Assembly (NCBI GenBank): GCA_035626155.1
Contig: DASPOF010000070.1
Location: 12,619 to 76,618 of the forward strand
Length of the DNA stretch: 64,000 nt
Reading direction: 5' to 3'
Origin: Candidatus Binataceae bacterium
GTDB taxonomy: Bacteria > Desulfobacterota > Binatia > Binatales > Binataceae
The translations under genes were made by a program, and so were the position numbers. Positions 1 through 64,000 of this stretch are shown here, piece after piece. The notes below the pieces were generated by a model. That model saw only the letters and a list, made by a program, of their open reading frames with translations, did not search any database and was not told the DNA's origin. The stretch's first letter is position 1. Every line of letters begins with the position of its first letter.

Positions 1-740
1 CTGATCGAGCGAGAGCTTGCGCGCCTCGGCGTCGGCCTGCTGCTGCACGTTCGCCTGCGTGATGGTCGGCTGATTGGTGTAGAAGAACCGCGCGAAGTCC
101 CAGAAGAGCGCTGGATTCTGGACCCGCGCGCATTCCGCCGCCGTCGCCGCGGGCCACGCCCACTGATGGCCGGGAAGCGGATAGTTCTTGAAGATGAGCT
201 TCACCTTGCCCTTGTAGGTCGTATTGACGAGCGTCTCGACCGCGCCGAAGGCATGCGCGCAGAACGGACATTCGAAGTCGGCGAACTCGATCAGCGTGAC
301 CGGCGCATCGGCGGGGCCGAGCACGGGGCGATCGTCGAGATGCAGCGGCTTGAGGTCAGCGCGTCCCCATGCCTCCTGGTTCAGGTCGAAATACTGCCCG
401 ACGATCACCTTGGTCTGATCCTGGTCGCTGAACAGCGTCACGCTGGCGGGTATTCCCCTGGGATTCGTGACGGTGAGAGTACGCATGAAGATTCCCGGCA
501 GCGGCGTCGGGGTCATGGGTCCGAGGCTCATCTGCTCGAGCGTCGCTATTCGGAACCGCTTTTGCAGGTAGGCCTTCACCTCGTCGTCGCGCGATGCGGG
601 GCTGGCGGAGGCCGCCGGCGTCGCCTCGCTCGACTGCGCGGATGCGCGCGGAGGCGGGATGAGCGCCGAGAGCGCAAGTCCGGTCGTGAGCACGAGCAGT
701 CCCAATCGCAGAGCCGAGCGTCTATGCCGATTAACCATAG
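1..740 (-). CDS. DsbA-like thiol:disulfide oxidoreductase (thioredoxin fold). The C-terminus is truncated by the window edge. It has an N-terminal signal peptide and a CPFC active-site motif.
   Basis: The reverse translation gives MVNRHRRSALRLGLLVLTTGLALSALIPP... with ...EFADFECPFCAHAF... (a CxxC motif) and ...KLIFKNYPLPGHQWAWPAATAAECA.... The frame runs off position 1. The forward ORF at 166..750 is its shadow. Confidence 0.6.
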
Positions 741-808
741 CCCTCAATGATACGGGCCGCCGGGGCGATCTTCCAGAGAAGGGTAGCGCGCCATTGGCGC
801 CGTCCGTT

Positions 809-852
809 CCCTCTCCCGTTTTTCGATACGGGAGAGGGAAAGGGTGAGGGTG
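809..852. repeat. Hairpin plus G-rich tail element (family A): ccctctcccg-tttttcgata-cgggagaggg followed by aaagggtgagggtg.
   Basis: A perfect 10-bp inverted repeat that I read directly. The right arm plus tail contains four G3 tracts (GGGAGAGGGAAAGGGTGAGGG). Confidence 0.6.
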
Positions 853-1096
853 TCTGCCGCCTCGCCGCGGGCCGCCGGCGCACCCATTCTAAGGCTGGGC
901 CCGCGATTTCGACTCGCCCACAATTCAGTTCGCATAAGAGATATTATGTAAACTAGCTGGTAAAGCCTCGGCGGTTGCGCTAGGATCGCGCTCCAGACTC
1001 CTGGCGCACGGGCGGCCCGGTCGCGGAAGTGGTGCCAAGCCGCGATGGATGCGCGGCCTTCTGTGGTGTCATTCCCGCGCGTGCCTGGCGCGCGAG

Positions 1097-1116
1097 GAAT
1101 CCCGGATCCGGGATTC
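1097..1116. promoter_or_regulatory. Perfect 20-bp palindrome gaatcccggatccgggattc, about 70 bp upstream of the DUF3800-like gene. A candidate operator for a dimeric DNA-binding protein.
   Basis: A 10+10 perfect inverted repeat with no spacer, in a divergent intergenic region. Confidence 0.4.
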
Positions 1117-1186
1117 TCTGCGCCGGAAAATCACCGGCGCGAGAATGACAGGTGGTGGGCGCCGCGCCCCTTAGAGGTACCCAATC

Positions 1187-1948
1187 ATGCTTGAGTCCTA
1201 TGGCGACGAGAGCGGGACCGACGATCGCTCCTCTTTTGCTTCTTTCGGCGGATATCTGGCCGAGCAAGGGCAATGGAAGACTTTCTCCTCCGAGTGGCGA
1301 AGGGTCCTTCGGGAATTGAGACTACGTGAGCTATCGCCCGGGCTCGAGGACGACTTCCGCACGGGCAATTTCTATGCGCTCGCCAAGAAGGCAACGTGGT
1401 CGAAGGCTCGCAAAGATGAATGCGTGATTCGCCTGGCCCAGACGATCAAGAAACGCACACTAACCGGGTTTGCGGCGTTGGTCTCGACGCGCAATTACAA
1501 TTGCGCGTTCAGTGAGCCTATCCGGAAACGGCGCCTGAAGGATCGCTATTATCTACTGTTTGAGCAGGCGCTCATGATGCAGTGGCGGCTGCTCTACTAC
1601 GGCGGTTTTGCCGGGCGCGTGCCCGCGGCTTTTTTCTTCGATGAGAAGAAGGGATTCGAAAGTCGCGCCCTTAGAATCTTTGACGGGCTACAAAGGAGCT
1701 TCGATAAGAAACAGCTCATGGTAAGCAGAAAATTCGTCTCCAGCGCTGCCGTTGCGCCCATTCAGGCGGCCGACTTCATCGCGTTTGAGCTCCGACATTA
1801 CGGCTTACAGGGTGGCCATCTCTCCCCCAGCGTCACCACGGCCATGGACGCCCTCAAGAGAGACCTAATGGTGCATGAATTCAAACCGGCCGAACTCGCC
1901 ACAATCTCGAAGCGACTAGAAGAGAGAGCGGTCGAGAAACGGGCGTAG
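1187..1948 (+). CDS. Hypothetical protein, DUF3800-like. It has an N-terminal YGDESG motif and a C-terminal AADFIAFE motif.
   Basis: A 253-aa ORF with noticeably lower GC than its neighbours. The DESG and ADxxA motifs are as I recall them for the DUF3800 family. It is flanked by intergenic hairpin repeats. Confidence 0.5.
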   Translation: MLESYGDESGTDDRSSFASFGGYLAEQGQWKTFSSEWRRVLRELRLRELSPGLEDDFRTGNFYALAKKATWSKARKDECVIRLAQTIKKRTLTGFAALVSTRNYNCAFSEPIRKRRLKDRYYLLFEQALMMQWRLLYYGGFAGRVPAAFFFDEKKGFESRALRIFDGLQRSFDKKQLMVSRKFVSSAAVAPIQAADFIAFELRHYGLQGGHLSPSVTTAMDALKRDLMVHEFKPAELATISKRLEERAVEKRA

Positions 1949-2297
1949 CTCCTGGTCTCCTCCCGATCCTAGCTAGCCACTGCACCAGCACTCCCGATCA
2001 CTTCGTGTTGCCACCAGTCCGAATCGCGCTCTCGCCACGACGAGCTTGAGTGGCGCGATCCCCGGCGGTATATGTCGAGCGAGAGGCGCATCTGAGGAGG
2101 AATGTCGATGCGCGAAACTGCATACTGGTCGATCAGCGCGCTCGCTGGCATCGGGGCCATCGTCGAGTATACCCGCGGAGAATATGCCCTCGTCACGGCG
2201 ATTGCCGGGGCGCTTATTTTCGCACTGACCATTGCACCGGCTACGCGGCGCAATCTGCGCTGACGGCGTCGGACAAAGAAGAGCACCCCCTCTTTTA

Positions 2298-2563
2298 TTC
2301 TCCCCCGGAAAAGACCGGGGGAGAGAGTAAAAAAAAATATTCTCCGCCGGGAAAGACCGGGGGAGAGCTCGACCCCGGCCGGCTCCGGCGACTGTTCGGG
2401 CTTCAACCTGCCGATACGTGCGCGGCGACCCTCGCTCTCCCGCGATCTGTTCCGACCCAGGGTTAATCGGCCTGCCGCGCACAAGTTCATCCCCATCCTG
2501 AACGGATGAATCAGAGATACAAGGGTAAAAAAAATTCTCCGCCGGAAAAGACCGAGGGAGAGA
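2298..2563. repeat. Three copies of a roughly 28-bp palindromic unit (family B) with consensus TTCTCCsCCGG-(G)AAAAGA-CCGrGGGAGAG. They lie at about 2298-2326, 2340-2367 and 2535-2563. Each is flanked by A8-9 tracts.
   Basis: I read them directly. Copies 1 and 2 are separated by 'gtaaaaaaaaatat'. Copy 3 is preceded by 'gggtaaaaaaaa'. There is no credible coding potential here. Confidence 0.6.
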
Positions 2564-2615
2564 ATAAAGAAAGGCGCGGCCGGCGCACCTCGACCGCGAC
2601 CTTCTCTGCATCCTG

Positions 2616-3257
2616 CTATTCGCGGCGGGGGCGCGGCGCATCGGGAGCGCTTTTCGGCGGCTCCGCTGACGCGCCCAACTGACGGAGCAGGCGGCGCGCG
2701 GGGAAGCTCCCCGGATCGAGCTTGAGCGCGGCTTGCGCATACTCCAGCGCCGCGGACTGCCGATCGATGCGCGATGCGGCCCGCGCCATCGCCGCCAGCA
2801 GCTCGGCGCTGTCGCCGCCGAATTCGCGCGCCCGCGTGAGCGCATCGAGGGCGGCCTCGTGATGGTTCTGCTCGGCGAGCGCCTGCCCGAGGCCCGCCAG
2901 CGCCTGCGCGTTCAGCGGGTCGATCTCGATCGCCTCGCGGTATAGCGCGATCGCGTTTCGCCGTGCGCCCTTCCCGTGCAAGTCTCGCGCCGCGGCGGCC
3001 AGCCGCGCACCCTCCTGCGGCCATCCGCGCGCCTCGACATCGACCTCTATCTGCTCCGCTGAGAAAACCGCCTTGAGGATTTTGATCTGCGCGCCGAGGT
3101 ACTCCCCGATGCGCTCCAGGATCTCATCGCCCTGCGACTCGGGCGCGCGCAGGAACGCGCTTCCCACGGAATCGCCGATATGGTCGTCGCGCCGGATGAT
3201 GAGCGAGCGGCGTCGTCGATTCGATGGGGGGCGTCTGCCGTCCTCAGACTCGCTCAT
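2616..3257 (-). CDS. Tetratricopeptide (TPR) repeat protein.
   Basis: TPR-like repeats of the form ...ALYREAIEIDPLNAQALAGLGQALAEQNHHEAALDALTRA.... It overlaps the dgt stop by 14 nt, which suggests co-transcription. Confidence 0.55.
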   Translation of the reverse strand: MSESEDGRRPPSNRRRRSLIIRRDDHIGDSVGSAFLRAPESQGDEILERIGEYLGAQIKILKAVFSAEQIEVDVEARGWPQEGARLAAAARDLHGKGARRNAIALYREAIEIDPLNAQALAGLGQALAEQNHHEAALDALTRAREFGGDSAELLAAMARAASRIDRQSAALEYAQAALKLDPGSFPARRLLRQLGASAEPPKSAPDAPRPRRE

Positions 3258-4437
3258 CGGGGTCGAACAGTTTGCGATATTCGTCGAGTGCGAATCGATC
3301 GGTCATCCCGGCGATGTAATCCGCGACCACGCGCGGGATTGCCTCGCCGTCGCGCTCGGCGCGCGCAAGGATGTGTTCGGGCATCTGGCGAGGCTCGGCC
3401 ATGTAGGTCTCGAACAGGCGCGCGAGCACCCTGCCCGCTTTTTCCGTCATCCGGCTGACCCGGTAATGGCGATAGAGGCGCTCGCGCATGATCTCCTTGA
3501 GTTCCTCGACCTTCTCCGCCATGACCGGCGAGAACGATGCGAGCGCCCTGCCCGCCCGCCGGACGTCATCGACGCTCCCGATGCCGGCCCGCTCGATTTC
3601 CGCGGCGATGTGCGTCATCAGATCGGTGGACATCGCATCGATCATCCTGATGACGGTCTGGTAGCGCTCCACGCGGCCCACCCCCGCCGGGTCTGCCTCG
3701 CGCGCCCCCGCAGCCGCATCGCGATACAGCGCCGAGCCGTTCAGATTCTCGACCGTCAGCATCTGCGCCTTCAGCCCGTCGTCCACATCGTGGGCGAGGT
3801 ATGCGATCTCATCGGCGAGATCGACGATCTGCGCCTCGAGGCACGGAAATGCCGAGAGGTCGAACTCGCGCGCCGCCGGGCGCTCCCTGAAATCGGAGTG
3901 CTTGATGATTCCCTCGCGGACCTCGAAGCTCAGGTTGAGCCCGCGAAAGCGCGGGTAGCGGACTTCGATCCAGTCCACGGTGCGGAGGCTCTGCGCGTTG
4001 TGGTCGAAGCCGCCGTGCGGCTGCATCAGGCTGTTCAGCATGATTTCGCCGGCATGCCCGAACGGCGTATGGCCGAGATCGTGCGCGAGCGCGACCGCCT
4101 CGGCGAGTTCCTCATTGAGGCCGAGCGCGCGCGCCACCGTGCGCGCGATCTGCGCCGCTTCGAGCGTGTGCGTAAGCCGGGTGCGGTAGTAATCGCCCTC
4201 GTGATTAACGAAGACCTGGGTTTTGTATTCGAGGCGGCGGAAGGCTGCCGAGTGGATAATCCGGTCGCGATCGCGCTGGAAGACGGTGCGAATCGGATGG
4301 TCGGGTTCCGCGATGCGCCGGCCGCGGCTCAACCGCGAGAGCATCGCGTACGGCGCCAGCGTGCGCGCCTCGATTTCCTCCAACTCCTGCCGTGTCCGCA
4401 GCATAGATTCGCGGGGATTGGCGACCGTTGCAGTCAT
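3244..4437 (-). CDS. dgt: dGTP triphosphohydrolase-like HD-domain protein.
   Basis: An HD motif ...VALAHDLGHTPFGHAGE... with ...YRTRLTHTLEAAQIAR... and the full length typical of Dgt-like proteins. Confidence 0.85.
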   Translation of the reverse strand: MTATVANPRESMLRTRQELEEIEARTLAPYAMLSRLSRGRRIAEPDHPIRTVFQRDRDRIIHSAAFRRLEYKTQVFVNHEGDYYRTRLTHTLEAAQIARTVARALGLNEELAEAVALAHDLGHTPFGHAGEIMLNSLMQPHGGFDHNAQSLRTVDWIEVRYPRFRGLNLSFEVREGIIKHSDFRERPAAREFDLSAFPCLEAQIVDLADEIAYLAHDVDDGLKAQMLTVENLNGSALYRDAAAGAREADPAGVGRVERYQTVIRMIDAMSTDLMTHIAAEIERAGIGSVDDVRRAGRALASFSPVMAEKVEELKEIMRERLYRHYRVSRMTEKAGRVLARLFETYMAEPRQMPEHILARAERDGEAIPRVVADYIAGMTDRFALDEYRKLFDPDERV

Positions 4438-4544
4438 CGCGATGCTACCACGGCTCGGCGGCGCTCCGAAGCGCCCAGGCGGGGATCGATCAACAGCAAC
4501 GGACGGGTTTCATTTGCCGTCGGTTGGAGAGGCGGCATTCTGAG

Positions 4545-4581
4545 CCCTCTCCCTGTAGCTGGGAGAGGGTATGGGTGAGGG
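4545..4581. repeat. Family A element: ccctctccc-tgtagct-gggagaggg followed by tatgggtgaggg.
   Basis: A 9-bp inverted repeat plus a G3-N3-G3-N3-G3-N3-G3 tract, in the divergent dgt/rlpA intergenic region. Confidence 0.55.
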
Positions 4582-4654
4582 ACCGCTTCGTGGCGCGGAT
4601 GTCTGGTGCGCCGCGAATCTGTGACCGGACAACTGCGCAGGCAATACTTTAATC

Positions 4655-4678
4655 GCGCGCTCGAAATGATGAGCGCGC
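4655..4678. repeat. Inverted repeat gcgcgctc-gaaatgat-gagcgcgc.
   Basis: An 8-bp perfect stem with an 8-nt loop in the divergent intergenic region. It may be an operator or an RNA hairpin. Confidence 0.35.
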
Positions 4679-4701
4679 TGCGCAAGGTCCCTCTCCTTTA
4701 T

Positions 4702-4721
4702 CCTCTCCCGCCGGGGAGAGG
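4702..4721. repeat. Family A/B-related palindrome cctctcccg-cc-ggggagagg followed by aaaaaacc.
   Basis: I read it directly. It lies 60 bp upstream of the rlpA start. Confidence 0.45.
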
Positions 4722-4780
4722 AAAAAACCGATTAACAGAGGCCCCTTAAGCCGCGGCGCGCAGCTACCTATAATCGTGGG

Positions 4781-5482
4781 ATGGCCGTGGCGGTGGGGCG
4801 AGGGAGAGGGGGCGAACTATTGCGGCGCGCCGGCTTGGCGCTGGCTATCAGCATATCCGCCGCCGCGTGCTCGCTGGTTCGCAGCGCTCCGCCTCCGCCC
4901 GCGCAGCCGCCCGCTGCCACACAGGGAGCGCCGTCCGCGCCCGTAGTCGGAGTCGCATCGTGGTACGGTCCCGGCTTCGACGGACACAGGACATCGAGCG
5001 GCGCGGTTTATCACGAGGATGAACTCACGGCCGCATCGATGCTCTATGCGCTCGGGAGCCGCGTGATGGTGACGAATCTCGACAACGGCCGATCGGTCGA
5101 GGTGACGATCGACGATCACGGCCCGTTCGTGAAGGGGCGCAAAATCGATCTATCGGAGAAGGCGGCGCGGTTGATCGGAATGGTCGGCCCCGGCACCGCA
5201 CGGGTTCGGATCGATCTCCTGAGTGCGCCGCCGAATTCGCGGCCGATCGGGCCGCCGCGATACTACGTCCAGGTCGGATCGTTCGCGAGTTCATCGAACG
5301 CATCGCGCCTGCGCGACCAGATCGCGACCCGGTACCCCGACGTGCATATCGACTCGGTGGTTGCGGAGAGCCGTCGCTATTACCGCGTGCGCATGGGCGC
5401 GTTCTCGGATCGGTCCGAAGCTGAATCGCGCGCCGCACGCACCGCGCGCCTCGGCCTTCCCGTCGTGATTATCACCGAATGA
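4781..5482 (+). CDS. rlpA: Septal ring lytic transglycosylase RlpA-family lipoprotein, with a double-psi beta-barrel and a C-terminal SPOR-like domain.
   Basis: A lipobox ...ISAAACS followed by ...ASWYGPGFDGHRTSSGAVYHEDELTAAS...GSRVMVTNLDNGRSVEVTIDDHGPF.... The C-terminus ...YYVQVGSFASSSNASRL...YYRVRMGAF... is SPOR-like. Confidence 0.85.
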   Translation: MAVAVGRGRGGELLRRAGLALAISISAAACSLVRSAPPPPAQPPAATQGAPSAPVVGVASWYGPGFDGHRTSSGAVYHEDELTAASMLYALGSRVMVTNLDNGRSVEVTIDDHGPFVKGRKIDLSEKAARLIGMVGPGTARVRIDLLSAPPNSRPIGPPRYYVQVGSFASSSNASRLRDQIATRYPDVHIDSVVAESRRYYRVRMGAFSDRSEAESRAARTARLGLPVVIITE

Positions 5483-6801
5483 AGCTGCGATTCCGCTGCG
5501 CCCTGCTCCATCGGCGGCTAGCGCTCGTGCTGATCGCGGGCGCGCTTGCGGTCGCCGGATGCGCATACACGGTGGTGCGCGGAGGGCGCATCGATGAGCC
5601 CAAGGCGGCGGGCGTCGTCGATGCGATCCAAAAGGTCCGCGAACTGCGCTTCAAGCAGCAGGTGCCGATGACCGTCAAAACGGCCGATGAGGCCGAGCGC
5701 ATGATGGAGGACGATCTCGCGCACGACTACACCGACGAACAGATTGCAGTCGATGGCGCGGCGGGCGCGGCGGTGGGGCTTTATCCCGCCGGGATGGACC
5801 TCAAGGCGGAGACGCTGAAGCTTCTCAAGAACCAGGTCGCCGGATTCTATGACCCTTACGGCAAGCAGATGGTGCTCATCGAGGGCGCAGCCGACCTCGG
5901 ATTTTGGACCAGTGCTACCCAGTTCGTGGCCCAGCGCGATTACGTCGGCGAGATGCTGCTCGGGCACGAATTGACTCACGCGCTTCAGGACCAGCACTTC
6001 GAGCTGGAGAAGAAGCTCGATGCGGTCAAGGATGACGACGATCGCGGGCTTGCACTCAAGTCAGTGGCGGAGGGCGATGCGACAATCGCGGGCTTCGGCT
6101 GCATCGCGGGCAGGATGGACCGGTCGACTCTCGACGCCCTGGTGTCGCGCATGGACCAGATGCCGCAACTGTTCGCCGCGCAGGCCGCGGGAACCCCGCT
6201 GGGCGTCAGCGCGCCGATGGTGTTCCAGTACACCGACGGCGTCCGCTTCGTAGCGGAGGCTTATCGGCGCGGCGGCTGGAGCAAAGTCGATGAGCTTTAC
6301 CGGACGCCGCCGCTCTCCAGCCATCAGATACTCCATCCCGAATACTACTTCGATCATCTCACCCCGCCGCCTCAAATCTCACTCGATGGATACCAGGGAG
6401 TGATGGCGGGCTGGACCAAGGCCGATGATGACACGTACGGCGAGTTGTTCATCCGCGTGATTCTCGAGCGCAACCTGGGAAAGGACTCGGCCGATGTACG
6501 GCTCGCATCGCGATGGAGCGCCGACCGGATGGTCATGCTGCGCAAGGGACACGATTTGACCGTCTTGTGGATGATCGCGTTCGGCGATGCGGAGTCCGCC
6601 GCGCGCTTCGGCGCAGTTTATGCGGACGTGCTCGGGCGGTTACCCGGCTCGGCGCCGCACGCCATCGAATGCCGTGGCGATGCGGTCCTGATCGCGATCG
6701 GCGACGGCGCCGCGCAATCGCGACCGCTGATGGCGGCGCTCTGGCAGTCAAGCCGCATCGCCGGCGCGCCCATCACCGATCACTCAGACCCGGCGAACTG
6801 A
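5479..6801 (+). CDS. Putative secreted lipoprotein and zinc metallopeptidase-like protein with an HExxH motif.
   Basis: A signal/lipobox ...LAVAGCAYT and an HELTH motif (...LLGHELTHALQDQHFE...). Its start overlaps the rlpA stop (ATGA). Confidence 0.65.
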   Translation: MKLRFRCALLHRRLALVLIAGALAVAGCAYTVVRGGRIDEPKAAGVVDAIQKVRELRFKQQVPMTVKTADEAERMMEDDLAHDYTDEQIAVDGAAGAAVGLYPAGMDLKAETLKLLKNQVAGFYDPYGKQMVLIEGAADLGFWTSATQFVAQRDYVGEMLLGHELTHALQDQHFELEKKLDAVKDDDDRGLALKSVAEGDATIAGFGCIAGRMDRSTLDALVSRMDQMPQLFAAQAAGTPLGVSAPMVFQYTDGVRFVAEAYRRGGWSKVDELYRTPPLSSHQILHPEYYFDHLTPPPQISLDGYQGVMAGWTKADDDTYGELFIRVILERNLGKDSADVRLASRWSADRMVMLRKGHDLTVLWMIAFGDAESAARFGAVYADVLGRLPGSAPHAIECRGDAVLIAIGDGAAQSRPLMAALWQSSRIAGAPITDHSDPAN

Positions 6802-6946
6802 TACGGAAACGCGAGCGGCGAAATTTGCGTCACGGCGCCCGCAGGATCGTAGGTGTCGGCGTTGACCAGGCTGCTGCTGGGATCCACCGGGGCTCAGCGC
6901 AGTGTTGACTCCAAGTGGCCCTCAACCCCTTCGCACTATTACTTCA

Positions 6947-7546
6947 TCAATAACATCGGCTCCAGAGCTCGTCCGTATAAAGCTCAACGGCGTACCAGTG
7001 CCTTTCGAGGCGACGTACAACAGAGACCTCACAGGGTATGCCGCTGAACCGGCCAGACTGGCCCTTATCTGCGGCGGCTGACAGAGAATCACTCGGATCA
7101 AAAACAACGTAGACCGTGGTGTCCTGTCCGGCCCAGCCCCAACCGTCCCATTCAGTATGCTTCAGCTCCCCTTCTGTAGGTACAGCTTCTGCCAGAACCC
7201 TGGCCTTGTAATACTTCGAAAATACGACCCATCTGACAACGTTTCGGATTCCGCTTTGATTTGTCACCAGAACCGCGGAAATTGTCCAACCCAAGAGGAG
7301 CATCGACAAAGTTGGGACCCAGCGGCGGGTTCTTCTTGCAATTGCATTCTTCACCAGTAAACCAATCCAGATGAGGCTGATGATTAGTACAGCGGCCAAG
7401 TACGCCAACAGCCACAGGTCTGGTTCCAAGAATGCCGCAGGCGCAAAAAGGATGAGATTGCCCGCAACCACGTACAACAGCAGCCGCCGCCACCTAAAAC
7501 GCTTTTGTCCCGCAGCTTCTTCCATCACGCATCCCCTTGGAAGCAT
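6947..7546 (-). CDS. Hypothetical membrane protein with 2 predicted TM helices and a soluble C-terminal domain. It sits in a low-GC segment.
   Basis: A 199-aa ORF. The region around 6850-7620 is visibly AT-richer than its flanks. It has hydrophobic stretches LLLYVVAGNLILFAPAAF and LAAVLIISLIWIGLLV. It may start at the internal MEEAAG. Confidence 0.45.
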   Translation of the reverse strand: MLPRGCVMEEAAGQKRFRWRRLLLYVVAGNLILFAPAAFLEPDLWLLAYLAAVLIISLIWIGLLVKNAIARRTRRWVPTLSMLLLGWTISAVLVTNQSGIRNVVRWVVFSKYYKARVLAEAVPTEGELKHTEWDGWGWAGQDTTVYVVFDPSDSLSAAADKGQSGRFSGIPCEVSVVRRLERHWYAVELYTDELWSRCY

Positions 7547-7708
7547 AGTTCAATGATCGCCACGGTAGGCAATGCCCGAATCGCTGTTGGAATTGAGTAA
7601 GGGCTCGATAGTCATTGAGGCGGTCTACTTTGGACTGTCAGCTCTACGATCGAGTATGGTGTCGTGAGCGCCCGCCGGGGCGATGGACGGCGGCGCGACC
7701 GTCCGGCG

Positions 7709-8212
7709 CTATTCGCCGACGCCTCGCGCGCGCAGAATCTGACGCCCGGTCTCGATGAGCGTGCGCTCGTTCTTGTAAGTGGCGCGCCGGATCGCCTCGT
7801 CGATGTCGAGCCACGCAACTTCCTCGATCTCGTGGTCGTGACGGCCCGAGTCGCCGCCGGCAAATTGCATCAGGAAAAAGCGCACCCGCTTGAAGATTCG
7901 CGTGAGCGGCCCGCCCGGCTCGTCGCGCCAGGAAAAGACGTACGACACGTCGCCCAATTTCTCGACCACGCCGACCTTAAGCCCGGTCTCCTCGCCGACC
8001 TCGCGCACCGCGGCTTCCTGCATGCTTTCGCCCTGTTCGACATGGCCCTTGGGCAGCGCCCACGCGGACGACCCCTCGGGCCGAATCATCGCGACCTCGA
8101 TTCCGCCACGGGCGCCGCGCCGCCACACCAGTCCTCCGGCGGAGAATTCGCGGCGCGTCGGGATAGCGCCGCCGCGCGGCTTTTCATTCCGAGGTTTCGA
8201 CTGTCGGGCCAT
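7709..8212 (-). CDS. NUDIX hydrolase.
   Basis: A Nudix box GHVEQGESMQEAAVREVGEETGL. I trimmed the start to MARQSKP..., and the upstream extension of the ORF is probably not coding. Confidence 0.7.
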   Translation of the reverse strand: MARQSKPRNEKPRGGAIPTRREFSAGGLVWRRGARGGIEVAMIRPEGSSAWALPKGHVEQGESMQEAAVREVGEETGLKVGVVEKLGDVSYVFSWRDEPGGPLTRIFKRVRFFLMQFAGGDSGRHDHEIEEVAWLDIDEAIRRATYKNERTLIETGRQILRARGVGE

Positions 8213-8238
8213 TTCCCTGAAGACTGCCAGCCGAACCT

Positions 8239-10389
8239 TCAGCCGACGTCGGCCAGACTGAAGCCGAGCGAGAGCATGCGCCTGAGCGCCGCGCGCGCGC
8301 CTTCCGATGATGGACTCTCGAGGCGCGGGTCGCGGCGCAGCCACTCATCCGCCATCGTGCGCGCTTTTTCGATCAGACGCCAATCGCGAATCAGGTGCAC
8401 GAAACGCAGCGGAAGCGCGCCGGCCTGACGCGCACCGAGCAAATCGCCCGGCCCGCGCATCTTGAGATCGGCCTCGGCGACCTCGGCGCCGGTCGCGCAC
8501 GAGGCCATCACCCGGATGCGATCGCGCGCCTTCTCATCGGCGTCGCGCGATGCGACCAGGATGCATCGCGACGGCACAGCGCCGCGCCCTACCCTGCCCC
8601 GCAACTGATGCAGTTGGGCCAGCCCGTAACGCTCCGCCCCGACGATAACAATGACGGTCGCCTCGGGCACGTCGATTCCCACTTCGACCACGGTGGTGGA
8701 GACGAGCGCGTCGATGGCGCCATCGCGGAACTCGCGCATCACGCGATCCTTTTCTGCCGCGCGCATCCGCCCGTGCATCGTGCCCACCCTGAAATTCGCA
8801 AGCCGCCCGCGCGCCAGCCGCTTCGCCATCGCGGCGACGGAGCGAATTTCCTCCTCCGGGGAATCGATCATGGGGAGTACGTAATAGGCGCGATTGCCGC
8901 GCTCGATCTCCCCGCGGACGAGCGTGTCCACCCGCTCGAGGTCGTCCTCGGTGAAAATCTCGGTCGTGACCGGAGTTCGCCCGGGCGGAAGCTCATCGAG
9001 GAAGGAAACGTCCAGATTGGCGAAGAGGCTCATCGCGAGGCTTCGCGGAATCGGCGTCGCCGTCATCATCAGAACGTTTGCCGCCGGCCCAAGGGCTTTG
9101 AGCCGCGCCCGATCGAACACGCCGAAGCGATGCTGCTCGTCGATTACGCCGAGGCCGAGCTTTGCGATGCGCACGCGCTCCTGGATGAGCGCGTGAGTGC
9201 CGAAGACCATCGCGATAGCTCCTGAAGCCAGCCCGCGCAGAATCGAGGAGCGTGCCGAATCGCCGATGCCGCCCGTCAGCAAAGCGCTCGTGACCCCCAG
9301 CGAGCCGCACTGGCGTTGGAAGCTCGCAAAGTGCTGCTCGGCAAGCAATTCGGTGGGCGCCATCATCGCGGCCTGGTACCCGCACTCGACCGCGCGCAGC
9401 GCAGCCCAGAATGCGACCAACGTCTTCCCGCTGCCGACGTCGCCCATCAGCATCCGGTTCATCTGGCCCGGCTGCGCAAGGTCGGCGGCGATCTCATCGA
9501 TCGCGCACGCCTGCGATGCGGTCGGCGCAAACGGCAGCTCCCGGAGCCATCGCGTACTGAGGCTCAGCGCCTCGTCGAGGGCGATTCCTTTGCGCCGCGC
9601 GGATCGCGCCCGTTCGATCGAGAGCGCCAGCTCGAATGCGAACAGCTCGTCGAATCCGAGTGCGAGATGACCCGGCGATTCGCCATCCTGCAACAGATCC
9701 AGGTTCGCATCGGCCGGCGGGCTGTGGAGCATTCGCAAAGCCTCGCCAATTGGCAGGTACTCAGTGCGCAGATCGTCAGGCACCGCGCCCGAAATCTCAT
9801 GGCCGATCGCGTCGAGCGCCTGCGCGACAAGGTTCGAGAACAGGCGTTGCGGCACGCCAGCGGGCAGACCGTACACCGCTCGAATCGGCGGCGGCTCGCC
9901 GGATGACAGTGCGAACAATTCGGGCTGGACGATTTCGAGCGAGCCCTCGGAGTTCGCTGCGACGCGGCCGTGCGCAAGCACGCGATCGCCCGACGGCATC
10001 CGTCCCCGCATGTACGCGGGCAGATTGAACCACACGAGGCGGATTTGCGCGCCGCCGTCTTCGGTCAGCAATCCGCTGGCGAGCCGCCGCCACGGCGCGC
10101 CCCGCATCGGCCGTTCCTTGATGTCGCCGAGCTGTCCTTCGACGACAGCGATTGTTCCGGCCGCGAGATCGCGAAGCGCAACCCGCGCGCGCCAGTCCTG
10201 ATAGCGCGCAGGCAGATGAAACACGAGGTCCTGGAGCGTCGCGATACCGCGATCGGCAAGGGCGGCGGCGCGCTTGGGGCCGATTCCCGCGAGCGCGGCG
10301 ACCGGGGTATCGAGGGTCCACGGCGCAGGGCTGGCGCCCGCGCGGGCCTCGTCAGCCTTCCTTGCGGGCCGCTGTGAACTTGCGCGCAT
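8239..10389 (-). CDS. recG: ATP-dependent DNA helicase RecG.
   Basis: A wedge/OB N-terminus followed by helicase motifs (...MGDVGSGKT..., DEQHRFG, ...LMMTATPIPRS..., ...QLRGRVGRG...). 716 aa. Confidence 0.9.
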   Translation of the reverse strand: MRASSQRPARKADEARAGASPAPWTLDTPVAALAGIGPKRAAALADRGIATLQDLVFHLPARYQDWRARVALRDLAAGTIAVVEGQLGDIKERPMRGAPWRRLASGLLTEDGGAQIRLVWFNLPAYMRGRMPSGDRVLAHGRVAANSEGSLEIVQPELFALSSGEPPPIRAVYGLPAGVPQRLFSNLVAQALDAIGHEISGAVPDDLRTEYLPIGEALRMLHSPPADANLDLLQDGESPGHLALGFDELFAFELALSIERARSARRKGIALDEALSLSTRWLRELPFAPTASQACAIDEIAADLAQPGQMNRMLMGDVGSGKTLVAFWAALRAVECGYQAAMMAPTELLAEQHFASFQRQCGSLGVTSALLTGGIGDSARSSILRGLASGAIAMVFGTHALIQERVRIAKLGLGVIDEQHRFGVFDRARLKALGPAANVLMMTATPIPRSLAMSLFANLDVSFLDELPPGRTPVTTEIFTEDDLERVDTLVRGEIERGNRAYYVLPMIDSPEEEIRSVAAMAKRLARGRLANFRVGTMHGRMRAAEKDRVMREFRDGAIDALVSTTVVEVGIDVPEATVIVIVGAERYGLAQLHQLRGRVGRGAVPSRCILVASRDADEKARDRIRVMASCATGAEVAEADLKMRGPGDLLGARQAGALPLRFVHLIRDWRLIEKARTMADEWLRRDPRLESPSSEGARAALRRMLSLGFSLADVG

Positions 10390-10414
10390 CGGCTCTGGGA
10401 GCGGCCAAGGCGGA

Positions 10415-13400
10415 TCAGCGGGGATGATAATCCTGAAGGGCGCGGACTTCCATGCGCTCGCGCTTGAGAGCCTTGATTCCCTCGACCGCCGCCTGCGCGC
10501 CCGCCATCGTCGTGAAGTACGGCAGCCTGAGCTCCAGAGCGGTTCGCCGGATCGAAAACGAGTCCGCGGTGCCGCTCGCGTCGGGCGTGTTTATCACCAT
10601 CGCGATTTTGCCCTCGCGCATCCGATCGACCACGTGCGGACTGCCCTGCAAGACCTTATTGACCGGCTCGCACGGATGGCCGAGGCCCTCGATGTAACGC
10701 GCGGTGCCACGCGTCGCGATCAAATCAAAGCCCATCGCCGTGAGCCCGTCCACGATCGGGGCAAGCTCGGCCTTGTCTTCATCGCGCACGCTGATGAAGA
10801 CCCGGCCCGCAGCGGGCAGGTCCGAGGATGCGGCCAGCTCCGCCTTGGCGAAGGCCATCGCGAACGACATGTCGATGCCCATGACCTCGCCGGTCGATTT
10901 CATCTCGGGACCGAGAATGGTATCGACCCCCGGGAAGCGCGCGAACGGGAAGACGGATTCCTTGACCGCGAGGTGGACCGGCACGCGCTCGGTGGCGAAG
11001 CCGAGTTCGCGCAGCGTCTTTCCGGTCATGATTAGCGAGGCGAGTTTCGCGAGCGGGACGCCGATTGCTTTGCTCACGAACGGAATCGTGCGCGATGCTC
11101 TCGGGTTCACCTCGAGGATGTAAATCTCGCCGCGATAAATCGCGTACTGGACGTTGATCAGCCCGACGACGCCGAGTTCGCGCGCGAGCATCCGGGTCTG
11201 ATCCGCAAGCCCGCGCTGGATCTCGGGCGTGAGCGTTCGTGGCGGCAGGACGCACGCGCTGTCTCCCGAGTGGATCCCGGCATGTTCCACGTGCTCCATG
11301 ATTCCGCCGATCACGACCGTCTCTCCGTCCGAGATCGCGTCCACATCGACCTCGATCGCGCCGTCGAGATATCGGTCGATCAGCAGCGGATGGCGCTCGG
11401 AGGCTTCGAAAGCCTGCGCGACGTAACGGCGCAGCGCCGACTCGTCGACAATCACTTCCATCGCGCGCCCGCCGAGCACGTAGGAGGGCCGGATGAGAAC
11501 CGGGTAGCCGATTCGCGCCGCTCCCCTGACGGCCTCATCGAGGCTGCGCGCGAGCACCCCTTTGGGCTGCCTGAGACCGAGCTTTTCCACCAGTACGTTG
11601 AAGCGCTCGCGATCCTCGGCGCGATCGATCGCATCGGGACTCGTGCCGAGAATCGCAACGCCGGCCTTCGCGAGCGGCACCGCCAGCTTGAGCGGCGTCT
11701 GCCCTCCGAATTGCACGATCACGCCGAGCGGCTTCTCGCGCTCGGCGATCGCGATGACATCCTCGAACGTGAGCGGCTCGAAGTAGAGGCGGTCCGAGAC
11801 GTCGTAGTCGGTCGAGACGGTTTCGGGATTGCAGTTGACCATGATCGTCTCGAAGCCCGCCTCCTTGAGTGCGAGGCTCGCGTGGACGCAGCAATAGTCG
11901 AACTCGATCCCCTGCCCTATCCGGTTCGGCCCGCCGCCGAGAATCATCACCTTGCGCCGGTCATCGGGCGGTGCTTCGTCCTCGCCTTCGTATGTCGAGT
12001 AGAGATACGGCGTGTACGCCTGGAACTCGGCGCCGCAGGTATCGACTGTCTTGAAGACCGGCATCACGCCCGACTCGCGCCGGCGTGCGGCGATCTCCGG
12101 CTCGTCCGTTCGCCTGAGATCGGCGATTCGCCGATCGGAAAATCCCATCGCCTTGAATTCGCGGAAGTACTCGGCCGAAAGCGGCTCGCTCGCGGCGCGG
12201 CGCTCCGCCTGAACGATTCGCGCGATGCCGTCGATGAACCACGGATCGATCTTCGTGAGTTCGTACGCCTCGGCCTCCGACATCCCCAGGCGCAGCGCGT
12301 CGGCCAGATGGTGCAGTCGGTGGCTGCTCGGCATCGCGATGCGGGCGCGGAGCGCCTCCAGCGCGCGCTCACGGCCCTGCTCTGCAAGCGTGCTCTCCAG
12401 TCCGTAGGAGCCGATCTCAAGCGACCGCAGCGCCTTTTGAAGGGATTCCGTGAACGTGCGGCCGATCGCCATCACCTCGCCCACCGACTTCATCTGCGGG
12501 CCCAGCTCGTCAACGGCGCCACGGAATTTTTCGAACGTGAAGCGCGGAATTTTGGTGACGACGTAATCGATGGTCGGCTCGAAGCAGGCGGGCGTCATCC
12601 TGGTGATGTCGTTGGGGATTTCATCGAGCCGGTAGCCGACGGCGAGACGCGCCGCAATCTTCGCGATCGGGAAGCCGGTCGCCTTCGATGCGAGCGCCGA
12701 GCTGCGCGACACGCGCGGGTTCATCTCGATCACCACCATGCGCCCGGTGCGCGGCTCGATCGCGAACTGGATGTTCGAGCCGCCCGTGTCCACGCCGATT
12801 TCGCGGATGATCCTCTGCGCGGCATCGCGCATGAGCTGATATTCCTTGTCGGTCAGCGTCTGGGCGGGCGCGATCGTGATCGAGTCGCCGGTGTGCACGC
12901 CCATCGGATCGAGGTTCTCGATCGAGCAGACGATCACGACGTTGTCGGCGCAATCGCGCATCACTTCGAGCTCGAATTCCTTCCACCCCTCGATTGATTC
13001 CTCGAGCAGCACTTCGTGGCTTGGCGAGATATCGAGTCCCCATGCGACCCTGGAACGGAATTCGCCCTCGGTGCGCGCGATCGATCCGCCGGTGCCGCCG
13101 AGCGTGCGCGAGGGGCGGATAATCAGCGGCAGGCCGAGCGTTGCGCGAACGCCCTCGGCATCGTCCAATGAGTGCGCGATCGCGGAGCGCGGAACCTCGA
13201 GCCCGATATTGAGCATCGCGCGCTTGAACAGCTCGCGGTCCTCGGCCTTCTTGATCGCGTCGAGCCGCGCGCCGATAAGCTCGCAGCCGTAGCGCTCGAG
13301 CACACCCGACTCGGACAGCTCGATCGCGAGATTGAGCGCAGTCTGCCCGCCAACCGTCGGCAGCAGAGCGCCGGGCCGCTCGCGCTCGATGATTCGGGCG

Positions 13401-13621
13401 ATCGAGCCTGCGGTCATCGGCTCGATATAAGTGCGATCGGCCAGCTCGGGGTCGGTCATAATCGTGGCGGGATTGGAGTTGATCAGGATCAGGCGCAGGC
13501 CTTCCTGGCGAAGCGCCCGAAGCGCCTGCGTGCCTGAGTAATCGAACTCGCACGCCTGGCCGATCACGATCGGTCCCGACCCAATCAGCAGAACTGATTT
13601 GAGATCTTTGCGAAGCGGCAC
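10415..13621 (-). CDS. carB: Carbamoyl-phosphate synthase large subunit.
   Basis: 1068 aa with duplicated ATP-grasp halves (...[23 protein letters not shown]... and ...[23 protein letters not shown]...) and a C-terminal MGS-like domain. Confidence 0.95.
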
Positions 13622-13673
13622 TTCAGATTTCCCGGCACTCCCGGTTCGCGGCCTTACGCCGCGCGCCGGCGAG

Positions 13674-14876
13674 TCAGTTTTTCCTCACCGCCTCCTCGGC
13701 GGCTATGCGTTCGATGGATTCGGCGCCGTAGCGCGGGAATAGCTCCACCATCCGTTTGAATCGCGCGAACAGGTAATTCGAGTCGTGCGGACCGGGCGAT
13801 GCCTCCGGATGGTACTGCACTGAGAAAAAAGGGACGCCGCGCCCGCGCAATCCCTCGACGGTTCGATCGTTCAGATTGAGATGAGATAGGTCGGCCCGCT
13901 CCTTGACCGACTCGGCCTCCACCGCGAAGCCGTGATTCTGCGCGGTGATTTCGACCCGCCCGGTGCGAAGATCCATCACCGGATGATTCGCGCCGTGATG
14001 GCCGAAGTCGAGCTTGTAGGTGCGTCCGCCCAGCGCGAGACCGAGAATCTGGTGGCCGAGGCAAATCCCGAAAATTGGCTTGCGCCCCAGCACTCCCGCA
14101 ACCGCGTTGTACGCATACGGAAGCGCCGCCGGGTCCGCCGGGCCGTTGGAGAGGAAAATGCCGTCGGGCTGGTGCGAGAGGATCTGCTCCGCAGTCGACG
14201 ATGCGGGCAGCACGCGCACTCTGAAGCCGGTCGATACGAGCCGGCGCAATATGTTGAGCTTGATCCCGTAATCCAGCGCGACGACCAACGGCGCATCGCG
14301 AAGTTCGCCGCGCCCGCGACGGGCATAGCCCCGGCCCAACTCCCATCCGCCGATTTCCCAATCGTACGGCTCGGCGCAGGTGACTTCCTTGACGAGATCG
14401 CGTCCAACGAGCCCTGGCGATGCTTTCGCTTTGCGCACCAGCGCGTCGCTGTCGAGGTCGGTGCTGGAGATGACCGCCTCCTGCGCGCCGTGAGTGCGGA
14501 TATGGCGGACCAGCGCGCGTGTGTCGATTCCTTCGATCCCGACGATGCCCGCCTGAGCGAGATATTCCCCCAGCGGCATCTCGGAGCGCCAGTTCGACGG
14601 ACGCTGCCAGCATTCCTTGACGATGAAGCCATCGACGTAGACGCGCCGCGATTCGACGTCCTCGCGGTTCACGCCGACATTTCCGATTTCGGGATACGTC
14701 ATGCAGACGAGCTGGCCCTTGTAGGACGGGTCGGTGAGAATTTCCTGGTATCCGGTCATCGCGGTGTTGAACACGACCTCGCCGACCGTCTCGCCGATCG
14801 CGCCAAAGGCGCGCCCTCGGAAGACGCGCCCATCGGCAAGGGCGAGAATCGCGTCGCGTCGTGCGCCCGTACTCAT
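13674..14876 (-). CDS. carA: Carbamoyl-phosphate synthase small (glutaminase) subunit.
   Basis: ...[21 protein letters not shown]... with the GATase triad region ...GICLGHQ.... Its start overlaps the pyrC stop by 4 nt. Confidence 0.95.
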
Positions 14877-16240
14877 CGCAGTTCACCTCGCCGTCCGTCG
14901 AACACGATCTCACCGCCGACGATGGTCATCACCGCCCTCCCCTTAAGCCGCATCCCCGCGAACGGCGTATTGCGGCTGCGCGACAGGAATCGCTCCGGCT
15001 CCACCGTCCATTCGAGATTCGGGTCAACCACCGTAATGTCCGCGGGCGCTTCCACGGCCAGCGTGCCAGCCTCGAGCCTGAGCAGCGCTGCGGGATTTAC
15101 CGACATGAGTTCGACCAATCGCCCCGCGCCAATCAAACCACAATGCACGAGGCCGAGCGCAAGGCCAAGGGCGGTCTCCAACCCCACGACGCCGTTGGCC
15201 GATTGCGCGAATATCGCCGCGACATCGGGCGCGAGCCGCTCGGCGTCGCGCGCGGGATTGAAGTACCCGGCCAGGGCATCGAGGCGCTTCGATGCGGGGT
15301 CGTGCGGCGCGTGATCGGTCGCAATCATATCGATGCCGCCGTGGCCGATTGCATCGCGGAGCGCATCCACGTCATCGCGGCTTCGAAGCGGCGGGTTCAT
15401 CTTCGCGTTCGGGCCCCATCGCAGCGCCGCGCTCTCATCGAGCGCAAAGTGATGCGGCGTTACTTCGCACGTGACGCGCGCGCCGCGCTTGCGCGCAGCC
15501 GCAACCAACTCGACCGACTCGCGCGTCGAGACATGCGCGATGTGGACCGCGGCTTCGGTTCCGATCGCAAGCGAGAGATCGCGCCTCACCCGCTCCGACT
15601 CGGCAGGCCCACTGTAACCGTGAACGCCGAGGCGCTCGGCGACGGCGCCCGCGTTGACCGCGCCTTCGTCCGAGAGCGAGCGCTCTTCCTCATGGAGTGA
15701 GATCGCGAAGCCCAGTTGGTTGATTTCATCCATCGCGCGCGACAGAACCGCGGCGTCATCTACCGGGATGCCGTCGTCCGAGAACAGGCGCGCCCCCGCC
15801 GCGGCCATCGCGGCATAATCGACCGTCTCGGCTCCGCTAAGCCCTCGCGTTACCGCCGAGACCGGAACCAGCCGCGTGGAGCGCGCCTCAGCGGCGCGTT
15901 CGAGCATGTACCGGGTAATCTCGCGCGTGTCGTTCACGGGCGACGTGTTCGCCATCGCGGCAACGGTGGTAAAGCCGCCCGCCGCTGCGGCGCGCAGGCC
16001 GCTCGCGATGGTCTCCTTCTGGGGGAAGCCCGGATCGCGCAGATGGACGTGCGGATCGATTAGTCCCGGCAGCACCCACCATCCGGTCGCATCGATGACC
16101 GCCGCCCCATCGCCGCCGCGCAGCGACCCGGGGCGATCGACGGCTTCGATCTTTCCGTCGACCACCAGGACATCCGATGCGGCGTCGATTCCTGATGCGG
16201 GATCGACCACGCGGCCGGCCTTCAACAAAAGCGGTCTCAT
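14873..16240 (-). CDS. pyrC: Dihydroorotase.
   Basis: [13 protein letters not shown]...[15 protein letters not shown].... I verified an ATG at 16240 in the sequence, and it makes an ATGA overlap with the pyrB* stop. The upstream extension of the ORF is rejected. Confidence 0.9.
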
Positions 16241-18183
16241 CCCGCATGCTCCGGCGCCTTGAGCGGCTCGACCATCGAGTAAATCGTCGCGCGGTCGTGC
16301 GCCTTGCGCCTGGCATCCGGCGCGGGCGGCTCCAGGCGCACCTGGACGCGCTCGAAGCGGGAGGTCGGGATGTTCTTGCCGACGTAGTTGGCGCGAATCG
16401 GAACGGCGCGATGGCCGCGGTCGATCAGCACCGCGAGCTTGACCGCGGCCGGCCGTCCATGGCGCCAGATGGTCGCCATCGCCCGCTGCACCGTCCATCC
16501 GCTGTTGATCACGTCGTCCACGAGCACGATCGTACGACCCTCGGCATCGAACTTCTCGGCGCCGTCGAGCGGATGAACCGTCTCGGCCGGTCCGTAGATG
16601 TCGACCGCAGCGCTCGGCAGCCGCACGCCGGAGCCCGCCTCGATCAGGTCGCGGATCCGCATCGCCAGTTGCGCGCCGCGACTCACGACGCCCACGATCG
16701 ACACGCCCGCCAAATCCGGCAGGTCCGCGGTAATTTGCGCGGCGAGCGACTCGACCGCGTGCGCAATTTCATCGGCGTCCATGACCTCGCGCTGCGGGCC
16801 GCGCTTGTAAGGCTCGAAGCCGTTCTCCTCGGCCTGTTTGACGTTCTCGAACACGGCAAGCGAGCCTTCATCGATCCACTGGCGGACGTAACCGTAGAGG
16901 CTCTCGTCGTACGCGTAATAGCGATGGGACCGGACGTGCCCGACGAACTCGGCGCGAAGCTCCCGCTCGCAGAAGTCGCATCGGAGCCGAAACTCGGCGC
17001 GCGTGACGGTCGGAGCCAGAGTGAAGCGGGGATGCAGGTAGGCGCCCTCGAAACGCGTGATGCAATTCGAGTTTGCGCATCGAGGGGACGGCTCGGCCTT
17101 GAATCGAATCGCCTCGCCTGTTGGAGCGCGGGGCGAGCGCCGCTCGCCTGCCTGTTCGATCATTCGGGCAATCAGCGCCATCCTGACCGGTACGCCGGCC
17201 GCGGCCTGCTCGAAGTACACGGCGCGCGGGTCGGTGTCGAGTTCGTATGCGAGTTCGCTGGTGCGCGGCAGCGGATGCATGACGACGGCTTCCTGCGTGC
17301 GATGCGTCCTCAGCGCGCGCGCATCGAAGTGGACGTACTCGGCGGGCTTCATTTCCTGGCCCGACAGCCGCTCCTTCTGAAGCCGCGTCACGTAGAACGC
17401 ATCGAGGGCCGCCGGCGGCTCTTTGGTGGGAAGTTTGTCGATTTGGACCTCACCGGTGAACAGCGCCATCTGGTGCGGCGCGCTCGGCGTCAGGTACAGC
17501 GCGTCGAGACCGCCGGCCAGCGACTTGAGTTCATCGATCGTCACGGTCGAAAAGCTGTAGTTGCGCTCCGCGGCCAGGCGCTCGAGCACGTAATCGGGCA
17601 CATCCATCCCGCTGGTCGGGACGGCGACGATGTTCGCGCCGAAGCGCGCGAGCGCATAGATCAGCGAATGCACGGTGCGGCCGAACTTGAGATCGCCGCA
17701 CAGCGCCACCGTCAGTCCCTTGAGCCTGCCCTTCTTGCGGCGCAGCACGTAGAGGTCGCAAAGCGTTTGCGTGGGATGTTCGCGGCTGCCGTCGCCGGCG
17801 TTGATGATCGGGCACGGCGCGTACTCGGCGGCTACGCGCGCGGCGCCGTCGTGCGGATGGCGAAGCACGATCAGGTCGGCGTACCCGGAGACCACGCGGA
17901 CCGTGTCGGCGAGACTTTCTCCCTTGGCGGCGGAGCTGGCCTGCATGTCGGCGGAGCTGATCACCGCGCCGCCCAGCCGATGCATCGCGGACTCGAAGCT
18001 CAGGCGCGTGCGCGTCGATGGTTCGTAGAAGAGCGTCGCCATGATGAGGCCGCTTGCCAGTGAAACACTCTCGCCGCGCCCGAGCGCCTCGGAGAACTGG
18101 TCGGCGAGCGCGAAGATGCGCTCGATTTCGGGGATCGCAAGATCCTCGATCGAGACGATGTCCGATTTTGGAACCCGCGCCAT
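16237..18183 (-). CDS. pyrB: A tri-domain fusion of 648 aa. Residues 1 to about 375 are an aspartate carbamoyltransferase catalytic chain. Next comes a PyrI-type zinc-binding domain (CANSNCIT...CDFCERE). The C-terminus is a PyrR/uracil-PRTase-like domain.
   Basis: N-terminus: ...ATLFYEPSTRTRLSFESAMHRLGG...HPTQTLCDLY.... Middle: PRCANSNCITRFEGAYLHPRFTLAPTVTRAEFRLRCDFCERELRAEF, compared with E. coli PyrI CPNSNCISH...KCKYCEKEF. C-terminus: ...RTIVLVDDVINSGWTVQRAMATI...LIDRGHRAVPIRANYVGKNIPTSRFERVQV..., compared with PyrR ...VILVDDVLYTGRTVRA...[21 protein letters not shown].... It is one uninterrupted ORF in the supplied track. Confidence 0.85.
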   Translation of the reverse strand: MARVPKSDIVSIEDLAIPEIERIFALADQFSEALGRGESVSLASGLIMATLFYEPSTRTRLSFESAMHRLGGAVISSADMQASSAAKGESLADTVRVVSGYADLIVLRHPHDGAARVAAEYAPCPIINAGDGSREHPTQTLCDLYVLRRKKGRLKGLTVALCGDLKFGRTVHSLIYALARFGANIVAVPTSGMDVPDYVLERLAAERNYSFSTVTIDELKSLAGGLDALYLTPSAPHQMALFTGEVQIDKLPTKEPPAALDAFYVTRLQKERLSGQEMKPAEYVHFDARALRTHRTQEAVVMHPLPRTSELAYELDTDPRAVYFEQAAAGVPVRMALIARMIEQAGERRSPRAPTGEAIRFKAEPSPRCANSNCITRFEGAYLHPRFTLAPTVTRAEFRLRCDFCERELRAEFVGHVRSHRYYAYDESLYGYVRQWIDEGSLAVFENVKQAEENGFEPYKRGPQREVMDADEIAHAVESLAAQITADLPDLAGVSIVGVVSRGAQLAMRIRDLIEAGSGVRLPSAAVDIYGPAETVHPLDGAEKFDAEGRTIVLVDDVINSGWTVQRAMATIWRHGRPAAVKLAVLIDRGHRAVPIRANYVGKNIPTSRFERVQVRLEPPAPDARRKAHDRATIYSMVEPLKAPEHAG

Positions 18184-18218
18184 CTCAGTTTTCCGCGCTT
18201 ATACGACGCGCATCCTGG

Positions 18219-18761
18219 TTACTTGCCGTTTCCGATCACGACCCCGTCGGCGCCGTCGAGCTCCGTAAGACGGACGTAAACGCGCCGGCCCTGCGGAGCG
18301 GCGACGTTCTTGCCCACGAAATCCGCGCGAATAGGGAGTTGATGCTCGCCGCGATCGACGAGCACCGCCAGCTCGATCGACGCTGCACGCCCGAGGTCCG
18401 AGAGCGCATCGAGCGCCGCCCGCACCGTGCGCCCCGTGTAAAGCACGTCGTCCACCAGCACGACGCGCTTGCCGTCGAGAGAAAACGGGATATTGCGCGC
18501 GAGCAGGCGGGGATCGCCAGGCGCGCCTTTGCCGTCGTCGCGGTAGGAGGAGATGTCGAGGGTGCCGACCAACACCGAGCGTTTCTGGTTGGCGCCAAGC
18601 TCGGCGGCAATTCGCTCCGCCAGGTACGCGCCGCGGCGGATTATCCCGACCAGGACGAGGTTTTCGATGCCGCCGTTGCGCTCCGCGATCTCGTGCGCGA
18701 TACGCTTCACGGTGCGCCCCACCTGCGCTGCGTCGAGCGCCACCTCCGGTTTCGCGTTCAT
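18219..18761 (-). CDS. pyrR: Bifunctional pyrimidine operon regulator and uracil phosphoribosyltransferase PyrR (canonical, stand-alone copy).
   Basis: MNAKPEVALDAAQVGRTVKRIAHEIAERNGGIENLVLVGIIRRGAYLAERIA...VVLVDDVLYTGRTVRAALDAL...LVDRGEHQLPIRADFVGKN.... I chose the start at MNAKP, which aligns with the B. subtilis PyrR N-terminus. The ORF extends to 18815 through the terminator. Confidence 0.85.
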   Translation of the reverse strand: MNAKPEVALDAAQVGRTVKRIAHEIAERNGGIENLVLVGIIRRGAYLAERIAAELGANQKRSVLVGTLDISSYRDDGKGAPGDPRLLARNIPFSLDGKRVVLVDDVLYTGRTVRAALDALSDLGRAASIELAVLVDRGEHQLPIRADFVGKNVAAPQGRRVYVRLTELDGADGVVIGNGK

Positions 18762-18771
18762 GATTTGGGCG

Positions 18772-18804
18772 AAAAAAAACCCCGACCGCCGAAGCAGCCG
18801 GAGT
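18772..18804 (-). terminator. Intrinsic terminator, or a PyrR-type transcription attenuator, immediately 5' of pyrR.
   Basis: Minus-strand RNA reads CCGGCUGC-UUCG-GCGGUCGG-GG-UUUUUUUU. This is an 8-bp stem with two G-U pairs and a UUCG tetraloop, then a U8 run ending 10 nt before the pyrR AUG. A further hairpin CCGUCACGGGAUGACGG lies upstream in the leader. Confidence 0.5.
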
Positions 18805-18920
18805 CCGTTATGCAAAAGTCCATTGTTCCAACCTTTCCGTCATCCCGTGACGGATTAAAGGTTAATTATTTTTTACCGGCCGGGCCGGACCCGGTCAAGC
18901 GGGGCCGCGGGCGGCGGCCG

Positions 18921-19517
18921 TCAGCCGCGGGCTTTGCGTTCGAGCTTGCGCAGGCGCTGGCCGTGATCGCGCGTCTCGACCGTGATGCGATCATCGAAGC
19001 GGTCGAACTTGCGCGCGAGGTTCTGGACCGCCTTGTTGGTCTTGCCGATCTCGGCGCCGAGCTTCTTTGCGGCAAGCTCGGCGGCGGAAGCGATTTCGCG
19101 CTTGAGGGACTGGGCGGTTTCGGCGGCTGCCTCGCGATCGGCCATTGAGGTTCGCAGCGCGGCTTCCTGAGCGGCTGCCGGCGCCGGCTCGCGCGCATGC
19201 TCGCGCACCGAGGCATCGATTGCGCCCATCTGTTCGCGAAACTCGACGCGCGTCTTGCCAAGCGCCTCGCCCAGCCGCACCATCTCCGCGCTCAAATCGG
19301 CGCGCAGAGCGGCGATGCCCATGCGATTCTCGGCGATCTGGTCCGAGAGAAACCGTATCTGGCTTCCGACCTCGGCGAATTGACCGAACAGCTCCTCGCG
19401 CAGCGAGTCGAGCCTCCCGCCGAAACCGGAAACCGCCTCGACCACCAGCTCGAAGCGCGCGCCGAGTTCCTCGAGCAGCGTGCCGAGCCTTGCCACACCG
19501 TCTTCAGCCACCGCCAT
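18921..19517 (-). CDS. Hypothetical coiled-coil protein.
   Basis: A 198-aa Ala/Glu/Arg-rich heptad-like sequence with no catalytic motifs. Confidence 0.45.
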   Translation of the reverse strand: MAVAEDGVARLGTLLEELGARFELVVEAVSGFGGRLDSLREELFGQFAEVGSQIRFLSDQIAENRMGIAALRADLSAEMVRLGEALGKTRVEFREQMGAIDASVREHAREPAPAAAQEAALRTSMADREAAAETAQSLKREIASAAELAAKKLGAEIGKTNKAVQNLARKFDRFDDRITVETRDHGQRLRKLERKARG

Positions 19518-19526
19518 GCTCCTCGC

Positions 19527-20267
19527 CTAGTGGACTACCATGCCAAACCGGCTCCAGCGCACCGGAATCAGGCTCGCGCCGTCGCTATCCCACGACCAGT
19601 AGATGACCAGCGCGCGGCCTTCGATGTCGTTCTGATCGACGAAGCCCCAAAAGCGGCTGTCGTAGCTGCGATCGCGATTATCGCCCATTACTAAAACCTT
19701 CCCCGGCGGCACCGTGACCGGGCCAAAGTTGTCGCGCGGCGAGGTTCCCGACCGCTCGTAGGGCGGCACCTCGAAATGCGCGTGCGGATCGTCGATCGGC
19801 TTGCCATTGACCCATACGACGGCGTTGCGGACCTGAACCAAATCACCAGGGGTTCCAATGACGCGCTTGATAAAGTCCTTGGTGCGGTCGAGCGGAAAGA
19901 CCAGCACCACGACGTCGCCGCGTTCGACCGGCTTTAGCCGGAACAGGTAGGTCGGGTGCCGCATGCCCGGGACCTGGAGGTTCAGGATCGAGTCCGGGAT
20001 CCGCAGCCCGTAGATCAGCTTGTTGACCAGGATATGGTCGCCCACCAGGAGCGTCGGCTCCATCGAGCCCGACGGGATCTTGTAGGCCTGGATGAGGAAG
20101 GTGCGGATGATGATCGCGAGCACGAGCGCGATCGTGAGCGCCTCGGCATACTCGCGGACTACTGATTTCTGCGCGGCCGGGGCGCCTTCCGAGCCTTCAG
20201 GAGGCGTCTCGGCCGGCGTCTCGAGCATCTCGGGGGGCTTTTCGAGCATGGGAGCGGATTCCGCCAT
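19527..20267 (-). CDS. lepB: Signal peptidase I.
   Basis: ...IPSGSMEPTLLVGDHILVNK... (catalytic Ser), ...KRVIGTPGD... (Lys box) and ...VMGDNRDRSYDSRFWG.... I took the start at MAESAPML. The upstream part of the ORF overlaps the lepA 3' end in another frame. Confidence 0.8.
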   Translation of the reverse strand: MAESAPMLEKPPEMLETPAETPPEGSEGAPAAQKSVVREYAEALTIALVLAIIIRTFLIQAYKIPSGSMEPTLLVGDHILVNKLIYGLRIPDSILNLQVPGMRHPTYLFRLKPVERGDVVVLVFPLDRTKDFIKRVIGTPGDLVQVRNAVVWVNGKPIDDPHAHFEVPPYERSGTSPRDNFGPVTVPPGKVLVMGDNRDRSYDSRFWGFVDQNDIEGRALVIYWSWDSDGASLIPVRWSRFGMVVH

Positions 20268-20272
20268 CAGCG

Positions 20273-22075
20273 CTACTCCCCGACCCTGAGCAGAGCCAGA
20301 AAGGCTTCCTGCGGAATTTCGACTCGACCCACCTGCTTCATCCGCTTCTTGCCTTCCTTCTGCTTCTCGAGGAGCTTGCGCTTGCGCGTGATATCGCCCC
20401 CGTAACACTTCGCCGTAACATTCTTGCGCAGCGGCTTGACCGACTCGCGCGCGATAATCTTGGCGCCAATCGCCGCCTGAATCGCCACCTCGAACATCTG
20501 GCGCGGAATCAGTTGGCGTAACTTCTCGCACAGCGCGCGGCCCCGTTCGTAGGACTTCTCGCGATGCACGATTATCGAGAGCGCGTCAACGACCTCGCCG
20601 TTGATCCGGATATCCAATTTAACCAGAGGCCCGGCCCTGAAGTCCAGAAACTCATAATCGAGCGATGCATAACCGCGGCTGACCGACTTGAGACGATCAT
20701 AAAAGTCGAACACGATCTCGGCCAGCGGCAATTCGTAGTGCAGAATGACGCGCTTTTCGCCCAGGTAGCGCAGGTCGCGCTGGAGGCCCCGTCGCTCCTC
20801 GCACAGCTTCATGATCGCGCCCAGGTACTCATCGGGGGTGTGAATCGATGCGAGAATGAACGGCTCCTCGATCGCCTCGATCTGGCCCTCGGGCGGCAGC
20901 GCCGCGGGATTATCGACCATGGCGGTCTCGCCCGAAATCATCCGCACCCGGTATGCGACCGTCGGCGCGGTAACGATGAGGTTGATTCCGAATTCGCGTT
21001 CGAGCCTTTCTTGGGCGATATCCATGTGCAGCAGGCCGAGGAATCCCGCGCGAAATCCGAAGCCCAGCGCTTGCGATGACTCCGGCTCGCAAATCAGGCT
21101 CGCGTCGTTGAGCCTGAGCTTCTCGATCGCATCGCGCAGCGCGCCATACTGGTTCGCCTCGGTCGGATAGAGCCCGGCGAAAACCATCGGCTTCAATTCC
21201 TTGAATCCGGGAAGCGGCTCCGGGGCGGGATGGTCCGCATCGGTGACGGTATCGCCGACGCGCATATCGGCGACCGCCTTGATCCCGGAGACGACGAAGC
21301 CGACCTCGCCCGGTCCGAGCGATTCGGCCACCCGCTCGTGCGGCGTGAAATGCCCCAGGCGCATCACCTCGCCGGTCTTGCCGGTCGCCATGAGGAGCAC
21401 CTTCATGCCGGTCCGAAGCTCGCCGCTGAAGACGCGCACCAGCGCGATCGCGCCGGCGTAGCTGTCGTACCAACTGTCGAAGATGAGCGCGCGGAGCGGC
21501 TGGCCGGGCGCCGCCCCGGGCGCGGGCACCCGGGCGACGATCGCCTCGAGCACGTCATCGATCCCGATCCCCTCCTTGGCGCTGGTCAGGATCGCGCCGG
21601 CGGCGCTAAGTCCGATTATCTCTTCGATTTGGCGGCGAGTCCGCTCGACGTCCGCGCTTGGAAGATCGATCTTGTTGATGACCGGGATAATTTCGAGTCC
21701 GTGGTCTAGCGCGAGATAGACGTTGGCGAGCGTCTGCGCCTCCACTCCCTGGCTCGCATCGACCACCAGCAGCGCGCCCTCGCACGCGACCAGGCTGCGC
21801 GAGACCTCGTAGGCGAAATCGACGTGGCCCGGCGTGTCGATCAGGTTGAGGACGTACGTGTTGCCGTCCGCGGCCACGTAGTTCAGGCGGACCGAGCGAG
21901 CCTTGATCGTGATCCCGCGCTCGCGTTCGAGGTCCATCGAGTCGAGGAACTGCTCCTTCTGCTCGCGCTTCGAGATCGCACCGGTGCGCTCGAGCAATCG
22001 ATCGGCAAGCGTGGACTTGCCGTGGTCGATATGCGCGATGATGCAGAAGTTGCGAATCGAGGCCGGGTCCGTCAT
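20273..22075 (-). CDS. lepA: Elongation factor 4 (LepA).
   Basis: ...[22 protein letters not shown]... (a GTPase G1 motif) and the full LepA length. I took the start at [10 protein letters not shown]. The ATG at 22075 makes an ATGA overlap with the upstream epimerase stop. Confidence 0.9.
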
Positions 22076-23016
22076 CCGCCCTGATGCCCCTTGAGTTCCC
22101 GAAAATAGTGGAAGGTCTCCGCGAGCCCCTCGCGCATCGGGACGCGCGGACGCCACCCCAGCACTTTCTCCGCGCGGGCGGGTGAAATCACCGAGCGGCG
22201 CTGCTCTCCGGGCCGGGCAGGCGCATACTCGGCCGGCCGCGCCTCCCCCGCTATCGCGGCCAGTTGGGCGTGGAGCGTGTTCACGTCGGTCTCCACGCCG
22301 GTTCCGATGTTGAGCGCCATCCCCGATGCGTTCGAGGTCAATGCAGCGACGTTCGCGCGCACGACGTCGTCCACGTACACGTAATCGCGGGTCTGTTTGC
22401 CGTCGCCGAAGATCGTCACCGGGCGGCCTTCGAGGATCCGCGCGCTGAAGATCGCCACGACGCCGGCCTCGCCGTGCGGGTCCTGGCGCGGCCCATAGAC
22501 GTTGGCGTAGCGCAGGGCCAGATAGTCGATCCCGTACTGCACGTGGTAGAAGAAAAGGTATGACTCGGTGGCGAGCTTCGCGACGCCGTAGGGGCTGACG
22601 GGGCGGCGCGGATGATCCTCGTCGCAGGGAAATGCCTCCTGCTCTCCGTAAATCGCGCCGCCCGTCGATGAGAAAATCACGCGCCTTAAGCCGTTGCGCC
22701 TTGCCGCCTCTATCAGGTGGAGAAATCCGACCAGGTTGATTTGGGCGTCCAGTGCGGGGTCTGACACCGAACGGCGCACGTCCATTTGCGCCGCGAAATG
22801 GTAGATCACCTCGGGCCGCTCGCGATCGATTACCTGGGTGACCTCGCCCACATCGCGCAAGTCCGCGCGGTAGAAGCGCGCCGACGGATTAACCTGCCGG
22901 CGCTTGCCTGCCGAGAGGTCATCGAGCACGGCGACCTCGCCGAGCCCGGCACGGATCAATTCATCGACCGTATGCGATCCGATAAACCCTGCGCCGCCGG
23001 TTACGAGTATCCGCAT
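22072..23016 (-). CDS. NAD-dependent nucleotide-sugar epimerase (GalE/WbpP-like SDR). It is possibly a UDP-glucuronate 4-epimerase.
   Basis: [15 protein letters not shown]... (a Rossmann fold), ...[10 protein letters not shown]... and the catalytic YxxxK motif ...[11 protein letters not shown].... Confidence 0.8.
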
Positions 23017-23029
23017 CGCCGGCCTCCTC

Positions 23030-24337
23030 TCAGACTGCCGGGCGTCCGATCGAGTAGTACCTGAAGTCGAGCGCCTTCATCAGATCTAAATCATACAGGT
23101 TGCGCCCGTCGAATATCACCGGCTGCTTGAGCTCCGCCTTGATGCGCTGGAAGTTCGGATGGCGGAACTCGTTCCATTCGGTGCAGATGATGAGCGCGTC
23201 GGCGCCGCTGAGCGCCTCGTAATTGATCTTGTGGAAGGTCACCCGGTTGCCCAGCAGGCGGCGCGCGTTGTCGAGCGCCTCGGGGTCGTGGACCTGCACC
23301 GCTGCGCCCGCGGCGAGCAATTCCTCGATAATCACCAGCGAGGGCGCCTCGCGCATGTCGTCGGTGCGCGGTTTGAAGGCGAGTCCCCAGATCGCGAACA
23401 CGCGGCCGCGCAAATCCGCGCCGAAGTGCTGCTTGACGCGCGCCGGCAGGAGCCGCTTCTGGCGCGCGTTGACCGACTCGGCGGCCTTGAGCAGCCCGAA
23501 ATCGAGCCGATGCTCGGCCGCAGTGTGAATCAGCGCCTGCACGTCCTTGGGGAAGCAGGAGCCGCCGTAGCCGACGCCGGGGAACAGGTATGACGAGCCG
23601 ATGCGGCGGTCGGAGCCGAGTCCACGGCGGACCGCGTTGATGTCCGTGCCCGCGGCCTCGCACAGATTCGCCATCTCGTTGATGAACGAGATCTTGAGCG
23701 CGAGCATCGCGTTGCATGCGTACTTGGTGATTTCGGCGGAGCGCGGGTCCATCACGATGATCGGGTTGTCGGTGCGGACGAATGGCGAATGGATCTCGCG
23801 CAGGATCGCGCTGGCGCGCTCGCTCAGGCTCCCGATAATCACCCGATCGGGACGCATGAAGTCCTCGATCGCGGAGCCTTCCTTGAGAAATTCCGGCACC
23901 GAGCAAACATCGACGGAGTGCCGCGCGTGACGCCCCACGATCTCGCGCACGCGGTCGTTGGTGCCGACCGGGACGGTGCTCTTGACCGCCAGGATGTGGT
24001 ACCCGGTTACCGCCTTGGCGATTTGTTCGGCCGCCCCGAACACGGCGCTTAAGTCCGCGGCCCCGTCAGCGCTCATCGGGGTTCCGACCGCGATGAAGGA
24101 GACCATCGATTGCGCAATCGCCGCGCCCGTGTCGGTCGTGAAGCGCAGCCGCCCCTCCTTCATGTTGCGGCGCACCAGCTCTTCGAGTCCGGGTTCATAG
24201 AACGGGACCTTCCCGTCCTGGAGAGCGGCGATTCGGCCGGCATCGATATCGACGCAAACGACCTCGTTGCCGCTCTCGGCATAGCAGGTGCCGCTCACCA
24301 GCCCGACGTACCCGGTTCCGATCACTGCGATATTCAT
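23030..24337 (-). CDS. ugd: UDP-glucose 6-dehydrogenase.
   Basis: MNIAVIGTGYVGLVSG... with ...GGSCFPKD... (catalytic Cys). 435 aa. The N-terminal ORF extension is rejected. Confidence 0.9.
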   Translation of the reverse strand: MNIAVIGTGYVGLVSGTCYAESGNEVVCVDIDAGRIAALQDGKVPFYEPGLEELVRRNMKEGRLRFTTDTGAAIAQSMVSFIAVGTPMSADGAADLSAVFGAAEQIAKAVTGYHILAVKSTVPVGTNDRVREIVGRHARHSVDVCSVPEFLKEGSAIEDFMRPDRVIIGSLSERASAILREIHSPFVRTDNPIIVMDPRSAEITKYACNAMLALKISFINEMANLCEAAGTDINAVRRGLGSDRRIGSSYLFPGVGYGGSCFPKDVQALIHTAAEHRLDFGLLKAAESVNARQKRLLPARVKQHFGADLRGRVFAIWGLAFKPRTDDMREAPSLVIIEELLAAGAAVQVHDPEALDNARRLLGNRVTFHKINYEALSGADALIICTEWNEFRHPNFQRIKAELKQPVIFDGRNLYDLDLMKALDFRYYSIGRPAV

Positions 24338-24348
24338 CCAAGCATCCT

Positions 24349-25287
24349 CTAGAGTTCCTCTTTGATCACGTAAATCTGCTTGCTCTGGGACTCGTGGTAG
24401 GTGCGCGCGAGCATCTCGCCCAGAAGTCCGAGGCTCACGAACTGCACGCCGACCACCACGAGGAGCACGGCCAGCAACAGCGCGGGACGGTCGCCCAGCG
24501 GGCGGCCGAGCACGATTTTTTCGAACACCAGCCACGCCGTCCACAGCGAGCCGAGCGCGCCGAGCACCACGCCGATCGCGCCGAACACCTGGATCGGGCG
24601 CGTGGAGTAGCCCGACAGAAATTTGACCGTTATCAGGTCGAGAAGCGTGCGCAGGATTCGGCCCGGGCCATACTTCGACCGGCCGGAGCGGCGCGGCCGG
24701 AAGTTCACCTCGACCTCGGCGATGCGCGCGCCCTGTTCGGCCGCGATCGCCGGGACGAACCGATGCATCTCGCCGTAAAGCATGAGCCGGCGCGCAAGGT
24801 CGCCCCGGTAGGCCTTCAGCGTGCATCCGTAATCGTGGAGCGGCACGCCGGTAATCCGCGAGATGAGGGCGTTGGCCGCGACCGACGGCAGCCGGCGCGT
24901 CAGCGTGGCGCCGCGCCAGCGCTCGGTGCGCCATCCGCTGACCAGATCGTAGCCCTCATCGAGCTTTGCGAGCAGGCGCGGAATGTCGGCCGGGTCGTTT
25001 TCTCCATCGCCGTCGATCGCGACGACGATCCCGCCGGCGGCGCTGCGCAATCCGCACGCCAGCCCCGCAGTCTGCCCGTAATTGCGCGCAAGCCGGATCA
25101 CGCGGACGTGCGAATCGGATGACTTGATCCTGCCGAGTACGTCGGCGCTGCCGTCGGTTGAGCCGTCATCGATGAATACGATCTCGTAGGAGCGGCCGAG
25201 GCCCTCCATCACGCGCGTCAATTCCTCGTGCAGCGGGGCCAGATTGTCCCGCTCGTTGTACAGCGGGACGACTACTGAGAGGTCCAT
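24349..25287 (-). CDS. GT2-family polyprenyl-phosphate glycosyltransferase (ArnC/DPM1/RgtE-like) with C-terminal TM helices.
   Basis: ...VVVPLYNERDNL...EIVFIDDGSTDGS... and ...AIDGDGENDP... (a DxD motif), with 2 C-terminal TM helices ...IGVVLGALGSLWTAWLVF...LLAVLLVVVGVQFVSLGLLGE.... Confidence 0.85.
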   Translation of the reverse strand: MDLSVVVPLYNERDNLAPLHEELTRVMEGLGRSYEIVFIDDGSTDGSADVLGRIKSSDSHVRVIRLARNYGQTAGLACGLRSAAGGIVVAIDGDGENDPADIPRLLAKLDEGYDLVSGWRTERWRGATLTRRLPSVAANALISRITGVPLHDYGCTLKAYRGDLARRLMLYGEMHRFVPAIAAEQGARIAEVEVNFRPRRSGRSKYGPGRILRTLLDLITVKFLSGYSTRPIQVFGAIGVVLGALGSLWTAWLVFEKIVLGRPLGDRPALLLAVLLVVVGVQFVSLGLLGEMLARTYHESQSKQIYVIKEEL

Positions 25288-26195
25288 CGCGAATGGTGGG
25301 AATCGGTCAAATCGATGAACGCGCGGTAGCGCCGGTCGATCTCTTCCCAGGTGAGATCGGCAAGGCGGTCGAGCGAGAATTTTTCCACCGCGAACGACGC
25401 CATCACGCTCCCGTACACGACCCCGGTGCGCAGCGCGGATTCATCGAATCGCGCGGCGCGCGCGAGGTACCCCATCAGGCCGCCGGCGAAAGTGTCGCCT
25501 GCGCCGGTTGGATCGACCACCTCTTCCAGCGGATAGGCGGGCACCGCGAACATCCCCTCGCGGCTGAACTGGAGAACCCCGTATTCGCCGCGCTTGATCA
25601 GCACCGAGCGCGGACCCAGCCGCAGGATCGCGCGGCCCGCCTTGACCAGGTTGTGCTCGCCGCTTAGCAGGCGCGCCTCTTCGTCGTTGAGGGTGATGAT
25701 GTCGAGGCGCGGCATGAGCCGTTTGAGCGCCGGTCCCTCCTCCGCAATCCAGTGATTCATCGTGTCGCCGGCTACCAGCTTGGCGCTGGTAACCTGTTCG
25801 AGCACGCCCTCCTGGAGCTCGGGAGCGATATTTCCCAGAAAAAGGTAATCGCAACGCCGTTGGTCGGGGAGCAGCTTGGGCATGAACCCCTCGAAGACGT
25901 TCATCTCGAGATTGATCGTGTCGCGCAGGTTCATGTCCTCGTGGTAGCGCCCGTGCCAGCGGAAAGTCTTGCCCGGGCGGCGCTCCAATCCGCGGAGATC
26001 GATATTCCGGTTAGCCAGGAACTGCTGGTGCTCGGGCTTGAAGTCGACGCCCACGACCGCGACTACGCTGACCGGCGCAAAAAACCGCGCGGCGACCGAG
26101 AAGAAGCTCGCCGAGCCTCCCAACGCCTCGGTCACGCCGCCATGGCCGGTTTCGACCGTGTCGTACGCGACCGATCCAACTACTACGATACTCAT
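25272..26195 (-). CDS. PfkB-family carbohydrate or nucleoside kinase (ribokinase-like).
   Basis: MSIVVVGSVAYDTVE... and ...DPTGAGDTFAGGL... (the PfkB signature). The start is trimmed to MSIVV. Confidence 0.75.
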   Translation of the reverse strand: MSIVVVGSVAYDTVETGHGGVTEALGGSASFFSVAARFFAPVSVVAVVGVDFKPEHQQFLANRNIDLRGLERRPGKTFRWHGRYHEDMNLRDTINLEMNVFEGFMPKLLPDQRRCDYLFLGNIAPELQEGVLEQVTSAKLVAGDTMNHWIAEEGPALKRLMPRLDIITLNDEEARLLSGEHNLVKAGRAILRLGPRSVLIKRGEYGVLQFSREGMFAVPAYPLEEVVDPTGAGDTFAGGLMGYLARAARFDESALRTGVVYGSVMASFAVEKFSLDRLADLTWEEIDRRYRAFIDLTDSHHSRWTSQ

Positions 26196-26220
26196 CCGGC
26201 TGTGCTCTCTCGCGCTACTT

Positions 26221-27087
26221 TCATTGGAGGTATTTTCCGACCAGCGGCGCGAGATCCTGGACGATCTCCGCCGGAATGGCGGCGCGGTCGGTAATGATGG
26301 TGTCCTTGAGCGCGTGCTCGCAGGGGCAAGCCCGCTCGCGCTCGCCAAGCGAGTTGGCCAGATTCATAACTGCCTTCTGCGCGGTCGCGACGTTCGCGTT
26401 CATCACGCGCAAGATCTCGCCAATATCGACCGCACCTACGCTCTCGTGCCAGCAGTCGTAATCGGTCACGAGAGTCAGCACCGCGTAACAGAGTTCCGCC
26501 TCGCGGGCCAGGCGCGCCTCCTGCATTGCGGTCATGCTAATCACATCGACGCCCCAGCTCCGGTAAAGCTGCGATTCTGCGCGCGTCGAGAATTGCGGGC
26601 CCTCCATGCACAGGTACGTGCCGCCCTCATGAATCGTTGCGCCGGTCGCGCCCGCGGCGTCCTTGAGATAGCGGGTGAGATTGGGGCATACCGGGTCGGC
26701 AAGCGAGACGTGAACCACGATCCCGCCGCCGAAGAAAGTCTCGGGCCGCTTGAAGGTGCGATCCACGAACTGATTCGGCAGCACGAGATCGCCCGGCTTG
26801 ATCGACTCCTTCATGCTCCCTGCGGTGCAGACCGAGACGAGATACTCGGCGCCGAGTTTCTTCATTCCGAAGATATTCGCGCGGTAGTTAATCTCGGTCG
26901 GGAGCAGGCGATGGCCCCGGCCGTGGCGCGAGAGAAAAATGACTTCGGTGTCGGCGATCGTCCCGCGCACATAGGGGTCCGACGGCCTGCCAAACGGCGT
27001 GTCGAGCTCGATCGCCTCGACGCGTTCGAGCCCCGGCATCTGGTAGAAGCCGCTGCCGCCGATCACTCCCAGTATTCGTTTAGCCAT
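26221..27087 (-). CDS. mtnP: S-methyl-5'-thioadenosine phosphorylase.
   Basis: MAKRILGVIGGSGFYQMPGL...VIFLSRHGRGHRLLPTEINYRANI.... Confidence 0.85.
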   Translation of the reverse strand: MAKRILGVIGGSGFYQMPGLERVEAIELDTPFGRPSDPYVRGTIADTEVIFLSRHGRGHRLLPTEINYRANIFGMKKLGAEYLVSVCTAGSMKESIKPGDLVLPNQFVDRTFKRPETFFGGGIVVHVSLADPVCPNLTRYLKDAAGATGATIHEGGTYLCMEGPQFSTRAESQLYRSWGVDVISMTAMQEARLAREAELCYAVLTLVTDYDCWHESVGAVDIGEILRVMNANVATAQKAVMNLANSLGERERACPCEHALKDTIITDRAAIPAEIVQDLAPLVGKYLQ

Positions 27088-27154
27088 CTTCGCTTCCCGC
27101 CGCCGCGCCGGCGCCCAAAAAAAGGGTGCGCAGACGCCGCAATTCTCGCGATGC

Positions 27155-28234
27155 CTATGCGCCCGGATGATCCTCAGCGTAGAGCTGTCCGCACGCCGCG
27201 GCGATATCCTGCCCCCGGCTCTCGCGGATGGTAGCGGTCAAATTACCTTTCCGCAGGATCGCTTGAAAGGCCTCCACAGACTGGCGCGGGCTGGTGCGAA
27301 GCGCGGTTCCCTCGAATGGATTGAAGAAGATCAGGTTGACCTTCGCGCGAAGCGGCCCGAGCAGTTTGGCAAGCCGGCGGGCATCGGCGGGCGAATCGTT
27401 TACCCCGGCGAGCATTACGTACTCGAACGTGATCCGGCTGCGGCGCTTGAGCGGCAGCCGCCTGCACGCATCGAGCAGCCGCTCCAGCGGATAGCGCCGG
27501 TTGATGGGCGCCAGCCGGTCGCGCAGCGGATTCGTTGTCGCATGAAGCGAAACCGCAAGGTTGACCGGGATCTCGGCGAGCAGCCGTTCCATCATCGGGA
27601 CCAGCCCGACGGTCGAGACCGTAATCCGCCGCGGCGAGATTCCCATTCCCCACGCGGAGGTCATGATCGTGAGCGTGCGAATGAGCGCCGGATAATTCGC
27701 AAGCGGCTCGCCCATCCCCATGAAGACGAAATTGGTTAGCGCCTCTCCCGGGCCGAGTTCGCGGCGTGCGGCAGGAATCTGACCGAGCATCTCGGCCGCG
27801 GTGAGATTCCGATGGAGTCCCATCCGCGCCGTTGCGCAGAACTCGCACCCCATCGCGCATCCCGCCTGCGACGACATGCAGAGCGTCGTGCGGCCGCCGG
27901 CCGGGATGATGACCGTTTCGATCTCATCGCCGCCGGCCAGGCGCAGCAGGAGCTTCCGCGTGCCATCGTCCGACCGGCTGACCCGCACGGCGGCGGGCAG
28001 GGCGAGCGTGAGGTGCTCTCGCAAGTATGCGCGCAGAGGCGCGGGCAAATCACGCATCGCGTCGATTGACTCGGCGTCCTTCTGATGGAGCCAGTGCGCG
28101 ACCTGGCGGGCGCGATAGGAGCGCTCGCCTGCCGCGGCGACGGCCTGCTCGAGTTCGTCAATCGTCAGGTCGCGCAAGTCGCGCCGCGGGGAGCCGGCGG
28201 CTTGAGCAATTGCGGGAGATGAGGCGGCCATCAC
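27155..28234 (-). CDS. rlmN: 23S rRNA (adenine2503-C2)-methyltransferase and tRNA m2A37 methyltransferase RlmN (radical SAM).
   Basis: ...CMSSQAGCAMGCEFCATA... (a CxxxCxxC motif) with RlmN length and flanks. Confidence 0.9.
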   Translation of the reverse strand: MMAASSPAIAQAAGSPRRDLRDLTIDELEQAVAAAGERSYRARQVAHWLHQKDAESIDAMRDLPAPLRAYLREHLTLALPAAVRVSRSDDGTRKLLLRLAGGDEIETVIIPAGGRTTLCMSSQAGCAMGCEFCATARMGLHRNLTAAEMLGQIPAARRELGPGEALTNFVFMGMGEPLANYPALIRTLTIMTSAWGMGISPRRITVSTVGLVPMMERLLAEIPVNLAVSLHATTNPLRDRLAPINRRYPLERLLDACRRLPLKRRSRITFEYVMLAGVNDSPADARRLAKLLGPLRAKVNLIFFNPFEGTALRTSPRQSVEAFQAILRKGNLTATIRESRGQDIAAACGQLYAEDHPGA

Positions 28235-28351
28235 AATTGATTTTATCGGAAAATGAAGGTCCCGCGCATGGCCGGTCGGGACGGGCAGGCTGCCGGCGAA
28301 ACGGGGGGCTCCGTCGCGGAAGAAAGACTTCTCAGCCGCGGCGGCCGGCTG

Positions 28352-28768
28352 CTACGGCAAGATTTCGACTGCGCTGAAGAAGTAGGCGATCTCGCGCGCC
28401 GCAGTCTCGGGAGCATCCGACCCGTGCACCGCGTTCTTTTCGACGTCGATCCCGAACTCCTTGCGAATCGTTCCGGCCGCTGCTTTAACGGGATCGGTCG
28501 CGCCCATCAGCTCGCGCCATCGCGCGATCGCGCCCTCGCCCTGGAGCACCGCGATTACGACCGGGCCCGACGTCATGTAATCGCACAAGGAGCCGTAAAA
28601 CGGCCGCGCCTTGTGCACGTCATAGAAGGCCTCGGCCTGCGGGCGCGTGATTTGGATCTTGCGCAGAGCGCGAATCGAGAGCCTGGAGGCCTCGATACGT
28701 TTCAGGATGTCGCCCGTCAGGCCGCGCGCGACGGCGTCGGGCTTGATGATCGCAAGGGTTCGTTCCAT
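28352..28768 (-). CDS. ndk: Nucleoside diphosphate kinase.
   Basis: [13 protein letters not shown]...[20 protein letters not shown].... The start is trimmed to MERTL. Confidence 0.9.
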
Positions 28769-28794
28769 TTCGATAGAGCTGTCCGGACGCGCGC

Positions 28795-29682
28795 TCAATT
28801 CGCGGGCGCCCTGCCCTCCAACACGGCCTTCATCGTGGTGCCCAACTCGGCAGGACTGTTCGCGACCGTGATTCCGGCAGTCTTGAGCGCCGCGATTTTG
28901 TCCGCCGCGGTACCGCGCCCGCCCGAGATGATCGCTCCGGCATGGCCCATCCGGCGTCCCTTGGGCGCGGTCTGACCGGCAATGAAGGCGACCACGGGCT
29001 TCTTAAAGCTTTGCTTTATATATGCAGCCGCCTCTTCCTCGGCGGTCCCGCCGATCTCGCCGATCATGATGACCGCCCGGGTCGCCCGATCATCGTTGAA
29101 CAATTTGAGCGCATCGATGTGCGACGTGCCCACGATCGGATCGCCGCCGATCCCGAGGCAGGTGGACTGCCCGATGCCGAGCAGGGTCAATTGATGGACG
29201 GCCTCGTAGGTCAGCGTTCCCGAGCGCGACACCACGCCGATATCACCCGGCATGTGGATGTAGCCGGGCATGATGCCGATCTTGCACTCGCCCGGCGTGA
29301 TGATGCCAGGGCAGTTCGGCCCGATCAGGCGCGATCTCCCGGCCTTCAAGTAATGCTTCACCTTCACCATGTCGAGCACCGGGATGCCCTCGGTGATGCA
29401 GATGATGAGTTCGATTCCGGCCGCGGCCGCTTCGAGGATCGCGTCGGCGGAGAACTGCGGCGGGACGTAATTGATGACCGCGTTGGCGCCGGTGGACTTG
29501 CGCGCCTGCTCGACGGTGTTGAAAACCGGAATTCCCTCGAAGTCCGTGCCGCCCTTGCCGGGCACGACCCCGCCGACCATGTTGGTGCCGTACTCGCGGC
29601 AGGCTCGTGTGTGGAACTGGGCCGTCGCGCCGGTGATGCCCTGTGTCAGGACCCGGGTGTTTTTATTTACGAGGATACTCAT
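28795..29682 (-). CDS. sucD: Succinyl-CoA ligase subunit alpha.
   Basis: ...[23 protein letters not shown]... and ...SRSGTLTYE.... Confidence 0.95.
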
Positions 29683-29691
29683 CGGGAACCC

Positions 29692-30855
29692 TTATGCTCC
29701 GATCGCGCTGACGACGCGCCGCGCGGCATCGGCCATATCCGCTGCTGCAATTACCTTGATTCCAGACTCGGCCAGGATCTTCTTGCCTTCCTCGACGTTG
29801 GTGCCTTCCATTCTGACCACCAGCGGGACGCTCAACTTGACCTGGCGGGCGGCTTCGACCACGCCCTTGGCGAGCACGTCGCACTGCATGATGCCGCCAA
29901 AAATGTTGATCAGCACGGCGCGCACGCGCTTGTCGCTCAACAGGATTTGGAACGCCGCGGCGACCTTCTCCGTGTCCGCGCCGCCGCCCACGTCGAGGAA
30001 GTTCGCAGGCTCGGCGCCGTAGTACTTGACGATGTCCATGGTCGCCATCGCCAGCCCCGCGCCGTTCACCATGCATCCGATGTTGCCGTCGAGATGCACG
30101 TAACTTAGATCGAACTTCGCCGCCTCGGTCTCAGCGGGATCCTCCTCGTTGGGGTCGCGCAGCTCGCGGACATCCGGATGACGGAAGAGTCCGTTGTCGT
30201 CGAATGACATCTTCGCATCGAGACATACGACGCGCCCGTCGGCGGTGACGACCAGCGGGTTGATTTCCACCAGCGATGCGTCGGTTTCGAGGAAGGCGCG
30301 GTAGAGCGACGCGAGCAGCCCGGCGAACTGATTGACCTGCTTGTCCTTGAGCCCCAGCCCGAATGCGATCTTGCGCCCCAGGAACGGCGAGAGTCCCAGC
30401 AGCGGCTCGATCGGCTCGGTGATGATTTTCTCGGGAGTCTTGGCGGCGACCTGCTCGATATCCATGCCGCCCTCGGTGCTTGCGATTACGGAGACGGATG
30501 CCGCGTTGCGATCGACGAGCAGTCCGAGATAAAGCTCGCGCGCGACCTGGCTCGCCTCCTCGACGTACACGCGGCGCACGATGCGGCCCTCGGGGCCGGT
30601 CTGATGCGTCACCAGCGGATTGCCCAGCAGCTTGGCGGCAAAGGCGCGCGCTTCATCGGCGCTCGAGATGAGCTTGACGCCGCCCGCCTTGCCGCGGCCG
30701 CCCGCATGAATCTGCGCCTTGATTACCGCCTTGGGCTGGCCCAGTGCGCGGAATGCCGCCGCGGCCTCATCGGGAGTCGAGGCGGGCTGCCCCTTGGGCA
30801 CGGGCGCGCCGAATTTGCCGAGAATCTGCTTGGCCTGAAATTCATGGATGTTCAT
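29692..30855 (-). CDS. sucC: Succinyl-CoA ligase subunit beta.
   Basis: [12 protein letters not shown]...[16 protein letters not shown].... Confidence 0.95.
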
Positions 30856-30932
30856 AGACTAATCCTAGACGGATCGTGCGACCGCCGCCCAGTCCGAGCG
30901 GACTGCGTCCTGCCGCCGCCGCTTGACCGGCC

Positions 30933-31688
30933 TTATTCTGTCCTTCTGGTGAAAATCCGCAACAGCCGCCTCAGCGGGTCATAAAATTCGTCGGCGACGC
31001 GCTCCTTGAGCGGGATGATCGCATTGTCGGTGATGCAAATGTCCTCAGGGCAGACCGCGGTGCAGCACTTCGTGATGTTGCAATAGCCGACCCCGTGGTC
31101 GTCTTTGAGCGCCTTAAGCCGGTTATCGGAGTCGAGCGGATGCATCTCGAGCGCGGCCGTAAACACGAGGAGGCGCGGCCCGACGAATTTGTCGTGCAGA
31201 TTATGGTCGCGCAGCACGTGGCATACGTCCTGGCAGAGGAAACACTCGATGCACTTGCGGAATTCCTGAACGCGCTCGATGTCGTTCTGGGCCATCCGCC
31301 AGGTGCCGTCGGGGGCGTTTGGCTTGACGATCTTAAACGGCTTGATCGTGAGTTTCTTCTCGAAGTTCCACCGTACGTCGGTGACCAGGTCCTTGATGGC
31401 CGGAAAGCTGTGGATCGGCTGAAGCGTGATCGGCTGATCCAGCGGCAGGTCGCTCATCCGCGTCATGCACATCAGGCGCGGATGGCCATTGATCTCGGCC
31501 GAGCATGAGCCGCATTTGCCGGCCTTGCAGTTCCAGCGCACGGCGAGATCGTTGGCCTGTTCGGCCTGGATTCGGTGGACCACGTCGAGCACCACCATTC
31601 CTTCCTCGACGGTGGTGTCGTAATCGCGGAACTCGCCGCCCTTGTCGTCACCGCGCCAGATTCTGAATCGTGCCCGAGACGCGCTCAC
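30933..31688 (-). CDS. sdhB: Succinate dehydrogenase/fumarate reductase iron-sulfur subunit.
   Basis: Cys clusters CKAGKCGSC..., CIECFLCQDVC... and CCTAVCP.... Confidence 0.9.
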   Translation of the reverse strand: MSASRARFRIWRGDDKGGEFRDYDTTVEEGMVVLDVVHRIQAEQANDLAVRWNCKAGKCGSCSAEINGHPRLMCMTRMSDLPLDQPITLQPIHSFPAIKDLVTDVRWNFEKKLTIKPFKIVKPNAPDGTWRMAQNDIERVQEFRKCIECFLCQDVCHVLRDHNLHDKFVGPRLLVFTAALEMHPLDSDNRLKALKDDHGVGYCNITKCCTAVCPEDICITDNAIIPLKERVADEFYDPLRRLLRIFTRRTE

Positions 31689-33502
31689 TTGTTTTCCTCG
31701 ATTATTCTGGCGAGTTCCGGCGGCATCGGCTTGATCGGTTCCCGCCTTAGCTCCATCCCGCCGGGAGTCTTGCGAATGACGTGGTTGAACCTGGCAAACT
31801 CGTCGCTCTTATTCGGAAAGTCCTCGCGGAAATGGGCGCCGCGGCTCTCCTGGCGCGCGATCGCGGAACGGGTGATCGCTTCGGATACAGCCAGCAGGTT
31901 CCTCAGATCGAGCGCGGCATGCCATCCGTTGTTGTACATCCGGTTGCCCTCGACGCGGACCTGCTCGGCGCGCCGCTTCAGATCGTCGATCGCCGCGAGC
32001 GCCTTTTCCATGTCCGCCTGGCGGCGCGAGATGCCGACCAGGTCCTGCATCATGTCGCGCAGCTCATACTGGATCTGGTAGGGCGACGGGGCCTTGCCGC
32101 CGGCAGCGCTCTCGAAGGGTCTCAGAGCCAGCGCGGCCGCATCGCTGACTTCCTTCTCGTTCACGCGGCCAAGCTCGTTCTGGCCCGCGAATTTTGCCGC
32201 GTACTGGCCCGCGCGCTGTCCGAACACGAGCAGGTCCGAGAGCGAATTTCCGCCCAGCCGGTTGGCGCCATGCAATCCCGCCGCCGCCTCGCCCGCGGCG
32301 AACAGCCCCGGCACCGTCGAGCTCTGCGTGTCTCCATCGACGCGCACGCCGCCCATCATGTAGTGCGTGGTCGGACCGATCTCCATCGGGACCTTGGTTA
32401 TGTCCACGTTGGCGAGCTTCATGAACTGATGGTACATGCTCGGGAGCTTGCGCTTGATGTGCTCGGCGGCGTTGGGCAGCTTCTTGCTGATCCAGGCGAT
32501 ATCGAGAAAGACGCCGCCGTGCGGGCTCCCGCGTCCCTCGCGGATTTCCTTGACGATCTTGCGGGCGACGTGGTCGCGGGTGAGGAGTTCCGGCGGGCGG
32601 CGCGCGTTCTTGTCGCCCTGTGTGTAGCGCCAGCCTTCCTCTTCGTTGTCGGCGGTCTGGTTCTTGTAGGCGTCGGGAATGTCGTCGAACATGAAGCGGC
32701 GGCCTTCCTTGTTGGTCAGGATTCCGCCCTCGCCGCGCACGCCTTCCGTCACCAGGATTCCCGCCACGCTGAGCGGCCAGATCATCCCGGTCGGATGGAA
32801 CTGCACGAACTCCATGTCCATCAGTTCGGCGCCCGCATCGTAAGCGAGCGACAGCCCGTCGCCCGTGTATTCCCAACTGTTCGAGGTGATCTTGAAAGCG
32901 CGGCCGATTCCGCCGGTCGCTATCACGATCGCCTTGGCGCGCCACAGGTAGAACATTCCGCGCTCGCGGTCGTAACCGAATGCGCCGACGATGCGGCCGC
33001 CGTCGGTGAGCAGTTTGGTGACCGCGCATTCCATGTACACGTCGAAGCCCTGGCGGATTCCGTGGTCCTGCAACGTGCGGATCATTTCGAGCCCGGTGCG
33101 ATCGCCGACGTGCGCCAGGCGGGGATAGCGATGGCCTCCGAAGTTGCGCTGGAGGATCTTGCCGTCGGGCGTGCGATCGAATCCGGCGCCCCACGCCTCG
33201 AGCTCGCGCACGCGATCGGGCGCCTCCTTGGCGTGCAACTCCGCCATCCGCCAATTGTTCAAGTACTGTCCGCCGCGCATCGTATCGGCGAAGTGCACCT
33301 GCCAATTATCGCGGTCGTCGACGTTCGCCATCGCCGCTGCGACTCCGCCCTCGGCCATCACCGTGTGGGCCTTGCCGAGAAGGGACTTGCAGACGACGCC
33401 AACCTTCGCGCCGTAGGCGGCGGCCTCGCTCGCGGCGCGCAGTCCGGCGCCGCCGGCGCCAATTACCAGCACGTCATGCTCGCGCAACTCGTACTCGGGC
33501 AT
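31685..33502 (-). CDS. sdhA: Succinate dehydrogenase/fumarate reductase flavoprotein subunit.
   Basis: ...DVLVIGAGGAGLRAA... and ...HYMMGG.... 605 aa. It has a 1-nt stop/start overlap with sdhC. Confidence 0.95.
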   Translation of the reverse strand: MPEYELREHDVLVIGAGGAGLRAASEAAAYGAKVGVVCKSLLGKAHTVMAEGGVAAAMANVDDRDNWQVHFADTMRGGQYLNNWRMAELHAKEAPDRVRELEAWGAGFDRTPDGKILQRNFGGHRYPRLAHVGDRTGLEMIRTLQDHGIRQGFDVYMECAVTKLLTDGGRIVGAFGYDRERGMFYLWRAKAIVIATGGIGRAFKITSNSWEYTGDGLSLAYDAGAELMDMEFVQFHPTGMIWPLSVAGILVTEGVRGEGGILTNKEGRRFMFDDIPDAYKNQTADNEEEGWRYTQGDKNARRPPELLTRDHVARKIVKEIREGRGSPHGGVFLDIAWISKKLPNAAEHIKRKLPSMYHQFMKLANVDITKVPMEIGPTTHYMMGGVRVDGDTQSSTVPGLFAAGEAAAGLHGANRLGGNSLSDLLVFGQRAGQYAAKFAGQNELGRVNEKEVSDAAALALRPFESAAGGKAPSPYQIQYELRDMMQDLVGISRRQADMEKALAAIDDLKRRAEQVRVEGNRMYNNGWHAALDLRNLLAVSEAITRSAIARQESRGAHFREDFPNKSDEFARFNHVIRKTPGGMELRREPIKPMPPELARIIEENK

Positions 33503-34311
33503 CAGAGGAGCACCCTAAAGTCGTGGATTACGCCCATCGCCAGCATCCGGACGTAGAAATCGCAAAATGAGATCCATACCAGGCTGGTAAGAGCAAAATT
33601 CCGGTGCTGGCCGTTGAATACGGACGTGCAGGCCCAGCACTTGGCGCGCAGCGGGGCCTTTGAGAACCAGTTTAGATTGCCGCCCACTGCGCTTCTGAGC
33701 GAGTGACAACCCATCACGTAGCCCCAGAGCAACGTCACGTCCACCGCAAGCGCGATCGTCCCCAGCCCGATTCCGAACACCTCACGGCCCGTTGCCGGAT
33801 CGGTAAACCACATCGCCTCCCACACGTCGTAAGCGTGAGGGATCAGAAGCACGACGGCAAGGTACATGAAGTAGCGATGCGCGTTGTGAACCAGCAGCGG
33901 CCAGAAATTCTCGCCCCAGTAGCTGTGGCGCGGCTCGCCCACCGTGCAGCCCGGGGGATCGAAGAAGAACGCCTTGTAGTACGCGCCGCGAAAGTAATAG
34001 CAGGTGAGACGAAAGCCCGCCGGCGCCCATATGATGAGGAGCGCGGGAGAGAATGGCAGCAGCGCCGGCCAAAACGACGGGCGGCCGACTCCCAGCCAGG
34101 CCTTGGCCGAGCCGAACAGTTCCGGGGAGTAAAAGGGCGAAGTGTAATTGCCGAAACGGTAATTGTTACCCTGCAGCACCGCCCAGAGCGGATATACCGC
34201 CAGAAAGAAACCGAGGCCCGCGAAATAGGCGAGCCATTGCGCCCACCACAGGTCTCGCCGTGCGGTGCGGAAAAACGGCGTCTGGCTAATCTGAACTCCG
34301 GCTGCCGCCAT
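33502..34311 (-). CDS. sdhC: Succinate dehydrogenase/fumarate reductase cytochrome b membrane subunit (single large anchor, type-B-like).
   Basis: A polytopic 269-aa protein with conserved His residues. It sits at the head of sdhCAB as in B. subtilis and Wolinella. Confidence 0.7.
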   Translation of the reverse strand: MAAAGVQISQTPFFRTARRDLWWAQWLAYFAGLGFFLAVYPLWAVLQGNNYRFGNYTSPFYSPELFGSAKAWLGVGRPSFWPALLPFSPALLIIWAPAGFRLTCYYFRGAYYKAFFFDPPGCTVGEPRHSYWGENFWPLLVHNAHRYFMYLAVVLLIPHAYDVWEAMWFTDPATGREVFGIGLGTIALAVDVTLLWGYVMGCHSLRSAVGGNLNWFSKAPLRAKCWACTSVFNGQHRNFALTSLVWISFCDFYVRMLAMGVIHDFRVLL

Positions 34312-34365
34312 CGCTCACTCCTGAACTATCGACACTGGGCGCTGATGCGAAACGGACGGTGCCAC

Positions 34366-35310
34366 TCACGCGCCCGCCGCGATCACTTTGTCCATCGCAT
34401 CGACGAGTTCTTTCACGTGGGCAACCGAACTCGCGAACGCTTTCTTTTCTTCCGCGGTGAGCTGAATCTCCACCACGCGCTCGACGCCGCCCGCGCCGAT
34501 CACCACCGGCACCCCGGCGAACAGGCCGCGCACGTCATACTCGCCCTCGAGATAGGCGGCTGAGGGAAGCACTTCCTTGCGGTCGAGCATGTACGCCTCG
34601 GCCATCTTGTATGCGGCGGCGCCGGCGGCGTAATACGACGAGGTTTTCATCAGGTTCACTATCTCGCCGCCGCCATTGCGCGTGCGCTTCTCGATTTCAT
34701 CGAGACGCTTCGGATCGATCAGCCGCTCGATCGGAACGCCTCCGACCGTGGTGTAGCTGCGCACGGGGACCATGTCATCACCGTGGCCGCCGAGCACCAT
34801 CGCGTTCACGCTCTCGACCGAGACCCCGAGTTCGCTCGCGATAAAGGTGCGATAACGCGCCGAATCGAGCACGCCCGCCTGGCCGACGATGCGATGCTTG
34901 GGGAAGCCGGTCACGCGCTTGAGCTGCGTCACCATCGCGTCGAGCGGGTTGGTCACCGCGATCACGAACGAGTCGGGTGCATACTTTTTGATTGCCCCGC
35001 CGACATCGTTCATCACTTTGGCGTTGATCTTGAGCAGGTCGTCGCGGCTCATACCCGGACGGCGCGGCGAGCCCGAGGTGACCACGCAGCAATCGGCGCC
35101 GGTGATCTGGGCGATGTCGAGCGTGCCGGTCACGTTCACGTCCATGCCGAGGACGGGCGCGGATTCGAGCATGTCCAACGCCTTGCCCTGCGGGAGGCCG
35201 TCGATGATGTCGTAGAGGACGATGTCGCCGAGGGCGCGCAGGAAGCAAAGATGGGCGCAGGTTGCACCTACATTACCGGCCCCTATAAAGGCGATTTTTC
35301 TCCGTGCCAC
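34366..35310 (-). CDS. mdh: Malate dehydrogenase (LDH-like family).
   Basis: MARRKIAFIGAGNVGAT...VTNPLDAM...GGHGDDMVP.... Confidence 0.9.
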   Translation of the reverse strand: MARRKIAFIGAGNVGATCAHLCFLRALGDIVLYDIIDGLPQGKALDMLESAPVLGMDVNVTGTLDIAQITGADCCVVTSGSPRRPGMSRDDLLKINAKVMNDVGGAIKKYAPDSFVIAVTNPLDAMVTQLKRVTGFPKHRIVGQAGVLDSARYRTFIASELGVSVESVNAMVLGGHGDDMVPVRSYTTVGGVPIERLIDPKRLDEIEKRTRNGGGEIVNLMKTSSYYAAGAAAYKMAEAYMLDRKEVLPSAAYLEGEYDVRGLFAGVPVVIGAGGVERVVEIQLTAEEKKAFASSVAHVKELVDAMDKVIAAGA

Positions 35311-35407
35311 GCTTTGATTCGTCCCTTCCCCCAGATTTGATGTTGAAGATTATCTTATAAACCAATCTCCGCTAATCAGCAACACTTAACTGCCGAATAG
35401 CGTGCAT

Positions 35408-36277
35408 TCAGCGCTCCTTGAACGCCTGCGTGGCCCCGCCTTTGGGCTTCTCGCCGGGCCGGGCTTCGATCGCCGCCACGATCTCTTCCGTCCAGTCATC
35501 GATGATCTCGTTCGCGAAACTCCACTTCTCCGCCCCAGTCGTACTTAGCGGGAGCACTCTCGCGCTGCGCCGGTCGGAGAACATCCCGATAATCTCGCCC
35601 GTGGCGCCGTCGCGCAGCCGCGCCTCCATGCCTATCGATCCGCGTTGCGGCGCCTTGGACTCGGGCTCGGCGCTTGGCACGCGCGGCGTCGCGCTCGCCG
35701 CCGCGGGGACGCCAGCGCGGCTCGGCCAAAGTTCGACGATCGCGACTTCCGCGATGATCGTATTCGGGGTGAGCTGCTCGACGATTCGCAAGCGGCCCGA
35801 CTGATCGTTGAGGATCGCCTTGGTGAAAGATCGATTGATGTAGAGCGCGAGCTCGACCGCAGCTTCGTGCTGTTCCTCGGCAGCGGGCGGCGGCGGCGAT
35901 CCGGCCTCGATCGGCGTCAAATATGCGATCGTCACCGGAGCTATCCGCAGCCCTCGGTACCGGGCAAAGTCCGCATCCGGCTTCACCCAAGCCTTGTCGA
36001 ACGGATACACATCCTTTAGCGCGCTCATCCTCTCGGGCTCGGGAAGAAAACCTTCCGAGGCCGGCCTCGGCGCCGCCGCTGGCGGTTCGATCGCCTCGTT
36101 CGGCGCGGTTGCGCGCTCAGGAGTCACGGGGGTGACGGAGGCCGAGAGGCACCCCGATGCAATCGCGGCGAGCGGCACGAGCACGACCAACGCCATTGGG
36201 AATGTCAGTGCGAACGCTCGTACCCGAAGCCGCATCGAGGTCTTCCTCCCGACAAAGCGGGGGCCGGACTCGCGCAT
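35408..36277 (-). CDS. Hypothetical secreted protein or lipoprotein.
   Basis: A signal-like N-terminus ...LVVLVPLAAIASGC... and Pro/Ala-rich linkers, with no recognisable catalytic motif. It is inserted between icd and mdh. Confidence 0.45.
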   Translation of the reverse strand: MRESGPRFVGRKTSMRLRVRAFALTFPMALVVLVPLAAIASGCLSASVTPVTPERATAPNEAIEPPAAAPRPASEGFLPEPERMSALKDVYPFDKAWVKPDADFARYRGLRIAPVTIAYLTPIEAGSPPPPAAEEQHEAAVELALYINRSFTKAILNDQSGRLRIVEQLTPNTIIAEVAIVELWPSRAGVPAAASATPRVPSAEPESKAPQRGSIGMEARLRDGATGEIIGMFSDRRSARVLPLSTTGAEKWSFANEIIDDWTEEIVAAIEARPGEKPKGGATQAFKER

Positions 36278-36328
36278 CGCAATCGCGTGACCGGCCCCGC
36301 TCGGCGCAACCGTGCGAACTTATCGCGG

Positions 36329-37576
36329 TTACATGTTGTCGACGATCGCCTTTCCGAACTCAGAGCACTTGAGCAGCTTTGCTCCCGTCATCAGCCGCTC
36401 GAAGTCGTAGGTCACCGTCTTGTTGGCGATGGTCCGCTCCAGTCCGCGGATGATTCCATCGGCAACCTCCTGCCATCCCATGTGCTCGAACATCAGCACA
36501 CCGGAGAGGATGACGGAGCCGGGATTGACCTTGTCCTGGTCGGCGTACTTCGGAGCGGTGCCGTGCGTCGCCTCGAAAATCGCGTGACCGGTGACGTAGT
36601 TGATGTTGGCGCCGGGGGCGATTCCGATTCCGCCGACCTGCGCAGCGAGCGCGTCGGAGAGATAGTCGCCGTTGAGGTTCATCGTCGCGACGACGTCGAA
36701 CTCATCGGGGCGCGTGAGCACCTGCTGGAGCGTGATATCCGCAATATTGTCCTTGACCAGGAGCTGGCCGGCGGGCGGCTTTCCGCCGCAATCATCCCAG
36801 CCAATCGCGCGCCCCTTGAACTCACGGCGCACGAGTTCATAACCCCAGTCGCGGAACGCACCCTCGGTGTATTTCATGATGTTGCCCTTGTGGACGAGGG
36901 TGAGGCTCTTGCGCTTGTGCGAGATCGCGTAGTTGAGGGCGGCGCGAATCAGCCGCTCGGAGCCTTCGCGAGAGACGGGCTTGATGCCGAAGCCGGAGGT
37001 GTTCGGGAAGCGGATATTCTTCACGCCGAGCTCTTCCTGAAGGAACTTGCACAGCTTCTTCGCCTCGGGCGACTCGGCCTGCCACTCGATTCCCGCGTAA
37101 ATGTCTTCGGTGTTTTCGCGGAAGATGATGACGTCGAGTTTCTCGGGATGCTTCACGGGGCTCGGAACGCCCTGGAAATAGCGCACCGGACGCAGGCACA
37201 CATAGAGATCGAGCATCTGCCTGAGCGCCACGTTGAGCGATCGGATTCCACCGCCGATCGGAGTAGTGAGTGGACCCTTAATCCCGACCAGGAATTCGCG
37301 GAACGCCTCGACCGTCTCATCGAGCAGCCAGGTCTTGAACTTGTCGTACGACTTCTCGCCCGCGTACACCTCCATCCACGCGATCTTGCGCTTGCCGCCA
37401 TAGATCTTCTTGACCGCATTGTCGAAGACATATTGCGATGCGCGCCAAATGTCGCGGCCGGTGCCGTCGCCTTCGATGAACGGAAGAATCGGGTTATCGG
37501 GAACGTTCAGTTTTTGGTTTGCGCCGAGCGTAATCTTGGCGCCGTCAGTGGGAACCTTTACGTCCTTGTACGCCAT
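36329..37576 (-). CDS. icd: Isocitrate dehydrogenase (NADP).
   Basis: ...[16 protein letters not shown]...[19 protein letters not shown].... 415 aa. Confidence 0.95.
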
Positions 37577-37818
37577 TTGCCTGCTGCTCTCCTCGATGGT
37601 TCGCGCGGGAGCCCCCGTTGAAGGCGGGCTAATCCATCCGCGCGAAAATGATTTATCCCGCTAATGTGACAGGAACGCGCCGCGGATTCCAGCGCTCCGG
37701 ACCCCCAACCAGGCGCCTCGCCTGAGGCCCAAACAGCAGCGCCGGTGCTTCGCGCCGGGCGCATCGCGGCGCTATACTGCGGACCGATTCTCAAACCATC
37801 AATCTCGCGGGGCCGCCT

Positions 37819-39015
37819 ATGGATTTCAGCTACACGCCGGAACAAGAGAAGTTTCGCGCCGAGCTGCGCGCATGGCTCGAGAAAAATTCCGCCGAGGTCT
37901 TCGGCCGCGGACGCCCGGTTATCGGGTCATCCGCCGAGGGCGGCGACGGTTGGTCCCAGATGGTCGAGTATCACCGCCGCCTGAATGCAGCCGGCTACGT
38001 TGCGCTGCACTGGCCCAAGGAATGGGGTGGCAGCGGCGCAGGGATAATCGAACAATCGATCTATCAGGATGAAGTCCTGCGCCTGGGCCTCCCGCTCTAC
38101 GGATGCAATCAGCTAGCGCTCGATCGCATCGGCCCGACGATCGCGCTGATGGGCACCGAACAGCAGCGCAAGCGATTCCTGCCGAAAATGCTCACCGCCG
38201 AGGAAATCTGGTGCCAGGGTTACTCGGAACCCAATGCCGGCTCGGATCTGGCGGGGCTTCAGACGCGCGCCGTGCTCGAGGGCGACTCCTTCATCGTCAA
38301 CGGACAGAAGGTCTGGACCAGCCTCGCGCACCGCGCGGATTGGCAGGTTCTGCTGGTCCGAACCGATCCGCAGGCGCCCAAGCACAAGGGCATCTCGTAT
38401 CTGCTCGTCGACATGAAAAGCCCCGGCATTACCGTTCGTCCGCTTGTCCAGATTACCGGAGACGCGGGATTCAACGAGGTCTTCTACGAGAACGTCCGAG
38501 TGCCCAAGGAAAACCTGGTCGGCGAACTCAACCAGGGTTGGCAGGTGTCGATCGCGACGCTGATGTACGAGCGCGTCTCGGGTGGCACGCGCCATCCGGT
38601 CGAGCGAACCATCGGCGAGCTGACCGAACTCGTGAAGAAGGTCGATTTCGAGGGAGTCCCCGCATCGACGCATCCCTACGTCCGCCAGAAGGTCGCGCAG
38701 TTCGCCGCCGAGGCGCGCTGTCTGCGGCTCAGCCGGTATCGGTCGCTCACGTCGCAGCTCAAGGGCCAGGTACCGGGACCGGAAAGCTCGTATGGCAAAC
38801 TCTTTGCCACGGATCTCAACCTGCGCGTCGCGATGTTCGCCGACGAATTGCTCGGACCTTACGGCGGTCTCGAACACGGCTCGCTCGGGGCGATTGATGG
38901 AGGCCGCTGGGTAACCCGCACGCTAGGTGCGCGCGGCCTCACGATAGCCGCGGGATCCAACGAGATCCAGCACAACATCATCGGCGAGCGAGTCCTCAAG
39001 CTGCCCAAAGGCTGA
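37819..39015 (+). CDS. Acyl-CoA dehydrogenase family protein.
   Basis: ...QGYSEPNAGSDLAGLQTRA...GQKVWTS... and a C-terminal ...GGTNEIQ...-like motif. Confidence 0.8.
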   Translation: MDFSYTPEQEKFRAELRAWLEKNSAEVFGRGRPVIGSSAEGGDGWSQMVEYHRRLNAAGYVALHWPKEWGGSGAGIIEQSIYQDEVLRLGLPLYGCNQLALDRIGPTIALMGTEQQRKRFLPKMLTAEEIWCQGYSEPNAGSDLAGLQTRAVLEGDSFIVNGQKVWTSLAHRADWQVLLVRTDPQAPKHKGISYLLVDMKSPGITVRPLVQITGDAGFNEVFYENVRVPKENLVGELNQGWQVSIATLMYERVSGGTRHPVERTIGELTELVKKVDFEGVPASTHPYVRQKVAQFAAEARCLRLSRYRSLTSQLKGQVPGPESSYGKLFATDLNLRVAMFADELLGPYGGLEHGSLGAIDGGRWVTRTLGARGLTIAAGSNEIQHNIIGERVLKLPKG

Positions 39016-39021
39016 GCGCCG

Positions 39022-40623
39022 GTGCGAGGGTTTTCCGCGCTGGCGGGACGCGCGCGCTCGATCGCGGCCATCCGGCCCCGTCATCTCGTCGAGTTCTGCG
39101 CAAAGCCGGCGGTGATCCTGACCGCGATCACCGTGTTCGCGGCCGTGCGCCGCCTGCATCTCCTGGGCAGCCAGAGCTTTTGGAGCGATGAGGCTGAGAC
39201 CGTCACGCTGGCGACGATGCCGTGGCCGGCGATGAAGCACGTCGTGCTGACGCGCGAGACCAACATGGGTCTCTACTTCCTTTTCATGCGTGCATGGACG
39301 GCGCTCGGAACCACTGAGTCGATTTTCCGGATGCCCTCTGCCATCGCCTCAATCGCGACCATCCCCCTGCTCTATCTGGCCGGGCGGCGCCTGTTCGGAT
39401 CTTCCATCGCACTGGCCGCCGCACTTCTCTTCGCTGCAAATCCGATGGGCATCGCCTACGCGCAGGAAAGCCGCAGCTACAGCATCGAGGTGATGCTGGT
39501 CGCCGCCTCATGGCTGTTTTTTCTGCGAACGATCGACCGCAGCTCGGCCGGCAATCTCGCCGGATGGGTTCTGGCGACCACGCTGGCAGTCTATGCGCAT
39601 TCGCTCGCCTTCCTTGCGATTCCGGCGCAGTTGGTCCCGTTACTCATTGTGAGACGGCGCAACGCACCGTGGTTCCAACTGCTCGCGGGCGCGGCGCTCG
39701 TCGGATTACTCGTGCTGCCGCTCGCCATCCTGGCTGCCCGAAATGACGCGGGACAGCTCGACTGGATCTCTCCGCTGAATTGGTCCTATGCAACCCACGA
39801 ACTAGTCAAAATGACGGGCGTGATGGTGTTCGACAGCTCAGGCAATGCGTTCGGGACCTTATGCGGATTTGCGGTGCTGCTCGCGATAGCGGAACTCGTC
39901 ACGGGGTTCAAACGATCGCGCGAGGATGCTGCACCTTACTTGTTTGCGGCCTGCGCGGTCCTGGTACCATTCGCGCTGTCGGCGGCGGTATCGTTCTTCA
40001 AACCGCTGCTGCTCGCCAGGTACCTGATTTTCTCCCTGCCGATGGTGTGCCTGCTCGCCGCGGCTGGCTGCTGGATGGTACGCAGTGCGGTTGGGCGCGC
40101 CGGCCTGCTCGCCGCGATCGTGGCCGCCGGCCTGTGGCATGACACGGTGCTTACGACCACTTACCGAAGAGAGGACTGGCGCGCAGTGGCGCTGGCTATG
40201 CGGCTTGGAGGGGTGCGCGGCGATGCGGTCGTGGTTTATTACGCTCCCAACCGATGGTCACTGGACTACTACCTTCGGCGGATGCACATTGCGCCGGGAT
40301 TTTTCGACTTCATCTACCCCGACTGGGACGCCAACCTGGAAATCGACGGCCATTTCACGACCGATCGCGATGCGAAGGCGATACTGGCGGCCGAGCTGCT
40401 GAAAGGAATCAGCTCGGCGGCCGACAACGGTCGGCGCGTGTGGTTCATATACGACAGGAAGACCTGGGATGTTTTCCCGCCCAACGCATCTGTGAAAACG
40501 GTATACTCGCTTCTGCGCAGACGCTATCGAGTCCTTGCCCTAAGGAGCGTGCACGGAGTCGGCGTCCTTCTGTTCAGTTGGCCGCAGCCCCCAAGGCCGT
40601 ATCGCCCGCCGCCAAGCCGATAG
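39022..40623 (+). CDS. GT-C fold glycosyltransferase, ArnT/PMT (GT39/GT83)-like polytopic membrane protein.
   Basis: About 11 TM helices. The first-loop acidic motif ...SQSFWSDEAETVTLA... is like the ArnT/PMT DE motif, and there is a hydrophilic C-terminal domain. Confidence 0.65.
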   Translation: MRGFSALAGRARSIAAIRPRHLVEFCAKPAVILTAITVFAAVRRLHLLGSQSFWSDEAETVTLATMPWPAMKHVVLTRETNMGLYFLFMRAWTALGTTESIFRMPSAIASIATIPLLYLAGRRLFGSSIALAAALLFAANPMGIAYAQESRSYSIEVMLVAASWLFFLRTIDRSSAGNLAGWVLATTLAVYAHSLAFLAIPAQLVPLLIVRRRNAPWFQLLAGAALVGLLVLPLAILAARNDAGQLDWISPLNWSYATHELVKMTGVMVFDSSGNAFGTLCGFAVLLAIAELVTGFKRSREDAAPYLFAACAVLVPFALSAAVSFFKPLLLARYLIFSLPMVCLLAAAGCWMVRSAVGRAGLLAAIVAAGLWHDTVLTTTYRREDWRAVALAMRLGGVRGDAVVVYYAPNRWSLDYYLRRMHIAPGFFDFIYPDWDANLEIDGHFTTDRDAKAILAAELLKGISSAADNGRRVWFIYDRKTWDVFPPNASVKTVYSLLRRRYRVLALRSVHGVGVLLFSWPQPPRPYRPPPSR

Positions 40624-40789
40624 TACGCGCTGCCAGGCTAACTACCGCGACCTAAGCGTCAATAGTTTTTTCAGGAAGGTCCTCGGCCCGCATCCGGCCG
40701 CCCGTCACGCAGCGCAACCGCGCGCGGGAACGATAGCCTGTGCTCTGCCGCGTCTCGGCTCGCCGACTTGGCGGCGACTGCTCTATTCC

Positions 40790-41497
40790 CTATTCGTCCA
40801 GTGACCGATCGCGAGATGGCAGGAAGGCGCGATTGCCATAGCGATCAAGCGAGACGACCTCCTCAACGGGCCGCCGGGTGGTCGGCCCGTAACGTCCCAT
40901 GGGCCAGCCGAGCGGTACTACCGCACAAGGCTTGATGCCTTGGGGCAGTCCGAGGGCGCGTCGGGCGAGGAAGCGGCTCCACAAGGGCAGAGTAATTATG
41001 CCGGCCCCGAGGCCGGCAGCGCGCGCGCCCAGCAACAAGTTCTGAACAGAAGGAAGAATAGACGCGTACACGCTGGCGGTGACGACCGACGGCCAAGCCG
41101 GAATCAGCCCCCTAAGACATGCGACTATCAGAACCGGGATTTGCACAAAGTGACTCACCTGCCATTCGGTTGCATCGAGGATCCGCAGCATCGCGTGGTC
41201 GCCGGCGCGAATGGCAATTCGGCGGTTAACCGCGCGATACACGTTCCATGCAGGGCGATAGAGGCGACCAAGGCGCGACTTGACAGTCGCGTCTTTGACC
41301 ACAACAAATTCCCAGTTTTGAGCGTTGGAGCCGGTTGGCGCCCTGAGCGCGAGCTCGATCAGATGGAGCACAAGCGCGTCGTCGACCGGATCGGGCTTGA
41401 GACGGCGGATCTGGCGCTGCGTCCGCATCGCTTGCTCGAGCGGCATGTTGAGAGGCTCTCGGCCAGTTATCGGCAAATCTTGAGCTTCCGTTCCCAT
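40790..41497 (-). CDS. Nitroreductase-family protein.
   Basis: ...RLKPDPVDDALVLHLIELALRAPTGSNAQNWEFVVV.... Confidence 0.7.
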   Translation of the reverse strand: MGTEAQDLPITGREPLNMPLEQAMRTQRQIRRLKPDPVDDALVLHLIELALRAPTGSNAQNWEFVVVKDATVKSRLGRLYRPAWNVYRAVNRRIAIRAGDHAMLRILDATEWQVSHFVQIPVLIVACLRGLIPAWPSVVTASVYASILPSVQNLLLGARAAGLGAGIITLPLWSRFLARRALGLPQGIKPCAVVPLGWPMGRYGPTTRRPVEEVVSLDRYGNRAFLPSRDRSLDE

Positions 41498-41516
41498 ACT
41501 GACTCCATCATGAACG

Positions 41517-41975
41517 CTAGGTTGCGCGCGGGACGTGCCCGTGCGCGCTCATGTCAGGAACGCTTGTGGCGTCTGGTTCGGCGCTCATCAGCCACAAAGC
41601 AAAAAACGCCGCGAAGGCGAGATCGCCGGACCCGGCGAGCACCCCGCGACCGGGGATATCGCCAAGAAGCCAACAGGCTGCGACCACCACAAAAGCCGCC
41701 GTTTTTCCAATCGCACTGAAGGCCACCAGCGGCCGATCGATTCGCGGCCGGCGGGCAAGCCACGCATAGGCGGCGGCGAAGAGAAGGATGAACATCGCCA
41801 GCAGCGCGCGATAAATCGTGGGTACTACCCCGGACAGGCCCGCAAGCTGCCCGATCGACGATGATGGAAACGCAAATAGAAACGCGCCTCCCAGATTGAA
41901 AATCGCTGCAGCCCACAGCGCGCGGCGCATCCATCGGTCGTTGAGCATCGCCATCTCCCCCCGGATCCTTTGCAA
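41517..41975 (-). CDS. Hypothetical small membrane protein.
   Basis: 3-4 hydrophobic helices with no motifs. Confidence 0.4.
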   Translation of the reverse strand: MQRIRGEMAMLNDRWMRRALWAAAIFNLGGAFLFAFPSSSIGQLAGLSGVVPTIYRALLAMFILLFAAAYAWLARRPRIDRPLVAFSAIGKTAAFVVVAACWLLGDIPGRGVLAGSGDLAFAAFFALWLMSAEPDATSVPDMSAHGHVPRAT

Positions 41976-42021
41976 AACGGAAATCCGAATTAATGTCGCG
42001 TGCGCGGCCGGCCGGCTGCGA

Positions 42022-42732
42022 TCACGTCCCCTGGATGGGAGCGGCCCAGCGAGAGAAAACCGTCTCGGACAGCCGGCTAAGCTCGGAGTCGTACTTCCCC
42101 GACGCGGCGATTATCTCATCGCGCGAGATCTTTTCGCGCTCGAGTTCGCCCGCGAACGCCTGCGCCATCCCCGCGACGCCATCGCGCGTCACTTCGATGT
42201 GAAACTGAAGCGCGTACGCATTGTCTCCGTAGCGAAAAGCCTGGCACGGCGTCTTGTCCGACGATGCGAGCGGCACGGCGCCGCTCGGCAATCCAAAGAC
42301 GTCGCCATGCCAGTGAAACGCCATGATCGTGGCGGGCAGGCCGCGCATGAGCCGGTCGTCCGCGGCCGCCGGCGCGAGATTGACGGGATACCAGCCGATC
42401 TCCTTGCCCGCGGGATTGCGTGCGACGGGCGCTCCCAGAGCCGCGGCGATAAGCTGCGCCCCAAGGCATACGCCGAGCACCGGCCTGCGCGATTCGATCG
42501 CGCTGCGAATCAGCGCGAGCTCGTCGCCGAGGAACGGATACTTCGCGGTCTGATACACGCCCATCGGACCGCCCATCACGATGAGCCCGCCGGCGCCCTT
42601 CATGTCGCGCGGCACCGGATGTCCGTCGAAAATCCGGACGTACTGCCACGCAAGCGCGGCGTTCTCGAGCGCGTCGGCGATCCTGCCGAGCGCTTCCGCC
42701 GGATGGTGCTGGAGCACGTAGACTTTCGCCAT
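42022..42732 (-). CDS. Class-I glutamine amidotransferase-like protein.
   Basis: ...RPVLGVCLGAQLIAAALG... (a nucleophile elbow with Cys) and ...HWHGD.... Confidence 0.7.
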   Translation of the reverse strand: MAKVYVLQHHPAEALGRIADALENAALAWQYVRIFDGHPVPRDMKGAGGLIVMGGPMGVYQTAKYPFLGDELALIRSAIESRRPVLGVCLGAQLIAAALGAPVARNPAGKEIGWYPVNLAPAAADDRLMRGLPATIMAFHWHGDVFGLPSGAVPLASSDKTPCQAFRYGDNAYALQFHIEVTRDGVAGMAQAFAGELEREKISRDEIIAASGKYDSELSRLSETVFSRWAAPIQGT

Positions 42733-42746
42733 AATCCGGATCGCCG

Positions 42747-43805
42747 TTACAGCAGCGTTCCGCGCCGCGAGCGTCCGAGGTGAGCGTAGGCGCGCTGGGT
42801 TGCGATGCGCCCGCGAGCGGTGCGCGCGATGAACCCCTCCTGGAGCAGGTACGGCTCGTACACCTCCTCGATCGTGTCGGGTTCCTCGCCGACCGCAGCC
42901 GACAGGCTCTCGACGCCGACCGGGCCGCCATCGAACTTGTCCATGATCGCGATCAGAATCGCGCGATCCATTTTGTCGAAGCCCGCCGCATCGATTTCCA
43001 GAAGATCGAGCGCCGCCAGAGCCACCTCGCGCGTGACCACGGGCGCCTCGTTGACCTGCGCAAAGTCGCGCACCCGGCGCAGCAGCCGGTTGGCGATTCG
43101 CGGCGTGCCGCGCGAGCGCGATGCAAGCTCGATCGCGCCGCTGTCATCGGTCGCAACGCCGAGCAACCGCGCCGATCGCCGCACGATCTCAGTCAACTCC
43201 GCCCGGTCGTAGAAGTCGAGATGAAAATGCTGACCGAAGCGGTCGCGCAGCGGCGAGCTCAGCAGGCCCGAGCGGGTCGTCGCCCCGACCATCGTGAATG
43301 GCTTCACCGCGAGCTTCATCGTGCGCGCGCCCATTCCCTCGCCGACCACGATGTGGAACTCGAAATCCTCCATCGCCGAGTACAGGCGCTCCTCGACCGG
43401 GCGCTGGAGCCGATGGATCTCATCGATGAAGAGCACGTCGCCCTTTTCGAGGTTGGCCACGATCGCGGCGAGGTCCGCGGCGCGTTCGATCGCAGGTCCC
43501 GACGTGACATGCACGCTCACGCCAAGCTCGCGCGCAATTATGTGGGCGAGCGAAGTCTTGCCCAATCCGGGCGGCCCGGCGAACAGCACGTGATCGAGGA
43601 CTTCATCGCGCCCGCGCGCCGCGCGGATCGACATCCCGAGGATTTTCTTGGTGCGCGCTTGTCCGATGAACTCGTCGAGCGAGCGCGGCCTGAGCGAGAG
43701 GTCGACCTTGCGGTCCTCCTCGGACTCGATGGGCGAAGTGCTGCGCGGCGCCGCCTCGCCGGCCGCGGCGTTCTTGAGCGCCGATGAATTTCTACTTTTC
43801 GCCAA
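42747..43805 (-). CDS. ruvB: Holliday junction branch migration ATPase RuvB.
   Basis: ...[18 protein letters not shown]... and ...DEIHRL.... Confidence 0.95.
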
Positions 43806-44430
43806 GCAGCACCGCCAGCGACTTGCGAATCACGACTTCCAAATCCTCGGCTGCGGCGGAATCGTGCGCCGCTACCGAATCGACTGCCTGCTTTGCTTCC
43901 GCGGGCTTGATGCCGAGATTTATCAGTGCGGAAATTGCGTCATCAAGAACCCGCGAGCCTCCGGCCCCATCGCGTCCCGCTCTCGGGGCGCCGTTTGACG
44001 CGAGCACGCCGGGACCTGCCAGGCGCAATTCCGAGACCCGGTCGCGAAGCTCGCGCACCAGACGCTCGGCCACCTTCGGACCCACACCGGGCACGGCATC
44101 GATACGCTCGACATCGTCGTGCGCGATTGCGGAGACGAGTTCGTCCACGGTAAGCACGGACAATATCGAAAGCGCGTGGCGCGGACCGACGTGCTGGATG
44201 CTGGTGAGCAGATCGAATGCGCGCTTCTCACCGGGCTCCGAAAATCCGTAGAGCATGATCCCGTCGTCGCGGAAGATCTGGCGGATCTCGAGCCGTACCT
44301 GCTCGCCCACTCCGGGCAAGCGGTAATACGTGCTGAGCGGGATGAAGACTTCATAGCCGACGCCGCCGGTCTCGATGACGACGCGGCTCGCCTCGCGCAC
44401 GGCGACGGTTCCGCTGAGCGTTGCGATCAT
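43792..44430 (-). CDS. ruvA: Holliday junction DNA helicase RuvA.
   Basis: [11 protein letters not shown]...GGVGYEV... and ...[13 protein letters not shown].... Confidence 0.9.
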
Positions 44431-44960
44431 CGGCGCCTCAACCTTGCCGGCAGTGCCGGCCGCTCGACGGCATCGACCAGCCGCGGCGCGCGAGCTCGCC
44501 CGAGATGGCAGATCGCAATCGCGAGCGCATCGGCGGCATCATCGGGAAGCTCGTAATCGGCCGCAAGTCCAAGCGTCCGGCGGACCATGTATTTGACCTG
44601 CGATTTGTCCGCGTGGCCGAACGCCGCCACCGCGAGTTTGACCTGGTTGGGCGGATACTCCTCGAGCGGCAGGCCGCGCTCCGCCGCGGCAAGCATCGCC
44701 ATCGCGCGCGCCTCGCCCAGCCTGAATGCGCTTTGGACGTTGGCCGCCACGAAACTGCGCTCGAGGCTCACCGCGTCGGGGCGATAGGCGTCGATCGCAG
44801 CCAGAAGCTGCTCGTGGATGCGCTTCAGGCGGTTGGGGGCGCGCTCGATCGAGCTGGTGCGGATGACGCCGGCTGCGATGAAGCGGAAATCGCCCGGCCG
44901 GCCTTCGACAACGCCGAATCCGGTTACCGCGCTCCCGGGGTCCACCCCGAGTACCCGCAT
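44427..44960 (-). CDS. ruvC: Crossover junction endodeoxyribonuclease RuvC.
   Basis: MRVLGVDPGSAVTGFGVV.... Confidence 0.9.
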   Translation of the reverse strand: MRVLGVDPGSAVTGFGVVEGRPGDFRFIAAGVIRTSSIERAPNRLKRIHEQLLAAIDAYRPDAVSLERSFVAANVQSAFRLGEARAMAMLAAAERGLPLEEYPPNQVKLAVAAFGHADKSQVKYMVRRTLGLAADYELPDDAADALAIAICHLGRARAPRLVDAVERPALPARLRRR

Positions 44961-44999
44961 CCTCCACCTCCGCCGGTCCGCCGCGCGCGCGACGTATCG

Positions 45000-45755
45000 T
45001 CACGCCGCGGAGATATGCGCCAGTTCCTCGTCGCTGATATCGAAATTTGCGGCGACGTTCTGCACGTCGTCGTGATCTTCCAGCTCTTCGACCAGTTTCA
45101 GGACCCGCTCCGCCGAACGGCCGGAAACCGGCACGGTATTTTCGGGGATCATGGTGACCTCGGCGTGCGCGATCGCTATCTTCGCCTTCTCGATCGCGTC
45201 GCGGACCGCGCTGAACCGCTCGGGCGCGGTCATCACCTCGTAGGTATCAGTGCTCTCGGTGGCGACGTCGTCCGCTCCCGCATCGAGCGCCACCTCGATA
45301 AGCCGGTCTTCATCGACGGCGCTCCTGTCTATCGTGATGACGCCGCGCTTGTGGAACATCCACGCGACGCATCCCGACTCGCCGAGGTTGCCGCCGTAAC
45401 GCGAAAAGAGAAAGCGCAGTTCGGCGACCAGCCGGTTGCGATTGTCCGTCAGCGCCTCGAGCAAAATCGCGACGCCGCTCGGGCCGTAACCCTCGTAAGT
45501 GATTTGTTCGAGCTGAACGCCGCCGAGTTCGCCCGTCCCTTTCTTGATGGCGCGGTCGATGTTGTCGTTGGGCATCGACTGCGCCTTGGCCGCCCCGATC
45601 GCGGTGCGCAGCCGCGGGTTCGCATCGGGGTCGCCGCCGCCCAGGCGCGCAGCGATGGTGATTTCCTTGATCAGCTTTGTGAAGACCTTTCCCCGCTTGG
45701 CATCGCGGGCAGCCTTCTTATGCTTGATCGAGCTCCACTTGGAATGACCCGACAT
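45000..45755 (-). CDS. yebC: YebC/PmpR-family transcriptional regulator.
   Basis: [28 protein letters not shown].... Confidence 0.9.
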
Positions 45756-45896
45756 CGTTTCGACCGGGCGCGCTTACGGCGCGCTCGTGAGGACATTATC
45801 ACAAACCGGTACCCGCGGGGGAACATCTGGGCGGCCGCGACATTTGCGATTGCGGGCGGCGCAATACTGGTCGAATCCTCGATAGCGTCTGATATT

Positions 45897-46553
45897 ATGA
45901 CGGGTTGGACTCCAATGATTTTCAAGGTCGTAAACTGCTCGGCCATCGCCGCGATGGCGTTTGTGGCGGCGGGATGCTTCGACCCGCCAATCAGCCAGCC
46001 GCCCCCGGAGGCGAAAACCGTGACCGTCATCGGGCTGCCCTATGACCTCGCGTGGGAAGCGGTTGGCAATGTGATCAGCCAGGACGGCCTGCATGTCCAG
46101 GTGCAGGATCCGGTCAACGGGATCATCGAGGCGCAGGGCAAGGGGTTTTCGCTCCAGGACGCCGACTGCGGAAGAATCCACAGCGTGCTGGGCGCCTTTG
46201 CCGCCCAGCCGGACGCCGAGGCATCGGCGGTGTACAACTTTCGGCTTAAGACCGTGGGCAACGAGGCGAGCTCGGTCGCGGTGCGAGCCACCTTCAATTC
46301 TCCGCTGAGAGTGCCGCTCCGTCCCGTGCGCGACGTCGAATGCGTCTCGCGCGGGACGCAGGAGTCGCGGCTCCTGCGCGAGGTCCTCGCCCAGGCAAGC
46401 CAGACGCATCCGCCGCAGCGCGTCAAGCCGGAGCAGGCAGCGCTGCCGCCGAAACCCGCATCTCCTCCGCTCGAATCCGAATCGCCGCCGCTCACATCGG
46501 GGCGCCCTACCCTTCTCAAACCCGACTTTCTGCTGCGGCCGGGTCCCGAATAG
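45897..46553 (+). CDS. Hypothetical lipoprotein.
   Basis: A lipobox ...AAMAFVAAGCFD.... It is the C-terminal part of the long 44421..46553 ORF. The upstream 490 codons of that ORF are antisense to ruvC/yebC and are rejected. Confidence 0.5.
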   Translation: MTGWTPMIFKVVNCSAIAAMAFVAAGCFDPPISQPPPEAKTVTVIGLPYDLAWEAVGNVISQDGLHVQVQDPVNGIIEAQGKGFSLQDADCGRIHSVLGAFAAQPDAEASAVYNFRLKTVGNEASSVAVRATFNSPLRVPLRPVRDVECVSRGTQESRLLREVLAQASQTHPPQRVKPEQAALPPKPASPPLESESPPLTSGRPTLLKPDFLLRPGPE

Positions 46554-46625
46554 CCGTATCGCGACTGGCTTGGGCCGGCGTCATTCGGCGGAGCGCCGGG
46601 ACGTTCGGGCGCGCCAGTCAGACGG

Positions 46626-48602
46626 TTAGGGTCGATCCGGAATCAGCGCGGCGGCGGGAACGATTTCCTGATCCCTGCCGGGCAGCCGCCAGTATAGGTG
46701 GATCGAAGAATCACCGCCGAGATTGCGCTCGCCGACTTCGATACGATGAATGCCCGCGCGGACGAAGACGGTCGCCTCGCCGTGCTCGCGCGTAACTGGC
46801 CCGGGGTCGGCTATCAGCGTCTGACCGTCGAGCTTGAGCCATCCGCAATCGTCCGCATCGACGACGAAATTGTACTGCCCGCTTACGGGCGCGATGATCC
46901 GGCCTGACCACACCGCGACCGACGGCCACGGCATCGCACCCATCTCAACGATATTGTCCAGGTTCACCTCGCGGTCGATTCGCACGATCTGCGGCGGTAT
47001 CTCGCCCGGAACATCGCCGGCGAAATAACGGCCCAGCAATCCCTGGTGCCGGCGAAGCTGAAGCGGCTGGGCGATTCGGCCATCGAGCGGCGCGAGGAAC
47101 ATGATCGCGATGGCGGCGCAAATCGCCGCCGGGCCCACACGGCTTGCGGAGCCGACGGCGAGGAGCCCGAGCGAATCGGCCAGCTCGAGCGCGCCGATCA
47201 TCCAGAAGATCCCGAGCGGCCAGAGCTGGAACGCTCCCGCCAGCCCGATCAGCTTGCCAAGATTGAATGCAACCGAGTCCCGGGTAATCATCCCGCCCCC
47301 GAAATAAGCATCGCGGTTGGTCGCAAAATCGCCTCGGAAGAATTGCTGCGCTGCAAAATCGCGCACCGGGTTTTCGTACTCGTACGGAAAGTGCGGGTTG
47401 GTCGAGGTCGCCATCAGCATCATGAACACCGAGAGCGCGGCCAGCGCGCCCATCAGCCAGTCCCACGATTTCGGCACAAACGCCAGCGTGAGGACCATGA
47501 ACGGGACAGCCGCAACGATCTGACGCGGGCCGGTCGCGGTCCCGCCGCCCCACGACACGATCGATTCGCCATAAGAGGCGTTGAACAGGATCATCGCGGC
47601 GAACGCGAAAACCGTCACGGCGGATTCCGCGCGCCATCGCCGATCGGCCAGGAAAAATCCCGCGCCGGGAATCGCGAGCAGCAGCACCGGGTTGCAGAAG
47701 AAAAGACCGCGCTGCGGATCGGCCAGGATATTGCAAAGATTGCCGATCTTCGGGTAGGTGAGGCCGACGAATCCCTTGGCCTGCTCGGGGAACTGCGTGT
47801 TGCCCGGCAGCTTGAACGCCTGATAGCTGAAAAAGAGCGGGCTCCCGAATGCGCCCCAGTTGTAGCCGAGCAGGAGCATCGCGCCGATTCCCGCTCCCGC
47901 CGAAAAAGCGGCCAGAGCAATGAGATTCCGCCTGAGCCTGAACAGCGCGAAGATGCCGATCGCGGCCGCAACCAGGAAGGCCGGATAGTCGTTCGTTACC
48001 GCAAGCCCCGCAAGGAAACCTGCGACGAAGCCGCGCCACGGACCGGGATCGTTGGCGAATGTCGCAACCAAATAGAAGGCGATGAATGCGAGCGCACCGG
48101 CGAACGGCTCCCCCGTCATCTCGGTTGAGTACGGGAACATGATCGTGGCGAACGCGAGGATCAGCGCGAGGCCCGCGCTTCGCCCATCCGAGGCGCCCAG
48201 GAATCGCGCGAACCGGTACATCACGATGGCGAGAATCGATGCGAGCAGCCCCGTGGTCAGGACGATCGTGAGGTAGGTAACGAGCGCCCAGTAGAGCGGC
48301 TCGTTGCGAGCAAGCAGCGGCGACAGCCAAAGCCGTATCGCCGCCCACGGCACCAGCGCGACCAGCGACGTGCCGGGCGCTTTCACCGAATAGATGTGTC
48401 CGCTGAAATTGATGATGTCCGCGGTATTGAAGCCGCAGAAGTCGTCGATCCAGAGCGCGTGCTTCTCCAGCACGGACCGCATCAGGTCGAACCGCGCGGC
48501 AGTGCTCTGGTCGGCGCCCTGATAAAAATAGGCGTAGCTGACGAACGGAATAAGGAAGAGCGCGGTTTCGATTCGCCGCGTGCGATCGTCGGCCGCGCTC
48601 AT
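46626..48602 (-). CDS. Polytopic membrane protein (GT-C-like) with a C-terminal PA14 carbohydrate-binding domain.
   Basis: More than 12 hydrophobic helices, then ...VSGQYNFVVDADDCGWLKLDGQTLIAD...IHRIEV...IHLYWRLPGRD..., which has the PA14-like signature. The start is trimmed to MSAADD, which gives a 4-nt overlap with the upstream gene. Confidence 0.6.
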   Translation of the reverse strand: MSAADDRTRRIETALFLIPFVSYAYFYQGADQSTAARFDLMRSVLEKHALWIDDFCGFNTADIINFSGHIYSVKAPGTSLVALVPWAAIRLWLSPLLARNEPLYWALVTYLTIVLTTGLLASILAIVMYRFARFLGASDGRSAGLALILAFATIMFPYSTEMTGEPFAGALAFIAFYLVATFANDPGPWRGFVAGFLAGLAVTNDYPAFLVAAAIGIFALFRLRRNLIALAAFSAGAGIGAMLLLGYNWGAFGSPLFFSYQAFKLPGNTQFPEQAKGFVGLTYPKIGNLCNILADPQRGLFFCNPVLLLAIPGAGFFLADRRWRAESAVTVFAFAAMILFNASYGESIVSWGGGTATGPRQIVAAVPFMVLTLAFVPKSWDWLMGALAALSVFMMLMATSTNPHFPYEYENPVRDFAAQQFFRGDFATNRDAYFGGGMITRDSVAFNLGKLIGLAGAFQLWPLGIFWMIGALELADSLGLLAVGSASRVGPAAICAAIAIMFLAPLDGRIAQPLQLRRHQGLLGRYFAGDVPGEIPPQIVRIDREVNLDNIVEMGAMPWPSVAVWSGRIIAPVSGQYNFVVDADDCGWLKLDGQTLIADPGPVTREHGEATVFVRAGIHRIEVGERNLGGDSSIHLYWRLPGRDQEIVPAAALIPDRP

Positions 48603-49360
48603 AACGATTTCCGCCGCGCCGCGCGGTTCGATCGTGCGGCGGGCACGGGCTCCTGGCGGCCGTACATCCGCCATCCGTAGAACGCGACCGCTCCAAGCAC
48701 CGCGAACGCCGCCACCAGCGTGATCGGCGAGCCGACCGGGCCGCCCTGCGATTCGTTTCGGATTGCGGCCAGATCGTAGGTGGGAGTCGCGCCGGCGGGC
48801 GGTCCTTCAATCTTCACCAGCTTCGCGTTGCGGAAAAACGCACGTCCCTTGTTGAGGCTTCCGAATCCGCCGACCCTGAGCGCCACATCGACGTCGGCCC
48901 CGTCTGCGCCAACCTTCATATAGAGGCCGACCGTCTGCCAGCCGGTCGTGCCCCGGATGTCGGGCGACATGATGCCGTCGTCCATGATCGAGATGGTCGC
49001 GCCGGTTTCATTCGCACCGACATTATCGGTTCGGATTTCCGCGCTCGCGTAGTACCATCCCGCCGAGAGCGAGAGCGACTCCATCCAGCGCGCATCGTCG
49101 GGCTGGAGATTCTCCACTTCGAGTTGGCCCGCTCCGCCCTCGGCCGGATGGGTCCAATCGTAGTGCCACGCCTTTGGATCGTTGATCCACGCTTCGGTGC
49201 GCCAGTTGTCCGGCTGGGGACCGGAGCCTTTCGATAGATCTCCGTTGAGGAGCAGATTGTTTTCCGCGGGTGCGCGGGATGGCGCGGCCAGGACGAGCGT
49301 CCCGATCGCCGCGAGTGCCGCGAGCAGGCAGCCGAGATGAAGTTTTCGTCCCCGGCTCAT
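48599..49360 (-). CDS. Secreted protein with a galactose-binding/CBM-like domain and a C-terminal TM anchor.
   Basis: A signal peptide ...LAALAAIGTLVLAAPSRA, a beta-rich middle and a C-terminal ...ITLVAAFAVLGAVAFYGW... anchor. Confidence 0.5.
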   Translation of the reverse strand: MSRGRKLHLGCLLAALAAIGTLVLAAPSRAPAENNLLLNGDLSKGSGPQPDNWRTEAWINDPKAWHYDWTHPAEGGAGQLEVENLQPDDARWMESLSLSAGWYYASAEIRTDNVGANETGATISIMDDGIMSPDIRGTTGWQTVGLYMKVGADGADVDVALRVGGFGSLNKGRAFFRNAKLVKIEGPPAGATPTYDLAAIRNESQGGPVGSPITLVAAFAVLGAVAFYGWRMYGRQEPVPAARSNRAARRKSL

Positions 49361-49364
49361 CGCG

Positions 49365-52277
49365 TCAAATCCAATTCCTCAGGCCCGGCCCCTCCAGCCA
49401 CATTCGCGCGTAATAGCCGGCGCGATCGATCGGTATCGCCGTCCATACCGGAAAGAAATACACGAACAGCACCACCGCCGTCGCGAGAAAAACCACGCTC
49501 ACGAACCTCCCCGGGTACGGCGTCTCTCCGAGTATCACCATGTAGGACAGGAACATCGCCATGAACGCGATTGCGCCCCACGTCGTGCCCAATCCCAGGA
49601 TGAACACGGGCGTCATCGTGAGCAGCAGCGCGATGTGCTCCCACGGCTCCGCGGTCTCATCCCAGCATTGCGCCAGGACGCCGGCGAGCGCGATGAAGGC
49701 CAGGTAGGTCGACGCCATGTAGTGGTAGAGAAAGAGCGTCCGCCCGATCCAGATCCAGATCCCAAGGTATCCGATGTAGCCCAGGACGAGGAACGAACGG
49801 ACCAGATTGGGCCGCTCGACCGCCTGCACCGCGGCGATTGTGATCGCCGTCAGCGCTCCCCAGCACAGAAGCGGGTTCGACCCAAACCAGATCGTCGCGA
49901 CATTGCCGGTCTTCGGAAAGTTCTGCCAATACGCGACCGCCCGCAGCATCAGCGGCCAGCTCCACCACGGCGATGCGTACGGATGGGTCGCCGTCGAGAC
50001 GCTTTTCTCGTAGCCGACGATGTCCTGGTAATACTTGAACAGGTCCTCGATTCCGCCCCACCAGCCGAGCCAGTAGTGCGGCAGAAACACCGCGATGTAC
50101 GCGATCGAGGCGACCGATCCCGTAAGCGCTACTGCGCCGATGATTCGGATGTCGCGCAGCCGGCCGCCCGCGCCCGACCGATAGAGCACGTAAACGAGGA
50201 ACCCCATCACGAGGAGGAACGTCACCGCGGGAATGTACAGCTTGCTCGCGACGCACAGCCCAAGCGCGATACCGAGCCACGGCAGGATTTTCCGCCGTTC
50301 CAGCAAGCCGGGGGTCTCGACGAATCGGAAAAATAGCAGATACGAAACCGCGGCGAGCGTGATGTACACGATGTCGATCACCGCGATGCGCGAATCGACC
50401 AGGAACACCCCGTCGAACGCGATGAATGCCGCGGCCAGAGACGCCGCAAGGCGCGAATGAAGCATCCGCCGCACCAGTAGATACGTGACGCCGATCAGCG
50501 CGGTCCCGATGGCCGCGTTGGCGATGCGCCAGCTCCACGGATGATCCCCGAAAAGCCGGATGCCCAGCGCGATCAGCAGCTTGGCGAGCGGCGGATGCGG
50601 ATCGAGGAACGGCTCGGAATGCAGATAGTGGCGCGCCTGCCCGACGAAGTGCACCTCATCGAAAACAATCTCGGGAGGAGTGTTCAGATGCCAGAAGCGG
50701 ATGATGCCGCCGAGTGCAAGCATCGCGGAAATCACGATTGTGTCGGCGCGGATCCATCCGAGCGGCTCCGGGCGCTCCTCAGGCTCGGGCGCCTCGGACG
50801 GCTGGCGGGTCAGGCGTTGCAAGATCGCGTTCAGCCGCGGGGAGTGCACCTCCGCGCCTTCCAGGCTGACCGCGCCATAGATCGCCGCCGCAGCGAAAAT
50901 CGCAACGTTCAGCGCCGATGCGGCCATCGCAAGTCCGTCGCGCGCGTCGAAGAACACGATCGTCTTGAGCGTGTGCAATACGTAGGCGAGGTTGAACAGG
51001 CAGGTGAGGCTCAGCGCGCCGAACACCGCGAGCATCTCGATCGACTCCAGCGCGAGCGGGATCGCGAACACGATCGCCGGATACAGGTAGCGCTCGTGCA
51101 TCCGCGGAGCGAGCAGGAAGAAGCCGAAAATCGTGATGAAGGCGGCGTACAGCAGCGTCTTCGCCGTCCGCTTACGCCAAAGAATCCACGCAACAAACCC
51201 GTACAGCGGAACGAGCAGGCTCATCCCCAGCCCGAAGTAGGAGATTCCCGCGACCGTCCCCGAATCCGGCTGCCGAAGCCCGCCTATCAGCGCCATCAGG
51301 TTGAAAGCGTTGACCGAGGTCTCGTGATAGTAAGCCGCGGTTGAGGTGTAGAGTTCGAGAATCCAGTTCCAGGGATGGCCGACTTGAAACGGTGCAATCC
51401 CGATTACGAACACCGATATCCCCACCACCGCGCAGCGCGCCCAGCACCGCACGTCCGTCTCGAGCATCGTCCACCACGCCAGCACCGGCGCCAGCATCAG
51501 CCCCTGCGGCTTGACCAGCACCGAGATCGCCGCCATCGCCCAGCACAGTTCGTATTGCGATGCGAGCAGCGCGATAACGCTGAGCAACATCGTGAACGTA
51601 AGCACCGAGTCGCTCTGGCCCCACACCACCGTGTCGAACAACAATACCGGGTTCAGCGCGATCATCAGCATCGCGCCCAGCGCGATCGCGGTGCGCCGGT
51701 CGCGCCGGACCAACGAATAGACCAGCGCGGCGAGGAAGAAGTCGGCGACGATCGCGGGACTCTCGGCGATCAGCCGCTGAGTGTCGCCGGTCGCATGAAG
51801 CAGGTTGGTGAGAACGCCGGCGACCCAGAGCGCGTAGAGGTAACCGGGCGGGTAATCGAGAAAATAGCCCGCCTGGTACGTATGCGCCGGGCCCAGATTC
51901 GCGATTTGGAGCGCCCACGCCTGGTAGCTGCCCACGTCAGGCCCGAAGCCGGGAAAGAACGACAGGGCCGCGGTCTTCACGATCGCGAGCGCGCCCAGCG
52001 TGACCGCGGCGGTCTCGAGACCGGACTCGGGGTCGCTCGCGATCGGTTTGAGCGCGCAAGCAAATGCGTAGCCGACAATCGAGATCAGGATGACGCCGGC
52101 CAGGATGCCCGCGAGTTTGCCCGATCCCGCCGGCGCCTGCGCGCCCGGCTCCGCGGCGAGCGATGCCGCAGCGAGCAGCGCGACGCCGAGCATCGTCACA
52201 ACGCGGCGCGGACCGCGCGGCGCGAGCGTCTTCCACCGCCGCATCAGGGCGAGACCTTCCGGGTTATCAAGCCGCAC
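49365..52277 (-). CDS. 970-aa tandem GT-C glycosyltransferase fusion. The N-terminal half is DUF2029/GT87-like (a DYPP motif). The C-terminal half is PMT/GT39-like (an FDEVHF motif).
   Basis: N-module: ...GYFLDYPPGYLYALW...HERYLYP.... C-module: ...FDEVHFVGQARHYL... plus many TM helices. More than 20 predicted TM segments in total. Confidence 0.7.
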   Translation of the reverse strand: MRLDNPEGLALMRRWKTLAPRGPRRVVTMLGVALLAAASLAAEPGAQAPAGSGKLAGILAGVILISIVGYAFACALKPIASDPESGLETAAVTLGALAIVKTAALSFFPGFGPDVGSYQAWALQIANLGPAHTYQAGYFLDYPPGYLYALWVAGVLTNLLHATGDTQRLIAESPAIVADFFLAALVYSLVRRDRRTAIALGAMLMIALNPVLLFDTVVWGQSDSVLTFTMLLSVIALLASQYELCWAMAAISVLVKPQGLMLAPVLAWWTMLETDVRCWARCAVVGISVFVIGIAPFQVGHPWNWILELYTSTAAYYHETSVNAFNLMALIGGLRQPDSGTVAGISYFGLGMSLLVPLYGFVAWILWRKRTAKTLLYAAFITIFGFFLLAPRMHERYLYPAIVFAIPLALESIEMLAVFGALSLTCLFNLAYVLHTLKTIVFFDARDGLAMAASALNVAIFAAAAIYGAVSLEGAEVHSPRLNAILQRLTRQPSEAPEPEERPEPLGWIRADTIVISAMLALGGIIRFWHLNTPPEIVFDEVHFVGQARHYLHSEPFLDPHPPLAKLLIALGIRLFGDHPWSWRIANAAIGTALIGVTYLLVRRMLHSRLAASLAAAFIAFDGVFLVDSRIAVIDIVYITLAAVSYLLFFRFVETPGLLERRKILPWLGIALGLCVASKLYIPAVTFLLVMGFLVYVLYRSGAGGRLRDIRIIGAVALTGSVASIAYIAVFLPHYWLGWWGGIEDLFKYYQDIVGYEKSVSTATHPYASPWWSWPLMLRAVAYWQNFPKTGNVATIWFGSNPLLCWGALTAITIAAVQAVERPNLVRSFLVLGYIGYLGIWIWIGRTLFLYHYMASTYLAFIALAGVLAQCWDETAEPWEHIALLLTMTPVFILGLGTTWGAIAFMAMFLSYMVILGETPYPGRFVSVVFLATAVVLFVYFFPVWTAIPIDRAGYYARMWLEGPGLRNWI

Positions 52278-52427
52278 CAGTCACGCTTCGAGCGCGTCCC
52301 CATCGGAAACTGACTCGCTAACATAGCGAACTGGAACCGCGCGATGAACACCACGCTGCGCCGAACATGGCTGGCGCGGGGCGGCGGCGCGGGACTATCA
52401 TTCCTGAACCGCAAGGAGGCCTCGCGC

Positions 52428-53090
52428 ATGGATCTGATTCATACGGCCTACGAACCGGCAGGCAGCGGCCCGCATCCGGCGATCAGCGCGTTCCACGGAT
52501 GGGGCGCAAACGCGCTCGACCTGCTCGGCCTGGCGCCGTATATCGCGGAGGGGCGATGCATCGTCGTCTGCCCGCAAGGCCCGATCGAGGTGGCTATCGG
52601 TCCCACGCGCGGCTTTGGCTGGTATCAGATTCGCACCGGCGGTGCGCACGATCCCGCGGTTCTCGAGGCTACCAGCCGCGCCGGGGCCGCTTTCATCGAC
52701 GCCGCCATGGAGCGTTATCCAATCGACCCGCGCAAGCTGATTCTGCTCGGCTTCAGCCAGGGCGGCTCGATGGCGTACCGGCTGGCGATGACGAATCCGG
52801 CGAGGTTCGCCGCGATGGTTGCGATTTCGACCTGGTTTGCGCCCGAGCTGAAGGAGCTTGCGACTGATCGCGATGCGCTCACGCGGCTTCCCACGCTCAT
52901 CCAGCACGGACGCGCCGACGAGATGGTCGAGATCGCGCGCGCCCGCGCCTCGGTGGACCATCTTCGCGAACTTAAGATTCCGGTCACGTTCCGCGAGTAC
53001 GATTGCGGCCACGAGATCACCGCCGAGAGCCTCGATGACCTGTCGCAATTCCTGATGCAGAAGGTCGTCCAGCCGATTCTGACCGTATGA
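52428..53090 (+). CDS. Phospholipase/carboxylesterase-family alpha/beta hydrolase.
   Basis: ...GFSQGGSMAY... (a GxSxG nucleophile) and ...IQHGRADEMV...CGHEI.... The start is trimmed to MDLIHTAYEP. Confidence 0.7.
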   Translation: MDLIHTAYEPAGSGPHPAISAFHGWGANALDLLGLAPYIAEGRCIVVCPQGPIEVAIGPTRGFGWYQIRTGGAHDPAVLEATSRAGAAFIDAAMERYPIDPRKLILLGFSQGGSMAYRLAMTNPARFAAMVAISTWFAPELKELATDRDALTRLPTLIQHGRADEMVEIARARASVDHLRELKIPVTFREYDCGHEITAESLDDLSQFLMQKVVQPILTV

Positions 53091-53127
53091 GCACGCCCCG
53101 CCCGCTGAGTCCGTTAGAGTTGGCCCC

Positions 53128-53937
53128 ATGAGCGGCCCCTCGAGCGAAAGTGGCGGCGAGTTTGCGCGCCTGCTCGCCGTCATCCGCGAGCTTCGCCAGC
53201 GATGCCCCTGGGATCGCGAGCAGAAACTCGCCGATTCGCCCCGCCACATCATCGAGGAAGCCTACGAAGCGGCCGACGCGATCGGTGGCGGCGATCACGC
53301 CGAGATTGCCGACGAACTCGGCGATCTAATCGTGCAAGCGCTGTTCGCGGGCGTGATCGCGGCCGAAGAGGGCCCGTTCGATGTCGCCGCCATCCTGGAC
53401 GGCGCTGCGAACAAGCTCATCCGGCGCCATCCGCACGTTTACGGCGATGAGAAGGCCGAGACGGCCGCGCAGGTGCTCGCCAAATGGGAGCGGATCAAGG
53501 CGGAGGAACGGGGGAATGCCGCCGCCGGCGGATCGCTCCGCGATGCGGGCCGGGCGCTGCCCGCCCTGATGCGTGCGGAGAAGCTCGGCGAGCGGGCGCG
53601 GCAGGCCGGGATGGATTGGGCGGACGCGCGCGAGGTGCTCGCCAAGGTGCGCGAGGAACTCGGCGAGATCGAGCAGGCGCTCGAGCGCGGCGATGTGGCC
53701 GATGCGGCGGAGGAGCTGGGCGATGCGATGCTGGCGCTCGCGAATGCGCCGCGGTTTTTGGGCCGCAATGCCGAGGAGACGCTGCGGCGCGGATGCGAAA
53801 AGTTTATCGCGCGATTCGAGCGCGTCGAGCGAATCGCCGCCGAGCGCGGAATCGATTTGAAGAATCTCGCGCCCGCCGATGTCGAAGCGTTATGGCAGGA
53901 GGCCAAAAAGCTGGCAGGCTCGTCCTCGAAACGGTAA
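53128..53937 (+). CDS. mazG: Nucleoside triphosphate pyrophosphohydrolase MazG.
   Basis: ...LRQRCPWDREQ...EEAYEAADAI... and ...ELGDLIVQ.... Two EExxE/D-type tandem motifs. Confidence 0.85.
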   Translation: MSGPSSESGGEFARLLAVIRELRQRCPWDREQKLADSPRHIIEEAYEAADAIGGGDHAEIADELGDLIVQALFAGVIAAEEGPFDVAAILDGAANKLIRRHPHVYGDEKAETAAQVLAKWERIKAEERGNAAAGGSLRDAGRALPALMRAEKLGERARQAGMDWADAREVLAKVREELGEIEQALERGDVADAAEELGDAMLALANAPRFLGRNAEETLRRGCEKFIARFERVERIAAERGIDLKNLAPADVEALWQEAKKLAGSSSKR

Positions 53938-54416
53938 TCCATACGATATTGTTTCCCGGCGCGGTCACGGTCGCGCTTCCGTGGTGGATTCTGGTTTCGG
54001 GCGCGCGCCATCTTTCGCCGTGGAGCCTCGCTCGGTCGATCGGCATCCTTCCGATCGCGCTCGGCGCTGCGATTCTGGCCTGGTGTTCGTGGGACTTCAT
54101 CGTGTCGGGACGCGGGACCCCGAACCCGCTCGATCCGCCCCGGATGCTGGTCTCACGCGGCGCGTATCGATACGTGCGAAATCCCATGTACGCCGGCATC
54201 GCGCTGATTCTTCTGGGAGAGGCGATTTTGTTCGGCGCGCCGATGCTGCTCGCGTATGCGGCGATCGTCACGACGGCCTTTCATCTGTTCGTGGTGCTGT
54301 ACGAGGAGCCGTTCCTGCGCGCGCGATTCGGCGCATCGTATGAGGAGTTCTGCCGCCGCGTCCCGCGCTGGATACCGCGTACCCAGTTGACCCGCGGGAG
54401 CCGCACTGTTAGCTAA
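53892..54416 (+). CDS. Isoprenylcysteine carboxyl methyltransferase (ICMT/PEMT)-family membrane methyltransferase.
   Basis: ...RYVRNPMYAGIALILLGEAILFG... (the ICMT signature). The ATG at 53892 overlaps the mazG 3' end by 46 nt. An alternative TTG near 53949 is possible. Confidence 0.6.
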   Translation: MAGGQKAGRLVLETVIHTILFPGAVTVALPWWILVSGARHLSPWSLARSIGILPIALGAAILAWCSWDFIVSGRGTPNPLDPPRMLVSRGAYRYVRNPMYAGIALILLGEAILFGAPMLLAYAAIVTTAFHLFVVLYEEPFLRARFGASYEEFCRRVPRWIPRTQLTRGSRTVS

Positions 54417-54424
54417 ATCAGGTT

Positions 54425-54727
54425 ATGCCGCACGTTCCAGTACATCCGTCGGCGCAAAAGCGCCATCGACAGAACCTCAAACGCCGGGAGCGCAATCGCG
54501 CAATCAAGAGCCGCGTCCACGCCGCGGTCAAAGAGGCCGCCGAGGCTATCGCGGGCACCGATCCAGCCGCGGCCAAGGAAAAGCTGCGCGCCGCGACCCG
54601 GCTGCTCGACAAGGCCGGGAGCAAGGGAACGCTCAATCGCAACCTGGTCCGCCGGCAGGTGGCGCGGCTTTCCGCACGCCTGCACAAGGCGCAAAGCCAG
54701 GCCGCCGCGCAGCCGAAAGCACCGTAG
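54425..54727 (+). CDS. rpsT: 30S ribosomal protein S20.
   Basis: ...SAQKRHRQNLKRRERNRAIKSRVHAAVK... Confidence 0.85.
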   Translation: MPHVPVHPSAQKRHRQNLKRRERNRAIKSRVHAAVKEAAEAIAGTDPAAAKEKLRAATRLLDKAGSKGTLNRNLVRRQVARLSARLHKAQSQAAAQPKAP

Positions 54728-54757
54728 CGGGCGGAGAATCCTGCACCCCCATCCTAG

Positions 54758-54786
54758 CCTTCCCCCGCATCAAAAAGCAGGGGAAG
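54758..54786. repeat. Palindromic hairpin ccttcccccg-catcaaaaagca-ggggaagg (family B-related).
   Basis: I read it directly. It lies immediately 3' of rpsT. Confidence 0.5.
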
Positions 54787-54873
54787 GGATTCGGATTCCG
54801 CCTCCTTTTTTCGTGCGGGGAAAACTTCTTATTTCCTCCTCCAAGTCTTTGGTGTGGGGATAACTCCCAAATG

Positions 54874-54920
54874 TCCTCCCCCATTTTTTGATATGGGGGA
54901 GGAATAAGGTGGGGGTGCAG
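54874..54920. repeat. Family A-type element: tcctccccca-ttttttgata-tgggggagga followed by ataaggtgggggtgcagggg.
   Basis: A 10-bp perfect inverted repeat plus a G-tract tail resembling the tails at 839-852 and 4570-4581. Confidence 0.55.
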
Positions 54921-54960
54921 GGGTCCACGCGCGGCCGAAATATTCGGCGATGCCCGCGAA

Positions 54961-56037
54961 TCACCGGGCGGGCGCGGCGCCCTCGCCGAGCAGATCGATC
55001 ACCAACCCATAGAGCGCCTGCTCGCGCTCCTTGATGCGCCCGTTCTTGAATCCGGCGTCCATCTCGCACGCGCGCCGGTAAGCATTTTCCAGGCGCGGCG
55101 CGCCGAATCGGCGCGCTCCATCGATCGCGCGCGAGGCCAGATTGCTCGCCGGCGCGACGCCGAGCGATGACGCGATCTCGCCCGCGCCCCGCCGCCGCGC
55201 GAGCATCGCCGCGGCAACCATCATCCGGCGCATCACCGGAACGATTTCGACGGAGAGTATTTCGATCGGGTCGCGTCCAAGTGCGATCGACCGCGCGACT
55301 TGCGCGAGCGCCGCCGCTGCGCGCGCGCCCGCGATGCTGTCGGCGATTTCGAACAGTTGCGGCATCCTCGCGCCGCCGGGCGAATCGAGCGCGTCGGGCC
55401 CCAGCGCCTTGGACTCATCGGCGAGGATCGCGGCTTTGGCGAGCGAATTCGCGATCGCGCCGAGATCGCCGTCATGACGCGAGATCAGGAGATCGATCGC
55501 GGCGGGAGCTAGCCGGACCCCTGCGGTGCGCGCAAGAACCTGCACGTATTGGCCCAGTTGATTGTCGAATGGCCGCAGGCAATTGACCAGGGTTGCGGAT
55601 TTGTCCGCGGCGCGGCGAATCCTTGCCGGCGCGTTGTCGCGTTCGTAGAGGAAGATCAACTGGCCCGGCCCGCGATAACCCTCGATTACCTCGGCGACCG
55701 CGCCCTCCCCTGCTCCACCCGCACTCGGTTCTCCGTCGGTCTCATCGCCGGCATCGGAGGCGCGGTCGCGGCGCGAACGCAGCACGCGGCACGTAATCAC
55801 ACGCTTGGGCGCGAAGAGATCGGGCGCGCGAATTTCCTCGAGCACGGCGCCAAAGTCGCCGGAGGCCCCAACCTGAAAGGATCGATACTGAAGGCCCTGC
55901 GAACACAGACGCCGAACCAGCGCACCGAGCACATACTCGCGAAGGAAGGCATGCGGACCGAAGATCACTACCACGGGCCGAACGCCCGCAGCGGAATCCA
56001 ACGAACGAAGAAAGCCGAGCGCGTTTTCAACCGCCAT
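54961..56037 (-). CDS. holA: DNA polymerase III delta subunit.
   Basis: Length and position (lptE-holA neighbourhood) support this call. The N-terminus is ...VVVIFGPHAFLREY.... The similarity is modest. Confidence 0.7.
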   Translation of the reverse strand: MAVENALGFLRSLDSAAGVRPVVVIFGPHAFLREYVLGALVRRLCSQGLQYRSFQVGASGDFGAVLEEIRAPDLFAPKRVITCRVLRSRRDRASDAGDETDGEPSAGGAGEGAVAEVIEGYRGPGQLIFLYERDNAPARIRRAADKSATLVNCLRPFDNQLGQYVQVLARTAGVRLAPAAIDLLISRHDGDLGAIANSLAKAAILADESKALGPDALDSPGGARMPQLFEIADSIAGARAAAALAQVARSIALGRDPIEILSVEIVPVMRRMMVAAAMLARRRGAGEIASSLGVAPASNLASRAIDGARRFGAPRLENAYRRACEMDAGFKNGRIKEREQALYGLVIDLLGEGAAPAR

Positions 56038-56091
56038 CGCGCGCCACGCCCATCAGCCGCCCGCCCCCGCATCGCCCGCGATGCAGCCGCA

Positions 56092-56673
56092 TCAGAAGCC
56101 CTCGGCCATCGACGCGTACAGGTTCTGCGCGAGCTGCGTCATCGCGTCGGTCTTCGCCATCGCGGTCTGCGTCTGGGCGACCTGCGCATCCGGCAACTGG
56201 GCGATGTCTGCGCTGCGCAGATTATGCTGGAGAAACAAAGGAGTCGTTGCGACCACAGCCTGCGCGACCACGGGCGCCTGCTGAGCGTTGGATAACGACC
56301 TCACACTCCAGAGGATTTTGTTCGTGCGCAGATCGGTCAGCGCTGCCGAGACCGTCACCGACTGGTTGTAGATGGTCGGCTCGAGCACCGCGTTGAACGA
56401 CCCCGCCAGCGAATTGACCGCGACAACTTCACCCGTCAATTCGAGGTCGGCCTGCGCGGGGCTGTCCACCAGCCGCAGGCGGTGATGACGCGCGATCTCG
56501 TCCTTCACGTAGCGCATGAATTCGTCGTTGACGCCCGTCTGGCGGGTGTGATTGCCGAACCGCTCGACGTAAATCGTCCTGGAATCGGACGGGAGATTTG
56601 TGCCCGACGCGGCGAACTGATAGCCGCATCCCGCAAGCGCGAGCGTAAGCCCCAGCAGGAGCGCGCGTCTCAT
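56092..56673 (-). CDS. lptE: LPS-assembly lipoprotein LptE.
   Basis: A lipobox ...LALAGCGYQFA... and the conserved holA neighbour. The start is trimmed to MRRALLLG. Confidence 0.65.
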   Translation of the reverse strand: MRRALLLGLTLALAGCGYQFAASGTNLPSDSRTIYVERFGNHTRQTGVNDEFMRYVKDEIARHHRLRLVDSPAQADLELTGEVVAVNSLAGSFNAVLEPTIYNQSVTVSAALTDLRTNKILWSVRSLSNAQQAPVVAQAVVATTPLFLQHNLRSADIAQLPDAQVAQTQTAMAKTDAMTQLAQNLYASMAEGF

Positions 56674-56674
56674 G

Positions 56675-57121
56675 CTATTCAGCCTTGGCCGCATCCGCCG
56701 GCTCGCCTTTCTCCCGCAGTTTCAGCCGCCCCGCGATTTCGTCGAGGACCCCGTTCACGAACCGGCCCGAATCCCGGTCGCCGTATCGCTTGGCGAGTTC
56801 GATCGCCTCGTCGATGGTCACGCGCGCGGGGATATCGTCGCGCTTCAGCAACTCGTACAGGGCGAGCCGCAGGATGTTGTGATCGACCCGTGACAGCCGC
56901 CTCACCGACCAATGCTCGAGCGCGCCGGCGATGATCTGGTCGAGATTCGCCGTCTCAGCGCGGACGCCGGCGATAAGTTCTGCCGCAAAGGCTCGCGCGC
57001 GCTCATCGGCCGCAAAATCCTCGAAGAACAGCGCGAGGTCCTCGTTGGTCGCGCCGCCGCAAATGTCGATCCGGTAGAGAGCCTTGAGCGCAATCTCGCG
57101 CCCCAAGTGTCTGAGTCCCAT
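56675..57121 (-). CDS. nusB: Transcription antitermination factor NusB.
   Basis: ...REIALKALYRIDI... and ...ILRLALYELL.... Confidence 0.9.
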   Translation of the reverse strand: MGLRHLGREIALKALYRIDICGGATNEDLALFFEDFAADERARAFAAELIAGVRAETANLDQIIAGALEHWSVRRLSRVDHNILRLALYELLKRDDIPARVTIDEAIELAKRYGDRDSGRFVNGVLDEIAGRLKLREKGEPADAAKAE

Positions 57122-57177
57122 ATTGATTCGAACGCGCAGGTCGTCCGGCTCGCTCGCGCCGCACGCACGCCCGCCCT

Positions 57178-58395
57178 TCAGGTGATTAGCTTAAGCTCCG
57201 AAAATAGGTGGCCGAGTTTTTCCTTCTTGGTCCGCAGGTAGCCGATGTTGCCGACGTGCGGCTTCACCTCGAGCGGGACCCGCGTCACTTGCATGCCATA
57301 GCGCTTGAGGCTCTCAATTTTGTGCGGGTTGTTGGTGAGCAGGCGGACCTCGCCGACGCCGAGGTCGCGCAGAATCTGCGCACCGATCCCGTAATCGCGC
57401 AAATCGTCCTCGAAGCCCAGCTCCAGGTTCGCCTCGACGGTATCCAGCCCGGTGTCCTGAAGCGCATAGGCCTTGATTTTATTGCCCAGCCCGATTCCGC
57501 GGCCCTCCTGATGCAGGTAGATGACCACCCCGGCATCCGAGGCGAGAATCCTTCTGAGCGATTGCTCCAACTGTTCCCCGCAATCGCATCTAAGCGAGCT
57601 GAACACGTCGCCAGTCAGGCATTCGGAGTGAATCCTCACGAGCGCCGGCCTTCCGCCGCCCACGCTGCCTTTGAGGAGCGCCAAGTGTTCGCGCCCGTCG
57701 ACGACGTTGCGGAAGATGACGCCCTGCAACTCGCCCGATGCGAGCGGAAACGGCACGTCCGACAGGCGGCGGACGAGAATCTCGTGCGTAAGCCGATGGG
57801 AAACAAGGTCGCGGATGAAGAAGAGCGGCATCGAGTGCCTGGCGGCGAACTCGCGCAGTTCGGGAAGGCGGGCCGCCTCGCCATCCTCGCGCAGAATCGC
57901 GCAAAGCGCCGCGCACGGCTCCAACCCCGCGCATCGGACCGCATCCACCGCCCCCTCGGCGCGCCCGATCCGCATCATCACGCCGCCGCTGAGCGCCATC
58001 AGCGGCAGGACGTGGCCCGGCATCACGATGCTTTCCGGGGTTGAGTCCTTCGACGCGATCACGCCGATCGTGCGGGCGCGGTCCGCGGCGGAAATCCCGG
58101 TCGTGACTCCCTCGCGCGCCTCGACCAGTGCGCCGGCCTGTTCCCGGGTGTCCCCGTTCTCGCTCGCCGTGGCAAGCGGGATGCCGAGTTCGCGCATGCG
58201 CCGATCGGTTATCGCGACGGAGACGATTCCGCGCCCCTCGCGGGTCATGAAATTCACGCTGGCGGGCGTGACCTTTGCGGCCGCCATCACGAGGTCTCCG
58301 TCGGCGTCGTCGCGCTGGTCGGCGACCATGACGGCCATTCCGCCTTCACGGATCTGTTTGAACAAGGCTTCGAGCGATGGCGATGATTTCGTCAT
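57178..58395 (-). CDS. ribBA: Bifunctional 3,4-dihydroxy-2-butanone-4-phosphate synthase / GTP cyclohydrolase II.
   Basis: ...MVADQRDDADGDLV... (RibB) and ...RIHSECLTGDVFSSLRCDCGEQL... (RibA). The start is trimmed to MTKSS. Confidence 0.9.
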   Translation of the reverse strand: MTKSSPSLEALFKQIREGGMAVMVADQRDDADGDLVMAAAKVTPASVNFMTREGRGIVSVAITDRRMRELGIPLATASENGDTREQAGALVEAREGVTTGISAADRARTIGVIASKDSTPESIVMPGHVLPLMALSGGVMMRIGRAEGAVDAVRCAGLEPCAALCAILREDGEAARLPELREFAARHSMPLFFIRDLVSHRLTHEILVRRLSDVPFPLASGELQGVIFRNVVDGREHLALLKGSVGGGRPALVRIHSECLTGDVFSSLRCDCGEQLEQSLRRILASDAGVVIYLHQEGRGIGLGNKIKAYALQDTGLDTVEANLELGFEDDLRDYGIGAQILRDLGVGEVRLLTNNPHKIESLKRYGMQVTRVPLEVKPHVGNIGYLRTKKEKLGHLFSELKLIT

Positions 58396-58459
58396 TTCCC
58401 GGCGATTCAATCGAATATTACCACTGTGTTTCCGAAGCAACCAGCGCGCGTGCAGTCCG

Positions 58460-59587
58460 TCAGCGAACGCGACTGAGCACGGGGCGCGCCTCGACCAGCA
58501 AATCCGGCCCGACGCGCCGAATCGCGATATCGGCGAGCGAAATCGAATCGCGGATGTTTCGAGTCGCAAGTCCCGCCAGTGCGGGCAGCCCGTCGCCGAC
58601 GAGCTTGGGCGCGATAAAGAACGCGACGCGGTCCACGATGCCCGATGCGAGCGCAGAGGCGCCCAAATGCGCGCCGCCCTCGATCATGACCCTGCACCAC
58701 CCGCGCCGCCCGAACTCCCGCATCAATGCGTCCAATGCAATTTCCCTGTGCCGCGCCGCAATCGCCAGCACTTCGACCCTGTCATTGCGGTAACGGCGCC
58801 GGGCGCGCGCAAGATTGGCGCGAGTAGTCACGATGATCGCAGGCGCGCTCGATCGCTCGGTGAAAACCAGCGCGCGGGCAGGCGTGCGCAGCCGCGCATC
58901 GACGATAACGCGCACCGGGTCGCGCCCGCCTGGGACTCGGCACGTCAGGCGTGGATTGTCGGCGAGCACGGTGCCCGCGCCGGCCACGACCGCGTCGCAC
59001 TCGGCGCGCCATCGATGCACCAACCTCCGCGACTGGGCCGAGCTGATCCATCGCGAGTCGCCGCTCGCCGCCGCGATTCTTCCGTCCAGCGACATCGCAA
59101 GCTTCAGGATTCCGAAGGGACGCCGGCGCGCCACCCGGGTGAAGAAGCCCTCGTTGAGGGCGCGGCATTCGTTCTCGAGCACGCCGACAGTTACGTCGAT
59201 TCCCGCGCGGCGCAGGATCGCGATCCCGCGCCCGCGCACCGGCGGATAGGAATCTAGGCATCCGACCACGACGCGGCGCACGCCGGCCTGGACCAGAGCG
59301 CGCGCACATGGCGGCGTCCGCCCGCGATGCGCGCAGGGCTCGAGCGATACGTATGCGGTTGCGCCGCGCGCCCGCGCGCCCGCATCGGCAAGCGCCACGG
59401 CCTCCGCGTGCGGACGCCCGCCCGCACCGGTCACTCCTTTGCCGACGACCCGGCGGCCGCGCGCGATCACGCATCCGACGACCGGATTGGGCGACGTCCG
59501 GCCGAGCATCGGCTCGGCGAGCGCCAAGGCGCGGCGCATGAAGCGGCGGTCGAGCGCAGTCAGCCGCGCGTCAGGAAGTCGTGTCAC
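58460..59587 (-). CDS. ribD: Riboflavin biosynthesis protein RibD (deaminase/reductase).
   Basis: ...[11 protein letters not shown]...[16 protein letters not shown]... (the deaminase zinc motif). The start may be the internal MRRALALA, which would remove the overlap with nrdR. Confidence 0.85.
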
Positions 59588-60083
59588 CCTTTTTTTCGCG
59601 CGGGCGAGATTCGCCGACAGGGGTTTCCTTGCGCAACTGGATCAGGTCCTCCAGCTCGTGCATGAACTCGTCGATATCCTTGAACGATCGATAGACCGAC
59701 GCGAACCGCACATAGGCGACCTGGTCGATCCGGTGCAACTCGTTCATCACCGCGGTGCCGATGAAGGAGCTCGGGATTTCCTTGCTGCCGCTTTCGATCG
59801 CCTGGCTCTCGATGCGGTTGGCGATTTCCTCGATGGTCGCCGTCGATACCGGCCGTTTCTCGCACGCCCGCTTGAGCCCGGCGATTATCTTGTTGCGATC
59901 GAAGAGTTCGCGCCGCCCATCCTTTTTCACGACCACCGGGGTGGTTTCCTCGACCTGCTCGTAGGTCGTGAAGCGCCGCTTGCACGACGAACATTGGCGG
60001 CGGCGGCGGATCCGCGTGCCGTCGACCGACATGCGCGAGTCGATCACGCGGTTTCCGCGATGGTGGCAGAACGGGCACTTCAT
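59571..60083 (-). CDS. nrdR: Transcriptional repressor NrdR.
   Basis: [17 protein letters not shown]...[16 protein letters not shown]... (a zinc ribbon plus an ATP-cone). Confidence 0.9.
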
Positions 60084-60198
60084 CGCTGGCGCCCATCGTA
60101 TCGCGCCGCGAGCATGCCGAGGCGATCGCCGCCATCACGCGCAGCTCGATCGCAAGCGGCGAATTTGATCTCAGGGAGTCGAAATGACGGAGGCGAAA

Positions 60199-60438
60199 TC
60201 AGCTCTTGTGGGCCTCGATATAATTGACGACGTCCTTGACTGTGCGGATCTTCTCGGCGTCCTCGTCGGATATCTCGATGTTGAACTCTTCCTCGAGGGC
60301 CATCACCAGCTCCACGATGTCGAGCGAGTCTGCGCCGAGGTCCTCGATAAACGATGCCTCCGGGGTAACTTCGTCGGCGGCCACCCCGAGCTGCTCGCTG
60401 ATCTTCTCGCGAACCTTGGTTTCGATATCTGAAGCCAT
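60199..60438 (-). CDS. acpP: Acyl carrier protein.
   Basis: ...[19 protein letters not shown]... (the phosphopantetheine Ser). Confidence 0.95.
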
Positions 60439-60659
60439 CGTGCTCTAGATCCTCCTGCCAGCGCGGCATCTCGGGCCGCCTGCTACGATTCCGATTCGCG
60501 CGGCGAACCCATCAAGCCGCCGGTTCGCACATTGCGCCCCGCCGGCGGCATCGGGGCAGATCATCGGCGCCTTGGCCAAGTAACAGGGCAGCATAAGGAG
60601 TTGGGGGCGTCTAGGCAAGTTGGCCGGCGACGCCGCTTGAGGTCTCCCCTGGGCGGCCC

Positions 60660-61595
60660 TCACCCGGCAAATCCATCCTTGACGGTCTTGAGCGATGCGA
60701 GGTCCTCGAGCGGCCTGACCTTCATGTTCCGGTCGATTCGCCGCATCAGTCCCATCAGCACGCGCCCGCCGAACTCGATGGCGTCGGTGATGCCGTCGGC
60801 CACCATCGTCCGCATCGATTCTTCCCAGCGCACCGGCGCGGTGATCTGGTCGAGCAGCAGCGGCGCGACGTGGGCGGGATCGCGATTTGCCCGCGCGGTG
60901 ACGTTCGCGATCACCGGGAATTTGAATGGTCCGGGCGCGAGCTTCTCGAGCACCGGCTTCATCCCGACTTTGACCGGCTCCATCAACGCGCAATGGAACG
61001 GCGCGCTGACCTTGAGTTCCTGCGACGCCGACGCGCCCCGCTGCTTGGCGAGTTCCAGCGCGCGCCGAACCGGACCTGCATGGCCCGCGATTACGATTTG
61101 ACCGGGCGCGTTGAGATTCGCCGGAGATGCGAACTCGCCATTGCCCGTCACCTGTTGGCAGATTTCGGCGACCGCGGGCATATCGAGACCGATGAGCGCC
61201 GCCATCGCGCCCTGCCCCGGCGGACACGCATCCTGCATGAGCCGCCCGCGCTCGCGCACGGCCCGAAGCGCGTCGGGGTAGTTGAGCACGCCCGCCGCCA
61301 CCAGCGCGCTGTACTCGCCGAGGCTGTGGCCGGCTGCGACCTCGGCCTTTGCGCCGATCTCGGACTCGAACACGCGCAGCGCCGCGATCGACACCGCAAG
61401 GATCGCCGGCTGCGTGTTCATCGTGAGCCTGAGTTCGTCCTCCGGTCCCTCGAAGCAAACGCGCGAGAGCTTGAACCCGAGCGCGTCGTCGGCCTCCTCG
61501 AGCGCGGTGCGCGCGGCGGCGAAATTCTCCGCCAGTTCCGCGCCCATCCCCACGCGTTGCGAGCCTTGCCCGGGAAAGAGAAATGCCAGCTTCAT
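60660..61595 (-). CDS. fabD: Malonyl CoA-acyl carrier protein transacylase.
   Basis: MKLAFLFPGQGSQRVGMG...AGHSLGEYSAL.... Confidence 0.9.
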   Translation of the reverse strand: MKLAFLFPGQGSQRVGMGAELAENFAAARTALEEADDALGFKLSRVCFEGPEDELRLTMNTQPAILAVSIAALRVFESEIGAKAEVAAGHSLGEYSALVAAGVLNYPDALRAVRERGRLMQDACPPGQGAMAALIGLDMPAVAEICQQVTGNGEFASPANLNAPGQIVIAGHAGPVRRALELAKQRGASASQELKVSAPFHCALMEPVKVGMKPVLEKLAPGPFKFPVIANVTARANRDPAHVAPLLLDQITAPVRWEESMRTMVADGITDAIEFGGRVLMGLMRRIDRNMKVRPLEDLASLKTVKDGFAG

Positions 61596-61630
61596 GTCCT
61601 GCAAGTCCGATTAGCGAGACCGTTCGGCGC

Positions 61631-62989
61631 TTACGAAGGTCTCGGTTTGTCCGCAGTCGCGGACTCGTGTGCGTCGCCTGAATCTTTAGCCGGCGCGGCT
61701 TCTGCTGCGCCCTGATCCTCCGGCTGCGGGCGAGCGCCGTTGCCCGATGGCGCTACGGCACCCGCATCCAGGGGCCCGGTGACTCGCCCGTGCCGCTGCG
61801 CGCCCGCATCACCGGGACGCTCGCGCAAGCCTAATTCGCCCTGAGCCGCGGCGATCGTCTCCCTGGACGGCTCTTCAGCCCCCACAGGCTTGGCCGCCTC
61901 GGGCTCCCTGGGATGGCGCTGCAGGCGCTCGCGCATGCGCTGGAACAACGCACGAATTCCCTTGCCCGCAGGCTTTTCTGCGACGGTAGGTTTCCCCTTG
62001 GCGAGAATCTCGGAAATTTCCGCGTTGACCTGGCGCACCAGCGCTTCGTTTGCCGCGGCGCGCACCGCGTTGCGGATCCCGCGCGCGTTTGACGAACCGT
62101 GCGCGATAATCGTAACGCCGTTCACTCCGAGCAGCGGAGCGCCGCCATACTCATACGGGTCCAGCCGATCGCGCATCTGGCCGAGCCGCTTGCGCGCGAG
62201 CAAATACGCGAGCCTGCCGCGCCAATTGCCGCCCAGCGCCTCGCGCAGATTGGCGAGCATGAACGATGCGAACCCCTCCATCGTCTTGAGCGCGATATTC
62301 CCCGTGAATCCGTCCGTCACCACCACATCGACTTTGCCGCGATTGATATCGTGTCCCTCGACGTAGCCGACGTAGTTCACCCATGCTGACATCTGCGCCA
62401 GCGTCGCCGCCGCTGCGCGCGTCGCCTCGGTCCCCTTGGATGCCTCCTCGCCGTTGGACAGGATGCCGACGCGGGGATGAAGCGCCTTGCGCACGCGGCG
62501 CCAATAGACGCTCCCCATCACGGCGAACTGCACCAGGTTCACCGGTTTGACTTCGGTGTTCGCGCCGGCGTCGATGAGCAAGGCCTGGCCGTGCGTGGTC
62601 GGAACCAGCGATGCGATCGCGGGCCTATCGACGTTGGCGAGATTGCCCAACACGACCATCGCCGCGGTCATCACCGCGCCGGAGTTTCCAGCGCTCACGA
62701 ATCCGTCCGCGCGCCCGTCCTTGACCAGTTCGCAGCCGACGTGAATCGACGAGCCGGTTTTGGTGATCGCAGACTCAAGCGGCGACTCGTCCATGGTGAC
62801 GACTTCGGGGGCGTGCTCGATCCGGATCGGGAGGCCCTCGGTCTGATGTTCGGCGAGTTCGCGCGCGACGATCTCACGGTCGCCGACCAGGACGACCGAG
62901 ATTGCGAAGTCGCGCGCGGCGAGCACGCCGCCCTCGACCGCGGCCTTTGGGGCGAGGTCCCCGCCCATCGCGTCCAGCGCGATTCTCAC
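61631..62989 (-). CDS. plsX: Phosphate acyltransferase PlsX, with a roughly 110-aa low-complexity C-terminal extension.
   Basis: MRIALDAMGGDLAP...SAGNSGAVM.... The PlsX core is about 340 aa. The C-terminal tail is Pro/Ala/Glu/Gly-rich. Confidence 0.9.
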   Translation of the reverse strand: MRIALDAMGGDLAPKAAVEGGVLAARDFAISVVLVGDREIVARELAEHQTEGLPIRIEHAPEVVTMDESPLESAITKTGSSIHVGCELVKDGRADGFVSAGNSGAVMTAAMVVLGNLANVDRPAIASLVPTTHGQALLIDAGANTEVKPVNLVQFAVMGSVYWRRVRKALHPRVGILSNGEEASKGTEATRAAAATLAQMSAWVNYVGYVEGHDINRGKVDVVVTDGFTGNIALKTMEGFASFMLANLREALGGNWRGRLAYLLARKRLGQMRDRLDPYEYGGAPLLGVNGVTIIAHGSSNARGIRNAVRAAANEALVRQVNAEISEILAKGKPTVAEKPAGKGIRALFQRMRERLQRHPREPEAAKPVGAEEPSRETIAAAQGELGLRERPGDAGAQRHGRVTGPLDAGAVAPSGNGARPQPEDQGAAEAAPAKDSGDAHESATADKPRPS

Positions 62990-63007
62990 GGCGTCCTCCC
63001 GCCGCGC

Positions 63008-63187
63008 CTATTCTTCGGCCTCGGCGAGCTGCCGGCCGCGATAGGAGCCGCAATGGCGGCATACGCGATGCGGCATTACCGGCTCGCCGCAGCTTGGACA
63101 AGACCCGGGGTTAACCGCGCGCAGCGAGTCGTGCGCCCGGCGCTTGTTCTTCTTCGAGTGAGACGTGCGGCGTTTTGGTGCTTGCAT
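63008..63187 (-). CDS. rpmF: 50S ribosomal protein L32 (59 aa). It is below the ORF-track length cutoff.
   Basis: I translated the reverse strand myself: MQAPKRRTSHSKKNKRRAHDSLRAVNPGSCPSCGEPVMPHRVCRHCGSYRGRQLAEAEE*. It lies between yceD and plsX as in the conserved yceD-rpmF-plsX cluster. Confidence 0.8.
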   Translation of the reverse strand: MQAPKRRTSHSKKNKRRAHDSLRAVNPGSCPSCGEPVMPHRVCRHCGSYRGRQLAEAEE

Positions 63188-63223
63188 GGGAGATCGCTTC
63201 CTGCGTTTGGGGTTGGATGACTA

Positions 63224-63760
63224 TCAGCGGCGGCCGAGCTTGAGCGCGCCGAGCGCGGCAAACCTCGGATCGGCCTGCTTGACCCGGCATCCGCAGTCTC
63301 CGCTATTGAGGTTCGCGCCGCAATGCGGGCAGAGCCCCCGGCAATCCTCGCGGCATAGCGGCCGGGTCGGAAGTGCGAGGATGACCTGCTCGCGGACGAG
63401 CGGACTCAAATCGATCTCGTCGCCTTCATACAGCGAGAATTCGAGATCCTCGCTTCTGAGGTCGGTTTCCTTGTCGTAGCCAGCCGCCCTGGGCGCGAGC
63501 ACGAATCGAAACGGGCGATCGCTCGATGCGTCGAACTCCTCGGCGCATCGCGCGCAGGCAGCCCGGACGCGCGCCATCAGCCGCCCCGCGAAGAACAGGT
63601 CCATCCCAGCGCGATAATGCGTCAGGTTCACCTGCACGGGTCCTTCGACGTGGTATTCGCGCACCGGCCCCTGCTCGAGGATGCGGTTGATTTCGCCTTC
63701 CGGCTCGGCGAAGGAAATCTCCTTCGCCTCGGCGGTGATGTCTTCCAGCCGAAGTTTCAC
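63224..63760 (-). CDS. yceD: YceD/DUF177-family protein (large-subunit rRNA accumulation).
   Basis: A C-terminal Cys cluster ...CREDCRGLCPHCGANLNSGDCGC... and a position upstream of rpmF. Confidence 0.8.
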   Translation of the reverse strand: MKLRLEDITAEAKEISFAEPEGEINRILEQGPVREYHVEGPVQVNLTHYRAGMDLFFAGRLMARVRAACARCAEEFDASSDRPFRFVLAPRAAGYDKETDLRSEDLEFSLYEGDEIDLSPLVREQVILALPTRPLCREDCRGLCPHCGANLNSGDCGCRVKQADPRFAALGALKLGRR

Positions 63761-64000
63761 GGGAATATCGCCCCAAATCGCGGGGCTGAATTGGGAATTA
63801 TTGCACGTCTCCCCGTCAGTTCAAACAAGGCGCCCCGGCCACGGCGGGCTGCGGATCCGAGTGTTCGCAGCGGCTAAATTGCGGCGCCTTTTCGCCGGCC
63901 GCGTGCCCTGACACCTTCGCCGGATGCCTTCCTTCCCGGCGGCGTCACGCCAATCTTCGGGCAGTCGGGAGAAATCGCGCACATATCGCAGCGCGGCCTG

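What the first reader, a model, noticed from the sequence alone, without database searches (positions are those of the whole stretch)
900..2615. A lower-GC islet carrying a DUF3800-like gene, bracketed by hairpin repeat elements and fronted by a perfect 20-bp palindrome
The 253-aa ORF has the N-terminal (Y)GDESG and C-terminal AADFIA motifs I associate with the DUF3800 family. Its function is unknown, and it is sporadically distributed and often accessory. The gene and its flanks are visibly AT-richer than the neighbouring core genes. Upstream lies a family-A hairpin/G4 element (809-852) and a perfect palindrome gaatcccggatccgggattc (1097-1116). Downstream are about 670 bp of non-coding DNA with three family-B hairpins. 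No partner gene is evident, so if this is a functional module it is single-gene.
Basis: partly seen in the sequence, partly recalled or inferred. Interest (0 to 1): 0.55.

Follow-up and report, generated by a model that had tools for sequence, protein, structure and literature searches.

The report
Stranded DUF3800 nuclease gene beside dif
A single foreign-looking gene for an RNase H-like protein (DUF3800) lies right beside the chromosome's dimer-resolution site (dif) in a Binataceae genome. In related genomes the same spot is repeatedly hit by IS1595 transposons carrying such genes, so this is most likely stranded transposon cargo rather than a new system.

Summary

The context changes the interpretation:
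- **Native dif site.** The AT-rich stretch at 927-954 is not inserted DNA. It is the chromosomal dif site, conserved in 35 related Binatia loci and lying at the GC-skew switch.
- **True insert.** About 40 Binataceae genomes keep the flanking synteny (RlpA, dGTPase, TPR, DsbA) without this gene, and nine of them have an empty gap of 275-354 bp.
- **IS1595 link.** In five relatives an IS1595 transposon end lies 4-5 nt from dif. In L029 an 8-bp target duplication overlaps dif. These transposons often carry a DUF3800 gene convergent with the transposase. Most of the window protein's closest homologues are such cargo, under dN/dS of about 0.08.
- **No IS remains here.** The window copy has no transposase, inverted repeats or duplication left, and its GC3 is only partly ameliorated.
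- **Palindrome and hairpins.** The 20-bp palindrome is the junction of two inverted REP-like units. The family-B hairpins read as minus-strand terminators.

The verdict is an orphaned IS1595 cargo gene in the dif-flank hot spot. Its biochemical role is untested.

The parts
804..850 (.). Family-A REP-like hairpin (arms 804-819 and 828-843) whose 3' part forms a G4 motif (830-850). It is native intergenic DNA between DsbA and dif and is not part of the insert.
   Evidence: Sister elements lie at 4540-4581 and 54874-54920.
927..954 (+). Chromosomal dif site, AGTTCGCATAA-GAGATA-TTATGTAAACT (XerC arm, 6-nt spacer, XerD arm). It marks the replication terminus and the preferred landing point of IS1595 elements in relatives.
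   Evidence: It matches E. coli dif at 21 of 28 positions and B. subtilis dif at 22 of 28. It is found once in each of 35 related loci. The GC-skew sign changes here.
958..2570 (.). Approximate extent of the accessory (inserted) segment, between the XerD side of dif and the native 3' terminator of the TPR gene. The exact ends cannot be defined.
   Evidence: Nine relatives have an empty TPR-DsbA gap of 275-354 bp, with about 125-200 nt between dif and the TPR stop in those checked. Outside the CDS and dif there is no DNA similarity to any related locus.
1067..1150 (.). REP-like doublet of two inverted units, 1068-1103 (+) and 1110-1149 (-), of the form GTCATTC, a GC hairpin, then GAATCCC. Their junction is the perfect 20-bp palindrome at 1097-1116. 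As RNA it folds into an outer stem enclosing three hairpins.
   Evidence: (-75 kcal/mol, z -2.8).
1187..1948 (+). DUF3800 gene (253 aa), a predicted RNase H-like nuclease. D7, E8, D152, Q193 and D196 are invariant in the subfamily.
2102..2263 (+). 53-aa hydrophobic ORF of doubtful reality. It has no relatives and no family.
2297..2377 (-). Family-B hairpin copies 1 and 2. On the minus strand, copy 2 is a hairpin followed by T9, which looks like a terminator. Copy 1 extends into a long A/T-closed hairpin.
2527..2572 (-). Family-B hairpin copy 3. On the minus strand it is a hairpin followed by T8, which looks like a terminator.
2575..2598 (-). Terminator-like GC hairpin just after the stop codon of the TPR gene (2616-3257, minus strand). 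It marks the native right-hand edge.

Best explanation
The region is the flank of the chromosomal dif site (927-954) at the replication terminus of a Candidatus Binataceae genome. A DUF3800 gene has been inserted on the XerD-arm side of dif.

Origin. In this bacterial group, IS1595-family transposons of about 2 kb carry a DUF3800 gene convergent with the DDE transposase. The layout is left inverted repeat, DUF3800 gene, transposase on the opposite strand, right inverted repeat. They insert with 8-bp duplications, repeatedly at the edge of dif. The window's gene is most likely the surviving cargo of such an element. Its transposase and inverted repeats have since been deleted or eroded. A REP-like doublet invaded its leader, creating the 20-bp palindrome. 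Terminator-like hairpins lie between it and the convergent TPR-dGTPase operon.

Mechanism of the protein (inferred). The fold and motifs are shown here, but activity is not. It is a stand-alone, metal-dependent RNase H-like nuclease. Its acidic residues D7/E8, D152 and D196, plus Q193, fit an RNase HII-type active site, although no residue-level superposition was made. It probably cuts RNA-DNA hybrids or another structured nucleic acid. DUF3800 domains occur in retron type VII and in Cas12a2, Cas12a3 and type VI-F loci, and the IS-borne copies are under strong purifying selection. I therefore think it most likely acts as a conflict or defence-type cargo that benefits the element or the host (about 0.4). 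It is less likely a transposition helper (about 0.15) or a now-idle remnant (about 0.2).
For: **Identity and fold**
- Pfam DUF3800 scores above the gathering cut-off.
- D7, E8, D152, Q193 and D196 are invariant.

**dif**
- It occurs once per locus in 35 related loci, including distant Binatia.
- GC skew is +0.025 to the left and -0.023 to the right.
- Genes converge on the site.

**Insertion**
- RlpA-dGTPase-TPR synteny is conserved in about 40 Binataceae genomes, with DsbA following in the 22 whose gaps could be measured. None carries this gene at the site. The gap ranges from 275-354 bp up to 4.8 kb.
- GC3 is 0.685, below all confident host ORFs, but above the 0.53 of the IS-borne L010 copy and the orphan L007 copy.

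**IS1595 link**
- P0007 lies in different flanks within an identical 2,027-bp unit bounded by inverted repeats, with the 8-bp duplication CAGGGGAA.
- The transposase matches NCBIfam IS1595 at 185 bits.
- A convergent transposase accompanies P0004, P0006, P0007, P0008 and P0009. P0012 retains an N-terminal stub plus one inverted repeat.
- At the same dif flank, L049 and L029 carry DUF3800 plus transposase. L028, L048 and L055 carry IS1595 elements with no detected DUF3800 gene.
- In all five, the inverted repeat starts 4-5 nt after dif. In L029 the duplication CGGCTAGT overlaps the XerD arm.
- L049 also holds a 1,034-bp transposase-less unit with both inverted repeats and only a DUF3800 gene.
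- The outgroups (L015, L029, L049) are IS-borne, so the orphans are the derived state.

**Selection**
- dN/dS is 0.07-0.08 among IS-borne copies. For the window copy against its homologues, pN is 0.23-0.28 against saturated pS of 0.79-0.88, and the ORF is intact.
Against: - The window holds no transposase relic, inverted repeat or target duplication, so the IS origin rests on homologues and on the site, not on scars.
- The closest relatives by dGTPase identity (L017, L019, L024, 85%) show neither dif nor DsbA in the DNA fetched. No near-isogenic empty site is therefore available.
- Three members of the window's own clade are orphans (window, L007, L009). A more distant DUF3800 clade showed no IS1595 transposase in any of 4 loci.
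- IS1595 elements at the same site can lack a DUF3800 gene. The 224-aa ORF in the cargo position of L028 is not DUF3800, and no DUF3800 was detected beside the transposase in L048.
- Nuclease activity, substrate and any defence role are untested. PADLOC and PHROGs gave no hit.
- The GC-skew evidence covers only 73 kb.
Confidence: 0.65

Rival explanations
1. The islet is an IMEX, an element integrated at dif by the host XerC/XerD recombinases in the manner of CTX phage or the gonococcal genetic island. On this reading it is not a transposon remnant.
For: It lies directly beside dif on one side. It carries no recombinase of its own, which is typical of IMEXs. The dif flank also holds other variable cargo in relatives, including a RelA_SpoT-like gene in L020 and a beta-helix protein in L027.
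Against: The window has no second dif-like site, allowing up to 9 mismatches of 28, and no extra XerD-arm-like 11-mer. In relatives the elements abutting dif have DDE-transposon inverted repeats, and in L029 an 8-bp duplication, which are marks of transposition and not of Xer recombination. About 110 nt plus a REP doublet separate dif from the gene.
Confidence: 0.1
2. DUF3800 is a working accessory subunit of this IS1595 lineage, for example a second-strand nuclease or a target-selection factor for dif and hairpin targets. On this reading the window copy is a functionless leftover.
For: The DUF3800-transposase pairing spans DUF3800 proteins only 25-30% identical to each other. dN/dS is 0.07-0.08. 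Insertion sits at a fixed offset from dif and also inside REP hairpins.
Against: IS1595 elements with the same inverted repeats at the same site exist without a detected DUF3800 gene (L028, L048). A DUF3800-only unit with both inverted repeats exists. The orphan copies in the window, L007 and L009 remain intact with all catalytic residues. Many DUF3800 genes have no transposase nearby.
Confidence: 0.12
3. The gene forms a two-part module with a structured non-coding RNA in its flanks, as proposed for the 11 DUF3800-associated RNA motifs. The three-hairpin leader (1067-1150) or the 667-bp downstream region would be that RNA.
For: Weinberg et al. 2017 found 11 unrelated RNA motifs beside DUF3800 genes, on either side and either strand, several with terminators. 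The leader folds with z -2.8. Terminator-like hairpins lie downstream.
Against: No Rfam family, including DUF3800-I to -XI, reaches significance in the window or in the homologue loci. The leader structure is built from two copies of a dispersed REP-type unit. No flank sequence is conserved between the window and any homologue locus. The conserved IS leader shows essentially no covariation, with 1 compensatory pair in 4 sequences. All seven contigs carrying the window locus are identical or nearly so (at least 99.95%), so covariation cannot be tested.
Confidence: 0.08
4. The perfect 20-bp palindrome is an operator for a dimeric transcription factor that controls the DUF3800 gene.
For: The palindrome is perfect and unique in 64 kb, and lies 71 nt upstream of the start codon.
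Against: It is exactly the junction of two inverted REP-like units. Each of its arms is the conserved GAATCCC end of such a unit, and units of this type occur elsewhere in related genomes (L007, L010, L018, L033). No regulator gene is adjacent. No homologue locus has the palindrome.
Confidence: 0.07
5. The gene is an ancestral core gene of this lineage that was lost in the other genomes.
For: It is intact, and it is fixed in all seven contigs that carry the locus.
Against: It is absent from this site in about 40 syntenic genomes. Its GC3 lies below every confident host ORF. Only 12 homologues were found among 5.8 billion clusters, most of them on IS elements.
Confidence: 0.03

Closest known systems
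Pfam PF12686 / DUF3800 family (RNase H-like fold, function unknown)
   Same: It scores above the gathering cut-off, has the N-terminal DE and C-terminal QxxD motifs, has a predicted fold like type-2 RNase H, is a stand-alone protein of about 250 aa, and is sporadically distributed.
   Different: It belongs to a very small subclade. Only 3 clusters at 50% identity score E <= 1e-30, against 3,684 at E <= 1e-3. It is not next to any Rfam DUF3800 RNA motif.
IS1595-family insertion sequences that carry passenger genes. ISfinder lists subgroups with passenger genes, such as ISPna2+ and ISNwi1+ (Siguier et al. 2009). I recall this from memory and did not verify it here.
   Same: The closest homologues lie inside 2-kb units with about 23-bp inverted repeats, an IS1595 DDE transposase with a zinc ribbon, and 8-bp duplications.
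   Different: The window copy has lost every IS feature. I found no report in the held literature of DUF3800 as the passenger gene, or of insertion at the edge of dif.
Chromosomal dif sites and dif-flanking islands (IMEXs such as CTX phage, TLC and the gonococcal genetic island; pdif modules on Acinetobacter plasmids)
   Same: Accessory DNA lies immediately beside a 28-bp XerC/XerD site at the terminus.
   Different: There is no second dif-like site. The mobile elements seen at this site in relatives are DDE transposons.
Retron type VII (DUF3800 effector) and the DUF3800 accessory proteins (TPR-fused where described) of Cas12a2, Cas12a3 and type VI-F CRISPR loci
   Same: They share the domain family and the predicted RNase H-like nuclease chemistry, and they suggest a role in conflict systems.
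   Different: No reverse transcriptase or cas gene was seen among the flanking genes examined, and the protein has no fused TPR. The neighbouring TPR gene is a syntenic core gene that overlaps the dGTPase gene. PADLOC gave no hit.
REP/BIME-type repetitive extragenic palindromes
   Same: They are short GC-rich hairpin units found in intergenic DNA, sometimes as inverted pairs, and are known IS targets. The IS in L010-L012 sits inside such a hairpin.
   Different: Copy numbers in the 64 kb are low. Family B is only a local triplication and looks more like a terminator array.
Type-2 RNase H (RNase HII/HIII)
   Different: Sequence identity is only 9-15%. There are extra helical insertions and a QxxD C-terminal motif. 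There was no sequence-level hit to any PDB chain.

Membership tests
DUF3800 (PF12686) | Pfam HMM score at or above the gathering cut-off | tested here: met
   29.9 bits against a cut-off of 21, E 1.1e-6, covering profile positions 4-147 of 149.
DUF3800 (PF12686) | N-terminal DE motif and C-terminal QxxD motif (Mestre et al. 2020) | tested here: met
   D7-E8 and Q193-A-A-D196 are invariant across 10 subfamily members.
DUF3800 (PF12686) | RNase H-like fold | tested here: met
DUF3800 (PF12686) | Nuclease activity | not testable with these tools
   This needs biochemistry.
IS1595-family transposon (as a resident element in the window) | IS1595 DDE transposase gene | tested here: not met
   tblastn and HMM searches found no hit above chance anywhere in the window.
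IS1595-family transposon (as a resident element in the window) | Terminal inverted repeats and an 8-bp target duplication | tested here: not met
   No inverted-repeat-like match in 700-2800, allowing up to 7 mismatches.
IS1595-family transposon (origin of the gene) | Homologues lie inside bounded IS1595 units that have moved | tested here: met
   In L010-L012 the same 2,027-bp unit lies in different flanks with the duplication CAGGGGAA. In L029 the duplication is CGGCTAGT. The transposase matches NF033547 at 185 bits.
dif (XerC/XerD chromosome dimer resolution site) | 28-bp site of 11 + 6 + 11 nt with partly palindromic arms, similar to experimentally confirmed dif sites | tested here: met
   AGTTCGCATAA-GAGATA-TTATGTAAACT matches E. 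coli dif at 21 of 28 and B. subtilis dif at 22 of 28. The XerD arm is identical to that of B. subtilis.
dif (XerC/XerD chromosome dimer resolution site) | Single copy, conserved across the clade, lying at the GC-skew switch | tested here: met
   It occurs once in the 64 kb and once in each of 35 related loci. The skew is +0.025 to the left and -0.023 to the right. The whole genome was not available.
dif (XerC/XerD chromosome dimer resolution site) | Binding and recombination by XerC/XerD | not testable with these tools
   This needs an experiment. The xerC and xerD genes were not looked for.
IMEX (Xer-integrated element) | The element is flanked by dif and a second dif-like (attP-derived) site | tested here: not met
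   Only one site was found in the window, allowing up to 9 mismatches of 28.
Retron type VII | Adjacent retron reverse transcriptase and msr/msd RNA | tested here: not met
   The neighbours are DsbA, TPR and dGTPase. There was no PADLOC hit and no Rfam hit.
CRISPR-associated TPR-DUF3800 | A TPR domain fused to DUF3800, and adjacent cas genes | tested here: not met
   The protein is DUF3800 only. The neighbouring TPR gene is conserved in synteny with dGTPase in genomes that lack DUF3800.
Rfam DUF3800-I to -XI RNA motifs | Covariance-model match near the gene | tested here: not met
   No DUF3800 motif appeared even at E <= 10 in 600-2800, and none in the homologue loci.
REP-like element (palindrome at 1097-1116) | Built from a repeated unit that is also found elsewhere | tested here: met
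   Two inverted units lie at 1068-1103 and 1110-1149. The same unit type occurs in L007, L010, L018 and L033.
Intrinsic terminator (family B, minus strand) | GC-rich hairpin followed directly by a T run | tested here: inconclusive
   Copies 2 and 3 have T9 and T8 after the stem on the minus strand. The strict consensus scan did not list them, because their stems contain a mismatch.

The most novel reading that the evidence does not exclude
Binatia harbour a lineage of IS1595-family transposons that targets the outer edge of the XerD arm of dif, with the 8-bp duplication overlapping dif. This lineage keeps an RNase H-like DUF3800 gene as a selected, functional component rather than a random passenger. 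The protein might process RNA-DNA hybrids, act in target choice at dif or at hairpin DNA, or serve as an addiction or defence module. The window's gene would then be a copy domesticated at the terminus. If so, DUF3800, whose function has been open since 11 unrelated RNA motifs were found beside it, would gain a concrete and testable genetic context.
Probability: 0.12. Interest if true: 0.7.

Novelty: new member of a known kind. Interest (0 to 1): 0.35.

Why it matters
The window's gene is by itself an ordinary orphan of a known family with unknown function. The value lies in the context.
- It locates dif, and therefore the replication terminus, for an uncultured class (Binatia).
- It shows that the dif flank is a recurrent insertion hot spot there.
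- It links a DUF3800 clade to IS1595 transposons as cargo under strong purifying selection. I could not find this association in the held literature.

DUF3800 also appears in retron and CRISPR accessory roles and beside many orphan RNA motifs. A simple two-gene mobile unit offers a tractable way to test what this nuclease does.

Tried and rejected
- **Defence and phage families.** PADLOC and PHROGs gave no hit.
- **Rfam.** A permissive scan of 600-2800 gave only chance-level hairpin hits. Homologue loci L007-L012 gave only a sub-threshold whalefall-1 hit on a REP-like hairpin in L007.
- **tRNA-like reading of the three-hairpin leader.** ARAGORN found nothing.
- **Decayed transposase in the 667-bp downstream region.** tblastn was at chance level. 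One local DNA alignment to the L016 tail had z = 4 among 26 tests, and I did not pursue it.
- **Relic inverted repeats, or similarity to the IS leader, in 955-1186 and 1949-2615.** None found.
- **Sigma-70 promoter scan of 700-2700.** None found.
- **The 53-aa ORF as a conserved partner.** It has no relatives, and the small ORFs beside homologues are unrelated to one another.
- **The L028 cargo ORF as a divergent DUF3800.** hhalign probability was 0.1.
- **Conserved structure in the IS leader.** It is conserved in sequence but shows no real covariation.
- **Annotated plasmids.** No match.
- **Metagenome-contig scan.** It added only six loci.
- **PDB by sequence.** No match.
- **Early readings of the 26-mer.** I first took it for a promoter, and then for an IS end, before recognising dif.
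- **Literature.** Searches for an IS1595-DUF3800 link or an IS1595-dif link found nothing.
Full report
**Observation.** ORF 1187-1948 (+) encodes 253 aa with YGDESG near the N-terminus and IQAADFIA near the C-terminus. Pfam places it in DUF3800 (PF12686) at 29.9 bits against a gathering cut-off of 21. The exact protein is on record as a DUF3800 protein of a Candidatus Binataceae MAG. Seven metagenome or MAG contigs carry it in the same neighbourhood, identical or nearly so (at least 99.95%) in DNA.

The gene is compositionally atypical. Its GC is 0.564 and its GC3 is 0.685. The 35 long high-GC3 ORFs of the window have median GC3 0.80 and minimum 0.706. The family-A hairpin (804-843) with its G4 motif (830-850) is real. 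So are the perfect, unique 20-bp palindrome (1097-1116) and the three family-B hairpins in the 667 bp downstream.

No relative has a solved structure by sequence. PADLOC, PHROGs and NCBIfam do not recognise it. An exhaustive profile search finds 3,684 representatives at E <= 1e-3 and 600 at E <= 1e-10, but only 3 at E <= 1e-30. The window's protein therefore belongs to a rare subclade of a large family.

**The homologues are transposon cargo.** The word-indexed search found only 11 other relatives, at 47-67% identity. P0007 occurs on contigs with unrelated upstream genes, but inside an identical unit. Alignment shows the shared DNA starting at GGGGATTAGGTGACTGTTGACTC and ending at its inverted copy. 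The unit is 2,027 bp and is flanked by the 8-bp duplication CAGGGGAA.

The unit holds the DUF3800 gene and a convergent gene for an IS1595-family DDE transposase. The transposase has the Pfam Zn_ribbon_IS1595 and DDE_Tnp_IS1595 domains and matches NCBIfam NF033547 at 185 bits. The same convergent pairing holds for P0004, P0006 (L099), P0008 and P0009. P0012 (L015) keeps only an N-terminal transposase stub plus one inverted repeat. P0002 (L009), P0003 (L007) and the window have no transposase and no inverted repeat.

IS-borne copies evolve under dN/dS of 0.07-0.08. The window's copy differs from its homologues with pN 0.23-0.28 against saturated pS of 0.79-0.88, and it is intact.

**The gene is an insert in a conserved neighbourhood.** I scanned one genome per species with the neighbouring dGTPase-like protein, which gave 80 Binatia loci. 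In about 40 of them (dGTPase identity 72-85%) the order RlpA, dGTPase, TPR is kept. DsbA follows in the 22 whose gaps could be measured. None has this DUF3800 gene at the site.

The TPR-DsbA gap is 275-354 bp in nine genomes, 0.6-1.2 kb in six and 2.1-4.8 kb in seven. It is about 1.87 kb in the window. The larger gaps hold varied contents: a RelA_SpoT-like gene with an extra DsbA, a beta-helix protein, and IS1595 elements. L049 has a DUF3800 gene convergent with an IS1595 transposase, plus a second DUF3800 gene. L028 has an IS1595 transposase. L029 has a DUF3800 gene convergent with a broken transposase beside dif. These DUF3800 proteins are only 25-30% identical to the window's and to one another, while the transposases are 53-75% identical.

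**The site is dif.** A blastn search with the window's flanks found no similarity to relatives apart from one short stretch. That stretch is 27-44 nt at about 925-960, at 84-97% identity in more than 25 loci. A pattern search found it once per locus in 35 related loci, including distant ones where the dGTPase is only 58-61% identical.

Written as AGTTCGCATAA-GAGATA-TTATGTAAACT (927-954), it has the 11-6-11 layout of a XerC/XerD dif site. It matches E. coli dif at 21 of 28 positions and B. subtilis dif at 22 of 28, and its XerD arm is identical to that of B. subtilis. Both reference sequences are printed in Kono et al. 2011 (PMC3025954).

GC skew is +0.025 over the 9.7 kb to the left, using L001 joined to the window, and -0.023 over the 63 kb to the right. 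Every 4-kb bin from 7187 onward is negative. Called genes converge on the site. The accessory segment lies between about 958 and the TPR terminator at about 2570.

**IS1595 elements land at the edge of dif.** In L028, L029, L048, L049 and L055, which are five different species representatives, an IS1595 inverted repeat begins 4-5 nt after the XerD arm. The repeat reads GGGGGATTGGGTG...TTGACAC or GGGCGATTTTGTTG...GACAC. Sometimes the transposase end lies next to dif and sometimes the cargo end.

In L029 the element (12140-14978) is flanked by the 8-bp duplication CGGCTAGT, which includes the last three bases of dif. In L049 two units lie in tandem after dif. The second (11103-12136, 1,034 bp) has both inverted repeats but holds only a DUF3800 gene.

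Together with L015, this gives a decay series. It runs from the intact IS, to a truncated transposase, to a transposase-less unit that still has inverted repeats, to orphan genes with no scars (window, L007, L009). The more distant IS-borne copies (L015, L029, L049) are outgroups to the window's clade, so the orphan state is the derived one. The window's GC3 (0.685) lies between the 0.53 of the IS-borne L010 and orphan L007 copies and the host level of 0.80, as expected for an old, partly ameliorated insert.

**The palindrome and the hairpins.** The 20-bp palindrome is the centre of an 84-nt imperfect palindrome at 1067-1150. That larger palindrome is made of two inverted units of the form GTCATTC, a GC hairpin, then GAATCCC, at 1068-1103 (+) and 1110-1149 (-). 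The palindrome is simply the two GAATCCC(GG) ends lying head to head. Units of the same type lie just upstream of the orphan homologue in L007, beside the IS in L010, and elsewhere in L018 and L033. As RNA the region folds into an outer stem with three hairpins (z -2.8). It is not tRNA-like and matches no Rfam family.

Family A has two relatives in the window, at 4540-4581 and 54874-54920, and lies on the DsbA side of dif, in native DNA. Family B occurs nowhere else in the window or in 1.08 Mb of related DNA. On the minus strand, copies 2 and 3 are GC hairpins followed by T9 and T8, directly in line with the terminator-like hairpin after the TPR stop codon. I read them as a terminator array that shields the insert from the convergent TPR-dGTPase operon. 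This is an inference.

**Limits.** Nothing in the window itself proves an IS origin. There is no transposase relic, inverted repeat or duplication. The three closest genomes show neither dif nor DsbA in the DNA fetched. A more distant DUF3800 clade showed no IS1595 transposase in any of 4 loci. Some IS1595 elements at the same site have no detected DUF3800 gene. An IMEX origin is unlikely, because there is no second dif-like site, but it is not excluded. The DUF3800-RNA association reported by Weinberg et al. could not be tested here, because the contigs carrying the locus are nearly identical and the flanks share nothing with homologue loci. Enzymatic activity and biological role remain untested.

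**Verdict.** The object is a known kind of gene, a DUF3800 RNase H-like protein. It is most probably a stranded cargo gene of an IS1595-family transposon, lying in the dif-flank insertion hot spot at the replication terminus. The hairpins and the palindrome are REP-like or terminator elements, not boundaries or operators. The window itself is of modest interest. The DUF3800-IS1595-dif association seen in relatives is the part worth following up.

Noticed in passing
window 927-954: This is the chromosomal dif site, AGTTCGCATAA-GAGATA-TTATGTAAACT, so the window starts at the replication terminus. The GC skew changes sign here, and the linkage of dif to the dGTPase gene is conserved across Binatia.
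   Followed up: yes
L028:12433-12486, L029:14955-15008, L048:9706-9759, L049:8820-8873, L055:8757-8810: In five species, IS1595-family inverted repeats begin 4-5 nt after the XerD arm of dif, in either orientation. In L029 the 8-bp duplication CGGCTAGT overlaps dif. This suggests site-specific targeting of the edge of dif.
   Followed up: partly
L049:11103-12136: A 1,034-bp unit has both IS1595-type inverted repeats but contains only a DUF3800 gene. It is a transposase-less, possibly trans-mobilisable derivative, lying in tandem with a full IS beside dif.
   Followed up: partly
L045:8992-9017, L050:9054-9079, L057:8981-9006: In these genomes dif lies in frame inside the predicted N-terminal region of DsbA, encoding SLHNISYA between a signal-peptide-like stretch and the mature domain. 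In the window it lies 190 nt upstream of the DsbA start.
   Followed up: no
L021, L022, L026, L030, L032, L033, L035, L038, L044: about 12-45 nt after dif: A second conserved block, (C)TGAAAATCGAAAAAGGCCTGAAATCATTG, follows dif in many loci that have nothing inserted directly next to dif. It is absent from the window. Its function is unknown.
   Followed up: no
window 6900-7650: A second low-GC patch (0.51-0.56) holds a 199-aa membrane-protein-like ORF at 6947-7546 (-), with no Pfam hit on record and no PHROG family. The cumulative G-C maximum lies at 6907.
   Followed up: partly
window 4540-4581 and 54874-54920: These are sister copies of the family-A hairpin. The only two G4 motifs on the + strand of the 64 kb (830-850 and 4561-4581) both belong to this family.
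   Followed up: partly
L010:7830-7860; L011 and L012 flanks: The intact IS1595-DUF3800 element is inserted in the middle of a REP-like hairpin (CCCCTTCCCC..GGGGAAGGGG). REP hairpins and dif may share a feature that these elements target.
   Followed up: no
L048:7273-7326, L037:13971-14024: IS1595 ends lie back to back, 6 nt apart, so elements pile up in tandem or next to one another.
   Followed up: no
L020:9162-12055, L027:8889-11102: The dif flank holds other cargo in relatives: a RelA_SpoT-domain protein of 360 aa with an extra DsbA-domain protein, and a 737-aa beta-helix protein.
   Followed up: partly
L105:2680-7759: A distant DUF3800 gene, together with a 408-aa gene of unknown function, lies between two CbiQ genes. 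This may be an insertion next to a duplicated gene.
   Followed up: no
window 2616-3257 and 3244-4437 (-): The 213-aa TPR gene overlaps the 3' end of the dGTPase-like HD gene by 14 nt, and the two are syntenic across Binataceae. They are probably one operon ending at the terminus.
   Followed up: partly

What the first reader, a model, noticed from the sequence alone, without database searches (positions are those of the whole stretch)
16237..18183. An all-in-one aspartate carbamoyltransferase: a PyrB catalytic chain fused to a PyrI zinc domain and a PyrR/PRTase-like domain
One uninterrupted 648-aa ORF carries three modules.
- An ATCase catalytic chain (STRTR, HPTQ motifs).
- A roughly 45-aa segment that matches the PyrI zinc domain almost motif-for-motif (CANSNCIT ... 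RCDFCERE against E. coli CPNSNCIS ... KCKYCEKE).
- A C-terminal domain close to PyrR (VLVDDV..G.T, DRGHR.VPIRA.YVGKNIPTS).

The PyrI allosteric (CTP/ATP) domain is absent. In classical ATCase the zinc domain docks the regulatory chain onto the catalytic trimer, and regulatory dimers bridge two trimers. Here a PRTase-fold domain, a family that dimerises and binds UMP/UTP/PRPP, sits where the allosteric domain would be. That suggests an ATCase whose allostery is rewired to uridine nucleotides or PRPP, possibly with the PyrR-like dimers holding a c6-like assembly together. Fused PyrB-PyrI proteins are known (for example Thermotoga). I am not aware of a described PyrB-Zn-PyrR architecture.
Basis: partly seen in the sequence, partly recalled or inferred. 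Interest (0 to 1): 0.85.

Follow-up and report, generated by a model that had tools for sequence, protein, structure and literature searches.

The report
ATCase fused to zinc adaptor and PyrR-like sensor
The pyrimidine-pathway enzyme aspartate carbamoyltransferase of the uncultured soil bacterial class Binatia is one 648-residue chain that keeps the zinc "docking" piece of the classical regulatory subunit but carries a PyrR-derived nucleotide-binding domain in place of the usual CTP/ATP sensor, a natural module swap in the textbook allosteric enzyme that has not been described.

Summary
Window 16237..18183 (minus strand) is one uninterrupted 648-aa ORF. It contains an intact ATCase catalytic chain, a 4-Cys PyrI zinc domain (Pfam PF02748, above its cut-off) and a full-length PyrR-type PRTase domain. 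The PyrI allosteric domain is absent.

It is not an assembly artefact. More than 120 90%-identity protein clusters and 85 species genomes carry it, nearly all of those named being Binatia. The gene order is always pyrR, fusion, pyrC, carA, carB.

- a highly conserved 54-aa module between the zinc and PyrR-like domains;
- a constant 39-42-aa insertion in the aspartate domain that duplicates a strand;
- a separate canonical PyrR with its RNA attenuator directly upstream.

The fused PyrR-like domain keeps the phosphoribosyl/nucleotide-binding loop in every sequence. It has lost the conserved basic residues of PyrR helix 1 (net charge about -3.5) and the YRDD loop.

The best reading is an enzyme-tethered nucleotide sensor that regulates ATCase through the retained zinc adaptor, probably in a hexamer. 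That mechanism is inferred, not shown. I found no description in the searchable literature. Verdict: a new variant of a known kind.

The parts
16237..18183 (-). Whole fused gene: 648 aa plus the stop codon. PyrB catalytic chain, tether, PyrI-type zinc domain, linker module, PyrR-like domain.
   Evidence: ORF list, translation, Pfam and NCBIfam, full-length orthologues.
17734..18183 (-). Carbamoyl-phosphate-binding domain (aa 1-150). It carries STRTR (56-60), S84/K87, R108 and HPTQ (136-139).
   Evidence: PF02729 at aa 8-148, E 2.9e-45. The catalytic residues are invariant in 66/66 sequences.
17149..17733 (-). Aspartate-binding domain (aa 151-345). It carries R169, R267, Q269 and HPLP (303-306), and ends in the C-terminal helix VRMALIARMIE.
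   Evidence: PF00185 in two stretches. Alignment to 2rgw and 1ml4. Invariant residues.
17407..17526 (-). Family-specific insertion in the aspartate domain (aa 220-259). Copy 1 is 'LDALYLTPSAPHQMALFT'. It is followed about 32 aa later by copy 2, 'LDAFYVTRLQKERL', which carries the catalytic residues.
   Evidence: There is a gap in the alignment to the closest solved ATCases, query 219 to 260. The length is 39-42 aa in all 66 sequences and mean identity is 0.51. AF2 pLDDT is below 50.
17083..17148 (-). Variable tether (aa 346-367) between the catalytic chain and the zinc domain.
   Evidence: Mean pairwise identity is 0.21, the lowest of any internal segment. AF2 confidence is low at 349-355.
16951..17082 (-). 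PyrI-type zinc domain (aa 368-411). The Cys ligands are C369, C374, C402 and C405, with a C-x-N-x-N-C motif.
16789..16950 (-). Conserved linker module (aa 412-465), predicted beta-beta-alpha-beta-alpha, with the motif 'LAVF(D/E)xxKQAEExG(F/Y)EPYKxGPQR'. It belongs to no curated family.
   Evidence: Mean pairwise identity is 0.61. W436, F445, K449, A451, E452, P458 and R465 are invariant. AF2 pLDDT is 84-89. There is only a weak resemblance to the Ada N-terminal domain.
16264..16788 (-). PyrR-like type-I PRTase domain (aa 466-640). The PRPP/nucleotide loop is VLVDDVINSGWT (553-564). DRGHR is at 588-592 and K603 is conserved.
   Evidence: PDB PyrR hits at E about 1e-26 covering the whole PyrR chain. 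NF003549 at 128.8 bits. Residue census.
18219..18761 (-). Stand-alone canonical pyrR (180 aa from the ATG at 18761), 35 nt upstream of the fusion.
   Evidence: NF003549 at 208.5 bits against a cut-off of 138. Start position. Present directly upstream of the fusion in every locus that holds enough upstream DNA.
18771..18865 (-). PyrR-binding attenuator RNA: a binding hairpin followed by an intrinsic terminator, just upstream of pyrR.
   Evidence: RF00515 at 34.8 bits (gathering score 54), full model length, E 0.002. Terminator-like site at 18806-18777. The same element upstream of pyrR scores 51.9, 48.5 and 46.4 bits in L053, L046 and L068.
14873..16240 (-). pyrC (dihydroorotase). Its ATG overlaps the fusion's stop codon (ATGA).
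   Evidence: Pfam Amidohydro_1 and DHOase. Overlap shown.
10415..14876 (-). carA (13674..14876) and carB (10415..13621). They complete the operon pyrR, pyrB fusion, pyrC, carA, carB.
   Evidence: ORFs. carA Pfam hits. The same gene order is seen in L081.

Best explanation
This is the housekeeping aspartate carbamoyltransferase of a Binatia bacterium, with its regulatory apparatus built into the catalytic chain.

Shown:
- The catalytic module is intact. It belongs to the lineage of ATCases that partner with PyrI.
- It is followed by a variable tether, a PyrI-type Cys4 zinc domain, a strongly conserved 54-aa module, and a complete PyrR-derived PRTase domain.
- That domain keeps its phosphoribosyl/nucleotide-binding core but has lost conserved basic residues of PyrR helix 1 and the YRDD loop.

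Inferred:
- The zinc domain docks on the carbamoyl-phosphate domain of a catalytic chain, as it does in E. coli-type holoenzymes.
- The PyrR-like domain binds pathway nucleotides or PRPP. UMP/UTP as inhibitors is the most likely case, with GMP/GTP or PRPP possibly acting against them, as in PyrR.
- Occupancy is passed through the linker module and zinc domain, and perhaps the aspartate-domain insertion, to the active sites.
- Dimerisation of the PyrR-like domains probably joins two catalytic trimers into a D3 hexamer that stands in for c6r6.

Gene-level control is left to the separate canonical PyrR and its attenuator upstream.
For: Identity and integrity:
- Pfam and NCBIfam hits.
- All 13 ATCase active-site residues checked and all 4 Cys are invariant in 66/66 sequences spanning 46-79% identity.
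- The catalytic part scores 277, 266 and 228 bits against M. jannaschii, P. abyssi and E. coli ATCases, which have PyrI. It scores 120 and 97 bits against B. subtilis and Aquifex ATCases, which do not.
- The zinc domain matches PyrI by sequence profile and by fold. The C-x-N-x-N-C motif is kept: N371 and N373 are invariant in alignment A1 of four divergent members.

Selection on each module:
- More than 120 protein clusters and 85 species genomes carry the fusion.
- The linker module has identity 0.61 against 0.21 for the tether.

A ligand site is kept:
- PRPP-loop residues D556, D557, G562 and T564, together with DRGHR and K603, are invariant in 66/66.

Probably not an RNA binder. Numbering is B. 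subtilis PyrR. The assignment of T18, R19, H22 and R27 to RNA binding is from my memory of Savacool & Switzer 2002 and was not verified here.
- R19 is conserved in 80% of 70 diverse PyrRs and in 73/76 Binatia stand-alone PyrRs, and is replaced in the fusion.
- The position of R27 is D or E in 64/66 fused sequences.
- Net charge of the helix-1 segment is -3.5 in the fusion, against +0.1 and +0.8 in the two PyrR sets.
- A real PyrR (208 bits) with an RF00515 attenuator lies upstream.

Probably not a UPRTase:
- Loop residues R73 and D75 are 89% conserved in PyrRs and are lost in the fusion.
- R112 is W in all 30 Binataceae-type sequences.

PyrR ligand logic: UMP/UTP promote RNA binding and GMP/GTP antagonise it (review PMC7430163).
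Against: - There are no biochemical or structural data for any family member.
- The AF2 monomer has pTM 0.50 and a disordered insertion, so it says nothing reliable about docking or oligomer state. No multimer prediction was available.
- The module order is the reverse of PyrI, with the effector domain C-terminal to the zinc domain. PyrI-like geometry therefore cannot be assumed.
- R112W and the shortened flexible loop in Binataceae could weaken nucleotide binding rather than merely abolish catalysis.
- Conservation of the PRPP loop is also compatible with residual catalysis.
- The ligand identity is an extrapolation from PyrR.
Confidence: 0.55

Rival explanations
1. A bifunctional enzyme. The C-terminal domain is an active uracil phosphoribosyltransferase, so one polypeptide joins de novo synthesis (ATCase) to salvage (UPRTase). 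The zinc domain and linker serve only as structural spacers.
For: The PRPP-binding acidic pair and phosphate loop are invariant: D556, D557, G562 and T564. Canonical PyrR has UPRTase activity (PMC7430163). Distant fused clusters (P0131, P0182) still carry FRDD/YRDD and SGRT/TGRT.
Against: In the 66 Binatia sequences the conserved loop residues R73 and D75 are replaced. R112 of the phosphate loop is W in all Binataceae-type members. This reading does not explain why a PyrI docking domain with four invariant Cys and a highly conserved linker module would be maintained.
Confidence: 0.13
2. A purely architectural replacement. The PyrR-like domain acts only as a dimerisation module that takes over the bridging role of the PyrI regulatory dimer (stability, cooperativity) and has no effector ligand.
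For: PyrR proteins are obligate oligomers. A series of dimeric and tetrameric PyrR structures is in the PDB (4p80-4p86). The zinc adaptor is retained.
Against: The nucleotide/PRPP-site residues are invariant across 46-79% overall identity, while surface positions drift. That pattern is hard to explain without a ligand.
Confidence: 0.15
3. An enzyme-tethered gene regulator. Either the fused PyrR-like domain binds the pyr leader RNA itself, or it heterodimerises with the free PyrR encoded 35 nt upstream and sequesters it. ATCase would then act as a 'trigger enzyme' that couples flux to attenuation.
For: R141, R146/K146 and K152, which I recall as contributing to RNA binding in B. subtilis PyrR, are retained. 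pyrR lies directly upstream of the fusion in every locus with enough upstream DNA. An attenuator is present.
Against: The helix-1 surface is acidic in the fusion, with R19 lost and the R27 position D/E in 64/66. The fused domain is only 34% identical to the adjacent PyrR. pyrR-pyrB adjacency is ordinary in pyr operons. R141 and K152 also sit next to the nucleotide site, so keeping them is not specific to RNA binding.
Confidence: 0.08
4. An assembly or annotation artefact: two or three adjacent genes (pyrB, a pyrI remnant, pyrR) merged by a frame error.
For: Databases do hold short 'stand-alone' pieces (P0121, P0126, P0343, P0384 and others).
Against: Those pieces start inside the PyrB C-terminal helix or inside the zinc domain. 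Some come from contigs on which pyrB, pyrC and carA are all fragmented. The uninterrupted ORF recurs in 65 independent genome assemblies and in more than 120 protein clusters.
Confidence: 0.01

Closest known systems
E. coli / archaeal type (class B) ATCase holoenzyme, PyrB6-PyrI6
   Same: The catalytic chain is most similar to this lineage. A Cys4 PyrI zinc domain with the C-x-N-x-N-C motif is present. The presumed logic is the same: an adaptor domain couples a nucleotide-binding domain to the catalytic trimer.
   Different: It is a single polypeptide. The PyrI allosteric (CTP/ATP) domain PF01948 is absent. The effector module is a PRTase-fold PyrR paralogue placed C-terminal, not N-terminal, to the zinc domain. 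There is an extra 54-aa module and a 39-42-aa insertion in the aspartate domain.
Thermotoga maritima fused PyrB-PyrI ATCase (Chen et al. 1998, cited as ref 6 in PMC4581275; NCBIfam NF009916)
   Same: The catalytic and regulatory functions sit in one chain that includes the zinc domain.
   Different: The Thermotoga type fuses a complete PyrI (allosteric plus zinc domain). This protein scores only 85.6 bits against NF009916 (cut-off 800), and only over part of the catalytic domain, aa 46-205.
PyrR, the bifunctional pyr mRNA-binding attenuator / uracil phosphoribosyltransferase (B. subtilis, B. caldolyticus, T. thermophilus, M. tuberculosis)
   Same: The whole PyrR fold aligns (E about 1e-26, roughly 40% identity). 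The PRPP/nucleotide loop, the DRGHR motif and the C-terminal strand are kept.
   Different: It is fused to an enzyme. It scores below the NCBIfam PyrR cut-offs (128.8 against 138). Conserved basic helix-1 residues are replaced by acidic ones. The YRDD loop is lost and R112 is W in Binataceae. A true PyrR is encoded next door.
Plant ATCase (Arabidopsis PYRB, PDB 6ypo/6yw9): a trimer feedback-inhibited by UMP
   Same: It is a functional analogue if the prediction holds: ATCase controlled by a uridine nucleotide rather than by CTP/ATP through PyrI. The PDB entries appear. The UMP inhibition is from my own knowledge.
   Different: As I recall it, UMP binds in the active site of the plant enzyme and there is no regulatory domain. 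Here a dedicated sensor domain is appended.
Class A ATCase-DHOase dodecamers (Aquifex, Pseudomonas)
   Same: This is another way of bridging two catalytic trimers without PyrI (PMC4581275). pyrC is translationally coupled to the fusion here.
   Different: The catalytic domain here is distant from that lineage: 97 bits to Aquifex 3d6n. The bridging candidate is built into the chain.

Membership tests
ATCase catalytic chain (PyrB; TIGR00670) | OTCace_N plus OTCace two-domain fold, scoring above the curated equivalog cut-off. | tested here: met
   TIGR00670 at 290.6 bits against 236.95, NF002032 at 276.6 against 263. PF02729 and PF00185 hit. Foldseek TM (target-normalised) 0.79-0.87 to solved ATCases.
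ATCase catalytic chain (PyrB; TIGR00670) | Active-site residues, E. coli numbering: S52, T53, R54, T55, S80, K84, R105, H134, Q137, R167, R229, Q231, L267. | tested here: met
   All are present and invariant in 66/66 family members.
ATCase catalytic chain (PyrB; TIGR00670) | Carbamoyl-aspartate synthesis activity. | not testable with these tools
   Supported only by operon context: pyrR, pyrB, pyrC, carA, carB.
PyrI regulatory chain of class B ATCase | C-terminal zinc domain with four Cys ligands (PF02748). | tested here: met
   [not shown]
PyrI regulatory chain of class B ATCase | N-terminal allosteric nucleotide-binding domain (PF01948). | tested here: not met
   No PF01948 hit at E<=1. The chain goes from the PyrB C-terminal helix through a 22-aa variable tether straight into the zinc domain.
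PyrI regulatory chain of class B ATCase | The zinc domain docks on the catalytic chain, and regulatory dimers bridge two trimers. | not testable with these tools
   Only a monomer AF2 model was possible (pTM 0.50). This needs AF-Multimer or cryo-EM.
Fused PyrB-PyrI ATCase (NF009916, Thermotoga type) | Full PyrB followed by full PyrI, scoring above the equivalog cut-off. | tested here: not met
   85.6 bits against a cut-off of 800, matching aa 46-205 only.
PyrR (bifunctional pyr attenuator / UPRTase) | Type-I PRTase fold with the PyrR-specific sequence signature, scoring above the NCBIfam equivalog cut-offs. | tested here: not met
   The best model, NF003549, scores 128.8 against a cut-off of 138. 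The others score 122.5/230, 115.7/218 and 87.2/268. The fold and the PRPP loop are nevertheless clearly PyrR-like.
PyrR (bifunctional pyr attenuator / UPRTase) | Basic concave RNA-binding surface. In B. subtilis this involves T18, R19, H22, R27, R141, R146 and K152 (residue list from memory of Savacool & Switzer 2002; the basic surface itself is cited in PMC7430163). | tested here: not met
   R19 becomes S/A/Q/T, H22 becomes D/E/A, and R27 becomes D/E in 64/66. Helix-1 net charge is -3.5 against +0.1 and +0.8 in PyrRs. R141 and K152 are kept.
PyrR (bifunctional pyr attenuator / UPRTase) | Conserved flexible-loop motif Y-R-D-D and the T-G-R-T phosphate loop. | tested here: not met
   R73 and D75 are 89% conserved in 70 PyrRs and lost in the fusion. 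R112 is W in 37/66. G111 and T113 are kept.
PyrR (bifunctional pyr attenuator / UPRTase) | Binding of UMP/UTP/PRPP and GMP/GTP. | not testable with these tools
   Inferred from the invariant D556, D557, G562, T564 and DRGHR.
Ada N-terminal (methyl-phosphotriester repair) zinc domain, PF02805, as a possible origin of the linker module | Sequence or fold match, and the Cys4 site. | tested here: inconclusive
   [not shown]

The most novel reading that the evidence does not exclude
Binatia have rebuilt the paradigm allosteric enzyme from different parts. A PyrR paralogue, stripped of RNA binding and catalysis, has become the effector domain of ATCase. It is coupled through the ancestral PyrI zinc adaptor and a new conserved module, and it dimerises to close a (PyrB-Zn-PyrR')6 particle. 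UMP/UTP would inhibit, and PRPP or guanine nucleotides would activate. The duplicated strand inserted beside the catalytic R267/Q269 would act as part of the switch. The same ligand logic would then be used twice in one operon: once on RNA by the free PyrR, and once on the enzyme by the fused PyrR'.
Probability: 0.35. Interest if true: 0.8.

Novelty: new variant of a known kind. Interest (0 to 1): 0.65.

Why it matters
ATCase is the textbook case of allosteric regulation, and its known quaternary solutions are few: PyrI-bridged (separate or fused), DHOase-bridged, or bare trimers (PMC4581275). This lineage keeps the PyrI adaptor but swaps the sensor for a domain recruited from the pathway's own RNA regulator. 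That would be a clean natural example of modular evolution of allostery.

It would also be an example of a regulator paralogue splitting into an RNA-level role and an enzyme-level role.

It gives protein engineers a natural template for re-wiring effector specificity through a conserved adaptor.

On the practical side, it explains inconsistent database names for these proteins. They are called 'phosphoribosyltransferase family protein', 'aspartate carbamoyltransferase catalytic subunit', and, for fragments, 'pyrimidine operon attenuation protein'.

Tried and rejected
1. Naturally split version. I looked for a stand-alone Zn-linker-PyrR' regulatory chain, which would have been strong evidence for a PyrI-like subunit. 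The candidates (P0121, P0126, P0343, P0352, P0357, P0364, P0384) all start inside the PyrB C-terminal helix or inside the zinc domain. P0384 sits on a contig where pyrB, pyrC and carA are all fragmented. I rejected them as contig ends or frameshifts.

2. Recent duplication of the neighbouring pyrR. Rejected. The fused domain is 34% identical to the adjacent PyrR but about 40-47% identical to PyrRs of other phyla.

3. Linker module as a PyrI allosteric remnant. There is no PF01948 signal.

4. Linker module as an Ada N-terminal-like domain. The signals are weak and inconsistent, so I left this as inconclusive.

5. Rfam at gathering threshold found nothing in the window. The PyrR attenuator appeared only in a local E-value search, and it was then corroborated in three other genomes.

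6. AFDB fold search for the same architecture. The library was unavailable.

7. The full-length AF2 monomer gave no usable inter-domain geometry (pTM 0.50).

8. Five literature searches aimed at the architecture found no description of it (and the review read). The primary PyrR mutagenesis and structure papers (PMC134998, PMC1064020) are not held. The RNA-binding residue list therefore rests on memory, supplemented by my own conservation census.

Full report
**1. The observation**

Window 16237..18183 on the minus strand is one ATG-initiated ORF of 648 codons.

Pfam finds four domains:
- OTCace_N at aa 8-148 (E 2.9e-45).
- OTCace in two stretches (E 2.3e-18).
- PyrI_C at aa 368-411 (30.6 bits, above the curated cut-off of 23.4; E 3e-7).
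- Pribosyltran at aa 469-605 (E 1.5e-14).

NCBIfam places the N-terminal half above the ATCase equivalog cut-offs: TIGR00670 scores 290.6 against 236.95. The C-terminal 155 residues fall just under the best PyrR cut-off: NF003549 scores 128.8 against 138. The PyrI allosteric domain (PF01948) is not detected.

**2. Is the zinc-domain call more than chance?**

A profile of aa 356-468 from 30 family members was searched against all PDB sequences. Its 12 best hits were all ATCase regulatory chains, aligned exactly over their Cys4 region (E about 1e-4).

The four Cys (C369, C374, C402, C405) are invariant in 66/66 sequences. The C-x-N-x-N-C spacing of PyrI is kept.

**3. The PyrR-like domain**

Residues 465-620 align with the whole chain of every solved PyrR: 1ufr, 1non, 1a3c, 1w30 and the ancestral series 4p80-86 (E 4e-26 to 3e-23). 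HGPRTases follow only at E 1e-6. The domain is therefore derived from PyrR, not from a generic PRTase.

**4. Not an artefact, and a clade-wide trait**

- A search of 5.8 billion proteins listed 120 clusters of 645-662 aa, 73-83% identical over the full length, all with the same Pfam domains. The named ones are 'Candidatus Binataceae' or 'Binatus'.
- An exhaustive HMMER scan of 1.84 billion 50%-identity representatives with aa 345-648 found the Zn + linker + PyrR' combination only in this family. More distant full-length members are P0124, P0131 and P0182, at 43, 38 and 31% identity.
- A scan of one genome per GTDB species with the Zn + linker alignment found 85 genomes. Nearly all are labelled Binatia or Binataceae, or are older 'Deltaproteobacteria bacterium' MAGs, including UTPRO1.
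- In 65 of the 80 loci held, the fusion is one uninterrupted ORF. The others are contig ends or long-read assemblies with indels. In L081, for example, pyrB, pyrC and carA are all broken.

**5. Context**

The gene order is lepA, lepB, an ORF with no Pfam hit, pyrR, the pyrB fusion, pyrC, carA, carB. The fusion's TGA overlaps the pyrC ATG as ATGA.

The gene 35 nt upstream is a canonical 180-aa PyrR: NF003549 scores 208.5 bits. A PyrR gene lies directly upstream of the fusion in every locus with enough upstream DNA.

Immediately upstream of pyrR is a full-length match to the Rfam PyrR-binding attenuator, ending in a terminator hairpin and a U-run. It spans 18771-18865 and scores 34.8 bits against a gathering score of 54. 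The same element at the same place scores 51.9, 48.5 and 46.4 bits in three other Binatia genomes. RNA-level control by a genuine PyrR therefore appears to be in place.

**6.

(a) Catalytic part. It is closest to ATCases that work with PyrI: M. jannaschii 277 bits, P. abyssi 266, E. coli 228. It is far from the PyrI-less B. subtilis (120) and the DHOase-bridged Aquifex enzyme (97). This fits descent from a pyrB-pyrI ancestor.

(b) Insertion. All family members carry a 39-42-aa insertion in the aspartate domain (aa 220-259) that the closest solved ATCases lack. It looks like a partial duplication:
- 'LDALYLTP...' sits where E. coli has 'VDILYMTRVQKERL' but lacks R229 and Q231.
- A second 'LDAFYVTRLQKERL' about 32 residues later carries the catalytic R267 and Q269.
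- AF2 cannot place the segment (pLDDT below 50).

(c) Tether. Residues 346-367 are the least conserved internal segment (0.21).

(d) Linker module. Residues 412-465 form a predicted beta-beta-alpha-beta-alpha module and are among the most conserved parts of the protein. Mean pairwise identity is 0.61, against 0.46 for the zinc domain and 0.51 for the PyrR' domain. The module has no curated family. A resemblance to the Ada N-terminal domain is weak.

(e) Module order. The effector-like domain is C-terminal to the zinc domain, the opposite of PyrI.

**7. What the PyrR-like domain has kept and lost**

I compared 66 fused domains with 70 diverse PyrRs and 76 Binatia stand-alone PyrRs. Numbering is B. 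subtilis PyrR.

Kept and invariant:
- D105 and D106 (D556, D557).
- G111 and T113.
- The DRGHR motif.
- K152.

Lost:
- R19, which is 80% and 96% conserved in the two PyrR sets.
- H22, replaced by D/E/A.
- R27, which is D or E in 64/66 fused sequences.
- R73 and D75 of the YRDD loop, which are 89% conserved in PyrRs.
- R115 and D148.
- R112, which is W in all 30 Binataceae-type sequences.

The helix-1 segment has net charge -3.5 (SD 1.3) in the fusion. It is +0.1 in diverse PyrRs and +0.8 in Binatia PyrRs.

PyrR binds RNA through a basic concave surface. UMP/UTP promote that binding and GMP/GTP oppose it (PMC7430163). The specific residue list comes from my memory of Savacool & Switzer 2002, which I could not retrieve.

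The fused domain is only 34% identical to the neighbouring PyrR, so it is an old paralogue.

**8. Interpretation**

Shown:
- An intact ATCase.
- A PyrI-type zinc domain.
- A conserved new module.
- A PyrR-derived domain whose ligand-site residues are under strong constraint, while its conserved basic helix-1 residues and loop residues are not.

Inferred:
- The zinc domain still docks on the catalytic chain.
- The PyrR' domain senses uridine nucleotides, and perhaps guanine nucleotides or PRPP.
- The signal reaches the active site through the linker and zinc domains, and possibly the insertion.
- PyrR' dimerisation closes a D3 hexamer. A chain that contains a C3 module and a C2 module must form either such a closed particle or a larger cage, and a rigidly docked adaptor favours the former.

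I put 0.55 on this regulatory-sensor reading as a whole. The hexamer detail and the ligand identities are the weakest steps.

Rivals:
- Bifunctional ATCase-UPRTase: 0.13.
- Ligand-less scaffold: 0.15.
- RNA-binding or PyrR-sequestering 'trigger enzyme': 0.08.
- Artefact: 0.01.

**9. Comparison with the known and novelty**

The 2015 family review lists only DHOase-bridged, PyrI-bridged (separate, or fused as in Thermotoga) and trimer-only prokaryotic ATCases (PMC4581275). Five full-text searches aimed at the architecture found no PyrB-Zn-PyrR description.

The protein fails the defining tests for:
- a Thermotoga-type PyrBI fusion (NF009916, 85.6 against 800);
- a complete PyrI (no allosteric domain);
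- a bona fide PyrR (below cut-off, and lacking the helix-1 basic residues and YRDD loop that PyrRs conserve).

It passes those for a PyrB catalytic chain and a PyrI zinc domain.

It is best classed as a new variant of a known kind: an ATCase with a swapped effector module. The sequences are already in public databases, but under inconsistent names. Interest is 0.65. It would surprise ATCase and allostery specialists and is directly testable, but it extends a known regulatory principle rather than founding a new one.

Noticed in passing
window 18771-18865 (-); also L053 6175-6302, L046 6206-6317, L068 6210-6325: A PyrR-binding attenuator (RF00515: binding hairpin, terminator, U-run) lies just upstream of the stand-alone pyrR. 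In all four genomes it scores below Rfam's gathering score (34.8-51.9 against 54), so standard annotation would miss it in Binatia.
   Followed up: partly
window 17407-17526 (-), aa 220-259 of the fusion: The aspartate domain has a constant-length (39-42 aa) insertion that appears to duplicate the strand preceding the catalytic R/Q pair ('LDALYLTP...' then 'LDAFYVTRLQKERL'). It is conserved in all 66 fused sequences, absent from the closest solved ATCases, and unresolved by AF2. Its role is unexplained.
   Followed up: partly
[not shown]
   Followed up: partly
P0121, P0126, P0343, P0352, P0357, P0364, P0384; L081; loci L010, L018, L022, L028, L031, L033, L035, L037, L064, L077: Many database entries that look like stand-alone 'PyrR' or 'Zn-PyrR' proteins of 250-345 aa are fragments of this fusion. 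They are created by contig ends or by indels in long-read MAG assemblies. JGI names them 'pyrimidine operon attenuation protein/UPRTase'. NCBI names full-length copies either 'phosphoribosyltransferase family protein' or 'aspartate carbamoyltransferase catalytic subunit'.
   Followed up: yes
L082 (GCA_964372605.1, CAYJUC010000096.1) 5421-9089; L084/L085: Two divergent fused clusters (P0131/P0394 and P0182, 31-38% identical to the window's aa 345-648) keep the FRDD/YRDD loop and SGRT/TGRT. In L082 the fusion sits in a different neighbourhood: ntrY/ntrX-like genes, pyrR, the fusion, then carA with no pyrC between. Their taxonomy is unknown. They may represent an earlier, less degenerate stage of the fusion.
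   Followed up: partly
window 18921-19517 (-): A 198-aa ORF between lepB and pyrR has no Pfam hit. It is rich in A, E and R, and looks like a coiled coil. A 233-aa gene with no Pfam hit occupies the same position in L081.
   Followed up: no
window 46626-52277 (-): This region has strongly positive AT skew (0.10-0.23 on the plus strand). It encodes a 970-aa PMT-family glycosyltransferase whose Pfam match starts only at about aa 520, and a 682-aa PMT_2 + PA14 protein. These are unusual architectures that I did not examine further.
   Followed up: no
window 23030-24934 (-): The UDP-glucose/GDP-mannose dehydrogenase ORF is 634 aa, but its Pfam domains begin at aa 200. This is either a roughly 200-aa N-terminal extension or a longest-ORF start artefact.
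   Followed up: no

What the first reader, a model, noticed from the sequence alone, without database searches (positions are those of the whole stretch)
18219..18830. A second, stand-alone pyrR with an attenuator-type terminator abutting its start codon
A canonical PyrR of about 180 aa lies directly upstream of the fusion gene, in operon order pyrR-pyrB*-pyrC-carA-carB. Ten nucleotides before its AUG there is a textbook intrinsic terminator: an 8-bp stem, a UUCG tetraloop and U8. This is the layout of PyrR-controlled attenuators, where PyrR+UMP binding to an upstream anti-antiterminator hairpin lets the terminator form. A candidate binding hairpin, CCGUCACGGGAUGACGG, lies about 45 nt upstream. 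The genome therefore encodes two PyrR-type domains. One is presumably the RNA-binding regulator. The other is recruited into the enzyme.
Basis: partly seen in the sequence, partly recalled or inferred. Interest (0 to 1): 0.5.

Follow-up and report, generated by a model that had tools for sequence, protein, structure and literature searches.

The report
PyrR attenuator with translated leader ORF
The pyrimidine operon of this uncultured Binatia bacterium starts with a real pyrR gene and a real PyrR-binding hairpin plus terminator, but the switch appears to use a translated 21-codon leader instead of the Bacillus antiterminator, as was proposed for Thermus in 1997.

Summary
pyrR (18761-18219, minus strand, 180 aa) is a bona fide PyrR. 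A 13-bp hairpin with a UUCG loop and U8 ends 10 nt before its AUG.

In 13 of 16 distinct Binatia leaders the terminator's 5' arm makes no pairs with the box. In four Bacillus controls it pairs with 7-9 box nucleotides and dissolves the box.

Every leader instead carries a small ORF:
- Its Shine-Dalgarno sequence is the 3' arm of the PyrR box.
- Its AUG lies 5-8 nt downstream of that.
- It encloses the terminator.
- Its UGA overlaps the pyrR start codon (AUGA in 15 of 16).

Thermus and Meiothermus leaders fetched here have the same layout.

Best explanation: PyrR bound to the box blocks leader translation, so the terminator forms. Without PyrR, the leading ribosome masks the terminator and then reinitiates on pyrR. 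This is a new member of a known but little-documented kind. All leaders tested fall below Rfam's PyrR threshold. Interest is moderate to low.

The parts
18870..18898 (-). Putative sigma-70 promoter: -35 TTGACC (18898-18893), 17-nt spacer, -10 TAAAAA (18875-18870). The inferred transcription start is about 18864-18862, 1-3 nt before the PyrR box.
   Evidence: Read. The -35 TTGAC (L001: TTGCG) sits 35-37 nt before the box in the 15 Binatia leaders with enough upstream DNA, followed by a TAnAAT-like -10. The start site is inferred, not mapped.
18831..18862 (-). PyrR binding loop (box). Lower stem ACCUU/AAGGU, bulge UAA, upper stem UCCGUCA/UGACGGA, loop CGGGA. The 3' arm GGAAAGGU (18838-18831) doubles as the Shine-Dalgarno sequence of the leader ORF.
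   Evidence: Rfam RF00515 at 34.8 bits, E = 0.02. Covariation in 16 leaders. Own covariance model R1 scores 53.2 bits here and finds no other site in the window. Aligns column for column with the Thermus and Meiothermus boxes.
18758..18823 (-). Leader ORF of 21 codons (MDFCITDSGCFGGRGFFSPKS). Its AUG lies 8 nt after the SD. It encloses the terminator, and its UGA (18760-18758) overlaps the pyrR AUG as AUGA.
   Evidence: The same ORF layout is present in 16 of 16 Binatia leaders (21-41 codons) and in Thermus and Meiothermus. No gene is called there in any public contig.
18772..18806 (-). Intrinsic terminator: 13-bp stem (18806-18794 with 18789-18777), UUCG loop, U8 (18779-18772).
   Evidence: Conserved with compensatory and one-sided changes in relatives.
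18219..18761 (-). pyrR, 180 aa. PRPP motif VLVDDVLYTGRT. No Shine-Dalgarno sequence of its own (upstream is UUUUCGCCCAAAUC).
16237..18183 (-). Next gene of the operon: PyrB (ATCase), PyrI-type zinc domain and PyrR-like PRTase domain fused, 648 aa.
   Evidence: Conserved at 645-651 aa in 8 distinct relatives.
10415..16498 (-). Rest of the operon: pyrC (longest ORF 16498-14873; the real start is probably near 16240, as in relatives where pyrC overlaps the fusion's stop), carA (14876-13674), carB (13621-10415).

Best explanation
This is a PyrR-dependent attenuator of the Thermus type, in which a ribosome rather than an antiterminator hairpin opposes the terminator.

1. Transcription starts 1-3 nt before the PyrR box.
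2. The box's 3' arm is the Shine-Dalgarno sequence of a 21-codon leader ORF whose AUG lies 8 nt further on. The terminator's 5' arm starts 17 nt after that AUG.
3. When pyrimidine nucleotides are abundant, PyrR-UMP/UTP clamps the box. The 30S subunit cannot load, the leader stays untranslated, the terminator hairpin forms, and RNA polymerase stops at the U8 tract about 10 nt before pyrR.
4. When PyrR is free, a ribosome initiates on the leader and follows the polymerase. It covers the 5' arm of the terminator, so the hairpin cannot form and transcription continues into pyrR, the pyrB fusion, pyrC, carA and carB.
5. The ribosome terminates at a UGA that overlaps the pyrR AUG (AUGA) and reinitiates. 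pyrR has no SD of its own, so its translation also depends on leader translation.

**Shown:** the sequence elements, their conservation and covariation, the absence of an antiterminator, and the conserved frame and stop/start overlap.

**Inferred:** the transcription start, PyrR binding, translation of the leader, and the direction and size of the effect.
For: - **PyrR.** Above the NCBIfam cutoff, with R19, H22, R27, R146 and K152 kept.
- **Box.** Full-length sub-threshold Rfam match. 6 of 7 upper-stem pairs are compensatory in 16 leaders, with 0 of 500 shuffles reaching the observed score.
- **Promoter.** -35 TTGAC (L001: TTGCG) 35-37 nt before the box in the 15 Binatia leaders with enough upstream DNA.
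- **Leader ORF.** In 16 of 16 leaders an AUG lies 5-8 nt after AAGG. The ORF spans the terminator and its UGA overlaps the pyrR start. The exception is L170, where the UGA overlaps an in-frame GUG.
- **Frame.** Distances from leader AUG to pyrR AUG are 62, 65, 80, 89, 98, 110 and 122 nt, all equal to 2 mod 3. The post-terminator spacers differ in sequence and range from 10 to 70 nt. By my own calculation the chance of this is (1/3)^6, about 0.0014.
- **Independence of box and terminator.** They form together in 14 of 16 full-leader MFE folds, and they are the only helices in the RNAalifold consensus.
- **Closest relatives.** Thermus L173 and Meiothermus L175 have the same layout, and Meiothermus also has the AUGA overlap.
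- **No own SD for pyrR.** Seen in the short-leader type.
Against: - There are no expression data. The transcription start and leader translation are inferred.
- The geometry is tight. Only about 50 nt separate the leader AUG from the end of the U tract, so a ribosome must load very quickly or the polymerase must pause.
- The window's box loop has 5 nt (CGGGA) instead of the usual 6 (CNGNGA), and its PyrR has His at the position of B. subtilis R141. Binding strength is therefore unknown.
- The box hairpin sequesters the SD even without PyrR.
- The 16 leaders are related, so part of the ORF conservation is inherited.
- The Thermus mechanism is itself a 1997 proposal, recalled from memory. The paper could not be retrieved.
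Confidence: 0.68

Rival explanations
1. Classical Bacillus-type switch. The box is an anti-antiterminator. Without PyrR its 3' half pairs with the terminator's 5' arm to form an antiterminator.
For: The box and terminator lie in the right order, and Rfam's Bacillus-derived model aligns end to end. Three of 16 leaders (L161, L165, L171) show 4-6 nt of weak pairing between the box and the terminator arm.
Against: In 13 of 16 leaders no terminator-arm nucleotide pairs with the box, and the box keeps 10-11 pairs. In 4 of 4 Bacillus controls, 7-9 nt pair with the box and the box dissolves. RNAalifold finds no third conserved helix. The full-leader MFE holds box and terminator together in 14 of 16 leaders. 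The model does not explain the conserved leader ORF.
Confidence: 0.05
2. Translational control only. PyrR blocks leader translation and so blocks the coupled translation of pyrR. The terminator is a constitutive, leaky dampener that the ribosome does not influence.
For: The SD lies inside the box, the AUGA overlap is conserved, and pyrR has no SD of its own. Box-at-RBS control without a terminator is suggested in other loci: 16 'direct' and 20 'leader ORF without terminator' in a rough classification. It is reported for mycobacteria (from memory: Fields and Switzer 2007).
Against: The terminator always lies inside the leader ORF, close to its start, in every Binatia, Thermus and Meiothermus leader. 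That placement is pointless if ribosomes do not affect it. A strong U8 terminator (-20 kcal/mol) ahead of a five-gene biosynthetic operon needs some relief mechanism.
Confidence: 0.17
3. E. coli pyrBI-like UTP sensing. Coupling between the polymerase and the leader ribosome is set by UTP-dependent pausing, and PyrR plays a minor or no role at this site.
For: The leader ORF encloses the terminator, as in pyrBI (established knowledge). There is a UUUU at 18817-18814 between the AUG and the terminator.
Against: The U-rich stretch is not conserved in relatives. By contrast the PyrR box is invariant in its key positions and covaries, and a PyrR gene is the first gene controlled.
Confidence: 0.06
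4. No regulation. The hairpin plus U8 is simply the terminator of the upstream 198-aa gene, and the box-like hairpin is fortuitous.
For: The terminator lies about 115-150 nt (18806-18772) after that gene's stop at 18921. The loose terminator scan is not above chance.
Against: A conserved promoter lies between that stop and the terminator. Box, ORF and terminator keep a fixed geometry in 16 leaders and in Deinococcus-Thermus species that have different upstream genes.
Confidence: 0.02

Closest known systems
Thermus strain ZO5 pyr operon leader (Van de Casteele et al. 1997, J Bacteriol 179:3470; recalled from memory, paper not retrievable). The layout was checked here on the Thermus L173 and Meiothermus L175 sequences.
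   Same: The PyrR box is followed after 7 nt by the AUG of a leader ORF that encloses the terminator and ends at or inside the pyrR start. There is no antiterminator. pyrR is the first gene and is followed by pyrB and pyrC. The boxes align column for column.
   Different: The phylum differs (Binatia, not Deinococcota). The leader is shorter (21 codons against 28-34) and the AUG-to-terminator distance is shorter (17 nt against about 36). There is an exact AUGA overlap, as in Meiothermus, whereas the Thermus leader stops 8 nt inside pyrR. The window's loop has 5 nt. The downstream pyrB is a fusion with a PyrR-like domain.
Bacillus subtilis pyr attenuators / Rfam RF00515 PyrR binding site
   Same: Same regulator family, same box architecture (CCUUUAA bulge, CNGNGA-type loop, AAGG) and a downstream intrinsic terminator.
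   Different: No antiterminator. One site instead of three. The score is below the family threshold: 34.8 bits here and 40-47 in relatives, against 54. The SD of a leader ORF is embedded in the box.
Mycobacterium smegmatis PyrR translational repression (Fields and Switzer 2007, from memory)
   Same: PyrR binding occludes a ribosome-binding site.
   Different: There the occluded site belongs to pyrR itself and no terminator is involved. Here it belongs to a leader ORF 62 nt upstream, and a terminator lies inside that ORF.
Escherichia coli pyrBI leader-peptide attenuator (established knowledge)
   Same: A leader ORF encloses the terminator, and the leading ribosome prevents hairpin formation.
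   Different: The signal in E. coli is UTP-dependent polymerase pausing with no RNA-binding protein. Here a PyrR box gates ribosome loading.

Membership tests
PyrR protein (NCBIfam NF003549 / PRK05205) | Whole-protein HMM score above the curated cutoff | tested here: met
   208.5 bits against a cutoff of 138. 47-58% identity to solved PyrR structures.
PyrR protein (NCBIfam NF003549 / PRK05205) | PRPP-binding loop and the basic residues implicated in RNA binding in B. subtilis (T18, R19, H22, R27, R141, R146, K152; the list is from memory of Savacool and Switzer 2002) | tested here: inconclusive
   VLVDDVLYTGRT is present. R19, H22, R27, R146 and K152 are kept, T18 is K and R141 is H. The fusion domain has E, S, A, D at positions 18, 19, 22 and 27.
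PyrR protein (NCBIfam NF003549 / PRK05205) | UMP/UTP-dependent binding to pyr leader RNA | not testable with these tools
   Needs purified protein and RNA.
Rfam RF00515 PyrR binding site (Bacillus-type attenuator) | Covariance-model score at or above the gathering threshold (54 bits) | tested here: not met
   34.8 bits and no hit at the gathering threshold in the whole window. Relatives score 40-47 bits. The Bacillus control gives three sites at 54.7-68.3 bits.
Rfam RF00515 PyrR binding site (Bacillus-type attenuator) | Box hairpin with the UUUAA bulge, a CNGNGA-type loop and AAGG closing strand | tested here: met
   The window has a 5-nt loop variant, CGGGA.
Rfam RF00515 PyrR binding site (Bacillus-type attenuator) | An antiterminator that pairs the 3' half of the box with the terminator's 5' arm (mutually exclusive structures) | tested here: not met
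   0 nt paired to the box in 13 of 16 leaders, against 7-9 nt in 4 of 4 Bacillus controls. No consensus third helix.
Thermus-type PyrR / leader-peptide attenuator | The PyrR box contains or abuts the SD of a leader ORF | tested here: met
   The AAGG of the box lies 5-8 nt before the leader AUG in 16 of 16 Binatia leaders, and 7 nt before it in Thermus and Meiothermus.
Thermus-type PyrR / leader-peptide attenuator | The terminator lies inside the leader ORF and there is no antiterminator | tested here: met
Thermus-type PyrR / leader-peptide attenuator | The leader ORF ends at or overlaps the pyrR start | tested here: met
   AUGA in 15 of 16 leaders and GUGA in L170. AUGA in Meiothermus. In Thermus the stop lies 8 nt inside pyrR.
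Thermus-type PyrR / leader-peptide attenuator | Pyrimidine-dependent, translation-dependent read-through | not testable with these tools
   Needs reporter or transcript assays.
Mycobacterial-type PyrR translational repression | The box overlaps the ribosome-binding site of pyrR itself, with no terminator | tested here: not met
   The box ends 70 nt before the pyrR AUG and a U8 terminator lies between them.

The most novel reading that the evidence does not exclude
Ribosome-gated PyrR attenuators may be a widespread and largely unannotated class outside the Firmicutes, rather than a Thermus curiosity. In this class the PyrR box serves as the SD of a leader ORF that encloses the terminator and is translationally coupled to pyrR. 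In Binatia one PyrR binding event would then shut down both transcription of the operon and translation of pyrR. In a rough classification of 98 boxes from other phyla, 24 had a leader ORF with a terminator and 20 a leader ORF without one. None of the Binatia or Deinococcus-Thermus leaders tested reaches Rfam's threshold.
Probability: 0.45. Interest if true: 0.45.

Novelty: new member of a known kind. Interest (0 to 1): 0.35.

Why it matters
The locus gives the 1997 Thermus proposal strong comparative support: ribosome-mediated anti-termination gated by an RNA-binding protein. The support is a leader ORF whose frame, start spacing and stop/start overlap survive large changes in sequence and length in a second phylum. 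The result also shows that the standard Rfam PyrR model, built on Bacillus-type sites, misses these leaders. pyr regulation in many uncultured phyla is therefore probably under-annotated. For this genome it assigns roles to the two PyrR-type domains. The stand-alone protein is the likely RNA-binding regulator. The domain fused to ATCase has lost the N-terminal RNA-contact residues and is more likely a nucleotide-sensing module.

Tried and rejected
- **Antiterminator search.** I ran MFE folds, folds truncated before the terminator's 3' arm, constrained folds and RNAalifold. No conserved alternative pairing emerged. Short complementarities between the box's 5' arm and the stretch before the terminator (UCCGU/ACGGA in the window, GCUA/UAGC in others) are only 4-5 bp, do not reach the terminator core, and are absent in L165.\n- **Upstream TTG start at 18815.** Rejected; it is not conserved.\n- **More PyrR boxes in the window.** None found (next-best score 7.6 bits).\n- **Terminator belonging to the upstream gene.** Rejected because of the conserved promoter in between.\n- **Literature.** The Thermus ZO5 paper, the Turnbough and Switzer review and Bonner et al. 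2001 are not held. Searches returned only descriptions of the B. subtilis mechanism.\n- **Collection scans.** The genome and metagenome scans returned mostly PyrR from other phyla, because one search pattern (VDDVLYTG) is universal. They yielded only 6 Binatia loci. The remaining Binatia loci came from exact-protein look-ups.\n- **First ORF/terminator scan.** It used ungapped stems and missed bulged terminators. It was replaced by a fold-based test. That later classification of other phyla has no chance control and is only indicative.

Full report
**What is there**

On the minus strand, the ORF from ATG 18761 to the stop at 18219 encodes a 180-aa protein. It scores 208.5 bits against NCBIfam NF003549 'PyrR' (cutoff 138), and the profile begins at residue 5 from this ATG. 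It is 47-58% identical to solved PyrR structures. The identical protein is on record from a metagenome-assembled genome, and close relatives are labelled Candidatus Binatus or Binataceae.

Downstream lie a 648-aa fusion (ATCase, PyrI zinc domain, PyrR-like PRTase), then pyrC, carA (14876-13674) and carB. Upstream lie lepA, lepB and a 198-aa protein with no family match. This gene order is conserved in relatives.

**The leader in the window**

- The upstream gene stops at 18921.
- TTGACC (18898-18893), a 17-nt spacer and TAAAAA (18875-18870) form a promoter-like site.
- The PyrR box hairpin spans 18862-18831.
- A 13-bp terminator with a UUCG loop spans 18806-18777, with U8 at 18779-18772. Ten nt later comes the pyrR AUG.
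- Rfam's PyrR model aligns over all 115 positions at 34.8 bits (E = 0.02), below its threshold of 54. Nothing in the window reaches any Rfam threshold.
- The terminator is exceptional for this 64.7% G+C window, which has only 16 runs of six or more T in 128 kb of both strands.

An ATG at 18823 opens a 21-codon ORF (MDFCITDSGCFGGRGFFSPKS). It runs through the terminator and ends in a TGA at 18760-18758, which overlaps the pyrR ATG as ATGA. Its AUG lies 8 nt after GGAAAGG, the 3' arm of the PyrR box.

**Comparative evidence**

I collected 16 distinct Binatia leaders whose PyrR is 68-88% identical to the window's.

- Promoter: the -35 TTGAC (L001: TTGCG) lies 35-37 nt before the box in the 15 leaders with enough upstream DNA, followed by a TAnAAT-like -10.
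- Box: CCUUUAA and AAGG are invariant. Six of seven upper-stem pairs carry compensatory changes.
- Box and terminator together: 91.5% of cells pair, against 37-53% with slid partners, and no shuffle out of 500 reaches the observed covariation score.
- Leader ORF: in 16 of 16 leaders an AUG lies 5-8 nt after AAGG, the ORF (21-41 codons) encloses the terminator, and its UGA overlaps the pyrR start. The overlap is AUGA in 15. In L170 the UGA overlaps an in-frame GUG.
- Frame: the segment between the terminator and pyrR varies from 10 to 70 nt and is unrelated in sequence between lineages. Even so, the AUG-to-AUG distances (62, 65, 80, 89, 98, 110, 122) all equal 2 mod 3. By my arithmetic the chance of this is about (1/3)^6.
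- pyrR start: eight relatives have an in-frame stop and no start codon upstream of the pyrR ATG. ATG 18761 is therefore the start, not TTG 18815.

**No antiterminator**

- The full-leader MFE holds box and terminator together in 14 of 16 leaders.
- RNAalifold finds only those two helices.
- I also folded each leader up to the terminator loop. Four Bacillus controls pair 7-9 nt of the terminator's 5' arm with the box and dissolve the box. In 13 of 16 Binatia leaders no arm nucleotide pairs with the box, and the box keeps 10-11 pairs.

**Closest known system**

From memory, Van de Casteele et al. (1997) proposed for Thermus ZO5 that pyr attenuation uses no antiterminator, and that a translating ribosome prevents terminator formation instead. 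The paper could not be retrieved, so I fetched Thermus and Meiothermus loci.

Both have a box, an AUG 7 nt after it, and a leader ORF of 28 or 34 codons enclosing the terminator. The Meiothermus leader ends in AUGA on the pyrR start. The Thermus leader stops 8 nt inside pyrR. Their boxes align column for column with the Binatia boxes.

**Mechanism**

Shown steps are the sequence anatomy and its conservation. The rest is inferred.

1. PyrR with UMP/UTP bound to the box hides the leader's SD.
2. The untranslated leader folds its terminator, and transcription stops before pyrR.
3. Without PyrR, the first ribosome covers the terminator's 5' arm, which starts 17 nt after the AUG. Transcription then reads through.
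4. The ribosome reinitiates at the AUGA on pyrR, which lacks an SD of its own.

The main rival keeps the SD occlusion and coupling but denies that ribosomes affect termination. I rate it at 0.17.

**The two PyrR-type domains**

The positions below are those reported as important for RNA binding in B. subtilis (list recalled from memory).

| B. subtilis residue | Stand-alone PyrR | Fusion domain |
|---|---|---|
| T18 | K | E |
| R19 | R | S |
| H22 | H | A |
| R27 | R | D |
| R141 | H | R |
| R146 | R | R |
| K152 | K | K |

**Scope**

A covariance model of the box (R1) finds one site in the window at 53.2 bits, and the next best scores 7.6 bits. No Binatia or Deinococcus-Thermus leader tested reaches Rfam's threshold; the best score is 46.9 bits. 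A Bacillus control yields three sites above it.

R1 finds 98 boxes upstream of pyrR in loci from other phyla. A rough classification, made without a chance control, gives:
- 16 with the box at the pyrR start;
- 24 with a leader ORF plus terminator;
- 20 with a leader ORF without terminator;
- 36 with a terminator but no such ORF;
- 2 with neither.

**Verdict**

The element is a PyrR attenuator, but of the Thermus leader-ORF type rather than the Bacillus type. It is a new member of a known kind, of moderate to low interest.

Noticed in passing
window 16237-18183 (-); L161, L163, L165-L168, L170, L172: The PyrB, PyrI-zinc-domain and PyrR-like PRTase fusion (645-651 aa) is conserved next to pyrR in 8 distinct Binatia relatives. 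Its PRTase domain scores 128.8 bits against the PyrR model, just under the cutoff of 138. It has acidic or neutral residues at the N-terminal RNA-contact positions.
   Followed up: partly
L169 3778-5488; L171 3593-5133: In L169 the ATCase (316 aa) and a PRTase-domain protein (252 aa) are called as two adjacent genes instead of one fusion. In L171 the region is broken into several short genes. These could be unfused variants, frameshifts or assembly errors.
   Followed up: no
WIN, L081, L001 versus the other 13 Binatia leaders: The three leaders with a 5-nt box loop (CGGGA or CGAGA) all encode a PyrR with His at the position of B. subtilis R141. Twelve of the 13 with the 6-nt loop (CUGNGA) have Arg there. 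This may be protein-RNA co-variation, or a single shared ancestry event.
   Followed up: partly
L003-L160 (PyrR loci of other phyla): Leader ORFs that start just after the PyrR box and end in a stop/start overlap with pyrR (ATGA, GTGATG, GTAATG) recur in Omnitrophota, Vicinamibacterales and other Acidobacteria-type contigs, among others. About half of them have no detectable terminator. 16 loci have the box directly at the pyrR start. No chance control was run.
   Followed up: partly
L165, L083, L175 and window 18771-18865: Rfam RF00515 scores the Binatia and Meiothermus leaders at 35-47 bits, below its gathering score of 54. Routine annotation would therefore not report these PyrR sites.
   Followed up: yes
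window 18921-19517 (-): A 198-aa protein with no Pfam or NCBIfam match lies between lepB and the pyr promoter. It is conserved in that position (185-212 aa) in every Binatia relative with enough upstream sequence.
   Followed up: no
window 18184-18218 (-): The 35-nt spacer between pyrR and the fusion gene holds a small GCGCG...CGCGC hairpin with no U tract and no PyrR box. Unlike Bacillus, there is no second attenuator before pyrB.
   Followed up: partly
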